DNA of 64,000 nucleotides, taken from Verrucomicrobiota bacterium. GTDB taxonomy: Bacteria > Verrucomicrobiota > Verrucomicrobiia > Limisphaerales > CANJXF01. Every line of letters begins with the position of its first letter. The first letter of the stretch is position 1. A program made the position numbers and the translations under genes. Shown here piece by piece: positions 1 to 64,000 of this stretch. The stretch is taken from the NCBI GenBank assembly GCA_038214755.1, contig JBBQRQ010000003.1, positions 55,059 through 119,058 on the forward strand, read 5' to 3'. The notes under the pieces are model-generated. The model ran no database searches and was not told where the DNA came from. It saw nothing but the letters and a program-made list of their open reading frames with translations.

Positions 1-1941
1 CAGTTCACTCGCATCAACGGCCAAACTATTGGAAATCTCGCCGGGGTGAATGCCAGCAATGCCAGCGTGGCGTGGAATCCGCAACTCTCGGGCACGGTGA
101 ACGCGATGCGAATTTCCGCCGGTTTGCTCTATGCGGGTGGGAGCTTCTTTAGCGTGGGGAGTTCGAACGTGCAAAATCTCGTGGCCATTTCGACCGCGAC
201 GGCGTTGGCCACAGGTTGGAATCCCGCGCCCGATGCAGCCGTGCTCGCTTTGGAAGTTTTGGGCAACACCGTCTATGCGGGCGGACAATTCTCCACCATC
301 GGCACGCGGCCTCGGAATCGGCTCGCTTCCGTGGACGCCACCACTGGCATCGCTTTCCAAACGTGGAATCCGAATCCGAATGGAGTTGTCCGCGCGATCT
401 CGGTCGTCGGCAGCACCGTTTATGTGGGCGGTGACTTTACCACCGTCAGCGCGCAGAACCGACGTGGTTTTGCCGCGCTCAATTCGGGAAATGGCGCAGC
501 GCAGGCATTGAATCTTCAACTCGAAAGTGTGACCACCGCCAATCTTGTCCGATCAATCCTGATTCAGGGCAACTCGCTTTACGTGAGCGGTCTTTTCACC
601 AATGCGTTGGGCGCGCCGCATCTCATGGTGGTGGGGATCGATATTCCTTCCGTCACCGCCCTGCCCGTGCCGCTGGCTTCCGATTTCAATGGACCGTTTG
701 GCGCGGCTTTTGGAGCGAACGCGTTGGCCATCGCGAACGGGAAAGTCTTTGTCGGCGGTGATTTTTTCTCATTTGGCGGTGTCGCCCGCCAACGCGCGGC
801 GGCTCTTTCGTTGACGACTGGAGCCGCTTTACCGTGGGCGCCGAAATTTTCCGCGCCGGTCTTGAGCATGGCTTACGGGACGAACCGCATTTATGTGGGA
901 GGCAGTTTCACCAACGTGAACACGACCAATTTTGCGCAAGGGCTGGTGGCGGTAGATCCGCTTATTGGAGATTTGACGCCGTTCAATTTTTTAGGCACGA
1001 ACCTATCTCAGAACGTCTCGATTCGATCTTTGATCGTTTCTTCCAACACATTGTATGTCGGCGGTGACTTCACCATCGTCGGCAGTCAACCACGCCGCTT
1101 TGTGGCCGCAGTCGATCCCGCCACGGCGGCGCCCAACGCCGGTTTTAATGCCCGGTTAGGCGGCGGATTTTCCGGTATCAATGCGATGGTATTGGCCGGA
1201 ACAAATCTCTACATCGCAGGTGATTTTACCACGGTGAATTCATTGGCCATTCCACGTCTGGCTGCCGTTTCACGCACCGATGGAACAAACGTGAATTGGA
1301 TCCCTAATCCAAACCAATCACCGAATGCTTTGGCCGCTACGGCGGACACTCTTTACGTGGGCGGGTTATTCTCGCAAATCAGCGGAGTCGCGTTGAAAAA
1401 CTTTGCCGCCTTCAGTCTCCCGGATAATTCGCTTCTGGGCGTCGATGCCGCGCTGCCTCCCTTTGCGAATGGTGTGACCGCCATTGCCGCGTCACCCGTC
1501 ACACTTTATGTGGGCGGCTCGTTCGATTCAATCGGGGGAGAATTCAGGTTCAACCTCGCGTGTCTGGCCTCATTCAACGCCTCGGCTTACGATTGGGATC
1601 CGGCGCCCGACCAACCTCCCACCGTGATTACCTTGACGGACGATAGGGCCTTCATAGGCGGTCCCTTTAGATTTCTCGGACGATCTCCTACGAATACGAT
1701 CAATGCATTTTTGGCGGTGTTTTCGAGAGCGCCTCAATTTATCCAAAGCTCGCTTTCGCCAAACAATATTCACCTCGTCACTACGACCGGTGATCGGACT
1801 GATGCGGTTTTGCAGGCGGCGACGGACCTGGCCGGTCCGTGGATCAGCATTGCCACCAATGATATACCCGGGTTTCGTTGGACAGTGGATTATCCGACGA
1901 TCTCGCCTCCCCAAAGATTCTTCCGCACCGTCGCGCGGTGA
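1..1941 (+). CDS. Large secreted repeat (beta-propeller-like) protein, 5' end outside window, with C-terminal 'RFFR' domain
   Basis: Frame is open from base 1 (QFTRINGQ...). Many repeats of 'WNPxPxxxVxAL...xYxGGxF'. Ends LQAATDLAGPW...QRFFRTVAR. Confidence 0.8.
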   Translation, partial: QFTRINGQTIGNLAGVNASNASVAWNPQLSGTVNAMRISAGLLYAGGSFFSVGSSNVQNLVAISTATALATGWNPAPDAAVLALEVLGNTVYAGGQFSTIGTRPRNRLASVDATTGIAFQTWNPNPNGVVRAISVVGSTVYVGGDFTTVSAQNRRGFAALNSGNGAAQALNLQLESVTTANLVRSILIQGNSLYVSGLFTNALGAPHLMVVGIDIPSVTALPVPLASDFNGPFGAAFGANALAIANGKVFVGGDFFSFGGVARQRAAALSLTTGAALPWAPKFSAPVLSMAYGTNRIYVGGSFTNVNTTNFAQGLVAVDPLIGDLTPFNFLGTNLSQNVSIRSLIVSSNTLYVGGDFTIVGSQPRRFVAAVDPATAAPNAGFNARLGGGFSGINAMVLAGTNLYIAGDFTTVNSLAIPRLAAVSRTDGTNVNWIPNPNQSPNALAATADTLYVGGLFSQISGVALKNFAAFSLPDNSLLGVDAALPPFANGVTAIAASPVTLYVGGSFDSIGGEFRFNLACLASFNASAYDWDPAPDQPPTVITLTDDRAFIGGPFRFLGRSPTNTINAFLAVFSRAPQFIQSSLSPNNIHLVTTTGDRTDAVLQAATDLAGPWISIATNDIPGFRWTVDYPTISPPQRFFRTVAR

Positions 1942-2100
1942 AATGAAATTCACGCAGGGACGTGGCGAAATTTCAACTATCTCTCGGGGACAGGAGAAAA
2001 ACGCGAATTTGCAGCGAGTTTTAAATCGATTTGTTTCCGAAAGGCTCCGCCACTTTAGGGTTTGGAATCTGACCGCCGTTCCGAAGAAACATTTGACCAT

Positions 2101-2160
2101 AGCCCGGCGTTAACGCCGGGTATCACGCGACAAGACGTCGAGTCCCGAAGGGACGGCCGA
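2101..2160. repeat. REP-like palindromes at the 3' end of a TnpA remnant
   Basis: cccggcgttaacgccggg is a perfect palindrome; gtcccgaagggac hairpin. Same family as 18671-18876. Confidence 0.7.
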
Positions 2161-2162
2161 AA

Positions 2163-2237
2163 TCAATCCCACAAAAATGTTTCGTTGTGTTTCATCTCGT
2201 GATTTTTCAAAAACGACGTGAACTCTTTCTCAAAAAT
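2163..2237 (-). pseudogene. Extreme C-terminal remnant of IS200/IS605-type (RAYT-like) tyrosine transposase
   Basis: Manual translation IFEKEFTSFLKNHEMKHNETFLWD*, resembling the FQEEFxxLLKKHxIxYDERYLWD tail of Y1 transposases. Confidence 0.65.
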
Positions 2238-2260
2238 TACCGATAATGTTCCGCCCAGCT

Positions 2261-2863
2261 TTATTTTGGTTCCAATCGTTGACGCCAAAACTCGGCCAGC
2301 GGTTTCCAATCCAATTGGTCCGCAGCTCGTAAAGCGCGGATGTAGATACGCCGGACTTCATCAGTTTCGGGAGCGAGTTCGACCAGCGGTAAATCAAGGT
2401 GCCGAAGCAGTTCTGCCAAGAACAATCTTGTCACCCGTCCGTTGAAATCAGGAAACGGATGAATGGAAAGCAACTGTCCTTCGGCAAAGGCGAGCGTTTC
2501 GAGAAGCAACGGATCGTCTGGCGCTGTGATCGCCTCAAGACGAGCATTCAAATCGGCAAAATAATTCCGAAGGAGAATCGGAATTTGATGCGCCGCCGGA
2601 GGCTGATGTTCGCCCACTTTCACTTCCCTGGCGCGAAGGCGTCCAGCCCACTCGGGAATCAAATCTCCGCAGATTGCTTGGTGAAGTTGGCAGAGCAGGG
2701 ATTCATCCAATGGCTTTGCAGAAAAAAAGCCTTCTTCAATATCCTCTTGTGTTCGCAACACCCGCTCGGCCAGCAATGGCGCAAGCTGAGAATAAGAAAG
2801 AATGTCGCGCGTGGTTTCTACGAAACGCGTGGCGTGCGGCGGTTGTGTAGAGCCTTCAGCCAT
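2261..2863 (-). CDS. Fic-domain protein (putative AMPylating toxin)
   Basis: HPFPDFNGRVTR Fic motif; LHQAICGD...WAGRLR. Confidence 0.9.
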   Translation of the reverse strand: MAEGSTQPPHATRFVETTRDILSYSQLAPLLAERVLRTQEDIEEGFFSAKPLDESLLCQLHQAICGDLIPEWAGRLRAREVKVGEHQPPAAHQIPILLRNYFADLNARLEAITAPDDPLLLETLAFAEGQLLSIHPFPDFNGRVTRLFLAELLRHLDLPLVELAPETDEVRRIYIRALRAADQLDWKPLAEFWRQRLEPK

Positions 2864-2994
2864 TCGAGATCAACGGGTTCACCTTCAAAAGCCATGCTGG
2901 CGGCAACTTGTCGCGGAATTTCCTTCCAACGCCGCGCCTTGCGTTCTGCTGGCGAAAGTTTTCGCCAATGCGCAATGTTTTGTTGCCAAGTCAT
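2818..2994 (-). CDS. Small putative Fic antitoxin (VbhA-like)
   Basis: 58 aa, directly upstream of and overlapping fic. Carries the inhibitory (S/T)xxxE(G/N) motif SMAFEG. Confidence 0.75.
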   Translation of the reverse strand: MTWQQNIAHWRKLSPAERKARRWKEIPRQVAASMAFEGEPVDLEWLKALHNRRTPRVS

Positions 2995-3021
2995 GACGGG
3001 AACGTAGCGGAACAATACGAG

Positions 3022-3240
3022 TTAAGGAAGCAGGACTTTCCAGAATGCGAACGTGTGCTTTTTCAACAACGCGGTGAACTCCTCTTGAAAAGTCATTTTC
3101 CGATGATGTTCCTCCTGGTTCTTGATGTAGGCGATGATCGTTTCGAGTTGCGAAACGCTGACGCTGAATGCGCCATACTTTATCTGCCACGCAAATAATC
3201 TTTGGTCAGGAAAATTCTCATGAATCCATTTCGAGGAACC
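3022..3240 (-). pseudogene. IS200/IS605-family (RAYT-like) transposase, C-terminal half
   Basis: Manual translation GSSKWIHENFPDQRLFAWQIKYGAFSVSVSQLETIIAYIKNQEEHHRKMTFQEEFTALLKKH. Has the catalytic YIxNQ motif but no HUH-containing N-terminal half or start. Confidence 0.85.
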
Positions 3241-3367
3241 GTGGTGCCGAATCGTATCGTAGGGCAGGCTTTCGAGCCTGCCGGTGAGCGCGAATTCCTA
3301 GCCCGACTTGGCGGATTCGAGGAGTTTAGCTGAATTGGATTTGCAAAAAAAAATCTATTTCAACAAC

Positions 3368-3418
3368 GCCTTAAAGCGCGCGGCTCAACGTGATTTCGTC
3401 GGCGAATTCCAAACCGCC
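3368..3418 (-). pseudogene. Short RecR C-terminal remnant
   Basis: GGLEFADEITLSRAL*G resembles the RecR tail GGxLE(Y/F)ADExTLxRALEGR, with E replaced by a stop. Confidence 0.55.
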
Positions 3419-4385
3419 GACACGCCTTCCCGCGCCACTTGCCAGGGAATTCCCCCGCCGCCAGCGCCGCATGAATTCCGTCATCAACTCGCTGGTGCCC
3501 TTGTCGCTGACTTTCCAATGACTGGCCAACACGCTCTCCGCTCCCTTAATCCTAAACGCGCGGCGCAACGACATCACGCCTTCGCCAATCTTCACCTCGC
3601 CCGAACCGGAGTCGCACGCGCTGAGGATCACCAATTCCGTTCCCTGCAAATTGAGCAGCGACGCCTCCAATCCGGTGAGCACGCCGTCTTCCGCGTCAAA
3701 CCTCGTAGCAGCCGACGTGAGGAGGCTCTGAACTCCCGGTTGAGAGTTGGTAGTTGAGAGGTGAGAGGTTGAGGTTAGAGCCTCCTCACGTCGGCTGCTA
3801 CCAACCAGATTCGTCGCGTGATTCGCCCCGGCCAACGCGATGCCGTAACGCACCAGCGGATTTTCCCAATCGTTTTGTGGTAGGGAAGCGTTCCACCGCG
3901 TCCCTGAATTCCTCACGAATGAATCCAATGAATCCATCGAATTCGTATGTTTCAATTCCTGATCGCTCAGAAAAAATCCATGCGTGGCCAGATGCAACAC
4001 GCGCGGCGAAACTACCGCTTTCAATTCCGCCTCACGCGCTTCGGCGCCGAGTTTCAAAACAGCGTCATCGCCCAGCAACTTCGCCACCGAACGCGCTTCT
4101 TCCGCCGCGCTCGGCAACGGTGTAAATTTGAACCCACGAAACGAACGGCTCAAAAACTTCATCGGAGGGACGCGCTCCACAAGTCCCAAACCTTTTTTCG
4201 GAGAAATGGTCTCCGCAGGTCCCGAACCCGTTCCGTTTTTCCCAATTAAATCAGGGACTTGCGGAGCGCGTCCCTCCGGAAATGAATTCAAATCCAAATC
4301 GAAATCTGGTTTGCCCATGACCAGCGATTTTGAACTTTGAACCTTAAACTTTGAACTCGTTCGCGCGAGCCGGACAATACCTTGA
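3419..4385 (-). pseudogene. CHAT-domain (caspase-like peptidase) fragment, copy 1
   Basis: VLHLATHGFF, LVILSACDSG, VLASHWKVSD. Highly similar to 5305-6741 but truncated at both ends. Confidence 0.85.
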
Positions 4386-4424
4386 CGAACACCTTGCCAC
4401 TCGGGACGCCGATAGATTAAGTTT

Positions 4425-4739
4425 GTGACCATGACAACAGCAGCCACCGTTCCCCACATTCGCCTCGATGACCGAGGACGCACCTGGGTGGACGACACGA
4501 ATGTGAAAGTCATCGAGATTGCGCTGGATCATCTCGCTTACGGCTGGAGCGCGGAAACCATCCAGGAAAATCATCCTCATCTTTCGCTGGCCCAGGCTTA
4601 TGCCGCACTGGCGTGGTATTATGACCATCAAACGGAAATGGATGCCGAGATTAAGCGGCAAGGAGAGCGGGTAAAAGCCCTTCGCGCCGAGGCCAAACCG
4701 TCGCCTCTCGCCCAACGAGTTTTGCGTCGCGGCGCATGA
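4425..4739 (+). CDS. DUF433-family antitoxin-like protein
   Basis: GWSAETIQENHPHLSLAQAYAALAWYYDH pattern; ATGA overlap with the downstream PIN-like gene. Confidence 0.85.
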   Translation: MTMTTAATVPHIRLDDRGRTWVDDTNVKVIEIALDHLAYGWSAETIQENHPHLSLAQAYAALAWYYDHQTEMDAEIKRQGERVKALRAEAKPSPLAQRVLRRGA

Positions 4740-5077
4740 GCCTCGGCCTTTATATGGATGTTCATGTTCCGCTGCCCGTCACGCGTGGTTTGCGGCGACG
4801 CGGGGTGGACGTGCTGACCGCTCAGGAGGACAAAACCACGAGCCTTCCCGATCCAGAATTGCTCGACCGGGCCACTGCGCTGGGCCGCATCCTCTTCTCG
4901 CAGGATGACGATTTGGTGGCGGAAGCTGTGCGTCGCCAACGGAAGGGAGAACCATTCGCCACCGTCGTCTATGCGCGACAACTCGACCTCTCGATTGGAC
5001 GTTGCATCATGGATTTGGAAGCCCTGGCCAAAGCGGCTGAACCCGGCGATGAGCAAGGTCAGATCATCTTTCTGTGA
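4736..5077 (+). CDS. DUF5615 PIN-like toxin
   Basis: LYMDVHVP...LRRRGVDVLT...DPELLDRATALGRILFSQDDD. Confidence 0.85.
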   Translation: MSLGLYMDVHVPLPVTRGLRRRGVDVLTAQEDKTTSLPDPELLDRATALGRILFSQDDDLVAEAVRRQRKGEPFATVVYARQLDLSIGRCIMDLEALAKAAEPGDEQGQIIFL

Positions 5078-5304
5078 AGAAATTCTGGCGAATGGCCGGA
5101 AAGCCGCCAGAACTTACCCAGAGCCGGGACTGATGCCTTTGGAGCCAAGCAGATTTCTTTGACTGGGAAAAAATGTGAAGCGCTCTTCGGTGGTTGGAAA
5201 GAAGCCCAAAAAACTCTCCGTAACCGACCAAGGCGAGAAAGTTGTCATTACTTTTGACTCACCCCTTTCAGGGTAATGAGCTTCACGAAGATGTTAACGG
5301 AATG

Positions 5305-6741
5305 TCATCGCCACTGCCCCGTCAACGTGAACGCGGCCCAAAAGTAGGGATTGGAGTAATCACTTTTCATTCCCTTCGAGCGCAAAGACGACAACTGCGC
5401 CTCGCGCCAAGCCTTCGCGCGCGGTTCGCCCGAATGCCAGCGACGCATGAATTCTGTCATCAACTCGCTGGTGGCCTTGTCGCTCACTTTCCAATGACTG
5501 GCCAATACGCTCTCCGCTCCCGCAATCCTGAACGCGCGGCGCAACGACATTACGCCTTCGCCGATCTTCACCTCGCCGGAACCGGACTCGCACGCGCTGA
5601 GGATCACCAATTCCGTTCCCTGCAAATTGAGCAGCGACGCTTCCAATCCGGTGAGCACGCCGTCCTCGGCGTCAAACCTCGTAGCAGCCGACGTGAGGAG
5701 GCTCTGAACTCCCGGTTGAGAGTTGGTAGTTGAAGGTTGAGAGGTTGAGGTTAGAGCCTCCTCACGTCGGCTGCTACCAATCAGATTCGTCGCATGATTC
5801 GCGCCCGCCAGCGCGATGCCGCAACGCACCAGCGGATTTTCCCAATCATTATTCGGTACGGCGAGACTCCGTCGAGCCGTGAAATTATTTCCGGCCAGCA
5901 ACGAATCGCCCATCGAATTCGTCTGTTTCAATTCCTGATCGCTCAGAAAAAAACCATGCGTGGCCAGGTGCAACACGCGCGGAGAAACCACCGCCTTCAA
6001 TTCCGCCTCACGCGCGTCGACGCCAAGTTTCAAAACCGCGTCGTCGCTCAGCAATTTCGCCACCGAACGCGCTTCATCCGCCGCGCTCGGCAACGGCGTA
6101 AAGTTGAACCCGCGAAACGAACGGCTCAAAAACTTCGTAGCAGCCGACGTGAGGAGGCTCTGATTTCCGGGTTGAGAGTTGAAAGTTGGGAGTTGAGAGT
6201 TTGATTTCAGAGCCTCCTCACGTCGGCTGCTACGTGGCGCTGGCAAATCCAAATCGAAATCCGGATTGCCCATGACCAACGACTTTGAACTTTGAACTTT
6301 AGACTTTGAACTCGCTTGGTTTGCCAAGCGAACAATCTCCCGCCCACTTGTGACGTAGCTGATGGTTTTTTCTTCCAGCAAAAACTTATTGCCGACAGGA
6401 AGTATCTCGAACGGCAAGCGACTCAACTGGCCATCGGGACAAATAATCAGGTGCGAAACATTCGTCAGATATTTGGCGAGCGGCGCATAAACCAATTCGC
6501 TCAAGCGTTGCAAAGCGGGCGGCAAATCGCGCGCGGCAAATTGTCCAGCGGACATCCGTTTGCAAATCAACTCCACAGTCTCATTGACCGGCGCAGCTTC
6601 GCCCAAATCCACGCGCTCGACGATGATGTTGGTGGAGTCACGCGCCAGCGGAAAAGTGAGATACGCGGCGTAACGTCGCTCCTTCCATTGGTTCGTCTTG
6701 GCGGCAAAATCGTAATGCTGATACTGAATGAAATCCACTAG
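5305..6741 (-). pseudogene. CHAT-domain protein, C-terminal part, 5'-truncated by IS1182 (copy 2)
   Basis: PDGQLSRLPFE, HLATHG, LSACESG, PYFWAAFTLTG. The frame runs into the IS end at CTAG 6738-6741. Confidence 0.9.
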
Positions 6742-8362
6742 CAGCCTGTCGGACTTAGCCGAAAGATTTTTTAAAAATTTTTGAATGCGAGGAGGCGTGC
6801 GAGCATCAGTAAAATATGCCTGCACGATTCGTCAATCTCGACCGCCAAACACCGATGTTCCTGCCGTGCGATCTGCGGGATTGGATTCCCGACGGTCACA
6901 TCGTTCACTTCATCCTGGAGGCCGTCGAGCAGATGCCCCTGGCCCATTTTCACGTCAATCATCGGGGCACCGGCAGCGAACAATACCCTCCGGCCATGAT
7001 GCTGGCCCTGCTGATTTACTGTTAGGCCACCGGGCGCTTTGGCTCGCGCACCATCGAAGCGGCGACTTACAGCGACGTGGCCGTGCGCTACCTTTGCGCC
7101 AACACGCATCCCGATCACGATTCGATTTGCACGTTCCGCACCCAGCATGAAACGGCCTTTCGCGCGGCGTTTGTCCGCGTGCTGCAACTGGCGCAGGAAT
7201 TGCGCCTGAGCAAAGTCGGGGCGGTCAGCGTGGATGGAACCAAAATTCAAGCCAACGCCAGCAAACATGCGGCGGTGAGCTATCAGCGCGCCGGTGAAAT
7301 GATCGCGCAATTGGAACTGGAAGTGAATCAACTGCTGGAGCGGGCCCAACAAGCCGAGGCGCAGGAAAGCCAGGAGCCGCTGGACATCCCCGCCGAACTT
7401 AAACGGCGCGAGAACCGTAAAGCGGCGTTGCAAAAAGCGCGGCAGATCATCGAGGAACGGGCCAAGGAAATGGCCGCGGCGCAGCAAGCCGACTACGAAG
7501 CCAAACAGGCGGCGCGACAACAGCAACGCGACGCGGGGAAAAAGCCGCGCGGCAAGGAGCCAAAGCCACCGAGTGCGGAGCCTGAGCCCAAAGCGCAATA
7601 TAATTTTACCGATCCGCAGAGCCGGATCATGAAAGCCGGCAGCGGGAACCATTTCGAGCAGGCGTATAACGCGCAAGCGGCGGTGGACCAAGCGATGTTG
7701 ATTGTGGGAGAGCGAGTGAGCGAGGCTCCCAATGACAAAGAGGAACTGGCGCCGACGGTGGCAGCGATCAGCCCGGTGGTGGCAGCCGAAGTCAAGGCGG
7801 TGTTGGCGGACAGCGGATTTTACAGCGAGGCGGCGGTGGCGGCGGTGGAGCAAAACGCCGATGGGACACCGAGCGGTCTCACGGTTTATGCGGCGGTGGA
7901 AAAACATTCCCATCACAAAACGGTGGAAGACTTATTGCCGCAAGCCGAACCTGATGCGCCGGGATCGGAAGCTGGCGCCAAAGAGAAGATGGCGCACCGA
8001 TTGAAAACGGAGAAGGGAAAGGCGCTTTACAAATTACGCAAGCAAACGGTGGAGCCGGTGTTTGGGATCATCAAGGAAGTGATGGGCTTTCGGAGGTTTT
8101 TACTGAGGGGGCGGGCGAAAGTAAGTTTGGAATGGACGCTGGTGTGCGTGAGTTACAATCTCAAGCGGTTGTTCGCGCTCAAAAACCTGGCGATGGCGGG
8201 ATAAAAAGGAGCCCAAGCGGTCGGGTTGGGCAAAAAGAGGGAGGAACGATGTCCCAAAGCGTATCCGGGCCATGATGAGATAACTAAAAATGAATTTTCC
8301 CAGCGGGCTGGCAACATACAAAAACCCGCGACTGAAATTTTTTTCTCAAGCCCGACAGGCTG
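6742..8362 (+). mobile_element. IS1182-family insertion sequence
   Basis: Terminal inverted repeats cagcctgtcggacttag (6742) and ctcaagcccgacaggctg (8345-8362), flanked by CTAG on both sides. Encloses a DDE transposase. Confidence 0.9.
6816..8204 (+). pseudogene. IS1182 transposase with in-frame nonsense codon
   Basis: YPPAMMLALLIYC*ATG (TAG at 7023-7025), PDHDSICTFR, DGTKIQANAS, YNFTDPQSRIMK, ADSGFYS, RKQTVEPVFG. Both parts are in the same frame. Confidence 0.9.
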
Positions 8363-9451
8363 CTAGAGGATCCCCAACAAGTATTTGAAGCTGCCTTTGC
8401 TGCGGATGGAAACTTCCTGGTGACCTCAGGTAAACATCATGCCCGGCTATATCAACTGAAGGTGGACGGTGAGAAGTTGAGCCTGCTCGGACACACTCGC
8501 GCCGTCCCCGGAGTCGCTTTCAGTCCCGATGGAACTCAGCTTGCCTCTGTCAGCCCAGACAAGACCGTGAGAGCATGGGATGCGGTTACAGGTCGCAAAG
8601 TTTGGGACGATGTCGCACTTCCAGGGCGTGGCCAAGCCTTGGCCTACAGCCCGGACGGAGAGTTGTTAGCGGCTGCCGATTTACAGACCCATTGGGTATG
8701 GGTGTTGGATGCCCGCACTGGAAAGCGGCTCCTCGAATTGGGAACGAACGAATATGGCGCGACGCACTCGGTCCAGTTCAGTCCAGACGGTCGCTGCTTG
8801 GCAACTGCGAGCTCTGTTCACGGAATCGAAGTTTGGGCGATTGAGCGCCGGGCACTTACAAATGGAGGAATTGGCGTCATCGCCTCAGTCGTAAAATCAA
8901 CGCCTGGCCGCTTTCATAGCCTTGTTTTTGCACCAGACAGTCAAAAAATGGCATTCGTTGACTTTGGCGGTAGGACATGCCGCGTGTATGTCTGGCAACT
9001 TGATGGAGCAGGTCCCCCTCGCATCGTGGGGACCAACCTGCTGATGTCCCACCAGGCCGTGAGTTTCGGGAAGGACAGCCGCCATTTGCTGGTGGTCAAT
9101 CGCAACCAAGATGTCGTCACCATAGATGCGGAGACAGAAAGTGAGATTTCTTCCTTTCCAACTGTCGATCCCGAGCGCGAGGGAACTGGGAATGGCTTGT
9201 TAAGCCTTTGCCTCAGCCCCGACGGAACCAAACTCGCCGGGACGTCTATTGACCACCTTGCCGTTGATATCTGGGACCGGAATACCCGTCGGCTTTTATA
9301 TTCACTTCCAGCGCAGAAGGGCTCAGTCTGGTGGCTGGCTTGGAGCGCCGACAGCCAGCGCCTCGCCGTCTCTCGGGCCAACAGCGACATCGCGGTTTGG
9401 AACCTCAAGGAGGTCGAGCAGGTTCTTGCCAAACTGGGATTAAATCCATGA
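8363..9451 (+). pseudogene. WD40-repeat C-terminal region (probably from a kinase-WD40 protein), 5'-truncated by IS
   Basis: GHTRAVPGVAFSPDG, LAYSPDG, VQFSPDG repeats. Frame is open from the CTAG at the IS end (LEDPQQVFEAAF...) with no native start. Confidence 0.8.
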
Positions 9452-9482
9452 TCGCCCTCGAAGCATGCCATCATTCCGCTGC

Positions 9483-10043
9483 ATGAGCGACGTCACTCAA
9501 ATCCTCGACGCGATGCAGCAAGGCAATCCCAAAGCCGCCGATGAATTGCTGCCGCTCGTCTATCAGGAACTGCGCCGGCTCGCAGCGTCCAAGATGGCGA
9601 ACGAATCGCCCGGGCAAACGCTCCAGCCCACCGCACTGGTACACGAAGCGTGGTTGAAACTCGTCGGCAATGAGCCACAGGCGTGGCAAAACCGCGCCCA
9701 CTTTTTCGGCGCGGCAGCGGAGGCGATGCGCCGTATCCTCATCGACAATGCCCGTCGCAAAAAGGCCCTCCGCCACGGCGGTGGCCAGCAGCGATTGGAT
9801 ATTCAGGAACTCGAAATCGCCGTCGACACGGCAGACGATCAACTTCTCTCGGTGAACGAAGCTTTGGACAAACTTGCGGCCCAAGACAAAGAGGCCGCCG
9901 ACTTGGTCAAACTGCGTTACTTCGTTGGCATGACAATTCAGGAAGCTGCGCAAACTTTGGGCATTGGAGAAGCGACGGCCTATCGTTACTGGGCTTACGC
10001 GCGCGCCTGGCTCTTCAAGGAAATCAAATCACAACCTAAGTGA
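9483..10043 (+). CDS. ECF sigma factor (Planctomycete/TIGR02999 type)
   Basis: MSDVTQIL...LLPLVYQELRRLA...TLQPTALVHEAWLKL...VKLRYFVG...WAYARAWL. Confidence 0.92.
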   Translation: MSDVTQILDAMQQGNPKAADELLPLVYQELRRLAASKMANESPGQTLQPTALVHEAWLKLVGNEPQAWQNRAHFFGAAAEAMRRILIDNARRKKALRHGGGQQRLDIQELEIAVDTADDQLLSVNEALDKLAAQDKEAADLVKLRYFVGMTIQEAAQTLGIGEATAYRYWAYARAWLFKEIKSQPK

Positions 10044-10400
10044 CACAATCAACTCGGCGCGAAAACTTTGTTCGCAACCCATTACCATGAACTGACCGAA
10101 CTGGCCGCGCGTTTGCCGCGCCTCAAAAATTTCAACGTCGCGGTCCGCGAATGGAACGATCAAATTGTTTTCCTGCGAAAAATTGTCGAAGGCGGCGCGG
10201 ACAAAAGTTACGGCATTCAAGTGGCGCGCCTCGCCGGTGTTCCCAAATCGGTGTTGGAACGAGCCAAGGAAGTTTTGCGGAATCTCGAAGACTCCGAACT
10301 CACGCCCGAAGGGAAGATTCGATCCTCATCGCCGCTGCGGGCCGAGCGTGAAAAGCTAAAAAAACTACCTCCCTCTTTGCAGATGGATTTATTCGGCTAG
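10044..10400 (+). pseudogene. mutS: MutS C-terminal fragment
   Basis: [28 protein letters not shown] and a terminal beta-clamp-type motif QMDLF. Only the last ~118 codons are present. Confidence 0.9.
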
Positions 10401-10573
10401 GAAAAAATAGAGCGCCCTTTGCGCCAATGGAGTCAACACGGCGAGCGGGCTCGGAGCCGTTCTCAACTTTGCCGCTTGATGCAAAAATAAAATTTTAACT
10501 TCTGCTTCCCACTTTCGCGACGGGCTGTTAGGGGTAACTCCGAAATCCGTTTGGATTTCCGGCGCAAATTAAA

Positions 10574-12619
10574 ATGGATTCCAAACCGATCAAAGTTTTG
10601 TTGGTGGAGGACAACCCCGATGACGTTGCTCTTCTGGAAATCGCTTTGCGGAAATCCTCCGGAGCGCGATTTCAACTCGAATCCGTTGAGAGTCTGCAAA
10701 AAGCTTTGGCGCGATTAGAGCGGGGAAATATCGACGTCATCCTGCTTGATTTATCTCTAGTGGATAGTCGAGTTCTTGAAACTTTTTCGGTCCTTCAGGC
10801 CAAGGCCCCTGAAGTTCCCATCATCGTCCTGAGCGGGCTGGATGATGAAACGATGGCCCTCAACGCTGTTCACGCGGGGGCGCAGGATTATCTGGTCAAA
10901 GGCCGGGTTGACAGCCAACTCATCAGCCGCTCGATGATTTACGCCATTGAACGGGCGCAAGCTAAAGTCGCTCTGTTTAAAGCGGAGGAAAAATTTCGCA
11001 GCATTTTCGAAAATGCGGTGGAAGGAATTTTTCAAACGACCCCGGACGGACGCTATTTGAGCGCGAATCCGGCGCTCACGCGGATTTATGGATATAGCTC
11101 GCCGGAAGAATTAATAGCGTCCCTGACCAACATCGAAAAATCACTGTATGTCGATCCACATCGGCGCGCGGATTTTATCAAGTTGATGCAGGAGAATGGC
11201 GTGGTAACAGATTTTGAATCTCAAATTTATCGCAAGGACGGGAGCATCATCTGGATTTCTGAAAATGCGCGGGCGGTGCGGGACCAGCAGGGGAAACTGA
11301 TCTATTACGAAGGGTTGGTTGAAGACATTACCAAACGAAAATTGACGGAAGAAACGCTGCGGTTTTCCGAGATGCGATTTCGTTCGGTTTGGGAAAATGC
11401 GTCCGATGGAATGCGTTTGACCGACGCGCACGGAACTATTCTCGCGGTCAATTCCTCCTTTTGTAAAATCGTTGGAATGTCTGCGGAGGAACTGGAAGGC
11501 AAACCGTTCACCGCCGTTTATTCAGAGCAGGAAGACCTCGCCGAGATGGTGGAAAAATATAAAGAACGATTCGCCGAAAGAAAAATTGACACCCAATTGG
11601 AACGGCACGTGATCTTTCGCTCCGGCAAGTCCGCCGATCTGGAATTGTCCAATTCGTTCGTCGCTCTGGCGCATAAAGATTCGTTGCTCCTCAGTGTCTT
11701 TCACGACATCACCGTGCGGCGTCAAGCAGAGGAGCGCGCGCGCCAGGCCAACCTTGAACTGGCCCGCAGTCAGGCTGAGTTGCGCAAAAAAAATGAGATG
11801 ATGGAAGATGACCTGCTCATGGCGCACGAAATCCAGCAGGCCATTCTTCCGCAGCAATACCCAACCTTCCCGCCCGAGGTGGCCCCTGAAAAGAGTTTGA
11901 TTCGATTCTGTCATCGTTATCACCCGACCGGCCAGGTGGGCGGGGATTTTTTCACGGTGTTGCCGCTGTCCGAAACCAAAGCCGGCTTGTTTATTTGCGA
12001 CGTGATGGGTCACGGCGTTCGCTCCGCGCTGGTCACGGCGATGGTGCGAGCGATGGTTGAGGAATTAAAATCAGTCGCGGCAGATCCAGGCGAATTGTTG
12101 GCGCGCATTAATCGGGATCTTCGCGCCATTCTGCAGCAGACGGGAACGCCGCTGTTCACCACCGCTTTTTATCTCATCGCTGATGTCGAGAGCCGTCAAT
12201 TTTTTTACGCCAATGCCGGGCATCCCAAACCTTTTTTGATTCATCGCGGATCAAACACGGTCGAATTGTTGAAAAATGCCGACGGAAAATCGCGACCGGC
12301 TTTGGGCCTTTTGCAAGACTCGGTTTATCCCACGGCCCGTGTGCCGATGCTCCCCGGCGATCTGGTGATGCTTTTTACCGACGGCCTTTATGAAATCGAA
12401 GGCGCAGATGAAGAACAATACAACCCGGACCTTTTATTATTAGCGGTGAAAAAACATTCGGAAAAATCGTGCGCCGATTTGTTTGACGCGCTTCTGGCGG
12501 AGGTGCAAAAGTTTTCCACGACCAAAGAATTTGCGGATGACGTTTGTCTGGTCGCGGTGGAAATTGCCGAGGCGCTTCCTCCTCCGTGCAATCCTGCGCT
12601 CCAACGCATCCTGCCGTAG
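10574..12619 (+). CDS. REC-PAS-PAS-SpoIIE (PP2C-type) phosphatase
   Basis: N-terminal receiver (LLVEDN, LLDLSL, GAQDYLVK), two PAS domains, VGGDFF, DVMGHG, NAGHP, FTDGL, DDVCL. Confidence 0.92.
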   Translation: MDSKPIKVLLVEDNPDDVALLEIALRKSSGARFQLESVESLQKALARLERGNIDVILLDLSLVDSRVLETFSVLQAKAPEVPIIVLSGLDDETMALNAVHAGAQDYLVKGRVDSQLISRSMIYAIERAQAKVALFKAEEKFRSIFENAVEGIFQTTPDGRYLSANPALTRIYGYSSPEELIASLTNIEKSLYVDPHRRADFIKLMQENGVVTDFESQIYRKDGSIIWISENARAVRDQQGKLIYYEGLVEDITKRKLTEETLRFSEMRFRSVWENASDGMRLTDAHGTILAVNSSFCKIVGMSAEELEGKPFTAVYSEQEDLAEMVEKYKERFAERKIDTQLERHVIFRSGKSADLELSNSFVALAHKDSLLLSVFHDITVRRQAEERARQANLELARSQAELRKKNEMMEDDLLMAHEIQQAILPQQYPTFPPEVAPEKSLIRFCHRYHPTGQVGGDFFTVLPLSETKAGLFICDVMGHGVRSALVTAMVRAMVEELKSVAADPGELLARINRDLRAILQQTGTPLFTTAFYLIADVESRQFFYANAGHPKPFLIHRGSNTVELLKNADGKSRPALGLLQDSVYPTARVPMLPGDLVMLFTDGLYEIEGADEEQYNPDLLLLAVKKHSEKSCADLFDALLAEVQKFSTTKEFADDVCLVAVEIAEALPPPCNPALQRILP

Positions 12620-12741
12620 CGCAGGTTTTCCACCTGCGGGGCGCTGCCAAAACCGGAGATTTTCGAACGGAATACTTTCTTTTATTTGCAACGTTCCGCC
12701 GGTTTCAAACCGGCGATACAGCAGGATACATCCTGCGCTAC
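12616..12741. repeat. GTAG-type REP doublet
   Basis: gtagcgcaggttttccacctgc ... gcaggatacatcctgcgctac; the GTAG overlaps the upstream stop codon. Confidence 0.8.
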
Positions 12742-12829
12742 GTGACCTTCACCTGAGTCACGCCGGATCATCGCGCCTATTGACAACGCTGCTTGATGAG
12801 CCGAAATTTTTTTCGTTAAGGAGAATTTT

Positions 12830-13240
12830 ATGAAACAAGTTTTTAATTTCGCAATCGGCCTCTCGGTCTCTTTGGCTCTCAACGCATTTGCGCAAACGAC
12901 CACGGGTCCGGCTCCTGTCGCAGCAACAGCGCGTCCGGTCACTGGTCTGGCGCCAAACGCGGTTTCTGGTTTTGCGCCAAAGCCGGTGAGTGGGTTTACG
13001 TCGCGGCCCGTCAGCGGATTTTCGCAATCGCCAGTGACAGGCTTCGCCAATCAACCTGCATCGTCACCGATAACTACTGCATCGCCGTTGTCCTCTCCCA
13101 TCTCGGGAAATAATCCGCTGGCGCGTCCCAATGTTCTCACGCCCAGTCCAAACGTTGTCGTCGTGCCGCAAACTCGCCTTGCTCCGGCGCGTCCGGTTTT
13201 CACGACGGGAACGAATCGCATTTTGACTCCGTTGTTTTGA
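12830..13240 (+). CDS. Small secreted protein with five 8-aa repeats
   Basis: aggag RBS, signal peptide (…ALNAFA-Q), repeats PVTGLAPN/AVSGFAPK/PVSGFTSR/PVSGFSQS/PVTGFANQ. Confidence 0.75.
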   Translation: MKQVFNFAIGLSVSLALNAFAQTTTGPAPVAATARPVTGLAPNAVSGFAPKPVSGFTSRPVSGFSQSPVTGFANQPASSPITTASPLSSPISGNNPLARPNVLTPSPNVVVVPQTRLAPARPVFTTGTNRILTPLF

Positions 13241-13264
13241 AATTAAGGGCGTGTTGCCCAAACC

Positions 13265-13393
13265 GTAGGGCAGGCTTTCGAGCCTGCCGGTTACGAAACT
13301 TTCCAGTTTCGTGAAAATAAGTTGAGGTTTTTTCACACATATCCGCGGGACTAGAAAGTCCCCGGAACCGGCAGGCTGGAAAGCCTGCCCCAC
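13265..13393. repeat. GTAG-type REP doublet
   Basis: gtagggcaggctttcgagcctgccgg ... ccggcaggctggaaagcctgccccac; a half copy also at ~3258-3285. Confidence 0.8.
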
Positions 13394-13425
13394 AATCTAT
13401 GGAAAAACATTTGGCCAACGCGCCC

Positions 13426-13803
13426 TTAAGTTCCGCTCTTGGCGAAATTGGGGTTTTGCGCGAACGCGAATTCGGAGACAATTTTTCCTTCGATTAAATG
13501 TTCTTGAATGATGCGTTCCAACACGGCGGGCGAACAGGAGTGATACCACGTGCCCTCGGGATAAACGACGGCGATTGGCCCGTTTTGACAAACGCGAAGG
13601 CAATTGACTTTGCTGCGATAAACCAACGGTTCGGCTCCAGCGAGATTGAGTTCCTTCAATCTTTTCTTTAAAAATTCCCAGGACTCCAATCCTTCTTTTT
13701 TCGCGCAACATTTTGGTTCGGTTTGGTCCGCGCAGAGGAAGATATGCCGCGTATATCGGGTCAGACCCAACGTTTCTGCCGCATTGATTAATTCGTTTTT
13801 CAT
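13426..13803 (-). CDS. Thioredoxin-like (2Fe-2S) ferredoxin
   Basis: HIFLC...KCC...[20 protein letters not shown]. Confidence 0.9.
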
Positions 13804-13847
13804 TCGGCGATACTGTCAAAATTCTTGAACCGGGATTTGCGCTGGAC

Positions 13848-13956
13848 GTAGCGCAGCTTTGCAAGCTGCTGTATCGCCGGTTTGCAACCGGCAGTGCTTG
13901 GCCACGGTCCAGCAGGTTGCAAACCTGCGATACGGCAGGTTAAAAACCTGCGCTAC
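13848..13956. repeat. GTAG-type REP doublet
   Basis: gtagcgcagctttgcaagctgc ... gcaggttaaaaacctgcgctac; close copy at 17285-17399. Confidence 0.85.
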
Positions 13957-13972
13957 GTTTTTTTTGGAGCGA

Positions 13973-14800
13973 TTAAAGTCCTCGTTCCGTCGGTGACCAA
14001 ACTATTCCCGGCAAAGAGTCGGCGCGTTCATCGCGTTTTGGCGTGTGATGAAGAGCTTTTTCGGAACGCGCCAGCAAATCAAGCAACGCATCCGCCACCG
14101 CTTTCGGCGACTCCAAAGGCGACGCATGTCCGACACCGGGAAGTTCAATATAATTTGCTCCGGGAATAATTTGAGAAAGTTGCCGGGCGCGATCCGGTGG
14201 AATTATTTTGTCCTCGGCTCCATGCAGAATCAAAGTGGGCACGCCCAACTTTTTTGCGATCTCAGTGCGATCCGGCCGCCGCGCCATCGCTTCCAGCGCC
14301 CAACACATTCCATCGACGCCCGCACGCTCTGCGCCGTCCAGCGCGATCCGGTTCAATTCGGCTTTGCTTTGATTTGCCGCCGCAAAAAGTTTTGGCAGCA
14401 AAGCGTCCACCGCAGGTTTGGTCCCTTCGCGACGAACTTTTTCAATCAGAGTTCGGCGCGCTTGCTTTCCTTCGTCCGAATCCGCCGCCGTTTGCGTGCT
14501 GATCAATCCGAGTCCCGCCACGCGCTCGCTGTGCCGCTCGGCCAAGGCGAGCGCCACATATCCGCCCAGGGACATTCCCGCGACAACGGCCTGACGAATT
14601 CCATGAAGCTCGAATATTTTGGCGAGATCATCCGCCGTCAAATCGAGGGAAGGATCGCCTGTTAAAACTGGTTGAGACCCAAAACCGGGAAGATCAGGCG
14701 TAATTATTTTCGTTTTACTTTTGAGCGCGGCCACCACCGGATTCCACATCGTGTGATCGAAGGGATAACCGTGAATTAAAATCAAAGGAGGCAGGGGCAT
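13973..14800 (-). CDS. Alpha/beta-fold hydrolase
   Basis: LIHGYP, PDLPGFG, GMSLGG nucleophile elbow, HGAEDKII, GVGH. Confidence 0.9.
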   Translation of the reverse strand: MPLPPLILIHGYPFDHTMWNPVVAALKSKTKIITPDLPGFGSQPVLTGDPSLDLTADDLAKIFELHGIRQAVVAGMSLGGYVALALAERHSERVAGLGLISTQTAADSDEGKQARRTLIEKVRREGTKPAVDALLPKLFAAANQSKAELNRIALDGAERAGVDGMCWALEAMARRPDRTEIAKKLGVPTLILHGAEDKIIPPDRARQLSQIIPGANYIELPGVGHASPLESPKAVADALLDLLARSEKALHHTPKRDERADSLPGIVWSPTERGL

Positions 14801-14856
14801 GGAATTGGATGATTGGATTGTTGGATTCTTGGATAGTTGGTTGGGAAGAATTTTTG

Positions 14857-16287
14857 CTACACGTTTTTATTTCTTCGATGCGAAGATTTGTTGCCCAATT
14901 CGCCAAAATATTTTTCCCACGTTTCCGTTTGCTCAGGCGATGCATCAAATGGATCGAGCAGATGCAGCGACTCGCCACCGTCCGCTCCCGTAATTTCCCA
15001 ATCGATATAATAATCAACCGATTGTTTTCGCAAAAGTTGCATGGCACGAGAGCGAACTTGCGCGCGCGTATTTTGTGGCGGAATCATTTTCGCTTCCACG
15101 ATTTCCTCGTCAGGAATTTTCCACGCGGCGGGAGTTTGCGCTAGCGCCAGCCCGAGACTGCGCGCGGGATCGACGTTATGAAATTCCAAATCCTGCGACT
15201 TCAACCACGGATGGCTCCAATCAATTTTCTCCTGCTCCTTGAATTGATTTAAAAGCCAGTGCTTGGTGATCCAATCCACCTGGCCGATGAGTTCGTCAGG
15301 TTTGCGGGCCAGCGAATCGAGCGTCGCGCCCCAAATTTTTAACAGGTCATCCGTCTCCTTGTCGCGCCCGCGAAGCTCGGCCCGCGCCGCCTCGTGATAT
15401 TGCTGCAAAATCCCGACCGCTTCCAAACATCGACCGTCGCTCAACGGGACGAGCCACGGGCCGGTGAGTTGATGAGCGAGCGTGCGAAACGTCATCACTG
15501 CATCGGCCAACATTATTTTTGGCAGGCAATCGAGTTCGAACAAATCCAGCACAAGCGAAGTCGTCCCCACTTTCAAAAGAAGCGTGGCCGGCAAGACATT
15601 GGTGTCGCCGTGCAAAAGATGGAGGCGTCGATACTTCCGAGCGTCGGCCAGCGGTTCGTCGCGAGTATTGATGATGGCGCGATTGAATTGGACCCATTCA
15701 AAAAGATCGTTGTTGATGTAATCGGCGCGCTGGCTGATCTGAAAAACATTGTCCGCGCCAGGCCGGGTGAATTCTCCGCGAGACTCCGCCGCCAGCGTCG
15801 CGCCAACCCGTCCTGCGCTGACGTAAAGAAGTCGCAAAGTAAGAAACGCCAGCAGTGAATGGACATTGGTTTCCGTCAGAGGAGCCGAGCGGCGCACCAG
15901 ATAATTTTCGTGGCAGCCGAAAGTCGCGCCGGAATAATGATCGATATTGTTCCGAATGAAACTTACGTCTCGATCCAGCCGCAAATCTTTCAACGCGTCC
16001 AACAGAATGGCGTCGCCCGCCTGATCGTAACGAAGCACATCCAGGAGCGACATGCATTCGGGCGTGCAATATTCCAAATGCCCCATGTCGATGTAAGCGC
16101 GTCCGCCATTGAAAAGAAAACCGCCATTGCCCGCTGGCTCGTCCCAATCCCGCTGATGAACATCGATCAGGCCATGACGTTGCTCGCGAAAAATCCAGTC
16201 GCGCACCCGCGTCACCGCGCCGGGAATGCCTGGCGTATCGTTTGTTAAACAGCCGTATTCGGTTTCAAGTCCAACCACGCGATTCAT
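14857..16287 (-). CDS. pafA: PafA-like (Pup/UBact) protein ligase
   Basis: GLETEYG, NGGRAYID, GCHENY, QISQRAD, TRDEPLAD, RRLH. Lacks the Dop-type DHAHPEYS motif. Confidence 0.85.
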   Translation of the reverse strand: MNRVVGLETEYGCLTNDTPGIPGAVTRVRDWIFREQRHGLIDVHQRDWDEPAGNGGFLFNGGRAYIDMGHLEYCTPECMSLLDVLRYDQAGDAILLDALKDLRLDRDVSFIRNNIDHYSGATFGCHENYLVRRSAPLTETNVHSLLAFLTLRLLYVSAGRVGATLAAESRGEFTRPGADNVFQISQRADYINNDLFEWVQFNRAIINTRDEPLADARKYRRLHLLHGDTNVLPATLLLKVGTTSLVLDLFELDCLPKIMLADAVMTFRTLAHQLTGPWLVPLSDGRCLEAVGILQQYHEAARAELRGRDKETDDLLKIWGATLDSLARKPDELIGQVDWITKHWLLNQFKEQEKIDWSHPWLKSQDLEFHNVDPARSLGLALAQTPAAWKIPDEEIVEAKMIPPQNTRAQVRSRAMQLLRKQSVDYYIDWEITGADGGESLHLLDPFDASPEQTETWEKYFGELGNKSSHRRNKNV

Positions 16288-16312
16288 AAAACGCTTAACT
16301 TGTGCGCACCTT

Positions 16313-16426
16313 CACTGCTACCAAAGTAGAGGGGCAGACATCCTGTCTGCCAAGGGGTTTCCAGCCCCAAAGACAACGATTCGCGGGCAAGATGCCCGCT
16401 TGACAGGCTGGCAGCCTGCTCCACTA
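16313..16426. repeat. REP-type element, inverted copy of 18502-18615
   Basis: Aligns by eye over ~110 bp with the reverse complement of 18502-18615. Confidence 0.85.
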
Positions 16427-16486
16427 TTCGTCCCAGCGTAGCAGTGGCAAGATACGCATCCTTCACTCCGTTCCGAAAAAATTCGG

Positions 16487-17224
16487 CTACAAATTCAAGT
16501 CCGCCAGGGTCAAAGATTCGTAACGCGCCAGCCGCGAGGTTTTTCGCGCGAGCCATCCTAGTTCGACGACTTTATCTTTCACTGCTTCCTTCCAGCCGGC
16601 GCGACGCTCTTCTTCCGATGGCACGGACTCAAAAGATTTATTGGCGATCAAACACCACCATGCCTGCAAAAGAAGATCAGCCATTTCGTCGCGCGAATTT
16701 TTTCCTTTGGCCGCTTCACTCAACCATTTGTGCGCGGCGGACTCAGCCTCCGTCTGGCTGGCCGCGATGGCGATACCGCCATTTTGGGTTTGATAGGAAC
16801 CATCGAAATGGAGCCGGACAATCAAATCGTGCTCGGGCGCGAGACCAATTTCCACCAGCAGCAATTCAACGAGAAACGGCGCGCTGAAGATTTGTTCGAA
16901 ATTAATTTTAAGTTGCGGGCTTAATCCGAAACTGACCAGGCGGCGCAGGCTCACATCTTCGGGCGCGCGGGTGAATGCTTCCATGTGCGCGGCGTCGATG
17001 GCGGCCTGGCGAATTTTCTCGATGTCAGCAGGATGGCCAAGTCCGGCCAGCGCGTGACGATCGAACAACTCAAAAACTTTCGATTGGCCGCCGCCGACAC
17101 CGAGCAGAAGAATTCCGTCGGGCAGACTCGCGGCGAAAACGGGCGAACCGCCCTTGAGTTGCTCGCGCACGTACTCGCGGCGATTCCCGACTGCTTCCAG
17201 CCAACGATATGGTTCTTCGGTCAT
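16487..17224 (-). CDS. prcA: 20S proteasome alpha subunit
   Basis: N-terminal PY...RREYVREQLKGGSPV, SKVFELFDR, GHPADIEKIR; lies between prcB and pafA. Confidence 0.88.
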   Translation of the reverse strand: MTEEPYRWLEAVGNRREYVREQLKGGSPVFAASLPDGILLLGVGGGQSKVFELFDRHALAGLGHPADIEKIRQAAIDAAHMEAFTRAPEDVSLRRLVSFGLSPQLKINFEQIFSAPFLVELLLVEIGLAPEHDLIVRLHFDGSYQTQNGGIAIAASQTEAESAAHKWLSEAAKGKNSRDEMADLLLQAWWCLIANKSFESVPSEEERRAGWKEAVKDKVVELGWLARKTSRLARYESLTLADLNL

Positions 17225-17231
17225 TTGTTAA

Positions 17232-17430
17232 ATTTACGATTTACGATTTACGATTTACGATTCACGCAGATTTTGCATTCGATCGTAGCGCAGCTTTGCA
17301 AGCCGCTGTATCTCCGATTTGCAATCGGCAGGACGCTGGATTGAGCGACAGCCTACAGGTTGCAAACCTGTGATACGGCAGGTTAAAAACCTGCGCTACG
17401 ATTTTCACGATTCAACGATTCAACGATTTA
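17232..17430. repeat. Heptamer tandem repeats (gatttac/gattcaac) flanking a GTAG REP doublet
   Basis: atttacg x4 at 17232-17260, REP at 17285-17399, gattcaac repeats at 17409-17430. Confidence 0.8.
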
Positions 17431-18207
17431 CGCCGACATTTTCAAAAATTCTTTCTGCTGTTCTTCCGTGATTGTTTCGACTCCAGTCGGCCGTAAAAGT
17501 TTTATCGTCGCAAAAGTTTCCGTCGCCGGATTGACGCCGCCAGTGGCTGAGTCGAATTCCGACGCGGTCATCAAAATTCGCAACGCGAACTGCACGGCCT
17601 GGTTGAGATTCATTTCCGATGGACGCGGGTTGCCGTGACTCTCTTGAAAACTCAAAATGCTGCGAATCGTTCCTGAGCCAGAGCCGGACGCCGCGTAACC
17701 GACCGCTTGAAATTGCGCGCCGAGTGGATCGTAAAAATAAACCTGCGGCTTGGCCGGGGAAGCAGCGTGATCGAGTCCCGCGAAAAGCGGGACCACCACT
17801 CCCACGCCCTGCATCGTCATCGGCAAGTTGTCGCGCAACAATCTGGCCAGCGCGCGGACTTTTGCGGGAAGGCTCAGCGCCTGCAATTGGCTGCGCCGAT
17901 AATATTCAAAAGAAGTTTGCAGCACGCGCGCCATTTCAAAAGCTGTCGCCGGAACGCCCGCAATCGCGAGCAACGACGTGGAATCGATCTCAATGATTTT
18001 ATCAACACGGTCGGTGACGATGACATTGCCTGCCGTCGCTCGACGGTCACCCGCCATCAAAATTCCTTCGGCGAAATGAAATGCGAAAACTGTCGTCGCT
18101 TGCGTTTGTACGGGAGCGTCGCCGGAAATTTCCGAACGAACGGGCGACAGTTTGTGCTCGGAGAGAAGCGAAAGAAAATCTCCGGCGATCGAGGCAGTGG
18201 GACTCAT
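17428..18207 (-). CDS. prcB: 20S proteasome beta subunit
   Basis: 37-aa propeptide then TTVFAF...AGDRRATAG, DKI, GSGS, DSATGG. Confidence 0.92.
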   Translation of the reverse strand: MSPTASIAGDFLSLLSEHKLSPVRSEISGDAPVQTQATTVFAFHFAEGILMAGDRRATAGNVIVTDRVDKIIEIDSTSLLAIAGVPATAFEMARVLQTSFEYYRRSQLQALSLPAKVRALARLLRDNLPMTMQGVGVVVPLFAGLDHAASPAKPQVYFYDPLGAQFQAVGYAASGSGSGTIRSILSFQESHGNPRPSEMNLNQAVQFALRILMTASEFDSATGGVNPATETFATIKLLRPTGVETITEEQQKEFLKMSA

Positions 18208-18374
18208 TGGCCGGTGCGTTGCCGATAGCGTTTGGCTTGGTCGGGATCCACTTTGCGCATTCGTTTCAAAAGTTCTTCGGTGTTGGGCTTCTCGACTTTC
18301 GGCGCACTCGGGCCATCGCCGCCACCGCTGGGGCCGGGAGTCATCGGTCGGCTTTTTTGTGCTTGGTCGGGCAT
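18204..18374 (-). CDS. ubact: Ubiquitin-like modifier UBact (56 aa)
   Basis: LLKRMRKVDPDQAKRYRQRTGQ C-terminus; ATGA overlap with prcB. Confidence 0.92.
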   Translation of the reverse strand: MPDQAQKSRPMTPGPSGGGDGPSAPKVEKPNTEELLKRMRKVDPDQAKRYRQRTGQ

Positions 18375-18501
18375 AATTTTTTGATTGGTGTTACGACGAA
18401 TTGCTAAACCAAATTCGCAGAAAAATTTCATCTGACAAGCGGGGAAAACAGCGGCGCTCGCAGAGGGCGCATCTTGATACTACCACCAAAGTGATTCGAT
18501 G

Positions 18502-18876
18502 TAGTGGGGCAGGCTTCCAGCCTGCCAAACGGGCATCTTGCCCGCGAATCCTGCTCTTGGGGCTGGAAGCCCCGCAGGCAGACAAGATGTCTGCCCCACT
18601 ACTTTGGTGGTAGTGGCAAGATGCGCCGCTCGCAGACGGGACGCATCTCACTTTCTCGCGAATTTCTTTCGTCCCGGCGGGACGTTTGAGAATAGCCCGG
18701 CGTCTCAACGCAACGTCGCCGATATAAAATTAAGAGTCCCGGAGGGACGGCTGAGATGCGGATGCACTCCTTGGGAATTGTTTTTTCAGCCGTCCCTTTG
18801 GGACTCGTTCTTTTCCCACCACGACCCGGTCCCGCGCCTGCGGGACCGGGCTATTTTCGATTGTCCCTCCGGGACA
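18502..18876. repeat. Cluster of two REP families
   Basis: Element at 18502-18615, plus gtcccggagggac-type palindromes in inverted arrangement at 18671-18876. Confidence 0.8.
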
Positions 18877-18948
18877 ACGGCACTGGGGCACATCTTGCAA
18901 GAAACTGAGATGCGCACCTCGCAGACGCCGCGAGACGGCAAGAAAATT

Positions 18949-19722
18949 TTATTTGCTGATGCCACGTTCGCTGGTGCGGACAAACTCAATGAGATGTTTG
19001 AGTTCAGGTGACATGGCCAAATTGCTTTCGATTTGCGCAAGTGCGTTGGGGGTGGTCAGGCCATCGCGGAATAAAATTTTGTAAGCTTGCTTCAGCGCGG
19101 ATTGAACTTCGGCCGGAATTCCATTTCGTTCCATCCCGATTTTATTGATCGTGCGCGTTCCGGCGGGATTTCCGTCGGCCATCATGAACGGCGGAACATC
19201 CTGCACCACCTTCGAACAACCGCCGATGATCGACATTTTTCCGATGCGACAAAATTGATGAATCGCCGCCAAACCGCCGATGATCGCGTAATCTTCCACG
19301 GTCACGTGTCCGGCGAGAGTGGCGACGTTGGACATGATGACGTGATTTCCAATGGTAACGTTATGAGCGATGTGGGAATACGCTAGGATATGATTATACG
19401 AGCCGACTTTGGTGACTTCGCCATCGCCTGTGGCGCTGTTGACGGTGACGTATTCGCGAAAAACATTCTGGTCGCCAATTTCGGTTCGAGTGATTCCGCC
19501 TTTCCATTTCAAATCCTGGGTTTTCAAACCGATGCTGGCGAATGGAAATATTTCATTGCCGCTTCCGAGACAAGTGTGGCCGTCAATAACGACGTGGGAA
19601 TGCAACCGGCAATTTTCGCCGAGAGAAACATTTTCGGCGATGACGCAAAACGGGCCGATGAAACAGTCCGCCGCAATGCTGGCCTTGGGATGAACGATGG
19701 CAGAGGAATGAATTTCAGTCAT
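18949..19722 (-). CDS. lpxA: UDP-N-acetylglucosamine acyltransferase
   Basis: Hexapeptide repeats, QDLKW, HIAH, IHQFCRIG, DVPPF. Confidence 0.97.
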   Translation of the reverse strand: MTEIHSSAIVHPKASIAADCFIGPFCVIAENVSLGENCRLHSHVVIDGHTCLGSGNEIFPFASIGLKTQDLKWKGGITRTEIGDQNVFREYVTVNSATGDGEVTKVGSYNHILAYSHIAHNVTIGNHVIMSNVATLAGHVTVEDYAIIGGLAAIHQFCRIGKMSIIGGCSKVVQDVPPFMMADGNPAGTRTINKIGMERNGIPAEVQSALKQAYKILFRDGLTTPNALAQIESNLAMSPELKHLIEFVRTSERGISK

Positions 19723-19752
19723 AGATCGATTGCCGAAAAATTTTCAAAAAAA

Positions 19753-19823
19753 GGAACGCCGATTCCCCCATCGGCTCGGCGAAACGCTCAATTGCCATGC
19801 GCCGAACTGGAGTTCGGCGTTCC
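19753..19823. repeat. REP-like inverted repeat
   Basis: ggaacgccga...tcggcgttcc; same family as 54858-54932. Confidence 0.75.
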
Positions 19824-19874
19824 GTTTGCACGACGCCATTCCAGAAATTTATTTTGGCAACTCTTCTTTCCAAA

Positions 19875-21242
19875 CTACGCGTCCATCAAAATAAAAGTCA
19901 CTTCGGCCTCGCTCACCACTTCTCCATCAACCGTGCAAACACCTTTCGCTTTCCCGATTTTTCCGCGCGATTTCGTCAGCTCGACTGAGATGGTCAACGT
20001 GTCGCCCGGTTTGACAGGCCTTCTCCATTTCACACTGTCGGCCGCCATGAAATAAGCGAGCTTACCGAAATTTTCCGCGCGCCGCATGGTGAGAATTCCC
20101 GCTGCCTGCGCCATCGCTTCGAGCTGCAGCACGCCCGGCATGATGGGGTGATTTGGAAAATGCCCCTGAAAATACGGCTCGCCCATCGTCACGTTTTTCA
20201 CGGCGACGATTTTCGTTTCCTCGATTTGCGTCACGCGATCCACCATTAGAAACGGATAGCGATGCGGCAGGACTTTCATCACTTGATTGACGTCCATGCT
20301 CGTCGCGCTCAACGCCGCGGTCCAATCTTCTCTCGTCGGCATGGGAACGCCTTCGGGCTTCGGCGCGGAGGGCAAGGGAGGGGGCGCGAAAGTCTGCGCG
20401 GCGACCAGCGGCTTGCGCATTTGCGCGGTGATTTGCCGGGCGAGTTCGCAATTGGCGGTGTGACTTGGTTTCACAGCCAACACGTGCCCGGTGATAGGAC
20501 GACCGATCAAGGAAAGGTCTCCGATGATGTCCAAAATTTTGTGGCGAACGAATTCATCCGGATAACGCAACGGCTCGGTGGTGAGAATCGCGTCCTCGCG
20601 AATGACGACGGCATTTTCCAAACTCCCGCCTTTGATCAAACCGTTTTTGATGAGAGCTTCGATCTCCTCGAAAAAACAAAACGTGCGAGCATGAGCCAGG
20701 TCGCGTTCCCAGGTTTCCGGCGAAAGTTCGACGCTGAAAAATTGGGAGAACCGCCCCTTTTTGTCGGCGCTGGTGCAACTGATTTTAAAACGGTCATGTG
20801 GAAAAATCGCGATGACCGATTCCTCATTCTCCAGTTCGATAGGCGTGTGAATCTGAAAAGTTTCACGTTGCGCGCCCTGCGGAACGACGCCGGCGGCGTG
20901 AATGATTTTCACGTAATCGCGCGCGCTGCCGTCGCCAACCGGCGGCTCATTCGCGTCCAGTTCAACGATGGCATTGTCAATCCCGCGACCAGCGAAGGCC
21001 GCGAGCACGTGTTCGACGGTGTGAATTTTCGCGTTGCCCTTGAAAAGCGAAGTAGAGCGGTTGGTCGTGCTGACATTTTCGATGCGCGCTTCAATTTCCG
21101 GTTTGCCTTCGAGATCGAGTCGGCGAAAGCGAATTCCGCCATCCGGCGGCGCAGGCAAAAAAGTCATGTTGACGCGATTGCCACTGTGCAAACCGATCCC
21201 GGAAAAACTCGCGGGTTGCCGCAGGGTTTGTTGCTGTAACAC
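19875..21242 (-). CDS. lpxC: Bifunctional LpxC/FabZ
   Basis: GIGLHSG, TVEH, ARTF, HKILD followed by LPHRYPFLMVD, GHFP, PGVL. Probable GTG start at 21242. Confidence 0.95.
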   Translation of the reverse strand: MLQQQTLRQPASFSGIGLHSGNRVNMTFLPAPPDGGIRFRRLDLEGKPEIEARIENVSTTNRSTSLFKGNAKIHTVEHVLAAFAGRGIDNAIVELDANEPPVGDGSARDYVKIIHAAGVVPQGAQRETFQIHTPIELENEESVIAIFPHDRFKISCTSADKKGRFSQFFSVELSPETWERDLAHARTFCFFEEIEALIKNGLIKGGSLENAVVIREDAILTTEPLRYPDEFVRHKILDIIGDLSLIGRPITGHVLAVKPSHTANCELARQITAQMRKPLVAAQTFAPPPLPSAPKPEGVPMPTREDWTAALSATSMDVNQVMKVLPHRYPFLMVDRVTQIEETKIVAVKNVTMGEPYFQGHFPNHPIMPGVLQLEAMAQAAGILTMRRAENFGKLAYFMAADSVKWRRPVKPGDTLTISVELTKSRGKIGKAKGVCTVDGEVVSEAEVTFILMDA

Positions 21243-21345
21243 TCGCGCATTAGAGCAATCGAAAAGTTCATTGGCAAGCGAGCAGTGCCCGGACTGCGGG
21301 CAAAGAAAATCCAAGCGAAGCTTGTTCGGCGGAAACGCCGATGCG

Positions 21346-24264
21346 ATGCTTAAGCTAGTGAACTTTTTGGGATTTTTTAAAAACTGTCTGGGAATTTTCT
21401 TTCTGGCTGTTTGTCTTTCGTCATTCAATTTATATGGCGGAATCATCCTCGTTAATTCAACCGCTCCGATGGGAGGAACCGGCCAGAGTTGGGCGACCGC
21501 GTTTTCGAAAATTCGAGAAGCGATAAATTCTTCCGCAGCCCACGATGAGATTTGGGTTGCCGCCGGAGTTTATCAGGAAAATCTGCTTCTTCACGAAGGC
21601 ATTATTCTCTTCGGCGGCTTTTCAGGAGTAGAAACAAATCGTTCAGAACGCGATTGGAATATTCATTCCACCGTCATTGATGGGCGCAATCTCGGCCCTG
21701 TGCTCAACTTGCCCTTTCACACTTCAATCCCGACTCGGCTCGACGGCTTTGTGATTCAAAAGGGCCGCGCAGATTTTGGCGCGGGAATTTATTCTGCGGG
21801 TGGAGAATTTATCTCCGCCAATAATTTGATAATTCACAATAGCGGAGACGGAATTTTTGGCGGTGGCGGTCTGTTCGTGGATGAAACCGCGCAACTGGCA
21901 AACGGGTCTCCGATTACTTTTTTCACAAATGTCGCGAGCCAACTTCTCCGACTCCATTCGCCTGGACTGAGCGCGGAGCGAATTCAGGTTTTCCCGACTA
22001 ACTGTTACTCGCCCGAAGTGCATCGCCTGCTTCAACTCGCGGCCAACATTTACGATGCGACGACAAATCGCGGGAGCAGTTATCCCTTCTATCCGTCCGT
22101 TTTTCGTCCGCTCTTTACCAACGAAAGCGGAAATATTTTTATTTCCGGTTATGTAGAGGCCAGCAATACCAACTTTCTCGAGAATCAATGGCTCGACGTT
22201 TCGACACCGGCAGACCGCCAACTCTTGAGCAATCCCTCCATCGCATCGAATGCGAACATCTACGGACAACCGATCACCATCGGGACGAAAAAAGGTTTTC
22301 CGAATTTCAACGAGTTTTCGATGGAAACAATTTCACAGATCACCCGTTCATTGGAATTGCGCAAACCCACGACGAATTCAATTTCAAATGAAACCAACCA
22401 AATGTATTCGCTGATGTTCTCGAATGTGTTCGGTGTGGAAACGTGGAATTCTTATCCGCAAATATTCGCCCGCCCTTTGGAGTTGCATGTCTCGCATAAA
22501 TTCGCCGCATGGATTACCGACGAAACGGGTGCAACGATTTGGCCGACGAGTGGAGTGTGTTTCACGACTAATTTTTCCCCCGTCCCGATGATCGTTTCAA
22601 ACTGGCCAGGCTTTTTTCTTTCAAGTTCAAATTCTTTCGTCCTTCCCTACTTCACGAATATTTTCACGCTTCCGCTTTCTCAATATCTAAGTGCTTCTCC
22701 GCATTTTCAGATCGCCCCATCGAGTGTTGGCTTCGAAAGATTTGTCGGTTTTCCGGTGCCCCAGTGGAAGTTGCATCTAAAAAATCGAATTCAATACTGG
22801 GCGACAGACGCGGAACGAGTCGTGGATTTTGTAAACCTGGGCGAGCAGGTAACTGAGATTGATCTAACGCGGGAATTGTTTGATCCCTTTCTCTACTCTT
22901 CGCCCGTGATTGCTGGAATGTGGGCTACCAATCGGTTAAACGGTTCTATTAATTCTGGCGTGCCGACTCTTGGCATACTTAAACAAATGGTTGTAGCTCT
23001 CGGCCAAATTGCCGTGAACGATTCGGACTGGTATTCCTTCAATGCCACTGCCGGGCCGAATAAGGATCAAGCCATATCAGTGTTTCGGAAGTTCATGGGC
23101 TTCACACCATTTCCGCCGTATCAAAATATTCCGATGCCAACGAACCTGACGATGCAAGCGCCATTTGCTCCGACGCTAAAAATTTATCATCGCGCAAGTG
23201 TGGGAGCGAATGATCCGATCATTCATTTTCTCCTCGAGGATTTGAAAGATGAGACCCTCTCGAGCGTCACTCTCGCGATGGTCCCTCCATCTTCTCCGCA
23301 GCCCAACTCAAATCTCCGCCGTCTTAACGAACGGTATCGGCCTTACGGATTCAGTGCGGACTATTCTTACGATCCTTCATTCGAGGACGAGGGCATTCAC
23401 CATTCGAGAGACTGGGATTTTCCCACCAACAATTTGTTTAATCTGCAATGGCTTGATCGCGTGCATCGAGGAACACCGTGGCAAACCATTTACACCGGCT
23501 TCGATTCCTCTTTATTGAACAACGCCAAAATGGCCGAGTGGTTGGTTTGGTCTGGAAGCCGGGAAACCTATCCGACAAACGATTGGAAAATTGCGGAATT
23601 ACTTTTGAACGAACGGGCGAATTTGGGAACGACCGTCTCAAACGGTTCCCCCGCTTTCGTGAACAACACATTTGCGGCAAATACGGGAATCAATGGCGCG
23701 GCCGCTTCATTCGCTGGTCCGGCATCTTTTGTGAACAATATCGTCGCTGAAAATTCTTCCGGCTTATTTCGTCTTTCCACGACAAACGAAGTCATTTTTC
23801 AAACGAACTGCGTCTTCAACAACGTCCACTATAATTTTTTAAATCTCAGCGGCGGCTCAGGAAATATTGCGGCAAGTCCGCAGTTTGTTTCGGCAGGAAC
23901 CGACAACTTTCATTTGTTGGCGACTTCCCCATGCATTGATGGGGGCAGCGCTGATGCTTTTACTTCGGGTTGGCTGTTGAACGATTCCGCGCGCATGCAA
24001 GGGGCAGGAATTGATCTTGGGGCATTTGAACTCAGTTCGTTGGATAGTCCCGTGGTCACTTCCCCAACGATTTCTCCTGTGTCGAATCAATTCACATTTC
24101 AAGTAACCGGATTTACCGGCGAACGGTATGTCGTTGAAATCTCCAACGATCTGATTCAGTGGATGCCGCTTTCAACAAATGTGACCACCAATGGTTTTTT
24201 CCAGATCAATGACGCAGTGAGCGTTGCATCAAATCGTTTTTATCGAGCCGTCCGCGCGCCTTAG
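21346..24264 (+). CDS. Secreted beta-helix/choice-of-anchor-Q-like protein with a large inserted domain and C-terminal 'RFYR' domain
   Basis: Hydrophobic N-terminus, GQSWATAF...IWVAAGVY, FHLLATSPCIDGG...DLGAFE, ends SNDLIQW...RFYRAVRAP. Confidence 0.75.
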   Translation: MLKLVNFLGFFKNCLGIFFLAVCLSSFNLYGGIILVNSTAPMGGTGQSWATAFSKIREAINSSAAHDEIWVAAGVYQENLLLHEGIILFGGFSGVETNRSERDWNIHSTVIDGRNLGPVLNLPFHTSIPTRLDGFVIQKGRADFGAGIYSAGGEFISANNLIIHNSGDGIFGGGGLFVDETAQLANGSPITFFTNVASQLLRLHSPGLSAERIQVFPTNCYSPEVHRLLQLAANIYDATTNRGSSYPFYPSVFRPLFTNESGNIFISGYVEASNTNFLENQWLDVSTPADRQLLSNPSIASNANIYGQPITIGTKKGFPNFNEFSMETISQITRSLELRKPTTNSISNETNQMYSLMFSNVFGVETWNSYPQIFARPLELHVSHKFAAWITDETGATIWPTSGVCFTTNFSPVPMIVSNWPGFFLSSSNSFVLPYFTNIFTLPLSQYLSASPHFQIAPSSVGFERFVGFPVPQWKLHLKNRIQYWATDAERVVDFVNLGEQVTEIDLTRELFDPFLYSSPVIAGMWATNRLNGSINSGVPTLGILKQMVVALGQIAVNDSDWYSFNATAGPNKDQAISVFRKFMGFTPFPPYQNIPMPTNLTMQAPFAPTLKIYHRASVGANDPIIHFLLEDLKDETLSSVTLAMVPPSSPQPNSNLRRLNERYRPYGFSADYSYDPSFEDEGIHHSRDWDFPTNNLFNLQWLDRVHRGTPWQTIYTGFDSSLLNNAKMAEWLVWSGSRETYPTNDWKIAELLLNERANLGTTVSNGSPAFVNNTFAANTGINGAAASFAGPASFVNNIVAENSSGLFRLSTTNEVIFQTNCVFNNVHYNFLNLSGGSGNIAASPQFVSAGTDNFHLLATSPCIDGGSADAFTSGWLLNDSARMQGAGIDLGAFELSSLDSPVVTSPTISPVSNQFTFQVTGFTGERYVVEISNDLIQWMPLSTNVTTNGFFQINDAVSVASNRFYRAVRAP

Positions 24265-24351
24265 TTTGTTCCCGAATTACCCCCATTTACCCATGCGAAA
24301 TTATTTTTGCTCGCCAGCTTGAGCAACTCATCACGCTTTTTTTCTCACCTC

Positions 24352-24395
24352 GCAAAGTAAATGTCCCTGTCCAACCTTGCGGTCAAACAGGGACA
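24352..24395 (-). terminator. Intrinsic terminator-like hairpin
   Basis: Minus strand TGTCCCTGTTTGACC-GCAA-GGTTGGACAGGGACA followed by TTTACTTT. Confidence 0.7.
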
Positions 24396-25222
24396 AAAAT
24401 GGGGATGGGAGTTCGCCACTCTCTCTTTCCCGCGCTGACATTTGGCGCCAAATTGGCTGCCAGCTTCCCGACGCCATTCTCCACGGCAAGCGGAGTTTTT
24501 CTCGGCCTCATAGCAGGGCCGTCCAGCGCTTTGCAGCGTCTGAATTTTTGAGTGAGGCCTCTTGGCTCGCTTGGGCTGGCGTTTGCGGACGCCAACTCGC
24601 GAACCGGGTGAAGACACGTTTGTGATTTGCGTATCCGCGTCTTCACCATTTGCCCTGGGTCGGCCATCGCTTTTGACGATGCGTTGCCCCAGTGCCACGG
24701 GTCTGACCTCTTACCTCTCAGGTTGCCTTTCGCTCACAAGTCAGCGGCGTCGTTTTTAACACCGCCGACGTTTTGGAAGTTTGACGAGCCTTGCCTGGGC
24801 TTCGTTTCCTTGCCGGTGCGCGCGCTCATTTTGTTGCGTCTTTCGACGTTTTTCGTTTGGCAGATTTTGTTTTGCAAAACCGCCAGAGTCGCTCGCTCCG
24901 TGCTGGCGCACAGTAGCAACCGTTTACCCTCCGGGTAACTGCGATTCGCTCAAACTCGAAACGGGTTTGAACTACTTGACTCGGCTCGAAACGGTTTCTA
25001 ATCGCCTCTCGCCGCTCAGTTCCTTCTTCGCGTTACTGGCACGCGCGAACGTGTCAGAGGAACTGGTGAATCCTGCCTCCATTTTTGAATCTTGCGATTC
25101 GAACCTGGAGGGGTTGAGCCAACCAGCCTGACTCGACCTTTCCCCGGTCGCCCGGGATTATCCTTGAGACGCCTTGCAATTTCTTTCGTTCTCACCGGCC
25201 ATCTCAGCTCTTTCAATGAACT
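24352..25222 (-). ncRNA. Candidate large structured non-coding RNA (~870 nt), family not recognised
   Basis: No credible ORF. More than ten stems, several GNRA tetraloops and G-U pairs that work only on the minus strand. Upstream -10-like and boxA-like motifs; downstream terminator. Confidence 0.7.
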
Positions 25223-25260
25223 GCGAACATCCTAATGAATTTTTAAAATATTTCTACGAA
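25210..25260 (-). promoter_or_regulatory. Putative promoter and boxA-like element of the candidate ncRNA
   Basis: AT-rich stretch, TAGGAT (-10-like, 25229-25234), then GTTCATTGAAAG (25210-25221). Confidence 0.4.
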
Positions 25261-25533
25261 TTCTTATGCACAGGCTTATTCGCTGAATCGTTTCGACGGA
25301 GGATTTGAAAACGACTGAAGCGTCGAGGAGGAAGAGCGCACAAACCGTTTTAAATTTTTGTTATTCACCAAAAAAATCTTCGGGATTTACCGAGGGTGAA
25401 TAAGTTTTTTTGCGGAGAGAATTACTTTTCAAAGTTTTTTCGGCCACAACCTCTTTGTAGCTGCGTCTCGTAAGAGCGCGGATTAAACCAATCGCCATTT
25501 CTTAACCGTAACTATTCAGCGGAGAAAGTTGCT

Positions 25534-25725
25534 CGCCCTCACCCTACCCTCTCCCCCGAGGAGAGGGAATAGTATCAGCGTTTCTCGAAAGTTAGAAAGC
25601 TCGAGGTGTCATTGCCGCCTCTTCATCAATCGACGAAAAACGGACAGAAGAATCCGGTGACTTCGTTTTTACATAAGCGCGGCAAACGTTTCTCCCTCTC
25701 CTCGGAGGAGAGGGCCGGGGTGAGG
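25534..25725. repeat. ccctctcc...ggagaggg palindromic repeat pair
   Basis: Two hairpins in opposite orientation; same family at 59301-59450. Confidence 0.75.
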
Positions 25726-25913
25726 TCGAGCGTTTCTTTTTTACTGAATGGTTCGGGCTTCAAGCGGGTGACGCTGCAATTCAGTAAACGCCTCTTTTCA
25801 ACGCAGAGGTCGCAAAGGTTCTCGCAGAGGAGCGCAGAGAAACAACCTTTGCGTCCTCTGCGACAACCTCTGTGCCCGCTGCCTTGAAACCGGTTGGAAA
25901 CACACGACTGCGC

Positions 25914-27275
25914 CTACATCTTCGCAATGATGTTGTCGCCAAACTCGGAGCATTTAATTTCGGTCGCGCCTTCCATCTGTCGCGCGAAATCGTAGGTGAC
26001 GCGCTTGGAAGCAATCGCGCCATTGAGTCCTTTGATGATGAGATCGGCGGCTTCGGTCCAGCCCATGTATCGCAACATCATTTCGCCGGAAAGAACGACT
26101 GAGCCGGGATTGACGCGGTCTTGATTCGCATATTTCGGGGCGGTGCCGTGCGTCGCTTCGAAAATGGCGTGACCGGTGACGTAATTGATATTCCCGCCGG
26201 GTGCGATGCCAATTCCACCGACCTGCGCGGCGAGCGCATCGCTCAAATAATCGCCATTCAAATTCAACGTGGCGATGACATCAAACTCTTCCGGTCGCGT
26301 AAGAACCTGCTGCAAGACGATGTCGGCGATGGCGTCTTTGATGAGCACCGCGCCATTCTTCAAAGCGGCTTTCTGTTCATCATTGGCGGCGGCTTCACCT
26401 TTTTCCTTTTTGGTTTTTTCCCATTTTGCCCAGGTATAAACTTTGTCGCCGAAAATCCGTTCCGCGGCGGAATAACCCCAATCACGAAATGCGCCTTCGG
26501 TATATTTCATGATGTTTCCTTTGTGAACGATGGTGACGCTTTTGCGTTTGAACTTCAGCGCGTATTCGACGGCCGCTTTGACCAGACGAATCGTGCCGAT
26601 ATTTGAAACGGGTTTGATACCAATGCCGACTTGCACAGGAATGTGCGAAGTGTCGTGATCCGGCGAAGCGAGTTTCATGTACTCGGCGATTTTCTCTTTG
26701 GTGCCAAAACGAATTTTGCTGAAATCCTTTGGAAATTCCTTGGCGAGAAAGCCCAAAACCTTTTGCGCTTCGGGCGAACCTCCGACGTATTCGATGCCCG
26801 CGTAAATGTCTTCCGTGTTCTCGCGGAAGATGGTCATGTCCACTTTTTCGGGATGTTTCACGGGCGAGGGAACGCCGGTAAAATATTGCACCGGGCGCAG
26901 GCAAACATAGAGATCAAGCATTTGGCGCAAGGCCACATTAAGCGAGCGAATGCCTCCGCCAACCGGCGTGGTCAGCGGGCCTTTGATGCCGACGAGAAAT
27001 TCCTTGAAGGCTTCAACAGTATCATCGGGCAGCCAGTTATTAAATTTTTTGAAAGAAGTTTCGCCAGCGAAAACTTCAAACCAGGAAATTCTTTTGTTGC
27101 CGCCGTAAGCTTTGAGAACCGCAGCGTTAAAAACGCGTTCGCTGGCCGCCCAAATATCCGGCCCAGTGCCGTCACCGCGAATGAATGGGATAACGGGATT
27201 TTCGGGAACGTTCAGCTTGCCGTTGGCGATGGTGATTTTATTTCCGGCGGGCGGGGTGATGTTTTGGTAGGGCAT
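25914..27275 (-). CDS. icd: NADP-dependent isocitrate dehydrogenase
   Basis: [59 protein letters not shown]. Confidence 0.98.
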
Positions 27276-27368
27276 AAATTAAATTTTGGCCGAAAGGAAA
27301 ATGGGGGTGGCAGAGGAAAGCAAGGAAAGAAACTTGCTGGCAACGCCGCCAACAATTAACTTTCCAAC

Positions 27369-27716
27369 GTGACGCTGGAACTGATCGATTTGGACACGCT
27401 CAAGGAAGCAGCCATCAAAAAGTTTGACGCCTCGGTTGCGCACCAGGCGGAGGGAGGTTCCATGGATCGAGAGGTGGCCCAACTTCAGGCGGAATTTGAG
27501 CAAATTTATCGAGTCGTCGTGTTGCTTCAGAAGAATGAACCAAATATGGAGCGAGTGGCAGAGATCTGGAGCAAAATGGTCACAGTCTGCGATGAATTCG
27601 CGCGACGGCTTTCCGACTGGGCCGGAAAACATCCCGCCTCCCGCGCGCCCTATGATCGAATTCTGGACATGCGCAATGCAGCGGAGGAGCGTTACCAACT
27701 CCACCGGCGCGCATGA
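27369..27716 (+). CDS. Hypothetical helical protein
   Basis: 115-aa ORF, ATGA-coupled to the next ORF. Confidence 0.6.
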   Translation: MTLELIDLDTLKEAAIKKFDASVAHQAEGGSMDREVAQLQAEFEQIYRVVVLLQKNEPNMERVAEIWSKMVTVCDEFARRLSDWAGKHPASRAPYDRILDMRNAAEERYQLHRRA

Positions 27717-27931
27717 TTCCAGCCGGGCAAATCGCGCGGCTCGCCGAACTCTACGACCGCTACAATAATGCGCTTGACCCGGTTTCCCGCGATTGCAAGG
27801 AAGCTAAACTGGAATTTGACGAATTGGCGGACAGCCTGTTCGCGACTCATGCCTCGGATGTAAAATTCATCGACTTTCGTTACGAGCTTGTCTCGCGTTG
27901 TCGGGAATATTTGCGAAAGAATCGGGCGTGA
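27713..27931 (+). CDS. Hypothetical small protein
   Basis: 72-aa ORF translationally coupled to the upstream ORF. Confidence 0.55.
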   Translation: MIPAGQIARLAELYDRYNNALDPVSRDCKEAKLEFDELADSLFATHASDVKFIDFRYELVSRCREYLRKNRA

Positions 27932-28054
27932 AGTTTGAGCGGGACTATCCTTGCAACGCACCGGAGAATATTTTTACCGACATAACTGCGACAAATTCTT
28001 CGAGCTGCTTCTTCCGCATCAGAGTGGAGTAATTGCGGGAATTCAAAAGACGAC

Positions 28055-28297
28055 TTAAGCCGGCTTGCGCGTTCTGCGCGAAAGCATTTCCACGCGGCCA
28101 ACGTGTTCGTAGGGAATTAGATTCAAACCGCCAGGGACGCCTTCGGGTAATTCGGTAGCGACGACGATCATATCGGAGCCAACGAGGATGAAATCCGGAT
28201 GCGGGACCCGCAAAGTTTTACCATTGGCCAGATGCAATCGAAATGGCTTGAAGGGCCTGGTCCGAACCCGGTCGCGCACTTCTTTCGGCGTGAACAT
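28055..28297 (-). CDS. Small hypothetical protein (PFxPFxxxLxxG...HPD family)
   Basis: RPFKPFRLHLANGKTLRVPHPDF; paralogous to 44787-45017 and 45034-45267. Confidence 0.8.
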   Translation of the reverse strand: MFTPKEVRDRVRTRPFKPFRLHLANGKTLRVPHPDFILVGSDMIVVATELPEGVPGGLNLIPYEHVGRVEMLSRRTRKPA

Positions 28298-28403
28298 GGA
28301 ATTAAGATAAGCGGTTAAGAAAAACGCTCAATCGTTTTGGAAAAACTTTATTCAGTGAGTTCTCTCCCAGTTGAAGAATATTCAGCTATGACCTTCAACC
28401 AAT

Positions 28404-28634
28404 TTATTTGAGGCGTTTGACGGAGGGGATTTTGCGCTCGAACTTCAATAATTCGTTTTCGAGCCGCAGTTCAAGTTTCTCCAGATCGTGGCGCTGCTTC
28501 TGGGCTAGCAATTAGATGGCAATAGCAAGATCACGCAGTTCACGGCGAATTTCTTTAATCTCGGTTTTATTCTCGCGTGTGGCGTCAGCCAACGTCAACA
28601 AGTTGGTGAAATAATCGAACAGCTTTTTCCACAG
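28404..28634 (-). pseudogene. Coiled-coil small protein with internal stop
   Basis: Manual translation LWKKLFDYFTNLL...AIAI*LLAQKQRHDLEKLELRLENELLKFERK; TAA at 28512-28514, CTG at the apparent start. Confidence 0.55.
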
Positions 28635-28636
28635 GG

Positions 28637-28816
28637 TCAAGCGGCCTTCAATCCCGCGATTATTGTGCGGGTTTCACGTTTGAGCTTCTCGATTTCCGCC
28701 TGATCTTTTTTCATTTGTTGAAAGACTTTGGTCAATGCAGCCTCGCATTTCGCAATGCCGGATTCGATTTGCGAAGCCTCGTCATCGCTCAACTTAATTT
28801 CCACTGTCTTTTGCAT
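28637..28816 (-). CDS. Small coiled-coil hypothetical protein (59 aa, absent from ORF track)
   Basis: MQKTVEIKLSDDEASQIESG...MKKDQAEIEKLKRETRTIIAGLKAA*. Confidence 0.6.
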   Translation of the reverse strand: MQKTVEIKLSDDEASQIESGIAKCEAALTKVFQQMKKDQAEIEKLKRETRTIIAGLKAA

Positions 28817-28860
28817 AACGACTATTTAACTCAAAATGTAATTTCTACAAAACGCTTTGT

Positions 28861-30852
28861 TTACGCCACGGCGATCAATCCGATTCTATTTTCATGGTTC
28901 GCGGCAAACTGCTCTTTCACCCGCGCAATCGTATTCGCCACCGTCAACCCATGTTTCTCACGGAGATAATCCACCGACGACGCGTGCTCGATGAAAACAT
29001 CCGGCCAGCCGATGCGCACCACTGGCGTTGCGATTCGTCTGTCCGCGAGCGTTTCCAAAACGATGCTCCCGTAACCGCCCATGAGCGCGTGATCTTCCAA
29101 CGTCACCACCAAATCCGCCGCGCGTGAGAAAAATTCCGTCGCCGCCGCGTCAATTGGTTTTGTGAACCGTGGGTTGATGATGGCGCAATCGTATCCATCC
29201 GCCACGAGTTGTTCTGCCGCTTTTTTGGCGAGCTTGAGCATGTTGCCCAAACCGAACAGCGCGACTTTTTTTCCGTTGTTGTTGGAAAAATTTTGAATGA
29301 CTTCCGCTTTGCCGACTTCGAGAAGTTTCGGTTGCTCTTTCACCGCGACTCCTTCACCCGCGCCGCGCGGATAACGAATAAACGTTGGGTGATTAACGTG
29401 CGTGCAAGTGAACATCATGTCCTGCAACTCGTCCTCGTCCTTCGGCGCCATCGCAATCACGTTCGGCAAACAACGAAGATATGCAATGTCGAAAAGCCCG
29501 TGATGAGTCGGCCCGTCGTTGGCGGAAAGTCCCGCGCGATCCATGCAAAAAATCACCGGCAAATTTTGCAAACAAACATCGTGATGAATACAATCGTAGG
29601 CGCGTTGCAGGAACGTGGAATAAATTGCGCAGACCGGACGGAATCCCATCGTCGCCATTCCCGCCGCGAAAATGACGCCATGTTCTTCGGCAATGCCGAC
29701 ATCGTAATAACGATGCGGCATTGCTTTTTCCAAATGTTTTAAACCCGTTCCCGTGGGCATCGCGGCCGTGATTCCAACCACGGAATTATCTTTTTGGCAG
29801 AGCTTCACCATTGCCTGGCCAAACACATCCTGATAATTTGGCGGTGTTCCTGCCTTGGTCGCAGGGGTCGCGCCGGTCTTCGCATCGTAAGGTCCAAGCC
29901 CGTGAAATTTTTCCGGATGTTGCAGAGCGGCTTCAAAGCCTTTTCCCTTTTTCGTGAGAACGTGAATGACGATCGGCGTATCGCAAGTTTTCGCAAATTC
30001 CAAAACACTGATGAGCAAAGGCAGGTTGTGTCCATCAATCGGGCCGAAATAGCGGATGCCCAACTCCTCGAAAATCAAACTACTGCTCGCGCCGCCGCGT
30101 CCATCGGTGAGTTCTTTATTTGGATTCGGCTGCAAGGCGACATCCGACAAAACACCCTTCAACGCTTCTTCCGCTTTGTGGCCGAGACGGACGGCGAGTT
30201 CGCCTTTCGCGCCCCATTTTTTCAACCAGCGTTCGAAATCACTGTGCAACCGATTATAGCGCGGATTGGTGATGAGCTTGTTTAAATAATTTGAAATCGC
30301 GCCGACATTTTTTGCGATGCTCCACTCATTATCGTTGAGAATGCCGATAAATTTTTTCGTGGTGTGCGCAATGTTGTTCAGCGCCTCAAAAGAAATTCCG
30401 TTCGTCAGCGCGGCGTCGCCAAAAATGCAAACCACATTTTCGTCTGTCCCTTTCTGGTCGCGCGCCGCGCACATGCCGAGCGCGGCGGACAACGACGTTC
30501 CCGCGTGACCCGCGCCGAAGCAGTCGTGTTCGCTCTCGGTGCGGAGCGCGAAACCGTTCAAGCCATTGGTCGTGCGGATGGTGTGAAAACGGTCTTTGCG
30601 TCCGGTCAAAAGTTTGTGGACATAAACCTGGTGGCTCACGTCCCAGACAAACTTGTCGCGCGGCGTGGAAAAAACTTTGTGCAACGCGATGGTCAACTCG
30701 ACCACGCCAAGATTCGGACCGAGATGTCCACCGTTGGCCGCGAGTTTGGTGATGAGTTCGTAACGAACTTCTTCGGCCAGTTCCTGCAGTTGGGGCACTG
30801 TCAATTTTTTGACGTGCGATGGGTGATCGACCATTTCGAGATATCGGCTCAT
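28861..30852 (-). CDS. dxs: 1-deoxy-D-xylulose-5-phosphate synthase
   Basis: GGHLGPNLG, WDVSHQ, GHAGTS, ILNDN, DVGIAEEH, YSTFLQR, DGPTHHG, IRYPRG. Confidence 0.98.
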   Translation of the reverse strand: MSRYLEMVDHPSHVKKLTVPQLQELAEEVRYELITKLAANGGHLGPNLGVVELTIALHKVFSTPRDKFVWDVSHQVYVHKLLTGRKDRFHTIRTTNGLNGFALRTESEHDCFGAGHAGTSLSAALGMCAARDQKGTDENVVCIFGDAALTNGISFEALNNIAHTTKKFIGILNDNEWSIAKNVGAISNYLNKLITNPRYNRLHSDFERWLKKWGAKGELAVRLGHKAEEALKGVLSDVALQPNPNKELTDGRGGASSSLIFEELGIRYFGPIDGHNLPLLISVLEFAKTCDTPIVIHVLTKKGKGFEAALQHPEKFHGLGPYDAKTGATPATKAGTPPNYQDVFGQAMVKLCQKDNSVVGITAAMPTGTGLKHLEKAMPHRYYDVGIAEEHGVIFAAGMATMGFRPVCAIYSTFLQRAYDCIHHDVCLQNLPVIFCMDRAGLSANDGPTHHGLFDIAYLRCLPNVIAMAPKDEDELQDMMFTCTHVNHPTFIRYPRGAGEGVAVKEQPKLLEVGKAEVIQNFSNNNGKKVALFGLGNMLKLAKKAAEQLVADGYDCAIINPRFTKPIDAAATEFFSRAADLVVTLEDHALMGGYGSIVLETLADRRIATPVVRIGWPDVFIEHASSVDYLREKHGLTVANTIARVKEQFAANHENRIGLIAVA

Positions 30853-30891
30853 ATTTTTTTTGATTATGAATTACGGATTCCGCATGACGAC

Positions 30892-30962
30892 GTAGCCGCC
30901 GACGTGAGGAGGCGGAGTTTTGCTTTTCCAGCCCGAATCCGCCTCCTCACGTCGGCGGCTGC
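30892..30962. repeat. GTAG REP doublet (gtagccgccgacgtgaggaggcgga family)
   Basis: Near-perfect inverted pair; also at 33228-33299 and inside the CHAT genes. Confidence 0.85.
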
Positions 30963-30991
30963 CATTTATCATCGGCAAATTTTTTCGACAG

Positions 30992-31267
30992 TCATTCATC
31001 GTTGGAAACTTTTTCAAACTCCACTGGCTTGAGCGTCAGTTCGCCGGAAGAATTTTTTTCCAACTGTTGAATTTTCACTTCTGCTTCGGACAATTTCGTC
31101 TGACAAACCTTGGAGAGGCGAGTGCCTTCTTCAAATTTCGCCAGCAATGTTTCCAGCGGCAAATCCTCGCCTTCCATCGACTCGACGATGGCTTCAAGTT
31201 TTTTCAACGCCTCTTCAAAAGGCATCTCTCCATTGCTGCTAAGTACATTTTTTGCCGGTTTCGACAT
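30992..31267 (-). CDS. xseB: Exodeoxyribonuclease VII small subunit
   Basis: FEEALKKLEAIVESME...LPLE...FEEG...AEVKI; adjacent to dxs. Confidence 0.95.
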   Translation of the reverse strand: MSKPAKNVLSSNGEMPFEEALKKLEAIVESMEGEDLPLETLLAKFEEGTRLSKVCQTKLSEAEVKIQQLEKNSSGELTLKPVEFEKVSNDE

Positions 31268-31323
31268 GGCCGGAACTTAGATGAATCTTTTTCGCGCGTC
31301 CAGTTTGTTGTCAAAACCCCTGC

Positions 31324-32035
31324 GATCGGTTTCGGAACGATTGTTATGACAGCCCAGCCGGGTCCAATTTCTTTCGATCCAACATTTCCACTCCTTTGAT
31401 AGTGTTGAGAACCTTTACCGCCTGCCCTGGCCGGGCAAGAGGGAGGTTGCGGAAGTAAATCGGACGAACTCCAAAGGCGAGAATGATGACTTCTGTATCC
31501 GACTTTAGTTGGCCATTGGATGTTGCGACATTGAACCCTGCTTTTTTGAGAGCGTCGGCTGGTTCAATTGACACCGGCTTGGTTTCGAACGCCGACATGC
31601 CGTGATCCGAGCTAAAAACAATTACCGTCTCTTCGTAGATCCTTTGCTCCTTCAATCCGCGAACCAACCGGCCAATCGCTGCGTCAATTTCCAGCACGGC
31701 GCGTTTGACCTGGTCACTGCGTGGCCCATAACTATGTCCGGCATGATCGGTTACTCCCTAGATCGCCGCTACGAACCGTGCTTTCTTTTTTTTCAATAGG
31801 TCCAGAATGGCGGTGGTAGTTGCTTCGCTGTTATCGTAACCGGCAGTGAGATAGATATCGAACCTCTCTTCTCCAGCATAAAATGATTTACCGCCGCCGT
31901 AGTCCAACCTGCTTTGTGAAGCGTCTCTGCGATGGTTTCGGCTTTATTGTCGCGCGGATATTCCACGATCTTATCCAACTCCTTTACGTACTGAGAATTG
32001 GCGGCAATACGGCAGATGCAATCCTGTGCTACAAG
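31324..32035 (-). pseudogene. Degraded alkaline-phosphatase-superfamily (NPP-like) gene
   Basis: Fragments ETIAETLHKAG, TDHAGHSYGP...EIDAAIG and SSDHGM, separated by stops or frameshifts. Confidence 0.7.
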
Positions 32036-32043
32036 GTGACCTA

Positions 32044-33087
32044 TTATTTTTTTAAAGTCCTATCAAAGAAGTCGCCGATCATTTGGGTCAACTCGTTGCG
32101 ATCCGGTTGTGGCGTTCCACCTTCAGGTTTGAAGCTGTGACCCGCATTCTTAACTACGACAAGCGTCGAATCTACTCCGGCAGTCTTGAGACGTTCGTGC
32201 AGTTTTTCTGATTGGCTCAACGGCACCACACGGTCGCTGTCACCGTGCAAAATTAAAAAGGGCGGGTCATCTTTAGTGATGTAGGCGACCGGGCTGGCGC
32301 GCTTCATCACTTTATCCGCGTTCGACGACGCGCCGAATACCGTTTGGGCAACGCGGGAGTTGCCGCCCGGAAACTCCACCGTTAAATCCGCCGGTCCGAA
32401 CATGTCCACCACCGCCTGCACGCGACTCGATTGTTCCGCCCAACCACCCTTTCCTTCAAGGCCGGCGCTCGCATCGCTGGTGCCAAGCAACGCCACCAGA
32501 TGGCCTCCGGCACTGCCGCCCCAAACACCGATACGGTTTGGATCAAGGTTGTAGTCGTTGGTATGAGCGCGAAGAAATCGAATGGCGCATTTTACATCCT
32601 CAATCTGCGCGGGAAATTTGTGAGCAGGGGCGAGACGGTAATTGACGGAGGCAACCAGGTAACCTCGCTTGACCAACTCACCGATTGCCATAGCACCAGC
32701 ACCCGAACCTTTATCTCCATTTTGCCAGCCGCCGCCATGCACATAGACGGTCACGGGAAGTTTGCCTTCTCTTTTCCTGGGAAAATAAAGGTCGAGCTTC
32801 AACTCGACCTCGTCTGCTTTTCCGTAAGTCACTTCGCGTTCAATTTTGCGGGCATCCACCGCGAGAGCGGCAAGACCAGCGCGTCGATTGGGTCGAGCGG
32901 CCGGTTCTCCTGGGGAATTGGTCGTCGCTCCGTCAATTTCTGATTCAGATTTGCGCGGCGGAAGATTAGTGGAAGAAGCGGATGATTTCTCAGTGGGCTG
33001 CGGTGTTTTGTCTTCGGCAATGGTGGTTGAGCCTGCGAGCAAAAGAGCGCAAGCAAATAAAACGAAGGAGATAGAAATGGCTTTCAT
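32044..33087 (-). CDS. Secreted alpha/beta esterase (HSL/BD-FAE-like)
   Basis: Signal peptide, VHGGGW, NYRLAP, GGSAGGHL, LHGDSD, AGH. Confidence 0.92.
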   Translation of the reverse strand: MKAISISFVLFACALLLAGSTTIAEDKTPQPTEKSSASSTNLPPRKSESEIDGATTNSPGEPAARPNRRAGLAALAVDARKIEREVTYGKADEVELKLDLYFPRKREGKLPVTVYVHGGGWQNGDKGSGAGAMAIGELVKRGYLVASVNYRLAPAHKFPAQIEDVKCAIRFLRAHTNDYNLDPNRIGVWGGSAGGHLVALLGTSDASAGLEGKGGWAEQSSRVQAVVDMFGPADLTVEFPGGNSRVAQTVFGASSNADKVMKRASPVAYITKDDPPFLILHGDSDRVVPLSQSEKLHERLKTAGVDSTLVVVKNAGHSFKPEGGTPQPDRNELTQMIGDFFDRTLKK

Positions 33088-33227
33088 AGGCAGTCGGGTA
33101 AAGAGACGACAACGCGCGCGAAAACGTTACGTAATAAATCCAGCGGACACACACACTGCATCGGACATTTTCTGCATGGCAGGAAATCGATCCCTGCGTT
33201 CGTGAGAGACTACTCTGTCTCATAATT

Positions 33228-33299
33228 GTAGCCGCCGACGTGAGGAGGCGGACTTCGGCGTCTATCAACTGGAATCCGCCTCCCCACGTCGGCGGCTAC
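33228..33299. repeat. GTAG REP doublet
   Basis: gtagccgccgacgtgaggaggcgga...tccgcctccccacgtcggcggctac. Confidence 0.85.
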
Positions 33300-33424
33300 A
33301 GCACTGTCACGAAGACATCGTTATCTCCGCATCCTGAAAAACCTGGCTTGATCTGCGCCTAAGCGTTTGATTGCATCCACAAAAAATTGTCAGCGAAAGG
33401 CGAGCCTGCCGGAATGAAGTTGGA

Positions 33425-34315
33425 CTACGGAGCTTGAAGGTTTCGCGAGCCGTTGGTGTTAACAGTGACTTGAGTATAAAACGGAACCCCTCGTATATCC
33501 CATTTTGTATTCATACGAAACGCTAGTTTAGCGAAAAATTGTCCGTTTCTCGCGGTGAGATAATATGTCCCTTGGTGCTGGGCTCTCCAAGGTTCAATTC
33601 CAGGTCCGTATTCCCATGATAGGGTTTGCTCGTAGCCATTTTCCGGTGCCAGCAACATAAACTCTAACTGATCTTCCGCAGCCGCCACGAGTCCCCCGTG
33701 TGAAACTTGAATGCTCAACTTCCACGGAAATCTCTTTTCTTCGCTGTATGGCTCAGGACAGAAAATTGAAATAACCAAATCTCCGTTTTGATTCACCGAT
33801 TGTCCTGTGGATAAATCAATCTGCACTGGCTCTCCATTATTAGGTGCGCCCCACCACCTGGAAAATTTAAAGAATGAATCCTCAATTTGTTTTTTTGTGA
33901 GTTTAAAAATCACTGGTTCCGAAAAGTTTGGTTGATGAATTGGGTCGCTTCCAACAGGTCCGTATTGAAATCTCTGCGGGGGCGGATTGATGTAGTTCGT
34001 GCTGCCAGTCACCGTCACCATGACCTGCTGGCCCCACGGAATATGCAAGTCAAAACGCCCGTCAACATCAGAGGTCGTCTGGACTATTTCTCGGTGTTGA
34101 GTTTGGGTGGGAGAACTAATCAAGCCATTGGCTTCAACACTGGCACCTGAAACGGTGTTGGATTTTTCATCAATCACGAGTCCATAAAAAACTAATTCTT
34201 CCGTCAACTTAACCTTTGAGGGCTTTCCCACTGGAGATACTTGATACGCCCAAACTAGAACACCGCCAGCGACCAGAAGCAGAAGATTAAAAACCAAAAG
34301 AGTTTTGCGCTTCAT
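33425..34315 (-). CDS. Membrane-anchored partner protein, paralog 3
   Basis: N-terminal TM segment, FYGLVID...SDVDGRF (carboxypeptidase-regulatory-like), IDLSTG, YYLTARNG, VNTNGSRNL. Confidence 0.8.
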   Translation of the reverse strand: MKRKTLLVFNLLLLVAGGVLVWAYQVSPVGKPSKVKLTEELVFYGLVIDEKSNTVSGASVEANGLISSPTQTQHREIVQTTSDVDGRFDLHIPWGQQVMVTVTGSTNYINPPPQRFQYGPVGSDPIHQPNFSEPVIFKLTKKQIEDSFFKFSRWWGAPNNGEPVQIDLSTGQSVNQNGDLVISIFCPEPYSEEKRFPWKLSIQVSHGGLVAAAEDQLEFMLLAPENGYEQTLSWEYGPGIEPWRAQHQGTYYLTARNGQFFAKLAFRMNTKWDIRGVPFYTQVTVNTNGSRNLQAP

Positions 34316-34322
34316 CCCAGTC

Positions 34323-35468
34323 TCAAGGCTCCAAATGCAAATAACGCGAAGCATTCGTGTTAACAACGGCACGAATGCCAAAGGGTACTCCGCGCTCATC
34401 CCAATACGTGTTCATGGTAATCCGCAATTTTGCGTAAATTTGGCCGTTGCGGCTTGTTAAATAATAAAGGCCATCGTGCTGTCGTTTATATTCCGGGGTG
34501 TCAGGTCCGTATTCGACTTGAAAACCGTTTTCGTACGCGGTTGCTGGCGCTTCCAACATATTTTCAATGCGTTGATCGACGGGATGCGCTTGGATGAGTC
34601 CTCCGTTTTCAACACGCACGGATAAAGACCACGGGGTTTTCTTGGAGTTGTCGTAACGTTCAGGACAATTTATCGACACGATCAGATCACCGCCGGTCGC
34701 GACAATTGTTCCGGTCGTTAAATCAAACCGCACCGGCGTTCCTTCATGTGGAAGCCCTTGTCCCATAGAAAAACTAAATAATGATTCAGACGTTTTTTTC
34801 TCGTGGAGAATAAAAGTGACTGGATCGGCAGGGTTGGGAATGTGTTTTGGGGAAGAGGTATCGTTGTTTCCGTAATGAAATACCTGAAAAGGAGCATCGA
34901 TGTATCCGTTTTTTTTGACCTTGATGGTGAGTTGCTGCCCCCAATCTTCTTCCACCGAGAAACTGCCGTCGCTCGCTGATAACAAGTGATTCTTTTTCTG
35001 CTCCGCATTTTTTCCGGGAACCATGACTAGCGTCATCGTTTCGACGGAAGCTCCCGCAATCCCATTACTCATATTATCAAGGACACGACCATAAAAGCTG
35101 AGATGACTTTCCAAAACATCGGTCGGCTTCACTGGTTTGGGGACTTTTGGCTCGGCGAACAGAGTTGCTTCAAGTTGCTCCGCTGAAATTTGCATCGTGG
35201 GCGGAATGAAAGCGCTTTTTTCCACGCCATTTTTCATCACCCGAACAATTCGCCCTGTTGCGGTCAGTTGATCAGAGAGAATTTCAAATCGGTTCGATGC
35301 CGCGGCTTCACTTTGGGCCAATAGGGAATTCGAGGCTATGGCTGGTCGATTATTATTTCCAGAAACAATTGGAATCTGTCCTTCCTTTCTAATACTGTCC
35401 ACCACCCTGAAAACGAAGGGAAAAAGCACCAGTAATAAAACCAACAATAAAATTTTACTTTTTTTCAT
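34323..35468 (-). CDS. Membrane-anchored partner protein, paralog 2
   Basis: N-terminal TM segment, FYGRVLD, FDLTTG, YYLTSRNG, VNTNASRYL. Confidence 0.82.
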   Translation of the reverse strand: MKKSKILLLVLLLVLFPFVFRVVDSIRKEGQIPIVSGNNNRPAIASNSLLAQSEAAASNRFEILSDQLTATGRIVRVMKNGVEKSAFIPPTMQISAEQLEATLFAEPKVPKPVKPTDVLESHLSFYGRVLDNMSNGIAGASVETMTLVMVPGKNAEQKKNHLLSASDGSFSVEEDWGQQLTIKVKKNGYIDAPFQVFHYGNNDTSSPKHIPNPADPVTFILHEKKTSESLFSFSMGQGLPHEGTPVRFDLTTGTIVATGGDLIVSINCPERYDNSKKTPWSLSVRVENGGLIQAHPVDQRIENMLEAPATAYENGFQVEYGPDTPEYKRQHDGLYYLTSRNGQIYAKLRITMNTYWDERGVPFGIRAVVNTNASRYLHLEP

Positions 35469-35472
35469 TTCG

Positions 35473-38226
35473 TTAAGGAGTCAAAAATATTCTGAACCCG
35501 TTTAATCCGATTAACGTTCTCCAATATGTGTTTTGTTGAATAAAATTTGATCGAAACTGACCACTATGCCATTTGTGACGACTGAAAATACCGTTGAGAG
35601 GTTCAGGGTCAGTTGGCCAAATCGTCCATAAATTCAATTTTTCGTCGAGAGCATTTTCGTCGGACAACATGCCCAATGGATACGATCTGGCCTCGGAAGC
35701 GAAAGCCATTGCTTCGTAAGTATCGTTGATTCGAAATTCGAAATCGAGAAAACGATAATTGAAAAACCCTCCATCTGCGGTGATATATCCAGGCCGTTGT
35801 CTAATTCCGGTCAAAACCGGCAACCCGCTACGCGCGGGAGACGGAATTAAAAAATAAGCGGGCGTGGAAGCACTCGCTCCGATGACAGGAACACCGCCGC
35901 CGGAGAAACGGAAATAACTGTAAGTCACGCTTCCCATGATGTCCGGCTTAATTAATTGGTTCATTCCCCAAGCAGGCATGTTCAACGCATAATCGTTCGG
36001 ATTATAAAAGTTCACTCGCCTGGTTGCACTGGCTCTATTTGTGTTGAGCCATCCTTGATAAACGTTCGGCGTATGACTATCCCAATCAATGGGACCATTC
36101 AGTGCAGAAAGAATCCAGCCAAAGCCCGGTATCAATGCCAAGTAGGGCCCAAACTCTTCTTGTTTGGGGTGCTGATATTGAAAAGGCATTTGAAAAACAG
36201 GGTCGCTACCATTTGGCTTATAACAATCCAACGGCACGGCAGCTTGACTTGCCACATACGTATTCACAATTTGTCCGCCATGATATTTTTCAGCATTCAA
36301 CGCCAGCGCTTCACCCGCCACAATGTTTCCCATGCTGTGCGCCATCATAGAAACTTTTCCCGGATAGCGTTGATTCAAGTTCACCAAATGGCTCCGTAAA
36401 CCCTCACCGGATTTCCAGGCGATAAATTCGCTACTGTCATAGTGTGTTGGATCGGTAAAGGGACCGGTTGTGGAAAAAAGTTTGTCATTAAACCCGTATT
36501 TTGTCGGCCAGCGCAGAGAACCAAACCGGTTGGTATAACCTTGCCAGTAAAGCCGTTTGAAAGCCGTCTCGGCAAAGTAGTTTTTTTCCCACAGGGCCAT
36601 GTTCCAACCATGCACGAATACGATGTAATCGCGCCCACTATTTGAAGGATCGGAAAATTGCGTGGCGGATAGTCCCACAGGCAAACCGTCAGTCACAGCC
36701 ACCGCATTAGTGGCTGGCTCGCTCCCGTTCCCGTCACCAATCGTCCAGCGTTCGTAGAGCTCCTTCACATCTCGTAAATCAAGAAAGACGGAAGTCTCGG
36801 CCAGCAAATTTCCGCTTTTGTAAACACTCACAGCTAACTCGCCCGCGCCTCGGCTGGTACCGCAATAAATAAAATAATCGTTTGTCCCGCGATAGGTGTC
36901 ATTCTGTAGAACCGGACTCAAACCCGCTTCCACCCGCCCGACAGCGAGCGGACTGATTCCCGGTGAACCGCTCGGCGGATAAGTGGTTGGCGCAATCTGC
37001 GCATTGGCAACGGTAGAATTGGTCAAGTAACCACGGCCGCCATCGGCATCGCTTCCTTTAAAAACGAAAATCCCTGGACTACCGGACAGAATCGTTTTCC
37101 AACGCATGCTGATCGTGTATCCTTGTCCCGTCGGCAAATCACGACACAGTTCCCGCAAACCGCGAACATGGAGCCGATCGTAATCTTCCAAATCACGCAA
37201 CGTTGGAACACGAAAGTTGCTTTGGGCAAATGCTGCGTCGGTGATATTCGTGGATAAGTCTAACTCCAGTTCGTCCCATAAATCATCCTCCGTATAAACG
37301 GGACGGTCACAATCATTGTTCACCCAGAAAACGTACGGGTTGGAGGAACTGGTCACGTCATTAGTAGTCAGAAGTCCATCGCGGTTTTTATCCACCAACA
37401 TCTGCAAAGCGTAAAAAGGTAATTCACCGTAGAAGCCATTTTCAAGAGGACGGGTCCTGATGATTTGTTTGCCTGCTGCGATAGGAATAAATCCACCTTG
37501 TGGGTTAATCAGACCGGTGCTGGCAGTCGTGTTGGTGTCGATTTTTCCGAGGCCATTCCAGTTGGTCGCGGCGAGCCGGGTTGGATTACCACTGATAGGA
37601 TCACACTTCCAAGCTCCGTCAAAGTATTGCTGCAGGTAGGTGTAAAGGCGCGGGACGGAGTAACCGGGCTGCAACGCGAAACCCGGGCGATATACTCCTT
37701 CCTGAACCCACGCGATCAACAGCTTCGATTCTCCGACTCCTCCCACTAAGCGCGCGCCTTGCGTTTGTCGCTGGGTGTCCTGCGGCCCCACCACCAGCGC
37801 GTCCACTGGAAAATTCGGATAATAACCGAAATGATAGTCCGCGATTCTGAACGAAGGAATTTCCACCTGCTGCGCCAAATCAAAGGTGCGGCTGCTCGAG
37901 TACTCCTCACTGGCAAAAAAACTTTGACCGGGCTGGATGAGATACCCGGCGTAATTACCGGAAACAATTCCATCCACAATAAAAAGGGAAAGGTACTTGA
38001 GGCCAGCCACGTTGTAGTTGGCTGCATCCATGTTGAAATGATATTTCGTCAAATACGGATTTAATGATTGCTCGTGCAATCCGAAATAATCAAAACGAAC
38101 TCCCGTGTTGGCCCGATTAGGATCGGAAAGACTCCAGACCCCGGAATTCCGATAACCGAAAAAATATTCCGAACCGGTGGTCCCGAGGTGCCCGTAATTG
38201 CTGGTGAAGTGATATTCAAAACGCAC
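35473..38226 (-). CDS. Alpha/beta-hydrolase-domain protein, copy 2, lacking signal peptide (possible orphan cassette)
   Basis: VHGWN, AHSMG, RHKWHSGQF. Collinear with 39411-42383 but missing about the first 60 aa. Confidence 0.8.
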   Translation of the reverse strand: MRFEYHFTSNYGHLGTTGSEYFFGYRNSGVWSLSDPNRANTGVRFDYFGLHEQSLNPYLTKYHFNMDAANYNVAGLKYLSLFIVDGIVSGNYAGYLIQPGQSFFASEEYSSSRTFDLAQQVEIPSFRIADYHFGYYPNFPVDALVVGPQDTQRQTQGARLVGGVGESKLLIAWVQEGVYRPGFALQPGYSVPRLYTYLQQYFDGAWKCDPISGNPTRLAATNWNGLGKIDTNTTASTGLINPQGGFIPIAAGKQIIRTRPLENGFYGELPFYALQMLVDKNRDGLLTTNDVTSSSNPYVFWVNNDCDRPVYTEDDLWDELELDLSTNITDAAFAQSNFRVPTLRDLEDYDRLHVRGLRELCRDLPTGQGYTISMRWKTILSGSPGIFVFKGSDADGGRGYLTNSTVANAQIAPTTYPPSGSPGISPLAVGRVEAGLSPVLQNDTYRGTNDYFIYCGTSRGAGELAVSVYKSGNLLAETSVFLDLRDVKELYERWTIGDGNGSEPATNAVAVTDGLPVGLSATQFSDPSNSGRDYIVFVHGWNMALWEKNYFAETAFKRLYWQGYTNRFGSLRWPTKYGFNDKLFSTTGPFTDPTHYDSSEFIAWKSGEGLRSHLVNLNQRYPGKVSMMAHSMGNIVAGEALALNAEKYHGGQIVNTYVASQAAVPLDCYKPNGSDPVFQMPFQYQHPKQEEFGPYLALIPGFGWILSALNGPIDWDSHTPNVYQGWLNTNRASATRRVNFYNPNDYALNMPAWGMNQLIKPDIMGSVTYSYFRFSGGGVPVIGASASTPAYFLIPSPARSGLPVLTGIRQRPGYITADGGFFNYRFLDFEFRINDTYEAMAFASEARSYPLGMLSDENALDEKLNLWTIWPTDPEPLNGIFSRHKWHSGQFRSNFIQQNTYWRTLIGLNGFRIFLTP

Positions 38227-38247
38227 CTTGAAGACACGGCTTAGTCC

Positions 38248-39405
38248 TTAAGGTTCCGTATGCAAATAACGCGAAGCATTAGTATTGACGACGGCGGAAA
38301 TGCTGAAAGGAACACCCCTTTCATCCCATATGGCAGATATGAACACCTTCATTTTGGCATATACTCGTCCATTGCGACTTTGCACATAATACATGCCATC
38401 GTGTTGTAAACGATAAGTCGGCGTGTCAGGTCCGTACTCGATTTGAAAACCTGGCTGGTAGCCTGTTGCCGGAGCTTCTGGAAGATATTCTAAACGCATC
38501 GGAGTTACATTGTTTTCAATCAAGCCTCCATTGACCACTGCAAAGGAGGCCTTCCAAAGAAATTTTTTTAAGTTGGTATAGGGTTCGGAACAAAAAAGGG
38601 AGACAACCAGATCGCCACCGCTTGCGGTCACATCCCCTGTGGTTAAATCGATTCGAAGAGGTTCCCCCGTAACCGCAGCGCGATAGACGCGGGTAAAACT
38701 GAACAACTGTTCCGCTTCCTTCTTTTTATATAGAACAAAAACGACTGGATCGTTGGCATCAGGTTGATGTAGGGAATCGCTTCCTACCGGACCGTATTGA
38801 AATGATTGCACTTGAGGACTGATGTAGTTGGTTTTGCCTGTTTGAATCACAATTTGCTGTCCCCACGGAATATTAAATGAGAACCGGCCATCATTTGCAG
38901 AAATCGTTTCAAACGTTTTGTGCATAGTAGATAGAGCGGGATTCACCACCAAGACATTCGCTTCGACTTTTACGCCCGATAAAACATTGCTCTCTCCGTC
39001 CACCGCCAGTCCGTAAAACACGAGGTCATGCGTCAGTATCTTATTTGGATCGCTTCTGCCGGGCCGGTGAGGTTCGGAAAATGCCAGCGCTTCCAATACC
39101 TCTGGTGAAACGATCAATCCTGGTTGTAATGCTACCTGCGCCCGACGGCCGTCCTTTTCCACAGTCACCACCCGACCCGTTGAGTTGGTGATGTCTGAAA
39201 TAATTCGGAGATGATTTGAGGAGTTTGGCAGTCCAGTATCCCCTAGGTGAGAGGGATCAGGAGATTCAGAATACTTGCTCGTTCTAGTTTTTTCGGACGT
39301 GCCAGTTACCGTTTCTTTGAGCGACGATAATGGTTTCCAAGTTAAGACGCCCAAGCCGACAAAAAAAAGAATAATTAAAACCAAAATAATTTTTCGGCGC
39401 TTCAT
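38248..39405 (-). CDS. Membrane-anchored partner protein, paralog 1
   Basis: MKRRKIILVLIILFF TM segment, FYGLAVD, IDLTTG, YYVQSRNG, VNTNASRYL. Confidence 0.82.
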   Translation of the reverse strand: MKRRKIILVLIILFFVGLGVLTWKPLSSLKETVTGTSEKTRTSKYSESPDPSHLGDTGLPNSSNHLRIISDITNSTGRVVTVEKDGRRAQVALQPGLIVSPEVLEALAFSEPHRPGRSDPNKILTHDLVFYGLAVDGESNVLSGVKVEANVLVVNPALSTMHKTFETISANDGRFSFNIPWGQQIVIQTGKTNYISPQVQSFQYGPVGSDSLHQPDANDPVVFVLYKKKEAEQLFSFTRVYRAAVTGEPLRIDLTTGDVTASGGDLVVSLFCSEPYTNLKKFLWKASFAVVNGGLIENNVTPMRLEYLPEAPATGYQPGFQIEYGPDTPTYRLQHDGMYYVQSRNGRVYAKMKVFISAIWDERGVPFSISAVVNTNASRYLHTEP

Positions 39406-39410
39406 AAGTT

Positions 39411-42383
39411 TTAAGGCGCCTGGGTAATTTGAAAACCACGCAACCCCAACAAGGTTGACCAATAATTTCCTTGTTGAATGAAATTCGAACGAAACTGTGC
39501 GCTGTGCCACTTGTGACGACCGTACAAGCTAAAGATGCCTATTGGATCAACATCCGCCGGCCAAACCGTGGTTAAATCGACTTGTTGTTCAAGCGCGTTT
39601 TGTGCGGCCGACGCTCCCAATGAAAAAGTTCTGGCCTCAGAAGCGAAAGACATGACTTGATACATATCCTTCAGATTATATTCCCAATCCAAGTTTGTGA
39701 CGGAAAGAAAAAAGACGCCTTCACGATACCTGAAATAGCCGGACAATTGGCGAAAGGTCGGGGGAGTTATTCCCTGCCGGGCGCGCACAGGCAAGGTAAC
39801 GGAAGGTAATGTCGATGAACTTCCGCCGACAGAAGGCACAGAGGTCCCGCCATTGCCTATTCGAACATATGAATAATCACTCGTTGGGAGAATCTGCGGT
39901 TTTATCATCTGATTGAAACCCCAAAGAGGCGTGGCCGTTGCGAAGTCGTGAATATTGTAGAAATTTATCCTTGCGCCACAACTAACCCGGTTGGTTTCAA
40001 GCCAACCCGGATAAACATCAGCGGTGTGTGAGTCAAATTCGTTTGGCGCAAGAGGATCTTTCAAAAATAACCAGACCGAAGCAAGCGGAACGGTTTTGAG
40101 TAAATCCAACCACGGATGAACGTATTGGAAGGGGGTCTGATAAATGGAATCATTATTGGTTGCGTAACACGATAAAGCCACAGCAGCTTGACTGGCCACA
40201 TATCTATTCACGATCTGCCCGCCCTGATATTTCTCAGCATGGAGAGCCAATGCCTCTCCCGCGACAACCGCTCCTTGACTATGAGAAACAAGATAAACTT
40301 TTCCGGGGAACCGAGAATTCGCATTTGTCAGTAGATTGCGCAGACCTTCGCCGGATTTCCACGCGACAAATTCGCTGCGGTTGTAGTTGTCTATATCGGT
40401 GAAAGAGAACGAGGTTTCACCGAATCCATAATCAGTTGGCCAGCGTAAAGCGCCGAACCGGCCAGTATATCCTTGCCAATAAAGACGTTTAAAACCGGTA
40501 TCACTCCAAATATCTTTCGAATCAGGAGTGACGTTCCAGCCATGCACGAGAAGAATGTAGGGAGAATTAGCTGGAGAACTGGCGAAATAGGTTGCGCTCA
40601 CTCCTGTTGGTAATCCACCGGCGAACAAGGACGAGGTAATGGCCGGCTCGCCACCTTTGGTATCTCCAAGCGTCCAGCGTTCATAAAGTTCTTTGACATC
40701 ACGTAAGTCCAAAAAGACAGAGGTCTCCGATAGTAGAACGCCATTCTTGTAAACGCTGACCGCCAATTCTCCCGCGCCCCGACTCGTGCCACAATAAATA
40801 AAATAATCGTTGGTGCACCGATAATTATCATTATGCAAAATCGGACTCAAATTAGATTCGACCCGCCCCGCCGCCAAGGGACTAATTCCCGGCGAACCCG
40901 ATGGCGGATAAGTTGTGGGCGAAATCTGAGCATTCGCTAGAGTAGAATTTGTCAAATAGCCCCGTGCGCCATCTGAGTCCGTCGCGTTAAAAACAAAGAT
41001 GGCCGGATTACCCGACTGAATGGATTTCCAGCGCATCGTGACAGTATAGGCTTGTCCAGTAGGCAAGTCCCGACAAAGTTCTTTTAATCCTTTAATATGG
41101 AGGCGGTCGTAATCTTCCAAATCCCGTAGTGTGGGAACCCGGAAATTGTTAATCACAAATGCTGAATCGTTAGTTTGTACCAGTGACGCTTCTACGTCCA
41201 ACTCATCCCATAAGTTCAAATCGGTATTAATTGCCCGGTCACAATCATTGTTCACCCAGAACACATGCGGGTTGGCGGTAGTGGTCACGTCATTAGTCGT
41301 CAGGAGTCCGTCGCGATTCTTATCCACGAACATTTGCAAAGCGTAGAAGGGCACTTCGCCATAAAATCCATTTTCCTGCGGCTGGGTTTTGAGAATGACC
41401 TTGCCCGGTTCCGTCGGCGTAAAGTAATAACCTTGCGCGGCAAGTAGGCCGCTAGGCGTGGCGGCGTTAGTATTGATCTTACCTATCCCATTCCAATTCG
41501 TGGTGGAAAGACGCGGCGGTTGGCCACTGGCCGGATCGCATTTCCAGGCGCTCTCAAAATATTGTTCCATGAAAGTAGTAAGGCGCGGAACCGAATAGCC
41601 CGGCTGCAATACTAACCCTGGACGGTAAACGCCTTCTTCCACCCACACCACATTGGTAGTCCGATTCAATGGCGTTCCTACGATTAACGCCGGTTGCGTT
41701 TGGCGAATGGTGTTCTGCGGCGTCGGGGCTTTGGCGCTCTGCGGATAATTGTAGTAAGGACCGTACCAATAGTCCGATATTTTGAAAGAAGGGATTTCCA
41801 CATTTTGAGCGAGGTCAAAAGTTTGCGCGGTGTTAAAAGGTAGTCCAGTGTTGCCGCTGGATTGTCCCCGATTGACGATCCATCCCAGGGCATTGTTGCC
41901 GCTGCGACCATTGACCACAAAAACTGATTCGTAGCGCAACCCCGCCACGTTGTAGGAACCTGAGGAGAGAGTGAACGAATAATTAACAGAGCCTGAAGGC
42001 GGAATGGTTGGGGTGAACAACCCAAAGTCACCATTAAATGCCGCGGCAGTATTGTTAAGATAAACATCGTCGCTACCGACCCACACACCGGCCGAGCGAT
42101 ACCGATAATCGTAAAAGTAAGCGTATTGGCCGCTGGGATCCGGGCCGAGATAGACATAACCGTAATTGCCGACATAGTGATAAGTGAAGTCAGAATAAAC
42201 GGCGCCGTAATTTCCCGCCACCAAAGGTAGGGTGCTCAACCAGTCCGGCGCATTCAACGGACCAAGGATGCGCAATGAGGAAACGAGGTCGGCGCGTTTC
42301 TGGTTTACATCAAGGTACTGATATTGGGCTGAACCGGTGATCACACAAGCGAACAACCAGAGGGCACAGTAAGTAGTTTTCAT
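39411..42383 (-). CDS. Secreted alpha/beta-hydrolase-domain protein, copy 1
   Basis: Signal peptide MKTTYCALWLFACVITGSA, DKNRDG, FWVNND, VHGWN, SHSQG, RHKWHSAQF. Confidence 0.85.
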   Translation of the reverse strand: MKTTYCALWLFACVITGSAQYQYLDVNQKRADLVSSLRILGPLNAPDWLSTLPLVAGNYGAVYSDFTYHYVGNYGYVYLGPDPSGQYAYFYDYRYRSAGVWVGSDDVYLNNTAAAFNGDFGLFTPTIPPSGSVNYSFTLSSGSYNVAGLRYESVFVVNGRSGNNALGWIVNRGQSSGNTGLPFNTAQTFDLAQNVEIPSFKISDYWYGPYYNYPQSAKAPTPQNTIRQTQPALIVGTPLNRTTNVVWVEEGVYRPGLVLQPGYSVPRLTTFMEQYFESAWKCDPASGQPPRLSTTNWNGIGKINTNAATPSGLLAAQGYYFTPTEPGKVILKTQPQENGFYGEVPFYALQMFVDKNRDGLLTTNDVTTTANPHVFWVNNDCDRAINTDLNLWDELDVEASLVQTNDSAFVINNFRVPTLRDLEDYDRLHIKGLKELCRDLPTGQAYTVTMRWKSIQSGNPAIFVFNATDSDGARGYLTNSTLANAQISPTTYPPSGSPGISPLAAGRVESNLSPILHNDNYRCTNDYFIYCGTSRGAGELAVSVYKNGVLLSETSVFLDLRDVKELYERWTLGDTKGGEPAITSSLFAGGLPTGVSATYFASSPANSPYILLVHGWNVTPDSKDIWSDTGFKRLYWQGYTGRFGALRWPTDYGFGETSFSFTDIDNYNRSEFVAWKSGEGLRNLLTNANSRFPGKVYLVSHSQGAVVAGEALALHAEKYQGGQIVNRYVASQAAVALSCYATNNDSIYQTPFQYVHPWLDLLKTVPLASVWLFLKDPLAPNEFDSHTADVYPGWLETNRVSCGARINFYNIHDFATATPLWGFNQMIKPQILPTSDYSYVRIGNGGTSVPSVGGSSSTLPSVTLPVRARQGITPPTFRQLSGYFRYREGVFFLSVTNLDWEYNLKDMYQVMSFASEARTFSLGASAAQNALEQQVDLTTVWPADVDPIGIFSLYGRHKWHSAQFRSNFIQQGNYWSTLLGLRGFQITQAP

Positions 42384-42394
42384 GTTGGTGAGAA

Positions 42395-43337
42395 TCAAGG
42401 TTGATATTGCAGGCGGTAGAAGCCAGCAGGCGAACTATTCGTGTGTTGAAAGTTCTGGATCGCCCCGTTGCCGTTGGTGGTGAGTAAGTTCGTCCACGCT
42501 GAACCAATCGCTTGAGTATAGGAAGCGATGTGTTGTTTATTACTCACACTTTGCCAGCTTAATCGTCGCACATCGTTCGACAGAGTTTGCAGTTGCAGGT
42601 TCATGTCCAGGGCGATGATCCGATAGACAACAGTTAGGAGATCGTCATAGGTGACAGTCGAGACCGTGGCCGTTGGACGAACCGGCGCTTCCGTCAGATA
42701 GCCCCCGAGGTTAAGGATTTTGATGCTGGTATTGGTCGCCGAAGGATTGAGTTTGTCGAGATTTTCAAGTCCCGAAATCACCCGCCCAAAGACGACGTAA
42801 GCATCATTGGTAGTCGGGGCATCAAGATAAGCGTTGTCGGCCCGATTGATGAACCAGTGACAAGTCGCGTTATTGGTTTGGCCGGGATAATGGGCCAGGG
42901 CAATGGTTCCGCGCCTATTGCTGAAGAAAGAACCGATCATCAGTTCATTCGTGACGGCAGCTTTTTCCGCAACTGGAACGACCGCTTTGCTTCCGCCGCC
43001 GAAATCGATGATGCGCAAACTGCCTCCTTGAAAGACGAAATTCGTAGCAGCGCGGTGAAGGAGGTTATTTGGTGTAATCGTTGCTGAAGATGTATTGGAG
43101 AAAGTTTTTTACCGAGGCTGGTTTATCCCGATCAAACAATTCCAGACGAAGTGTGCCGATGTAGCGCACATCGAGATCAATTATGCTTCGACCGGGAGAG
43201 TTGGTAATTGGACTTTCCGAATAGTTGGTGCAGGTGTCGCATGACGGCGGGGGTGGTGGTGGATCAGATTGGGCATGAAGGGTGAAAGTAAAGCGTGCCG
43301 TTATTGCGAGCGTGAGGAGAAGTAGTTTGGTTTTCAT
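42395..43337 (-). pseudogene. Secreted cyclophilin-type PPIase with a single frameshift and C-terminal 'GFYR' domain
   Basis: LELFDRDKPASVKNFLQY, then after removing one A near 43068, NNLLHRAATNFVFQGG, NRRGTIALA, WFIN, YVVFGRV. Confidence 0.85.
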
Positions 43338-43682
43338 TTTATGGGGGTTCCTTTTGCGCTCCTCCTCCACAAAATGAAAGGGGCGTGACTTACTTACGCC
43401 CCAGAACAGGTACAGACATACCTCCAAAGAAGCGCTTTCAGGCACGCCTTTTTGGGGCGTGCGCTCAGCGCCGTATGAGGTCATGGGAAAATTGTTAGTT
43501 TCGAGATGGACCTGCGGCTGAAGCTCAGCAAAATATTTTGGTTTTGGTTTGTTACATTGTTTTTCGGAACGGGTTGGTTTGTATGCGTCAAGCGGAGCGG
43601 TAGCAAGGAATTATTGGGATTATTCATGTTTCGCGATAGTCGGTCCCGGAACTGAAGCATTTTCTAAGGCCAACCAGGCGAC

Positions 43683-44765
43683 CTACAAAAGTCCCGCCGT
43701 TTCGTGGAAACCGCAAAGAAGATTCATGCTTTGCACGGCTTGGCCGCTCGCGCCTTTGACAATGTTGTCCAGCGCGCTCAGCACGATCAATCTTCCGGTG
43801 CGCGGGTCGAGTCTCCACGCGATTTCGATGATGTTTGTGCCCGCGACGTTTTTGGTGTCGGGCAAATTTTTTCCTTCAAGTAAGCGAACGAACGGTTCGC
43901 TGCCATAAGCGGCTTGGTAACAACGAGAAATTTTCTGGGCGAGCGCGGCCATTTCCGCGGCGTCACTAAAATGTTTTTCGGGAGCAAGATAGAGCGTGCT
44001 CAAAATTCCGCGATTCATGGGAACAAGATGGGGCGAGAACTGAATGGTTACTGCTTCTCCCGCCGTCGCGGATAACTCCTGTTCGATTTCCGAGAGATGC
44101 CGATGTTTGGGAATTCCGTAAGGCCGCATACTTTCGTTGCATTCGACAAAAAGATAATCGAGTTCCGCCTTGCGCCCGGCCCCGCTGACGCCGCTCAAAG
44201 AATCAGCAATGATTCCGGTGGATTTGATAATTTTTTCACGCAGCAGCGGAATGATCGGAAGCAAGATGCTGGTCGGGTAACAACCGGGCGATGCGACCAT
44301 GGTCGCTGATTTTATTTTGTCGCGATAAACCTCCGGCAGACCGTAAACCGCTTTGCCTAACAACTCGGGCGACGCGTGCTCGTGTCCGTAAAATTCCTGG
44401 TAAACCTCCGCGCTGTTCAATCGAAAATCCGCGCTGAGATCGATGATCTGACAACCTTTTTCCAAGAGCGGCACGGCGTATTCAGCGGCCACCCCATGCG
44501 GCAGCGCGAGAAAAATGACCTGAGCTTGTTTGGAAAGAAGTTCCAGATTGGGAACGGTAAAGCGCAGAGCTTTCGCGCAGGGATGGTTGGCGTAGCGGGG
44601 AAAAACTTGCGCCAGATTTTGCCCGGCATGTTGTCGCGAAGTAACCGCAGCCAACTCCACGTGCGGATGATGCAAAAGCAATTTGACCAGTTCCTCGCCG
44701 GAGTAACCGGACGCGCCGATAATGGCGGCTTTGATGGGCTCTGCCTTTGCTGAACTGTTTTTCAT
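43683..44765 (-). CDS. argC: N-acetyl-gamma-glutamyl-phosphate reductase
   Basis: GASGYSG, LALPHG, DLSADFR, PGCYPT, SGVSGAG, HRHLSEI, DNIVKGASGQA. Confidence 0.97.
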   Translation of the reverse strand: MKNSSAKAEPIKAAIIGASGYSGEELVKLLLHHPHVELAAVTSRQHAGQNLAQVFPRYANHPCAKALRFTVPNLELLSKQAQVIFLALPHGVAAEYAVPLLEKGCQIIDLSADFRLNSAEVYQEFYGHEHASPELLGKAVYGLPEVYRDKIKSATMVASPGCYPTSILLPIIPLLREKIIKSTGIIADSLSGVSGAGRKAELDYLFVECNESMRPYGIPKHRHLSEIEQELSATAGEAVTIQFSPHLVPMNRGILSTLYLAPEKHFSDAAEMAALAQKISRCYQAAYGSEPFVRLLEGKNLPDTKNVAGTNIIEIAWRLDPRTGRLIVLSALDNIVKGASGQAVQSMNLLCGFHETAGLL

Positions 44766-44786
44766 ACGGGCGGAAGTCGGAGATCT

Positions 44787-45017
44787 CTATGGCTGCCGCT
44801 CAGGAACCGGCGCTTTTACCGTGAGGTCTGACACGAGAAATAAATCAATCAGGCTCTCGGTGTCGTCAGGATGAGTAATCACTACCACTCGATCACCTTC
44901 CTCGAAACTAACAAAGTCGGGATGTTCTACCAGAACGTTCCTTCCATCGGGCAGATGAAGCACAAAAGGCCGGAAGGGTTGGTGACCGCAAACAGACCGG
45001 ATTTTTTCCAGTGTCAT
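44787..45017 (-). CDS. Small hypothetical protein (PFxPF...HPD family)
   Basis: QPFRPFVLHLPDGRNVLVEHPDF. Confidence 0.8.
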   Translation of the reverse strand: MTLEKIRSVCGHQPFRPFVLHLPDGRNVLVEHPDFVSFEEGDRVVVITHPDDTESLIDLFLVSDLTVKAPVPERQP

Positions 45018-45033
45018 AACTTTCCGTCGTGGC

Positions 45034-45267
45034 CTATCGCTTTCCCCCGCGGACTGACTTCCTCTGCAGTGTGATGTCAGAAATGTTTTTCAAGTCGATA
45101 TGATGATATGCGCCGGCGGGACCAAGTACCACTACATAGGTTCCTCTTTGTGATAATGCCAGGTTGAAGGCTTCTCTCACTTTCACCTTCTCCCCATCGC
45201 GCAGGCGGATCAAAAAAGGCTGGAAAGGTTTCGCATGACGAAGCTCACGAAATTTCTCGATTGTCAT
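45034..45267 (-). CDS. Small hypothetical protein (PFxPF family)
   Basis: MTIEKFREL...KPFQPFLIRLRDG. Confidence 0.75.
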   Translation of the reverse strand: MTIEKFRELRHAKPFQPFLIRLRDGEKVKVREAFNLALSQRGTYVVVLGPAGAYHHIDLKNISDITLQRKSVRGGKR

Positions 45268-45315
45268 GGCGATTACTTTGGGCGGATTTGCTTTGCGACG
45301 CAAGTGTTCAGGCGC

Positions 45316-45348
45316 AAAAAAACTCCGCCGGAAAAATCCAGCGGAGTT
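45316..45348 (-). terminator. Intrinsic terminator after rpsI
   Basis: aactccgc...gcggagtt stem with a T-run on the minus strand. Confidence 0.75.
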
Positions 45349-45365
45349 CGCGAACAAAATATTTT

Positions 45366-45779
45366 TTACCGCTTGCTGAATTGGAAACGTTTTCGCGCGC
45401 CGGGTTGGCCGTATTTTTTACGTTCCTTCATGCGCGGGTCGCGCGTGAGCAACCCTTCAGATTTCAAACTCGGACGATAGTTCGCGTCGGCTTTAATGAG
45501 CGCGCGAGAAATTCCGTGACGCACCGCGCCCGCCTGGCCGGAAGGTCCGCCGCCCTGCACGCTCACGCGAACGTCGAACTTGCCCGCCGTCTCCGTGGTG
45601 GAGAACGGTTCGGCGACAACGCTGCGAAGTGTTTCCGTAGGGAAATAGTTTTCAAGGGCGCGACCGTTGACGATGATTTTGCCAGAGCCGGAGGCGAGCC
45701 GCACGCGCGCCACCGAAGTTTTGCGACGACCCGTGCCGAGAAATTCCTGAGTTTTGGATTTGGATTTGGATTCTGCCAT
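45366..45779 (-). CDS. rpsI: 30S ribosomal protein S9
   Basis: [27 protein letters not shown]...[10 protein letters not shown]. Confidence 0.99.
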
Positions 45780-45803
45780 AAGATAAAAGTTGAACGCCCG
45801 AAA

Positions 45804-46238
45804 TTATTTAGAGGCAACCAATGTGGCGGGTTGCTGCGCGGAGTGAGGATGCGCGCTGCCTTTGTAAACTTTCAATTTTGTCATCAGCACACGGCCTAAA
45901 CGATTTTTCGGCACCATGCCGCGAACGGCGTGGGTGATCAATTTGTCGGGATGCCGGGCGCGGACCTGTTCGACGGTCCGATACTTTTCGCCGCCTTTCC
46001 AACCGGAATACGTCATGAAAGATTTTTGCGTCTCCTTTTTTCCAGTGAGCTTGACTTTTTCGGCGTTGATCACGACGACAAAATCTCCGGCGTCCAGATG
46101 CGGGGTGTAAACCGGTTTATTTTTTCCGCGCAAAATATTCGCCACTTGCGCGGCGAGGCGGCCGAGGATCGCGCCCTCGGCGTCGATCACGTGCCATTTG
46201 CGCTCGTCCACATTCACTTTCGGTAAAAACGTTTTCAT
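45804..46238 (-). CDS. rplM: 50S ribosomal protein L13
   Basis: WHVIDA...LGRLA...LRGKNKPVYTPHLDAGD. Confidence 0.99.
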   Translation of the reverse strand: MKTFLPKVNVDERKWHVIDAEGAILGRLAAQVANILRGKNKPVYTPHLDAGDFVVVINAEKVKLTGKKETQKSFMTYSGWKGGEKYRTVEQVRARHPDKLITHAVRGMVPKNRLGRVLMTKLKVYKGSAHPHSAQQPATLVASK

Positions 46239-46478
46239 TGAAATCTGATCCATCCCATTTAAGGAGCCGAGAAATTAGCAAAGAAATTTTCCAAGTCAAT
46301 CACCTGTTTCGCCGGGAATTATTCCAATGAAGTTCGGAAAAGAATTCCCATGAAATTTTTCGCGGCTTCGAACCGTAGCCGCGGAGGGCGGCTGCCAGAC
46401 CTCTTTGGATTTCTGAAATTTACTTGACCGGCAGTTGAAGATTTGAAGAATGACTCTTGTTCAACCCCCGTTCGATTT

Positions 46479-49400
46479 ATGAAAAAACTTGCGCGCATTT
46501 TTTTTGTTTTGCTTTTCGTCAATAGCGTTTTTGCCATTCCCAATTTCGATCCGTTTGCGGATTCCACGGGGACTCCCCCTGGCACGAGCTACGCGGTGGG
46601 CAACGGCCTCGCGGGGCAAACCAACAGCTTTGGAGATGGCTGGGGATTGGTCGGCAGCAACAACAGCAGCGGAGCGCAGCCCGTTATAACATCAACGACG
46701 CTGAGTTATTCCGGCTTGCCCGCGTCCACTGGCAACAGCGTGCAGGTTGTTCCGAGCGTCGGAATGACGGCGCGAGTGCCCGTGGTGAACTCCACCCCAG
46801 CGGTGGTTTATTATTCATTCATCTTAAAAATCACGGACGTCTCTGCCGTTGGCACAACTGCCCAAAATAATTTTATTGCGGCTTTCAGTGACACGCAGGG
46901 CGGCCAGGCTGGCACGCTCTCGAGGGCGGGAGCCCGGCTCGTCACAAAAAAATCCGGCACCACGAATTTTTTTCTGGGGATCAGCAAGTCAGGAAACACG
47001 GCGGACAACGTTTATGATTCCACCTTGAGAAATGTTAATGACGTGTTGTTCGTGGTCGCCTCTTCCGAGATTACCAGCCCCGGCGTCACCAATAATAATT
47101 TATGGATCAATCCTGCCTCATCCTCCTTTGGCGCGAGCGGGGCTCCCTCCTTCACCAACGTCACTGCCAGCGCCAGCACCACCGCGACCAGCGCCTTGAA
47201 TGGAAACGGGCCGCGCGCTTTTGTCATCTCTTGTCAGAACAGCACCGCGCCGACGGCCGTCATTGACGAACTGCGCATCGGAAGAAGCTGGGCGTTCGTC
47301 ACGGGCGGACCGGAAATTGGAACACAACCGGCCACTCAAACCAGAAATGCTGGAACGAACGCCACTTTTTCAGTCGTGGCGCGCGGAACCTTGCCGCTCA
47401 GTTATCAATGGCAAAAAAATGGAACCAACCTGGTGGACGGTGGAAATATTTCCGGAGCAAACACAACCACGCTGACGATCAGCAATTTGCTGGCAGCCGA
47501 TGCTGGAAGTTTTGTGGTGATTGTGACAAATTCCTACGCGTCGATCACAAGTTCTGTCGCGATCCTGACGGTGACAGATCCGTCAATTCTTGTTCAACCG
47601 GCAAATCAGACATTGCCACCCGGAACAAACGCCGTCTTCTCGGTCGTCGCCGGTGGAACCGCGCCGCTGACTTATCAATGGCAGGAAGCGACAAAAGGAA
47701 TTTTGAGCAATGGCGGGAATATTTCCGGCGCGAACAGCGCCACGCTGATCATCAGTAATATTTCCACGAACGATGTCGGAACTTATTTCGTCACGGTGAC
47801 CAATGCTCCTGGCGCCACGATTCAAAGCTCGAACGCTACGTTGAACATCACGGATCCCGCGATCACGTCACAACCTCAGAACCGGACAAATAATTTTGGA
47901 ACGACTGCCACATTTCAGGTTTCGGTTTTAGGAACCGCGCCAATTTTTTATCAGTGGCATAAGGTTGGAGTTGGCGATTTATCCGATGGTGGAAATATTT
48001 CCGGCAGTCAAAGCAATCTGCTGACCATTACGGGCGTTTCCTACCTCGATGCGGCAAATTATTATGTCACGGTGAGCAACTCACTCAGCAGCGTTGACAG
48101 CGCGTTCGCCTTGTTGACGGTGAGAGACCCGATCATCACGACGCAGCCCGCCTCCGTCACAACGGCCGCCGGCTCCACCACCAATCTCACCGTCGTGGCG
48201 GCCGGTTCGCCGCCGCTTAATTATCAATGGCAACGAAGTTCCACCAACATTTCCGACGGAGGCAACTGGTCCGGGACGACGACCGACACGCTGACCATCG
48301 CCAATCTTGCTGCAACGGACGCGGGCACTTACCGAGTCATCGTGACGGGCGGTTCAGCAAGTGCGGTCACCAGCAGCAATGCGACTGTCACTGTGCTCAA
48401 TCCCGTTGCCATCACCAATCAGCCAGTTTCGCAGACCATTGTTTCCGGCAGCAACGTGACGTTTTCTGTTTCGGCCACCGGCACGGCGCCGCTCTCTTAC
48501 CGATGGTTTCACGATGATGTTTTAATTTCCGGAGCGAATCTCAACAGCTACACTATTTTCGGCGCGCAAACAAATGACGCTGGCAATTACACCGTTGTCG
48601 TCACCAATTCCATCAACTCAGTCACGAGCGCGCCCGCGAATTTGATTGTGCAACGATTGCCGGCGACAATTTATTCTCAACCCAGTCCGCGCACGATTGC
48701 CCCTGGAACTCGCGCGGTGTTTGTCGTTGGAGCGTCCGGCTCGCTTCCCTTCAGTTACCAATGGCGAAGCAATGGCGTGGACATCGCCGGAGCCAATTCC
48801 GATTCTTACGCTCTAACCAACGTGCAATCGTCCTACGCCGCCAATTACTCAGTTGTGGTTACTAATCCACTCGGTGCGGTCACCAGCGCTCCGGTGGCCT
48901 TGACGGTCACAACCAATCTTTTGCTCTACGAAAATAATCTGATCGTGCTTCGCGTCGGCGATGGCCAGCAGCCACTCACCACGAGCGGAAATTCTGTTTA
49001 CGTCGATCAATTCACTCCGTCCGGTAGTTACATCAACACCATTACCATTCCAGAAACCGGCGCGACGGGCATCATTGAATCCGGGCCGGATTTGACGGGC
49101 ACCAGTTTGACCGGCATGGCTTTGACCCGCTCACCTGATAAAAAATCCCTGGCGTTCGGTGGTTATCGAGTGGAACTAAGCAACGGCACTGCTTTGCAAA
49201 GCACCACATCTGCGGCAGTCCCTCGCGCGGTCGCACTGATGAATGCCAACGGGCAGTACACCTTGCCCATCTCGGACACGACGGCTTACAACTCCGCCCA
49301 TTTTCGCGGAGTGGCTTATGATGGAACAAATAATTTCTGGGGCGCAGGCAGTTCGGGCGGGACTTACTATTTTGGACTCGACGCTCCCGCAGCCACCAAC

Positions 49401-50051
49401 CAGACGACCTATCCCAATCTGCGTTCGGTGGATATTTTCAATGGCAATCTCTATTGCCTCTCCTCAACATCGGGCAACGCCGCCCTCGTAAAATTCAATG
49501 GATTGCCCACGGCCCCAACCGCCGGGAGTAACATCCTTTCGGGTTTCACGGCATCGAACACGACTGATTTTTCTCTCAACCCGACGGACGACCTGATTTA
49601 TCTCAGCGTCAGCAGCACCATCCAGAAATGGCAATACGACACGAACAACCTGACTTGGACCAACGCCTACGCGCTCTCATTCGGCGCCCTGGCGCGTTAC
49701 CTGACCGTGGATTACAGCGGGCCAAACCCAGTGATTTATCTGGATAACGCCAGCGGCCAACTCCTGTCCATCGTGGATACCGGCACCAATTCGGTTCCAA
49801 CAATCCTGGCGACCGCCGGCGTCAACCAATTATTCAAAGGGATTCGATTTGCGCCGGTGGGAAATTCACTCTCACAACCGACGCTGTCTGCGGCGCGTTC
49901 CGGGAATAATATCATTCTCACCTGGAGCGGCGGTTTCATTTTGCAATCTGCCAGCGAAGTCTCCGGGCCTTACTCGGATGTGGTTGGCGCAACCAGTCCT
50001 TACACCGTCAGCATGTCCGCAGCGCGCGGGTTTTTCCGGCTGCGAAATTAA
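46479..50051 (+). CDS. Secreted immunoglobulin-repeat protein
   Basis: Signal peptide, six Ig-like repeats (QP...PLSYQW...Y.V.VTN), C-terminal ILTWSGG...GFFRLRN. Confidence 0.9.
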   Translation: MKKLARIFFVLLFVNSVFAIPNFDPFADSTGTPPGTSYAVGNGLAGQTNSFGDGWGLVGSNNSSGAQPVITSTTLSYSGLPASTGNSVQVVPSVGMTARVPVVNSTPAVVYYSFILKITDVSAVGTTAQNNFIAAFSDTQGGQAGTLSRAGARLVTKKSGTTNFFLGISKSGNTADNVYDSTLRNVNDVLFVVASSEITSPGVTNNNLWINPASSSFGASGAPSFTNVTASASTTATSALNGNGPRAFVISCQNSTAPTAVIDELRIGRSWAFVTGGPEIGTQPATQTRNAGTNATFSVVARGTLPLSYQWQKNGTNLVDGGNISGANTTTLTISNLLAADAGSFVVIVTNSYASITSSVAILTVTDPSILVQPANQTLPPGTNAVFSVVAGGTAPLTYQWQEATKGILSNGGNISGANSATLIISNISTNDVGTYFVTVTNAPGATIQSSNATLNITDPAITSQPQNRTNNFGTTATFQVSVLGTAPIFYQWHKVGVGDLSDGGNISGSQSNLLTITGVSYLDAANYYVTVSNSLSSVDSAFALLTVRDPIITTQPASVTTAAGSTTNLTVVAAGSPPLNYQWQRSSTNISDGGNWSGTTTDTLTIANLAATDAGTYRVIVTGGSASAVTSSNATVTVLNPVAITNQPVSQTIVSGSNVTFSVSATGTAPLSYRWFHDDVLISGANLNSYTIFGAQTNDAGNYTVVVTNSINSVTSAPANLIVQRLPATIYSQPSPRTIAPGTRAVFVVGASGSLPFSYQWRSNGVDIAGANSDSYALTNVQSSYAANYSVVVTNPLGAVTSAPVALTVTTNLLLYENNLIVLRVGDGQQPLTTSGNSVYVDQFTPSGSYINTITIPETGATGIIESGPDLTGTSLTGMALTRSPDKKSLAFGGYRVELSNGTALQSTTSAAVPRAVALMNANGQYTLPISDTTAYNSAHFRGVAYDGTNNFWGAGSSGGTYYFGLDAPAATNQTTYPNLRSVDIFNGNLYCLSSTSGNAALVKFNGLPTAPTAGSNILSGFTASNTTDFSLNPTDDLIYLSVSSTIQKWQYDTNNLTWTNAYALSFGALARYLTVDYSGPNPVIYLDNASGQLLSIVDTGTNSVPTILATAGVNQLFKGIRFAPVGNSLSQPTLSAARSGNNIILTWSGGFILQSASEVSGPYSDVVGATSPYTVSMSAARGFFRLRN

Positions 50052-50145
50052 TCACCCTAAAGTAACATTCCACCCGGGGGCTTGAAGCCGTCCTCTAAGT
50101 CAGGCAAGATGGCTGACGCTACATTTGGCACAAAACTGAGCTCAC

Positions 50146-51519
50146 ATGACGTTTTTGAAACTAACGGTCACTGTCCTGACGTGCGTGTTGCTCGCAGCCT
50201 GCAAACCCAAGGAGCAGGCGAAGAAGGAGTCTCGTCTGGCGTGGAATAATGCGACGGCTCTCCAGGCATACGAGAAGCATGGGAGCAAGAATCCCAAATG
50301 GGATGCTGATGCGAAGCGCTGCCTCAGCGAATATGTGAAACTTCGCGGGGGTATCACGAACTACGAGGCGCGAACTCTCGCTTGGGACCTCACCGGAACC
50401 TATGCCGCTTCCGCCATTGAGAAGGGCTGCGACGATCCTCTCATCGAATACCTTTCTTGCCGATTCTCCAGGGGGATTCCCAAAGACGAACTTACTACGC
50501 GGCTTTGTCGGAGCGCTGATAAAATGGAGGGCAGCCGGTATCCGCCGGTCCGAAAATTCTTTGCCAACTTACGCGCCGGTGAAGCGTTGTGGGTAGGTCG
50601 TAATACGAATGTATGGAACCGGGTCTCGCAATACCGCACTTCCGCTCTAAATAATTTAACCGAGATGGTGAAGGACGAGAAAACGCCCATTGAGGAGATC
50701 GATGAAACCGGCCATGAGCTGATTCAGATCATTGGGACCAGCGCATGGGAGTTAAAACTGTTCATCGATCAAGCGGAACCCATTCTCATAAAAAACTGGG
50801 CGCATAGCGACGTCGCTTACTCCATTCAGGCGGCTCTCTATTATAACTACGCATGGCGGGCGCGCGGCGGTGGATATGCCGACAAGGTAACGGAGGAAGG
50901 CTGGAAAGGATTCCGGGAGCGTTTATCGGTGGCAATCCAGGCCGCTGAGAAAGCTTGGTCGTTAAATCCGAAGAATACCCGCATTCCCACTTTGATGATT
51001 AAGCTCGCCGAAGCGACGCAACAGCCGCGCGAAGAGATGGAACGGTGGTTTGCCAAAGCGATGGAGCTTGAACCCAATAACTACAACGCTTGCCAGTGCA
51101 AGCTTCACTATCTCTATCCTCAATGGTATGGCTCTCCTGAAGAAATGATTCAATTCGGCCGGGAATGCGTGGAGTCCGAAGTCTGGACTGGAACTGTTCC
51201 GTTGATCCTGGTTGAGGCTCACGACCAAATCTCTCTTTACATCCGAGACAAAGAAAAGAGGAAAGCCTATTGGAAGCAGCCCGAAGTCTGGAAAGATATT
51301 GCGTCAGCCTACGACCGGTTCTTTGAGCGGAATCCGGACGGAATAGGTTGGCACCACAATTACGCCTGGTACGCCTACCTCTGTGAGCAATGGGATACGC
51401 TCAATCAAGAACTCAAACTTCTGGGGGATGTGAACTATTCCTATTTCGGCGGGGAGGAGGAATACAACAAGATTGTGCAGCTCGCGAAAAAACATGCGGG
51501 AGCCCCGCTGGGGAAATAG
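50146..51519 (+). CDS. Helical-repeat lipoprotein (DUF4034-like)
   Basis: Lipobox LAAC; AWRARGGGYA...F.ERL, YLYPQWYGS. Confidence 0.7.
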   Translation: MTFLKLTVTVLTCVLLAACKPKEQAKKESRLAWNNATALQAYEKHGSKNPKWDADAKRCLSEYVKLRGGITNYEARTLAWDLTGTYAASAIEKGCDDPLIEYLSCRFSRGIPKDELTTRLCRSADKMEGSRYPPVRKFFANLRAGEALWVGRNTNVWNRVSQYRTSALNNLTEMVKDEKTPIEEIDETGHELIQIIGTSAWELKLFIDQAEPILIKNWAHSDVAYSIQAALYYNYAWRARGGGYADKVTEEGWKGFRERLSVAIQAAEKAWSLNPKNTRIPTLMIKLAEATQQPREEMERWFAKAMELEPNNYNACQCKLHYLYPQWYGSPEEMIQFGRECVESEVWTGTVPLILVEAHDQISLYIRDKEKRKAYWKQPEVWKDIASAYDRFFERNPDGIGWHHNYAWYAYLCEQWDTLNQELKLLGDVNYSYFGGEEEYNKIVQLAKKHAGAPLGK

Positions 51520-51654
51520 GTGCAGCCTGAGGGATACGGTCACGCCTCGCTTACTATTCGACACTCTTCGGATTACAGGCGGACTCTTCCATTTCCGAAG
51601 GGCAGAGCCGGGTGTCTCCTTAGAAAATTCCGCAACATCGTCCGTAAAAATCTT

Positions 51655-54600
51655 CTACGGCGAAACCACGCGATAAAACCGGGCCGCATAATTCGTCGCC
51701 GAGCGATCCGCAAAAATAAAGTTGGTAGCGCCAGCGCTAAAATTTGTCAGGTCAATCCACGGAATTGGATTCGCTCCCAAATTGGTGGTCGCTTGCACGC
51801 GGTAGTTTTGGCCGACGGTCAGCGAAATAGTGGCGTTGAACCCCGTGCTCGTCATACTGAATGGCCCGATAAACCTCGGCGCGCTTGGGCCATTGGTCGC
51901 AACGACGGAAACATTGAATTCGCTCGTGTCTCCGCTCGTTTGGTCCGTGGCCGTGGCGGAGAAATATTGGCCGGCAAAATTTCCACTCGCCGTCAGGGTA
52001 AAAACTGAACTGCCGTCGCCGCCGTTCGTAACGGTAAGGCTGCCCAAATAGATTTGTCCCTCGCTGTACCCGGATTGATTGGGGGTCGGGCTGCGATACA
52101 CGTCGATGAGAAACGTTTTATTTGTGGCGCTATCCAGCGTTCCCGAAATCACAGTGCTCGATCCACTCGCGACGGCACTGGTGATGACTGGATAATTTTG
52201 CAAATTGTTAGCGCCGGTATCGGCGTCACCAATGTCGTTTGCCGTAACTCCATTAAAATCCTCTATTCCGCCGACCAGATTGATGCTCAGACGTCCATTG
52301 GAAAAAATGGTGTTCCCACGAATCGTATTTCCCACACTGTTATTGCCATTGTCGCTGCCAACGTAAACTCCGGTGAGCCCGTTGAAGGCGATTTTATTTC
52401 CTGCGCCGGAACCATCCCGCGCGAGACCCACCACATTGCTGCTTGCGCCATTGAAGAACACGAAGCCGTCCCAGCCATTGCCCAAAGCGTTTGTCCCGTT
52501 GGCTTGAGTGCCAATAAAATTGCCTTGAATCAAATTGCCACTGGTGTTGGTGCCGGAAGCATAGATGCCGCGAAATGTATTTCCCGAAATCACGTTGCCC
52601 GCGCCCACCGCCGGCCCGCCGATCACATTCTCGCTCGCGCCTTCAATGTAGATGCCCTCTGAATTTGGCCTGGCGTTGGAGCCAACGGCATCGGGGCCGA
52701 TGTAATTGCCTTGGATAAAATTTCCCGACGTGCCGAGGTCGCCTAGAAAAACACCGGCACCGAGATTGCCGGAAATAATATTTCGCGCTCCGCTGACAGT
52801 TCCGCCGAGCGTGTTGTTGGTGGCGCGGTCGGAAAATAACACGCCATAATAACTCGGCACCAGCGTCGAGCCGTCCGGCGCGAGGCCGATGTAATTTCCC
52901 TGAATCAGATTGCCGCTGGTGCCGGGACCGCCGACGACGATACCGTAAGATCCGCCGCCAATTATATTTCGCGCGCTCACGGTCGTGCCGCCGATAGTGT
53001 TGGAAGTTGCGCCGAAAAAAATCGTCGCGCCCGCATAACTGTTCGCGACAGCATTGAAACCGGTGGAATCTGTCCCGATAAAATTTCCCTGCACCCGATT
53101 CCATGACGTGCCCGAACCGGACAGCCGAATTCCTTCCGACGGGTGGCCGGAGAGAACGTTGCCCGTGATGAGATTGCTTTGCGCGGCGTCAACCACGTAA
53201 ACGCCCAAAAAGGAATTCGGCAGCGCAGCCGCGCCCGCCGCGTTGAGACCAATCCAATTTCCTTGCAGGACGTTGTTGTTCGCCGCGCCGATCCAGATGC
53301 CGAAATTAAAATTGCCGGAAATCACGTTGCGCGCGCCAGCATTCGTGCCGCCGATGAGATTATCGTGCGTGGCGTTGACGAGGAGCGCGCCGCCAAATGA
53401 GTTGGAGACGGCGTTTAATCCGGAGAAGTCCGTGCCGATGAAATTTCCTGAGATCGTATTTCCCAAGGTGTTCGAGTCGCTGATGTAAAGGCCATACTCG
53501 CCATTGCCGGAAAGAATATTTCGAGCGAGAGCATTCGTTCCGCCGATTAGATTACGACTCGCGCCGCGGTCGATATAAATCCCTTGATGCGCATTCGGCG
53601 CGGCGTTGCTGCCGGTGGAATCGAGGCCGAGCCAGCAACCGGCCACGGTATTGTTGGTCGAATCGGCGTAACGAAAAGTCAGGCCATTCCAGTTGAAGCC
53701 GCGAAACGAAATGTTTTTGATCTGATTGTTCGCCGAATAAATCAGCAGGCCGGTGTTGGATGTCAAAGTCTCGGGCAGAATTTGCGAGCCGTCCACCACG
53801 ATGACCGGTTTGTTGGTGAAACCCGGTTGGGTGGAACCGTCAATCACCATTCCGTTCGTGACGAGCGGCGGCAGGTGTCCGGTGAGGCGAACCGTGAAAA
53901 CGCCATTGCTGTAACCGGGATCATTCGTCGGAATGTTGAAGCGGACGATTGCACCGGGATTGTCAGTCACATAATACAACGCGGCGCGCAAACTTCCGGG
54001 CCCGATATCAGCCGTCGTGGTCACAATATTGGTGAGGGTTGAGACTGGCGGGCCGTAAAGAAATCTCAAGGCCGCGCGGTCGCCGGGACTGAGAGCGAGA
54101 TTGCCCATGCGAAATTCATAGCGCGGGACATACGGCGGCTTGGGTCGCTGCGTGGCGAGGACACCCGGTTGAACGGAAGCAAAATCCCAACCCAGATGCA
54201 TGACTGATTCAAAATCATAATTGCCGTTGGTGACACTCGTTGGATCGATTTGAAAATTTCCTAGATTGCCCGACGAAACATTATTGGAAATCACAGTAAG
54301 AAAATTCGTTTGGTCAGGCCGGATGTTTTCGTGAAGGAAACCAAAGGAGTGTCCCATCTCGTGCGTCACTTGCGCGCGGCTGAGACTGGAAATAGAAATC
54401 ACCTGCGGATCGTAGCCGCTGGAGACGTTGTTAAAATTATTGGAGTTGAACGTGAAAAGGATCCAACGGGTTTGGTTGGAGTGAGAAACGAATTTTACGT
54501 TGGCGGCGAGCTCCCATTCGCGCAAGCCATGGAGATAAGTTTGCTGCTGCGCAACGCTGAGCGTGTTGGTGAATTCATAAGGCACAACCCCGTTTGGCCA

Positions 54601-54744
54601 CGGGACATTCGCGGGTGACGTGCCGGAATAAAAGTTTCCGGCGAATGCGATCTCCGCTGAGAAAAAGATGGCGAGGGCCACAAGGCGCAGTTGAGAACTT
54701 ATTAACCCAAGCTTATCCCGGCAAAAACGATTTTCTCTTTTCAC
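51655..54744 (-). CDS. Secreted M12/astacin-like metallopeptidase with beta-helix repeats and C-terminal 'RFYR' domain (start uncertain)
   Basis: WPNGVVPY, HEMGHSFGFLHE, YDFESVMH Met-turn; repeated N.I.GN.IG...ARN.ISGN. Confidence 0.88.
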   Translation of the reverse strand: MKRENRFCRDKLGLISSQLRLVALAIFFSAEIAFAGNFYSGTSPANVPWPNGVVPYEFTNTLSVAQQQTYLHGLREWELAANVKFVSHSNQTRWILFTFNSNNFNNVSSGYDPQVISISSLSRAQVTHEMGHSFGFLHENIRPDQTNFLTVISNNVSSGNLGNFQIDPTSVTNGNYDFESVMHLGWDFASVQPGVLATQRPKPPYVPRYEFRMGNLALSPGDRAALRFLYGPPVSTLTNIVTTTADIGPGSLRAALYYVTDNPGAIVRFNIPTNDPGYSNGVFTVRLTGHLPPLVTNGMVIDGSTQPGFTNKPVIVVDGSQILPETLTSNTGLLIYSANNQIKNISFRGFNWNGLTFRYADSTNNTVAGCWLGLDSTGSNAAPNAHQGIYIDRGASRNLIGGTNALARNILSGNGEYGLYISDSNTLGNTISGNFIGTDFSGLNAVSNSFGGALLVNATHDNLIGGTNAGARNVISGNFNFGIWIGAANNNVLQGNWIGLNAAGAAALPNSFLGVYVVDAAQSNLITGNVLSGHPSEGIRLSGSGTSWNRVQGNFIGTDSTGFNAVANSYAGATIFFGATSNTIGGTTVSARNIIGGGSYGIVVGGPGTSGNLIQGNYIGLAPDGSTLVPSYYGVLFSDRATNNTLGGTVSGARNIISGNLGAGVFLGDLGTSGNFIQGNYIGPDAVGSNARPNSEGIYIEGASENVIGGPAVGAGNVISGNTFRGIYASGTNTSGNLIQGNFIGTQANGTNALGNGWDGFVFFNGASSNVVGLARDGSGAGNKIAFNGLTGVYVGSDNGNNSVGNTIRGNTIFSNGRLSINLVGGIEDFNGVTANDIGDADTGANNLQNYPVITSAVASGSSTVISGTLDSATNKTFLIDVYRSPTPNQSGYSEGQIYLGSLTVTNGGDGSSVFTLTASGNFAGQYFSATATDQTSGDTSEFNVSVVATNGPSAPRFIGPFSMTSTGFNATISLTVGQNYRVQATTNLGANPIPWIDLTNFSAGATNFIFADRSATNYAARFYRVVSP

Positions 54745-54857
54745 ACTTCCTCCAAATGGTTTGCGTTTCGCGCCTCCAGAATTATTCCGACAATACAAAC
54801 CTGACGACCATTGTCATTGAAATTCGCGGCGCTCGCAGAATTGGCGCGTTGGCATAA

Positions 54858-54932
54858 CGGAACGCCGATCTCCAGATCGGCAGTCGAAAACTCCCCATTT
54901 TCCACGAGCCGATCAGGAGATCGGCGTTCCGT
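54858..54932. repeat. REP-like inverted repeat
   Basis: cggaacgccgatctcc...ggagatcggcgttccg. Confidence 0.85.
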
Positions 54933-55005
54933 TATTTGGCAAGGAAGTGAGATGCGCCTTTCACGCCTCGACACTTCACCGATGATTTGTTAGCAACTCG
55001 CCGCC

Positions 55006-56082
55006 ATGTCCCGCGAGTCGCTCAAATCCGTCAGCCGCATCGTCGTGAAACTCGGAACCGGTGTCCTGACCGATTCAAAAAAACAGCCCGACCTTGCGCA
55101 GATGAAACAGCTCGTCGCGCAGGCGGCGGCCTTGCGCAAAGCCGGCAAAGAAATTCTCATCGTCACTTCGGGCGCAGTCGGTGCGGGCATGGGAGTTTTG
55201 GGTCACACGCGCCGTCCGACGCAACTCGCCCAGATGCAAGCCTGCGCTGCCGTCGGACAATCACGGCTCATGACGACCTACGAAAAACTTTTTGCCGACT
55301 TCGATTTGAATGTCGCACAAGTCCTCCTCACTCACGATGATTTGCAACATCACGAACGCCATCTCAACGCGCGAAATACTTTGGTCACGTTGCTCGAACA
55401 CGGCGTCATTCCGATTATCAACGAGAACGACGCCGTCTCATTCACTGAATTGAAATTTGGCGATAACGACAAACTTTCCGCGCTCGTCGCTTGTTTGCTG
55501 CCCGCCGATCTCCTCGTGATTTTGACAACGGTCGATGGCGTGCTCGAAAATTTTGGAAAAGAGAATCCAAAAACCATCCGTCAAATCGACCGCATCGATG
55601 AAACGCTGGAAAAAATCGCGAGCGGAACGACAAGTGAAACTGCCGTCGGTGGAATGGCCTCGAAAGTGCAAGCGGCGAAAATCGTGACCCGCGCCGGGAT
55701 TCCGCTGGTGATTGCTTCTGGCGGAAAAAAGAAAGTGCTGGCGAACATTTTGCAAGGCGAGGACGAAGGAACCCTTTTCCTTCCGCAAGCCGACAAGTTG
55801 CCTGGACGAAAACGGTGGATCGCGTTTTTCCATTCGCCGCGCGGCACGTTGTACGTCGATGACGGTTGCAAAGAAGCGTTGCGCGAGCGCGGCACCAGCT
55901 TGCTGCCGCCCGGAGTGACGAAATGCGAAGGAGAATTTGCGGCCGGAGAAGTCGTGCGCGTCTGCGATGCAAATGGAACCGAGTTCGCTCGCGGAATTTC
56001 AGCTTTCAATTCTGAAGCGCTGAAAGGTCGCGGCTTATCGAGGACAGAAGTAATTCACCGGGATAATCTGGTCATTCTGTAA
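55006..56082 (+). CDS. proB: Glutamate 5-kinase
   Basis: VVKLGT, SGAV, AAVGQ, NEND, FGDNDKLSA, GGMASK, PUA domain, HRDNLV. Confidence 0.97.
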   Translation: MSRESLKSVSRIVVKLGTGVLTDSKKQPDLAQMKQLVAQAAALRKAGKEILIVTSGAVGAGMGVLGHTRRPTQLAQMQACAAVGQSRLMTTYEKLFADFDLNVAQVLLTHDDLQHHERHLNARNTLVTLLEHGVIPIINENDAVSFTELKFGDNDKLSALVACLLPADLLVILTTVDGVLENFGKENPKTIRQIDRIDETLEKIASGTTSETAVGGMASKVQAAKIVTRAGIPLVIASGGKKKVLANILQGEDEGTLFLPQADKLPGRKRWIAFFHSPRGTLYVDDGCKEALRERGTSLLPPGVTKCEGEFAAGEVVRVCDANGTEFARGISAFNSEALKGRGLSRTEVIHRDNLVIL

Positions 56083-56170
56083 ACGTCCAACATCCAACGT
56101 TCAACGTTCAACTTCCAATGGGCACTGGCGACTTTTGAACGTTGAACGTTGGATGTTGGATGTTGAACGT
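56083..56170. repeat. Inverted heptamer arrays
   Basis: (aacgttc/aacatcc)n facing (gaacgtt/ggatgtt)n, forming a long hairpin. Confidence 0.8.
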
Positions 56171-56179
56171 TTTCCAATA

Positions 56180-56890
56180 ATGAAACAAAAACCTGCCATC
56201 CACCATCTCCTCGCCGTCATGAAAAAACTGCGCTCGCCCCAGGGTTGCCCGTGGGACCGCGAGCAAACCCACCTGACGCTCCGTTACCATGCCGTCGAAG
56301 AAGTTTATGAATTGATCGACGCGATTGAATCCAACGATGACGACGAACTCGCCGAAGAACTTGGCGATCTTCTGCTGCAAATTGTCTTTCATTGTCAGCT
56401 CGCTCAGGAACGTGGCGCGTTCAATTTTGAAAAAGTAGCGCGACACATCACGGAGAAATTGATTCGCCGCCATCCGCACGTCTTCGGCAAAACGAAAGTC
56501 AAAGATGTCGATGAAGTTTGGGCGAACTGGGAAAAAATCAAACGCGCCGAAAAACACGGAACCAAACACCAACGCGCCTCTGCTCTCGACGGAATTCCCA
56601 AACATCTTCCGGCGCTGCTTCGCGCGGAAAAATTGGTGAAGAAAGCGCGCAAAGCGAAGTTAATCGAATCTCCGGTCGGGCTGCGTTGCCGGGCAGTCCA
56701 AATTAATCACGGACCTGCCGCAGCGCGTCCCTGCCAAAAGAAATTAAGCAAAACCGCCATTGCCAAAGACCTTTTTGCTCTCGCGGAATTCGCCCAAATA
56801 AAAGGATGGAGCGCGGAAGAGTTGCTGCGCCGCGAAATCAAAAAACGGGAACACATCTTACGAAAAAAAGAGATCGTTGCGCAAAAGTAG
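56180..56890 (+). CDS. mazG: MazG-family nucleotide pyrophosphohydrolase
   Basis: GCPWDREQT, EEVYE, EELGDLLLQ, KLIRRHPHVF. The C-terminal part contains a translated palindrome. Confidence 0.9.
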   Translation: MKQKPAIHHLLAVMKKLRSPQGCPWDREQTHLTLRYHAVEEVYELIDAIESNDDDELAEELGDLLLQIVFHCQLAQERGAFNFEKVARHITEKLIRRHPHVFGKTKVKDVDEVWANWEKIKRAEKHGTKHQRASALDGIPKHLPALLRAEKLVKKARKAKLIESPVGLRCRAVQINHGPAAARPCQKKLSKTAIAKDLFALAEFAQIKGWSAEELLRREIKKREHILRKKEIVAQK

Positions 56891-56901
56891 CGTGCGCCGT
56901 C

Positions 56902-57753
56902 ATGAACTTTTCTAAGCCAACTTTCAAAGGCTGGACAAAACCGGGGCCGGTTCCGCCGGGCGCGGTGGGAATCGGGACTGATGTCGAACCTGGCGAAACA
57001 CTCGACGCGATCAGCGGCTACTTCCGAATTTTCCAACTGGAAAACGGACATCGCTTTTCGACCGACGACGTTTTGACGGCGTGGTACGGGACGAGTTGGT
57101 GTCCGTCCGCTCGAACTGTTCTCGATCTCGGCAGCGGCATCGGAGCGGTTGGAATGATTGCAGCGTGGCGTTTGCCGGGCGCGAAGTTTGTCGCGGTCGA
57201 AGCGCAGGAAGAAAGCGTCCGGCTCGCAAAAAAATCCGCGCGCTGGAACGGACTCGAAGACCGATACGAAATCCGGCTCGGCGATTTCCGCGACGAAAAA
57301 ATTCTTCGCGCCGACGAACGTTTCGACCTTGTCCTCGGCAGCCCGCCGTATTTTCCGCTCGGCAGCGGCGTCGAAGGAGATCACCCGCAAAAAATCGCCA
57401 GTCGTTTTGAAATGTGCGGCAACATCGCCGACTATTGCGCAACGGCGGCAAAACATTTGGAACCCGGCGGATTTTTCGCGTGTGTGTTTCCAGTCGCACC
57501 CGAGGAACAACATCAGCGGGTGAAGGATTCCGCCGCCCAAGCCGGCTTGACCCTCGTCCGCTGGCGTCCGGTTGTGTTGCGCGAAACCGAACGTCCGCTC
57601 CTCGGATTATTCGGGATGATGCGCTCGCACGATTTGCCCGAACCCATGCGGAACAAAATTTGGGCGGAACCGCCGCTCATCGTTCGCATTCACGACGGCA
57701 CGGTCCATCCCGAATATTCCGCAGTGAAATTATCATTTGGATTTCCACCGTGA
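56902..57753 (+). CDS. SAM-dependent methyltransferase (tRNA1Val A37 N6-methylase-like)
   Basis: GHRFSTDD, LDLGSGIG, SPPYF. Confidence 0.82.
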   Translation: MNFSKPTFKGWTKPGPVPPGAVGIGTDVEPGETLDAISGYFRIFQLENGHRFSTDDVLTAWYGTSWCPSARTVLDLGSGIGAVGMIAAWRLPGAKFVAVEAQEESVRLAKKSARWNGLEDRYEIRLGDFRDEKILRADERFDLVLGSPPYFPLGSGVEGDHPQKIASRFEMCGNIADYCATAAKHLEPGGFFACVFPVAPEEQHQRVKDSAAQAGLTLVRWRPVVLRETERPLLGLFGMMRSHDLPEPMRNKIWAEPPLIVRIHDGTVHPEYSAVKLSFGFPP

Positions 57754-57879
57754 AAATTCCCGATTTGGCTGCATTGGGTTTTCATTTCTAATTCCCAGCG
57801 CCTTGCTTTGACACACCCGGTGGCCTATTCTGAAAACGCTTTGAAACAACCTTTCATCAACGTCTCCGAGAAAAATCAA

Positions 57880-58062
57880 ATGACGGCCAACAAACTATCG
57901 ATCCAAGACGATCTTCAAGCAGGCATTGACCGGGCGGCGGAAATTTCCCGAAAAATGAAATCCGGTGAAATTCGTTTTCCCAAAGGAGTTTTTCGCTTCA
58001 AAACTGTGGAAGAGTTTGGCGAATGGAAGAATAACATTCTGGAAGGCAAACCCCCTCAATAA
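57880..58062 (+). CDS. Small hypothetical protein
   Basis: 60 aa with the motif PKGVFRFKTVEEFGEW. Confidence 0.55.
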   Translation: MTANKLSIQDDLQAGIDRAAEISRKMKSGEIRFPKGVFRFKTVEEFGEWKNNILEGKPPQ

Positions 58063-58137
58063 AATTAGGTTGGCATCAAAGAATGATGAACGCGGCGTTT
58101 TTGATTCTTCCCGCAATTTGTTTTATTTTTCAAATCT

Positions 58138-59256
58138 ATGACTGACCCGCGTTACACAAAACTGGCGAAACTTCTCATCGAATATTCCACCGCGCTGAAA
58201 AAGGGCGACAACATCCTGATCGACATGATTGATGTGCCGGACGAATTCTCGGTCGAGTTGATGCGCGCGGCGCGGAGGGTTGGCGCAACGCCGATTGTGG
58301 AAGTTCGGCATGGACGTGTCATCCGCGAAGTCGTTCGCGAGACGAATGAAAAACACGCGACACTGATGCGCGACGTGGAATTGTTTCGCATGAAAAAAAT
58401 GCAGGCTTACATCGCCGTTCGCGGCAGCGCCAACGCCAGCGAAAATTCTGATGTCGAAAGCGATTTGCTCGCCATGTATTCCAAGGTTCTGCGCCCGGTT
58501 CAAAATTATCGCGTCAACAAAACGCGCTGGTGTGTTTTGCGCTGGCCGACGCCGAGCATGGCGCAGGCGGCGGGCATGAGCACGGAAGCGTTTGAGAATT
58601 TGTACTTCGATGTTTGCACGATGGATTATAAAAAAATGGCGAAGGCGATGGTTCCGTTGCAAAAGCGGATGCGCAAAGCAAAAGCAGTCCGGCTCGTCGC
58701 GCCCGGCACAGATTTGACCTTCAGCAAAAAAGGAATCGCCGCAATTCTGTGCGAAGGCATCCGCAACATTCCAGACGGCGAAGTTTTTTCCTGCCCGGTG
58801 AAAAATTCCGTCAACGGCGTCATTCAATTCAACACGCCGACGATTTATTCCGGGACGAAGTTTGAAAATGTGCGGCTGGAATTTAGAGACGGCAAAATTT
58901 TCAACGCCACTTCCAACAACACCAAACGCCTCAACGAGATTTTGGACACCGATCCAGGCGCGCGTTACATCGGAGAATTTTCACTCGGCTTCAATCCATA
59001 TATCCTGAGTCCGATGTGCGACATTTTGTTCGATGAAAAAATTGCCGGCTCGCTCCACTTCACTCCGGGGCAAGCCTACGAAGTTGCCGACAACGGAAAT
59101 CGTTCCGCCGTGCATTGGGACATGGTTTTGATTCAGCGCAAAGAATGGGGTGGCGGCGAAGTCTGGTTCGATGGCGAAGTGATTCGCAAAGACGGAGTGT
59201 TTTTGCCGAAAGATTTACAGCCGTTGAATCCGAAAAATTTGAAATCCCAGCCGTAG
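58138..59256 (+). CDS. M29-family aminopeptidase
   Basis: NIPDGEVF, IGEFSLG, LFDEKIAGSLH, SAVHWDMV. Confidence 0.95.
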   Translation: MTDPRYTKLAKLLIEYSTALKKGDNILIDMIDVPDEFSVELMRAARRVGATPIVEVRHGRVIREVVRETNEKHATLMRDVELFRMKKMQAYIAVRGSANASENSDVESDLLAMYSKVLRPVQNYRVNKTRWCVLRWPTPSMAQAAGMSTEAFENLYFDVCTMDYKKMAKAMVPLQKRMRKAKAVRLVAPGTDLTFSKKGIAAILCEGIRNIPDGEVFSCPVKNSVNGVIQFNTPTIYSGTKFENVRLEFRDGKIFNATSNNTKRLNEILDTDPGARYIGEFSLGFNPYILSPMCDILFDEKIAGSLHFTPGQAYEVADNGNRSAVHWDMVLIQRKEWGGGEVWFDGEVIRKDGVFLPKDLQPLNPKNLKSQP

Positions 59257-59300
59257 TTGCGTGGCGAGAGAGCGCGGATGATCAAGTGTGATGTTGTAGA

Positions 59301-59450
59301 TTCCCTCTCCTCCGGGGAGAGGGTTAGCGTGAGGGCGAGCAACCTTCTCCACTGAATAATTCCGGATGAACGCAGGTCCGCCGGGAACATTCAGTAAAAA
59401 GAAACGCTCGACCTCGCCCCGGCCCTCTCCTCCGAGAAGAGGGAGAATAT
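59301..59450. repeat. ccctctcc...gaggg palindromic repeat pair
   Basis: Same family as 25534-25725. Confidence 0.75.
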
Positions 59451-59567
59451 TATGCAGCGCTGGAAAATGTTCGCCATTGAACGCCCAAACGAGCGCGCCG
59501 ATTCTGGCGTTGAGTAAGGGTTCGTTTCGAGACTTTGGAAAATTTGTTCGCGTTTCGCGAAACGCGG

Positions 59568-61043
59568 TCACGGGCGCGTGCGAGATTTCTTCGTCACCTG
59601 ATCCAACAAGGATCGCATCTCATTCGCTTTTTCCGGCTCCTTCTCCGCGAGGTTGCGGGTTTCTCCAATGTCGTTTTCCAGATTATAAAGTTGAGCTTCG
59701 GCTTTTCCGCGCGCGCCTTCGCCTTTGGCGGCAGGAATATATTTCCATGGTCCCTGACGAATCGCTTTGCGACGGCTGTCTTCAATCAAATGATCGCGCA
59801 CTGGCTTTTTTATTTTCGCTCCGAGCAACACCGGAAGAAAATCGAAACTGTCCGGCGCGGCATCATCCGGCAATTTTTGTTCGAGCAACGCTGCGCTCGT
59901 CGCCAGCATGTCCACCAGACAAAATAATTCATCTGACTTGCCCGGTTTAATTTCCCCCGGCAACCTGGCAATGAACGGCACCCGTGTTCCGCCTTCGTAT
60001 GGCGTCCCTTTCGTTCCGCGCAAAGCTCCGTTGAACGCGTGACCGTTGTTCGATTTTTCGTCGCCGTCTCGCTCAATGGTGTCGCCGTAATCCAGTATCC
60101 CGCCGTTGTCACTCGTAACGATGACCAGCGTGTTTTCCGCAAGCTTGAGTCGATCGAGTGTCTTCAAAATTTCCCCAACGCACCCATCGAATTGTTGAAT
60201 GGCGTCGCCGCGAATCCCCGCGCCACTCGATCCGCGAAATTTCTTCGCCGGCATTCGCGGCACATGAATATCGTGCGTGGCGAAATAGAGAAAAAACGGC
60301 TGTCGCCGATTTTCTTCGATAAACTTTTTCGCGCGGCTCGTCAGTCTGTCCGCAATTTCTTCGTCCTTCCACAGAGCGCTTTTTCCCCCGGTCATCGCGC
60401 CGATACGCCCGATGCCTTGCACCGGATTGGAATGGCCCGGTAAACAATTTTCGTAATCCACCGTGATTGGATCTTTCGGATCGAGATTCACCACCCGATG
60501 ACCTTCGACGAACACGCACGGCGTGCGGTCGCCCGTCGCTGGAATAATAAAGCTCTGATCAAAACCGATTTCGAGCGGGCCGGGTTTGATTTCTCCGTTC
60601 CAATTCTGTTTGCCCTCCTCGTCGCCCAAACCGAGATGCCATTTGCCAACAACTGCTGTGGCGTAACCGGCTTTTTTAAAAATGGCGGGCAACGTCAATG
60701 TCCCCGGCTTGATGCTGAGAGGCGCGCTTCCGGGCAAAATGTGCGAGCCAAGCGGATTGCGAAAAGCGTATTGTCCCGTCATCAAAGCATAACGAGTCGG
60801 CGTGCAAGTCGCGGCTGGAGAGTGCGCGTCGGTGAAGCGAAGACCGTGTTGAGCGAGCGAATCAACATTGGGCGTTTTGACCTTCGTCGCGCCATAACAA
60901 CCAAAATCTCCATAACCAATGTCATCGCCGATAATAAAAACAACATTCGGCTTGGCGAAAGAATTTTTTGGCGCAGCGGCTTGAGCACAAAAAGATGTGA
61001 GTAGAAGAACGCAGAAAACTTTCAGAAAGCGAAACGACATCAT
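59568..61043 (-). CDS. Secreted arylsulfatase
   Basis: PNVVFIIGDD, CTPTR formylglycine motif, GKWHLG, SDNG. Confidence 0.95.
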   Translation of the reverse strand: MMSFRFLKVFCVLLLTSFCAQAAAPKNSFAKPNVVFIIGDDIGYGDFGCYGATKVKTPNVDSLAQHGLRFTDAHSPAATCTPTRYALMTGQYAFRNPLGSHILPGSAPLSIKPGTLTLPAIFKKAGYATAVVGKWHLGLGDEEGKQNWNGEIKPGPLEIGFDQSFIIPATGDRTPCVFVEGHRVVNLDPKDPITVDYENCLPGHSNPVQGIGRIGAMTGGKSALWKDEEIADRLTSRAKKFIEENRRQPFFLYFATHDIHVPRMPAKKFRGSSGAGIRGDAIQQFDGCVGEILKTLDRLKLAENTLVIVTSDNGGILDYGDTIERDGDEKSNNGHAFNGALRGTKGTPYEGGTRVPFIARLPGEIKPGKSDELFCLVDMLATSAALLEQKLPDDAAPDSFDFLPVLLGAKIKKPVRDHLIEDSRRKAIRQGPWKYIPAAKGEGARGKAEAQLYNLENDIGETRNLAEKEPEKANEMRSLLDQVTKKSRTRP

Positions 61044-61191
61044 AATTCAGTCTTGCGAGACGAGGGACAAGTGTCACGAAGTTACTTTTGAAAACCAATT
61101 GGAAAAACGAGAAGTTGTTATTCGTCTTCATTTTCCTGACCACGAAAAACTTTGTCACCTCCCCGCTCGTTTTCGCTACTCATGCGGTGAT

Positions 61192-62832
61192 ATGATTTTT
61201 AAAACAAAAATGTTCACCGAAGAATCCAACGACGCATCGCTGGTCCTCGCCAGTCTTGCCGGCGACCGCGATGCGTTCACCCAAATTGTCAGCCGCTATC
61301 AGTCGCTGGTTTGTTCGCTTGCCTACAGCGCCACGGGCAGTTTGCCGCAGAGCGAAGACCTCGCGCAGGAAACATTTGTCGCGGCGTGGCGCGAAATGAA
61401 GCAGTTGCGGGAACCCGATAAACTGCGCTCGTGGCTTTGCGGCGTCGCGCGAAACATTATTTCCAATTCGTGGCGTCGCAACAAACGTGAACCGGTTCAA
61501 GGTGCGGAGCCAATCGAATCCACCCGCGAATTTTTCGCGCCCGAAACTCCAACGCCGGAGCGCGTCATTCAACGCGAAGAAGAAGCGATTCTCTGGTGTT
61601 CACTGGAGCGCATTCCCGAAACCTATCGCGAGCCGCTAATTTTGTTTTATCGCCAGGGCGAATCCATCCAGCGCGTCGCCGAGCAATTGGAACTTTCCGA
61701 AGACGCGGTAAAACAACGCCTCTCGCGCGGCCGAAAATTTCTCGCCGACGAAGTTACCGCGTTTGTCGAAGGAACACTCAAGCAATCAACACCCGGACGC
61801 GCCTTCACGTTGGGCGCAATGGCGTCGCTGCCGATTTTCGCCACGAGCGCCAGCGCGGCGACGATTGGGTCCAGCGCGATGAAAGGCAGCGCCATTGCCA
61901 AATCTTTTTCCCTGGTCGCCGTTTTTACCACGGTGATTGGCCCGGTCGTCGGATTGCTCGGCGCCTATCTTGGGATGCGTGCCAGCATCAACGCCACACG
62001 CACTCCGCGAGAAAGGAAGTACGTGGTGCAAATGGCAAAAGTCATTATGGCTGTCTCTGTGTTGTTCAACCTTGTTTTGTTTGCTTACATTGGCGCGTCG
62101 GTGAAATGGGGCAAACATCACACCGCGCTCGTTGTTGTGGCAGGCATCGCAATTCCGCTGATTTATACCGCATGGCTTCTGATTATGGTCGTGCGTCACA
62201 ACCGAAGGCTCCGCGAAATTCGCCGTGAAGAAAAAGAACTTCATCCCGAAGCCTTTGAAAATGAAATCAAACCTGGCGAAGCGACGGAATATCGCAGCCG
62301 CAGAACTTTGTTTGGACTTCCGCTGATTCATATTCGCAACGGTCGCCCGGGAGAAAAATCTCAGCCCGCCGTCGGTTGGATTGCCATCGGCCAACGCGCG
62401 TATGGAATTCTTTTTGCAGCGGGCGGCGTCGCCATCGGCGGCATCAGCATGGGCGGACTTTCCATCGGAATTCTGTCCGTCGGCGGCGCCAGTGTCGGTC
62501 TGCTGGCATTGGGTGGAATTGCTTTTGGCGGATTGGCCTGGGGCGGCGCGGCCGTCGGCATCATTGCCTCCGGCGGAATTGCCATCGCATGGCTCGGCGC
62601 GCAAGGCGGTCTGGCCGTCGCGCATGATTTCGCCTTGGGCAGTTTGGCGGTGGCCACCCACGCCAACGATGGAGCGGCCAAAGAATTCTTTGACCGATTC
62701 TCTTGGATGGATATGCGCCATTCGGGCAAACGCAATCTTGTGACAACGCTCGGTTGGTTGCCGTTAATTCTTTCTGTAGTGGTGTGGCAGGTGATGGATA
62801 AACACAAGCGGCGGAAGCAATCACGCCGGTGA
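61192..62832 (+). CDS. ECF sigma factor fused to a multi-pass membrane C-terminus
   Basis: SEDLAQETF...WL, YREPLILFY, VKQRLSRGR; then TM helices, EYRS..TLFGLPLIHI and a Gly-rich GxxAxG tract. Confidence 0.85.
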   Translation: MIFKTKMFTEESNDASLVLASLAGDRDAFTQIVSRYQSLVCSLAYSATGSLPQSEDLAQETFVAAWREMKQLREPDKLRSWLCGVARNIISNSWRRNKREPVQGAEPIESTREFFAPETPTPERVIQREEEAILWCSLERIPETYREPLILFYRQGESIQRVAEQLELSEDAVKQRLSRGRKFLADEVTAFVEGTLKQSTPGRAFTLGAMASLPIFATSASAATIGSSAMKGSAIAKSFSLVAVFTTVIGPVVGLLGAYLGMRASINATRTPRERKYVVQMAKVIMAVSVLFNLVLFAYIGASVKWGKHHTALVVVAGIAIPLIYTAWLLIMVVRHNRRLREIRREEKELHPEAFENEIKPGEATEYRSRRTLFGLPLIHIRNGRPGEKSQPAVGWIAIGQRAYGILFAAGGVAIGGISMGGLSIGILSVGGASVGLLALGGIAFGGLAWGGAAVGIIASGGIAIAWLGAQGGLAVAHDFALGSLAVATHANDGAAKEFFDRFSWMDMRHSGKRNLVTTLGWLPLILSVVVWQVMDKHKRRKQSRR

Positions 62833-62886
62833 GAAGGCGAATGAAACTTAGGACCGTTTCTTAAACGATAAAAATATTTCCTGGCT

Positions 62887-63735
62887 ATGTTCAGAAATTT
62901 TAAAAACCTTTTGATCTGCTCCGCGTCATTGATCCCCACGTCCGGCTACGCGGATACGAATTCTCCAGTGAAACTTCCACCGAGAGAAAAATTAAAAATT
63001 TACTTGCTGATGGGGCAATCGAACATGGCCGGGCGCGGCGTGCCCGAACAAGAAGACAAGACGCCGCATCCACGCGTTTTTGTTTTCACGCAAAGCAATC
63101 AATGGGAACTTGCCGTCGAGCCGCTCACGCTGGGCGAACCGAAAAAAAATCCCGGCGTCGGGCCGGGCCTCGCTTTCGCGAAAGTCATGGCCGACGCCAA
63201 TCCCGGTGTTGTCATCGGCCTCGTGCCGTGCGCGGTCGGTGGAACTCCGTTGAAACGTTGGATGCCAGGCGCGGATTTATATTCCAACGTCGTCGTGCGA
63301 GCGATAGCTGCGGCGAAGTTCGGAATGATTTCGGGAATTCTCTGGCATCAAGGTGAAGCCGATTCAGCGAATTCGACTAACGCAAATTCCTACGGCGAGC
63401 GGCTGACGAAAATGATTGGCGATATTCGCGCGGAATTGAATTTGCCGAATCTCCCATTCGTCGTCGGGCAAACGGGAGAATTTAATTACACGCGTCCGGG
63501 GAATCCGCAGCCGTTCGCGCGCGCCGTCAACGAGACGTTGACCAAACTTCCAGAGAAAGTTCCGTTCACCGGTTGCGCCTTGTCGAAAGGACTGACCTCG
63601 AAAGCCGACCTGGTTCATTTCGATGCAAAGTCGCAGCGCGAATTGGGCAAGCGTTACGCCACAGAAATGTTGAAACTGGAAAAATCGCCGCGACTGAAAC
63701 GCGCTGAATCGGAAAGAAAACTTTTGGAGAAATAA
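62887..63735 (+). CDS. SASA-family (sialate O-acetylesterase-like) carbohydrate esterase
   Basis: GQSNM, AVGGT, WHQGEAD, DLVHF. Confidence 0.92.
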   Translation: MFRNFKNLLICSASLIPTSGYADTNSPVKLPPREKLKIYLLMGQSNMAGRGVPEQEDKTPHPRVFVFTQSNQWELAVEPLTLGEPKKNPGVGPGLAFAKVMADANPGVVIGLVPCAVGGTPLKRWMPGADLYSNVVVRAIAAAKFGMISGILWHQGEADSANSTNANSYGERLTKMIGDIRAELNLPNLPFVVGQTGEFNYTRPGNPQPFARAVNETLTKLPEKVPFTGCALSKGLTSKADLVHFDAKSQRELGKRYATEMLKLEKSPRLKRAESERKLLEK

Positions 63736-63745
63736 GAGTTAACCA

Positions 63746-63832
63746 GGTAGGGCGCGTCACTCTGTGCGCGCCGTTCGGAAACAGCGCACGTTTCTCTCGA
63801 CCAGCGGCGCGCACGGAGTGACGCGCCCTACC
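63746..63832. repeat. GTAG REP doublet
   Basis: ggtagggcgcgtcactctgtgcgcgccg...cggcgcgcacggagtgacgcgccctacc. Confidence 0.88.
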
Positions 63833-63938
63833 AGCTTCGCGATGATTTCGGGATGCGGCGCGGAAACATCGTTCGCTTCGGCGATGTCACACTTCATCAG
63901 GCTCGTCCACATTTGGGAGGTCATATAAAATACGCCGG

Positions 63939-64000
63939 TTAGAATTGGTTTAACTGGAGACGAAGAAAACGATGCGGCTCGTTCGCCACGGGAACCGAAT
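63939..64000 (-). CDS. 3' end of a gene entering from beyond the window
   Basis: Manual translation SVPVANEPHRFLRLQLNQF*, resembling the shared C-terminal motif. Confidence 0.45.
   Translation of the reverse strand, partial: SVPVANEPHRFLRLQLNQF

What the first reader, a model, noticed from the sequence alone, without database searches (positions are those of the whole stretch)
24352..25222. Candidate ~870-nt large structured ncRNA of unrecognised family
Seen in sequence: no convincing ORF, yet the minus strand is a near-continuous run of stems. Examples: GAAUC-GCAA-GAUUC (25087-25100) inside CCUCCA/UGGAGG; CAGUUCCU/AGGAACUG (25017-25065); CGUC-GAAA-GACG (24837-24848); ACCU-GAGA-GGU (24713-24723) inside CUGACUU/AGGUCAG; a 12-bp stem GGUGAAGACGCG/CGUGUCUUCACC (24607-24647); CGCU-GCAA-AGCG (24527-24538) inside GGCCUCA/UGAGGCC; and a GCAA-capped terminator (24362-24395). 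GNRA loops and G-U wobbles read correctly only on the minus strand, and the linkers are A-rich. A TAGGAT -10-like box and a boxA-like GTTCATTGAAAG lie at the 5' end. The hairpins are unique in sequence, unlike the REPs elsewhere in the window. Established: GNRA loops and multi-way junctions typify large folded RNAs (rRNA, RNase P, GOLLD, OLE, ROOL). Inference: a stand-alone large RNA gene. I found no signatures of RNase P, tmRNA, rRNA or group I/II introns.
Basis: partly seen in the sequence, partly recalled or inferred. Interest (0 to 1): 0.9.

Follow-up and report, generated by a model that had tools for sequence, protein, structure and literature searches.

The report
Known MISL large noncoding RNA gene
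This stretch is a real gene for a large, intricately folded non-coding RNA, but it belongs to the already catalogued MISL family of Verrucomicrobia, whose function is still unknown.

Summary
Window 24408-25163 (minus strand) is a full-length match to Rfam RF03079, MISL RNA: 597.2 bits against a gathering score of 274.6, model 1-751/751. On 77 homologous loci the Rfam structure covaries strongly: 128 of 169 pairs carry compensatory changes. The internal ORFs are not conserved. The gene is single-copy. It occurs in many, not all, Verrucomicrobiota.

They take in three parts that lie outside the Rfam model:
- a 5' motif like the rRNA boxA, found in 76 of 77 loci;
- a covarying 5' hairpin, called P0 here;
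- a conserved intrinsic terminator.

DnaA-box-like sites cluster upstream of the promoter. Earlier notes of this scan gave that lead, and it was tested here. Contigs from four metatranscriptomes cover the RNA at very high k-mer depth. RNase P, 6S and tmRNA genes exist separately.

The function remains unknown. My best guess is an abundant trans-acting folded RNA, either a ribonucleoprotein core or a ribozyme. This scan had already found MISL in five other genomes.

The parts
25395..25403 (-). DnaA-box-like site, TTATTCACC on the RNA strand (one mismatch to TTATNCACA)
   Evidence: Distal site of the upstream cluster.
25361..25369 (-). DnaA-box-like site, GGTGAATAA (one mismatch to TGTGNATAA)
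   Evidence: The same motif recurs at this relative place in window-type relatives.
25264..25272 (-). Exact DnaA box, TGTGCATAA (reverse complement fits TTATNCACA), about 8 nt upstream of the -35-like hexamer
   Evidence: Strict boxes in -300..-61 of 77 loci: 37, against 0.28 +/- 0.49 in 200 dinucleotide shuffles. DnaA binding was not tested.
25229..25256 (-). Promoter-like region: -35-like TAGAAA (25256-25251; relatives have TTGTCG), 16-nt spacer, -10-like TAGGAT (25234-25229)
   Evidence: Read from the sequence and from aligned flanks of 18 window-type loci, which keep TAnnnT at this place. The consensus scan found no sigma-70 site. The transcription start near 25222 is inferred.
25207..25221 (-). 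boxA-like leader motif GTTCATTGAAAGAGC at the inferred 5' end of the RNA
   Evidence: A 15-mer of this type occurs in 76 of 77 loci, 40-46 nt before the core in 75 of those 76. It fits the pattern of the 8 rRNA-operon boxA sites of 4 MISL-bearing genomes. The exact 13-mer is unique to the MISL leader in G000, G141 and G092.
25164..25206 (-). P0 leader hairpin domain: closing stem UGAGA (25206-25202) with UCUCA (25169-25165). Not part of the Rfam model.
   Evidence: A closing stem of at least 4 bp occurs in 74 of 76 leaders, against 224 of 1520 shuffles, with more than 30 different helix sequences.
24408..25163 (-). MISL RNA core (Rfam RF03079, model positions 1-751)
   Evidence: 597.2 bits against a gathering score of 274.6. 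161 of 171 consensus pairs are canonical in the window. Covariation on 77 loci.
24697..24725 (-). Most conserved block of the core (contains the 20-mer used as search anchor): nearly every base is invariant in 77 sequences
   Evidence: Invariant columns 472-500 of the first row of alignment A1. Rfam pairs part of it in an invariant long-range helix (helices 19 and 20).
24396..24407 (-). Conserved 3' tail, CAYCCCC plus a U-rich linker, beyond the Rfam model end
   Evidence: Aligned 3' flanks.
24352..24395 (-). Intrinsic terminator: 15-bp hairpin with GCAA loop (24395-24362) and a U-rich run (24361-24352)
   Evidence: The hairpin is kept with compensatory changes and followed by a U-run in 18 of 18 window-type loci shown. 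RNAalifold predicts it in both clades.

Best explanation
Window 25222-24352 (minus strand) is the transcription unit of a MISL RNA (Rfam RF03079). It is a single-copy chromosomal gene of a Verrucomicrobiota bacterium for a structured non-coding RNA of about 870 nt.

Shown here:
- full-length family membership;
- a structure that covaries across 77 loci;
- no conserved reading frame;
- conserved flanking signals.

Inferred, with my odds:
- Transcription starts near 25222 from a sigma-70-like promoter that sits just downstream of DnaA-box-like sites (about 0.5 that DnaA controls it).
- The first 15 nt of the RNA are a boxA-like element. It recruits NusB/NusE and the other Nus factors, as on rRNA operons. 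That would protect this long untranslated RNA from Rho and help it fold during synthesis (about 0.55).
- A covarying hairpin (P0) and the 751-position core follow, and an intrinsic terminator ends the RNA.
- The product most likely acts in trans as an abundant folded RNA, either the core of a ribonucleoprotein or a ribozyme, and not by antisense pairing (about 0.6). Its biochemical role is unknown.
For: Identity: cmscan gives 597.2 bits (gathering score 274.6), E 7e-181, model 1-751/751, minus strand. 161 of 171 consensus pairs are canonical in the window.

Structure, on 77 loci: 85.0% of cells paired against 36-43% with slid partners. 128 of 169 pairs have compensatory change. Covariation score 0.359 against 0.07-0.11 slid. 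0 of 500 shuffles reach it.

Not coding: the four longest internal ORFs are intact in 3-11 of 77 homologues. Each of the four is broken by stops or a frameshift in all three same-genus relatives. There is no period-3 signal, and no Pfam match.

Stand-alone gene:
- One copy in the 5.1-Mb genome.
- Neighbours differ between clades.
- In the window the downstream gene is convergent.
- The terminator is conserved.

Leader: a boxA-like 15-mer occurs in 76 of 77 loci at a fixed distance from the core. The P0 closing stem occurs in 74 of 76, against 224 of 1520 shuffles. The rRNA operons of 4 MISL-bearing genomes carry GCTC[T/A]TTGAAA-type boxA in the 16S leader and GTTCTTTGA[A/C]A-type in the spacer, and the window motif fits that pattern. 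The 11-nt pattern occurs 58 times in 2 x 5.1 Mb of this genome, so I expect about 3e-4 by chance in a 60-nt leader.

Papers on Nus factors:
- They bind boxA, prevent Rho termination and are regarded as regulators of rRNA folding (abstracts of PMC4807359 and PMC5725501).
- The gammaproteobacterial consensus is GYTCTTTAANA (passage of PMC5725501).
- boxA also sits upstream of CRISPR arrays (passage of PMC7862264).

DnaA boxes: 37 strict boxes in -300..-61 of 77 loci, against 0.28 +/- 0.49 in shuffles. At one mismatch or fewer, 188 against 8.6 +/- 2.8, and 68 of 77 loci have at least two.

Expression: in four metatranscriptome runs from four studies, 1044 to 6335 contigs at least 85% alike lie on 24382-25227. 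Single contigs have k-mer depth up to 6268.7 in a run of 1985 million letters. One contig with 1 mismatch in 92 nt reaches 25207, which is 44 nt beyond the Rfam model start. I infer that such depth cannot come from contaminating genomic DNA.

Not a replacement of a universal RNA: RNase P RNA, 6S and tmRNA are each found above cut-off in 4 of 4 MISL-bearing genomes, this one included.
Against: No experiment bears on function.
- Rfam files the family as 'Gene; sRNA'.
- MISL was not found in 15 of 41 relatives, including 9 of 25 high-quality genomes, so it may be dispensable. Stricter filters were used there, and sub-threshold full-length matches exist (214 and 204 bits).
- The RNA evidence consists of Logan contigs. 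They show neither strand, ends nor level, and most come from relatives, not this organism.
- The consensus scan found no sigma-70 promoter, and the window's -35 is poor.
- The boxA-like motif would sit at +2 of the RNA, closer to the start than in rRNA leaders. It is also an inverted repeat (GTTC-N7-GAAC), which would equally suit a DNA operator or a small 5' hairpin.
- The commonest, Opitutaceae-type version (GTTCCTTGATAGAAC, 37 of 76) differs at 2-3 positions from those genomes' rRNA boxA.
- The 77 loci are related, so counts of boxes and motifs are not independent events.
- Only 20 shuffles stand behind the z-scores.
Confidence: 0.85

Rival explanations
1. MISL acts as a classical base-pairing small RNA or regulator, as its Rfam type 'sRNA' suggests. 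The large fold would be mainly scaffold or stabiliser.
For: Rfam type label. It is a trans-encoded, terminator-capped gene. It has long invariant single-stranded stretches that could be seed regions.
Against: The conserved structure spans about 750 nt, with 30 helices and 128 covarying pairs. 18% of columns are invariant and 40% are at least 90% conserved across two orders. That is unlike antisense RNAs, whose sequences drift with their targets (argument in section 17 of PMC5737381). No target was sought.
Confidence: 0.1
2. The conserved 15-mer at the 5' end is not a Nus-factor boxA. It is a DNA operator for a dimeric regulator (inverted repeat GTTC-N7-GAAC over the start site) or a small 5' hairpin that protects the RNA.
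For: The motif is palindromic in 76 of 77 loci, and the window's GAGC arm still pairs through G-U. It overlaps the inferred start site. The Opitutaceae-type version departs from rRNA boxA at 2-3 positions.
Against: The loop part is as conserved as the arms, and together with the first arm it matches the rRNA boxA of the same phylum, which has no second arm. A 4-bp stem is weak. The arms show no compensatory changes: variants break the pairing (L004, L013, L043).
Confidence: 0.3
3. The region is a cis-acting leader or trailer of a neighbouring mRNA: the 3' UTR of the isocitrate dehydrogenase-family gene upstream, or a 5' leader of the gene downstream in relatives.
For: An Iso_dh-family gene lies upstream on the same strand (25914-27275). 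In relatives a PALP enzyme gene (11 of 77) or bipA (23 of 77) follows on the same strand.
Against: About 690 nt, with promoter-like signals and DnaA boxes, separate it from the upstream gene. A conserved terminator ends it. In the window the downstream gene is convergent. No neighbour is shared by all clades: no query was found beside MISL in more than 23 of the 77 loci.
Confidence: 0.03
4. It is a mobile-element or phage RNA of the GOLLD/ROOL kind, or an intron.
For: Its size and ornate fold resemble those RNAs (my recall; the main text of PMC5737381 describes ROOL and GOLLD).
Against: No Rfam match to any such family at E up to 1. One copy per genome. No tRNA in the 64-kb window. Only 2 short IMG/VR contigs hold the 20-mer anchor, against 117 stretches in genomes. 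Synteny is stable within clades.
Confidence: 0.02
5. It encodes one or more small proteins.
For: ORFs of 94-117 codons exist on both strands.
Against: These ORFs are intact in only 3-11 of 77 homologues and broken in same-genus relatives. There is no period-3 signal and no Pfam match.
Confidence: 0.01

Closest known systems
MISL RNA (Rfam RF03079)
   Same: Full-length match far above the gathering score, the same consensus helices, and the same phylum as nearly all named homologues.
   Different: Nothing in the core differs. The transcription unit is longer than the model: a boxA-like motif plus the P0 hairpin add about 58 nt at the 5' end, and a conserved tail plus terminator add about 55 nt at the 3' end. 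I could not see whether the discoverers noted these, because supplements are closed.
OLE RNA (large, abundant ribonucleoprotein RNA of Firmicutes; properties recalled)
   Same: What it may work like: a conserved non-coding RNA of about 600-750 nt, single-copy, lineage-restricted, with many invariant junction nucleotides and apparently abundant.
   Different: No sequence or structure match. No conserved partner gene sits beside MISL, whereas OLE sits beside its partner gene (recalled).
GOLLD and ROOL RNAs
   Same: Large, ornate bacterial RNAs of unknown function found by the same kind of comparative genomics (main text of PMC5737381).
   Different: Those are often near tRNAs and in prophages (PMC5737381). 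MISL is chromosomal and single-copy, has no tRNA nearby and is almost absent from viral contigs. No Rfam match.
rRNA-operon boxA / Nus antitermination, also used at suhB and CRISPR arrays
   Same: The leader motif fits the boxA pattern of the same phylum's rRNA operons. It stands at the start of a long untranslated, highly structured RNA (PMC5725501, PMC4807359, PMC7862264).
   Different: It lies at the very 5' end, forms an inverted repeat with a GAAC arm, and deviates in the Opitutaceae type. Nus binding is untested.
DnaA-box-controlled promoters (dnaA and others; recalled)
   Same: Two or more TTATNCACA-like boxes lie just upstream of the -35 in 68 of 77 loci.
   Different: The controlled gene is a large non-coding RNA. 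The locus shows no GC-skew switch. It is 155 kb from dnaA in one complete genome and on a different contig from dnaA in three others, so it is not evidently an origin.

Membership tests
MISL RNA (RF03079) | Covariance-model score at or above the curated gathering score over the whole model | tested here: met
   597.2 bits against 274.6; model 1-751 of 751; E 7e-181.
MISL RNA (RF03079) | Consensus secondary structure can form in this sequence | tested here: met
   171 of 177 model pairs are present and 161 of them are canonical.
MISL RNA (RF03079) | The structure is supported by covariation among homologues | tested here: met
   128 of 169 pairs have compensatory change. 85.0% of cells paired against 36-43% slid. 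0 of 500 shuffles reach it. Helices 3-5, 10 and 15 are weak in the MAFFT alignment.
MISL RNA (RF03079) | Non-coding, stand-alone gene | tested here: met
   ORFs are not conserved and there is no period-3 signal. It has its own terminator and promoter-like region. Neighbours vary.
MISL RNA (RF03079) | Host range Verrucomicrobiota | tested here: met
   76 of 80 listed record titles name Verrucomicrobiota taxa. Matches were found in 26 of 41 relatives, 21 of 151 genomes of the class sample and 9 of 151 of the phylum sample, and in 0 of 14 control genomes.
rRNA-type boxA (Nus-factor site) | Sequence fits the boxA of the same lineage's rRNA operons | tested here: met
   The window motif fits G[CT]TC[AT]TTGA[AC]A, a pattern derived from 8 rRNA-operon sites in 4 genomes. 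The looser test pattern G[CT]TC[AT]TTGA[ACG]A (third position from the end also G) fits 33 of 77 leaders, and the others differ at 1-2 positions.
rRNA-type boxA (Nus-factor site) | Lies in the transcribed leader, downstream of the promoter | tested here: inconclusive
   The start site is inferred from the -10-like element. One near-identical RNA-library contig reaches 25207. No 5'-end mapping was done.
rRNA-type boxA (Nus-factor site) | Binds NusB/NusE and suppresses Rho termination | not testable with these tools
   Needs binding and transcription assays.
DnaA-box cluster | Several TTATNCACA-type 9-mers in a short intergenic stretch, above chance | tested here: met
   37 strict boxes against 0.28 +/- 0.49 in shuffles. 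68 of 77 loci have at least 2 boxes at one mismatch or fewer. The window has 1 exact and 2 one-mismatch boxes.
DnaA-box cluster | Bound by DnaA, with an effect on transcription | not testable with these tools
   Needs ChIP or a footprint, and DnaA depletion.
GOLLD, ROOL, OLE, HEARO, RNase P, tmRNA, group I/II introns | Covariance-model match | tested here: not met
   cmscan of 24200-25500 at E up to 1 lists only MISL and two chance-level hits (20.7 and 19.3 bits). RNase P RNA, 6S and tmRNA lie elsewhere in the genome.

The most novel reading that the evidence does not exclude
MISL is a growth- or replication-coupled housekeeping RNA machine of Verrucomicrobiota. A DnaA-controlled promoter and rRNA-style Nus/boxA-assisted transcription would produce an abundant RNA of about 870 nt. 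Its invariant junctions would form a catalytic or protein-organising core of a kind not yet described, possibly feeding back on replication or ribosome biogenesis.
Probability: 0.2. Interest if true: 0.8.

Novelty: already known. Interest (0 to 1): 0.3.

Why it matters
As a discovery of a new RNA class it does not matter, because the family is already in Rfam. It matters modestly as annotation and as a handle on an orphan RNA. MISL is among the largest conserved bacterial non-coding RNAs and no function is in print in the library searched.

Four points from this work make it testable:
- likely full transcript ends;
- a boxA-like leader and a P0 hairpin that the Rfam model lacks;
- DnaA-box-like sites at the promoter;
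- very deep cover in soil and sediment metatranscriptome contigs.

Record titles also show the gene in isolates, not only in MAGs: a Limisphaera and a Horticoccus strain. Knock-down, end mapping, pull-down and cryo-EM are therefore feasible.

Tried and rejected
- **HrpB as a partner.** In Opitutaceae-type loci a DEAH-box helicase lies divergently upstream of MISL in 21 of 77 loci. In one complete genome it scores 611 bits against TIGR01970 HrpB. However, HrpB is over cut-off in 105 of 151 genomes of the class, including MISL-free families (18 of 18 and 17 of 17). It was not found at E <= 1e-100 in five MISL-bearing genomes, this one included. I rejected it as local synteny.
- **Upstream 180-aa protein of window-type loci as a partner.** It is present in 19 of 77 loci. 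It looks like an exported lipoprotein: a signal peptide, a Gly-Cys lipobox and a weak SecDF_P1_head match. An M23 peptidase gene follows it. I did not pursue it. Two of the 10 ORFs aligned were wrong-frame picks.
- **bipA, PALP, Iso_dh and BD-FAE neighbours.** These are clade-specific (23, 11, 1 and 8 of 77). The greedy ORF picks sent to Pfam (76 upstream, 76 downstream) include many shadow ORFs without matches.
- **Origin of replication at the locus.** There is no GC-skew switch in the window, and dnaA is not adjacent.
- **Phage link.** Only 2 short viral contigs hold the anchor.
- **Consensus promoter scan.** It found 0 sites.
- **Flanks in the laid runs.** In the four laid RNA runs the flanks 24100-24381 and 25228-25500 had no cover. 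Most contigs come from relatives whose flanks differ, and contigs cannot show ends, so I draw nothing from this.
- **Pairing of the 5' leader with the 3' tail.** I judged this by eye only. The tail is invariant while the leader varies without compensation, so there is no support.
- **A second boxA-pattern hit in the window (about 40688).** It lies inside a gene on the other strand, so it is chance.
- **16S rRNA in this MAG.** None was found. The rRNA leaders were therefore taken from four other MISL-bearing genomes.
Full report
**What is there.** Region 24352-25222 has no convincing ORF and folds far better than shuffled sequence. The minus strand gives z = -7.14 and the plus strand z = -5.08, with 20 shuffles each. 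A scan of the whole 64-kb window against Rfam 15 at gathering thresholds returns one match. It is RF03079, MISL RNA, at 24408-25163 on the minus strand: 597.2 bits (gathering score 274.6), E 7e-181, covering model positions 1-751 of 751. A permissive scan of 24200-25500 adds only two chance-level hits of about 20 bits.

**Structure.**
- I mapped the Rfam consensus structure onto the window through the cmscan alignment. 171 of 177 model pairs are present and 161 of them are canonical.
- For an independent test I collected homologues in two ways: a covariance-model search of relatives' genomes, and a search for an exact 20-mer from the most conserved block in one genome per species (117 stretches, 80 fetched with flanks).
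- Of all loci, 87 held the full 831-nt extract without N. I dropped 9 near-duplicates. I also left out the locus from the unpublished genome G009. That gave 77 sequences.
- On this MAFFT alignment the Rfam structure has 85.0% of cells paired, against 36-43% when partners are slid. 128 of 169 pairs carry compensatory changes. The covariation score is 0.359 against 0.07-0.11 slid, and 0 of 500 shuffles reach it.
- Helices 3-5, 10 and 15 are weak. They lie in stretches that vary in length between clades.
- The long-range helix closing the 3' domain (helices 19 and 20) is invariant, so covariation says nothing about it.
Four do not, and they fare poorly. Most clearly, GGCCUCA/UGAGGCC breaks in 45 of 77 sequences at a pair where the rival Rfam pair covaries.

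**Not coding.** The four longest internal ORFs are intact in only 11, 5, 3 and 7 of 77 homologues. Each of the four is disrupted by stops or a frameshift in all three same-genus relatives. Column variability has no period-3 component: rank 306 of 379 frequencies. None has a Pfam match.

**Ends of the gene.**
- The Rfam model begins at GGAUAAU (25163) and ends at 24408.
- Upstream, 76 of 77 loci carry a 15-mer of the type GTTC-N-TTGA-NN-GAAC (window 25221-25207). It lies 40-46 nt before the core in 75 of those 76. The exception among the 77 is L062, whose 5' third is aberrant.
- The stretch between the motif and the core forms a hairpin domain. Its closing stem has at least 4 bp in 74 of 76 loci, against 224 of 1520 shuffles, with more than 30 different helix sequences. 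I call it P0.
- In window-type relatives a TAnnnT element sits about 6 nt before the motif, and a TTGTCG element 16-17 nt further up. This places the start near 25222. The window's own -35 is poor, and the consensus scan found no promoter.
- Downstream, a conserved CAYCCCC tail is followed by a hairpin that keeps its place through compensatory changes, and then by a U-run.

**The boxA-like motif.**
- This MAG has no 16S gene, so I took the rRNA operons of four other MISL-bearing genomes.
- Each has GCTCTTTGAAA- or GCTCATTGAAA-type boxA 120-135 nt before the 16S gene. Each also has GTTCTTTGAAAG- or GTTCTTTGACA-type boxA in the spacer. The window motif fits the pattern derived from these eight sites.
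- The exact 13-mer occurs once each in G000, G141 and G092, always at the MISL leader.
- The 11-nt pattern occurs 58 times in both strands of this genome, so a chance hit in a 60-nt leader is about 3e-4 by my arithmetic.
- From papers: NusB/NusE bind boxA, the Nus complex prevents Rho termination, and it is regarded as a regulator of rRNA folding (abstracts of PMC4807359 and PMC5725501). The gammaproteobacterial consensus is GYTCTTTAANA, and the authors note that their survey ignored non-coding RNAs (passages of PMC5725501). boxA also stands before CRISPR arrays (passage of PMC7862264).
- A long, untranslated, highly folded RNA is just the kind of transcript that would profit. This step is inference.
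- The inverted-repeat form and the position at the very 5' end leave an operator or a 5' hairpin as a live rival.

**DnaA boxes.**
- After I had seen a conserved element upstream of the -35, earlier notes of this scan named such elements at MISL promoters of other genomes as DnaA boxes. I tested that here.
- In -300..-61 of the 77 loci there are 37 strict TTATNCACA boxes. That compares with 2 in the remaining 262.7 kb of the same loci, and with 0.28 +/- 0.49 in 200 dinucleotide shuffles.
- At one mismatch or fewer there are 188 boxes against 8.6 +/- 2.8, and 68 of 77 loci have at least two.
- The window has one exact box (25272-25264) and two one-mismatch boxes.
- The locus shows no GC-skew switch. 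dnaA is 155 kb away in one complete genome and on a different contig in three others. I therefore read the boxes as promoter control and not as an origin. DnaA binding is untested, and the loci are related, so these counts are not independent events.

**Distribution.**
- One copy in this 5.1-Mb genome, which is 97% complete.
- Relatives: 26 of 41 genomes match, 23 of them above the gathering score. This tally includes G000 and the unpublished G009. Among high-quality genomes the figure is 16 of 25.
- Class sample: 21 of 151. Phylum sample: 9 of 151, one of them outside the class. Control genomes: 0 of 14.
- 76 of the 80 listed record titles name Verrucomicrobiota taxa: Opitutaceae, Lacunisphaera, Opitutus, Cephaloticoccus, Horticoccus, Limisphaera, Pedosphaera and others. 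Four titles carry other or no names.
- Limisphaera belongs to Limisphaerales and Lacunisphaera to Opitutales.
- Two genomes of one family have full-length matches below the gathering score (214 and 204 bits), so diverged forms exist.

**Context.**
- No neighbour is universal. Opitutaceae-type loci have hrpB divergently upstream (21 of 77) and bipA downstream (23 of 77).
- Window-type loci have a lipoprotein-like gene upstream (19 of 77) and a PALP enzyme gene downstream (11 of 77).
- The window itself has none of these. An Iso_dh-family gene lies about 690 nt upstream, and a convergent 1076-aa ORF lies downstream.
- HrpB does not co-occur with MISL.
- RNase P RNA, 6S and tmRNA are present separately.

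**Expression.** I laid four metatranscriptome runs from four studies, two of freshwater sediment and two of soil, on 24100-25500 at 85% likeness or more. They place 1044, 1456, 6335 and 2083 contigs on 24382-25227. Individual contigs have k-mer depths up to 2891 and 6269. One contig with a single mismatch reaches 25207. These are contigs, mostly from relatives, and they show neither strand nor ends. I infer only that MISL-family RNAs are abundant in such communities, since genomic DNA could not reach that depth in runs of 0.3-2 thousand million letters.

**What it does.** This is unknown. 18% of core columns are invariant and 40% are at least 90% conserved across two orders, concentrated in junctions and loops. 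Section 17 of PMC5737381 argues that this pattern marks RNAs with demanding functions. Together with single-copy vertical inheritance, rRNA-like leader signals and high abundance, this makes a trans-acting folded RNA the best guess: the core of a ribonucleoprotein, or a ribozyme. I put that at about 0.6.

**Literature.**
- Searches for 'MISL RNA', for MISL with GOLLD/ROOL, for MISL with Rfam, and for RF03079 found only one relevant use. [quoted passage not shown] The one paper holding RF03079 (PMC9329510) is a Chryseobacterium genome report, seen in the listing only.
- The main text of PMC5737381 never names MISL. [quoted passage not shown]
- That MISL stems from that survey is my recall and that of earlier notes, so the discoverers' own remarks could not be checked.

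**Verdict.** This is a correct observation of an already known RNA family. This scan had already met MISL in five other genomes.

Noticed in passing
window 14857-18207 (minus): A Pup-ligase family gene (PF03136, E 4e-111) and a proteasome-subunit gene (PF00227) lie in a Verrucomicrobiota genome. This looks like a Pup-proteasome-type cluster outside its usual phyla.
   Followed up: no
window 18949-21446 (minus): An LpxA-like acyltransferase gene lies next to a 523-aa fusion of LpxC with a FabA/FabZ-like dehydratase domain.
   Followed up: no
window 21034-24264 (plus): A 1076-aa ORF convergent on the MISL terminator has no Pfam family. Its only match is a weak NCBIfam 'choice-of-anchor Q' domain near the C-terminus. 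No homologue was found beside MISL in the other 76 loci.
   Followed up: partly
window 25223-25913: The unusually long (about 690 nt) spacer between the Iso_dh-family gene and MISL holds the DnaA-box-like sites. Relatives have a divergent lipoprotein/M23-peptidase operon at this place instead.
   Followed up: partly
L176:3289-4431 (genome G092): In one relative of the same order, the transcription terminator factor gene rho (Rho_RNA_bind plus ATPase domain) lies directly downstream of MISL on the same strand.
   Followed up: no
L174 (genome G148) and 20 further Opitutaceae-type loci: MISL sits between a divergent hrpB (DEAH-box helicase) and a co-oriented bipA/typA. Both are RNA- or ribosome-linked genes, but HrpB does not track MISL across the class.
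   Followed up: yes
L062 (record titled UBA6614): This MISL copy has an aberrant 5' third. The usual leader motif is missing at its place, a boxA-pattern match lies 158 nt upstream, and the alignment needs long insertions.
   Followed up: no
genomes G025 and G182 (one family of the same order): Full-length MISL matches score below the gathering score (214.3 and 203.8 bits). This suggests a diverged subfamily that the Rfam threshold misses.
   Followed up: no
L035, L047, L049 (record titles): Three MISL-bearing contigs sit in MAGs titled Dongiaceae or Bifidobacteriaceae. Given the sequence type, these are probably mis-binned or mislabelled Verrucomicrobiota contigs.
   Followed up: no
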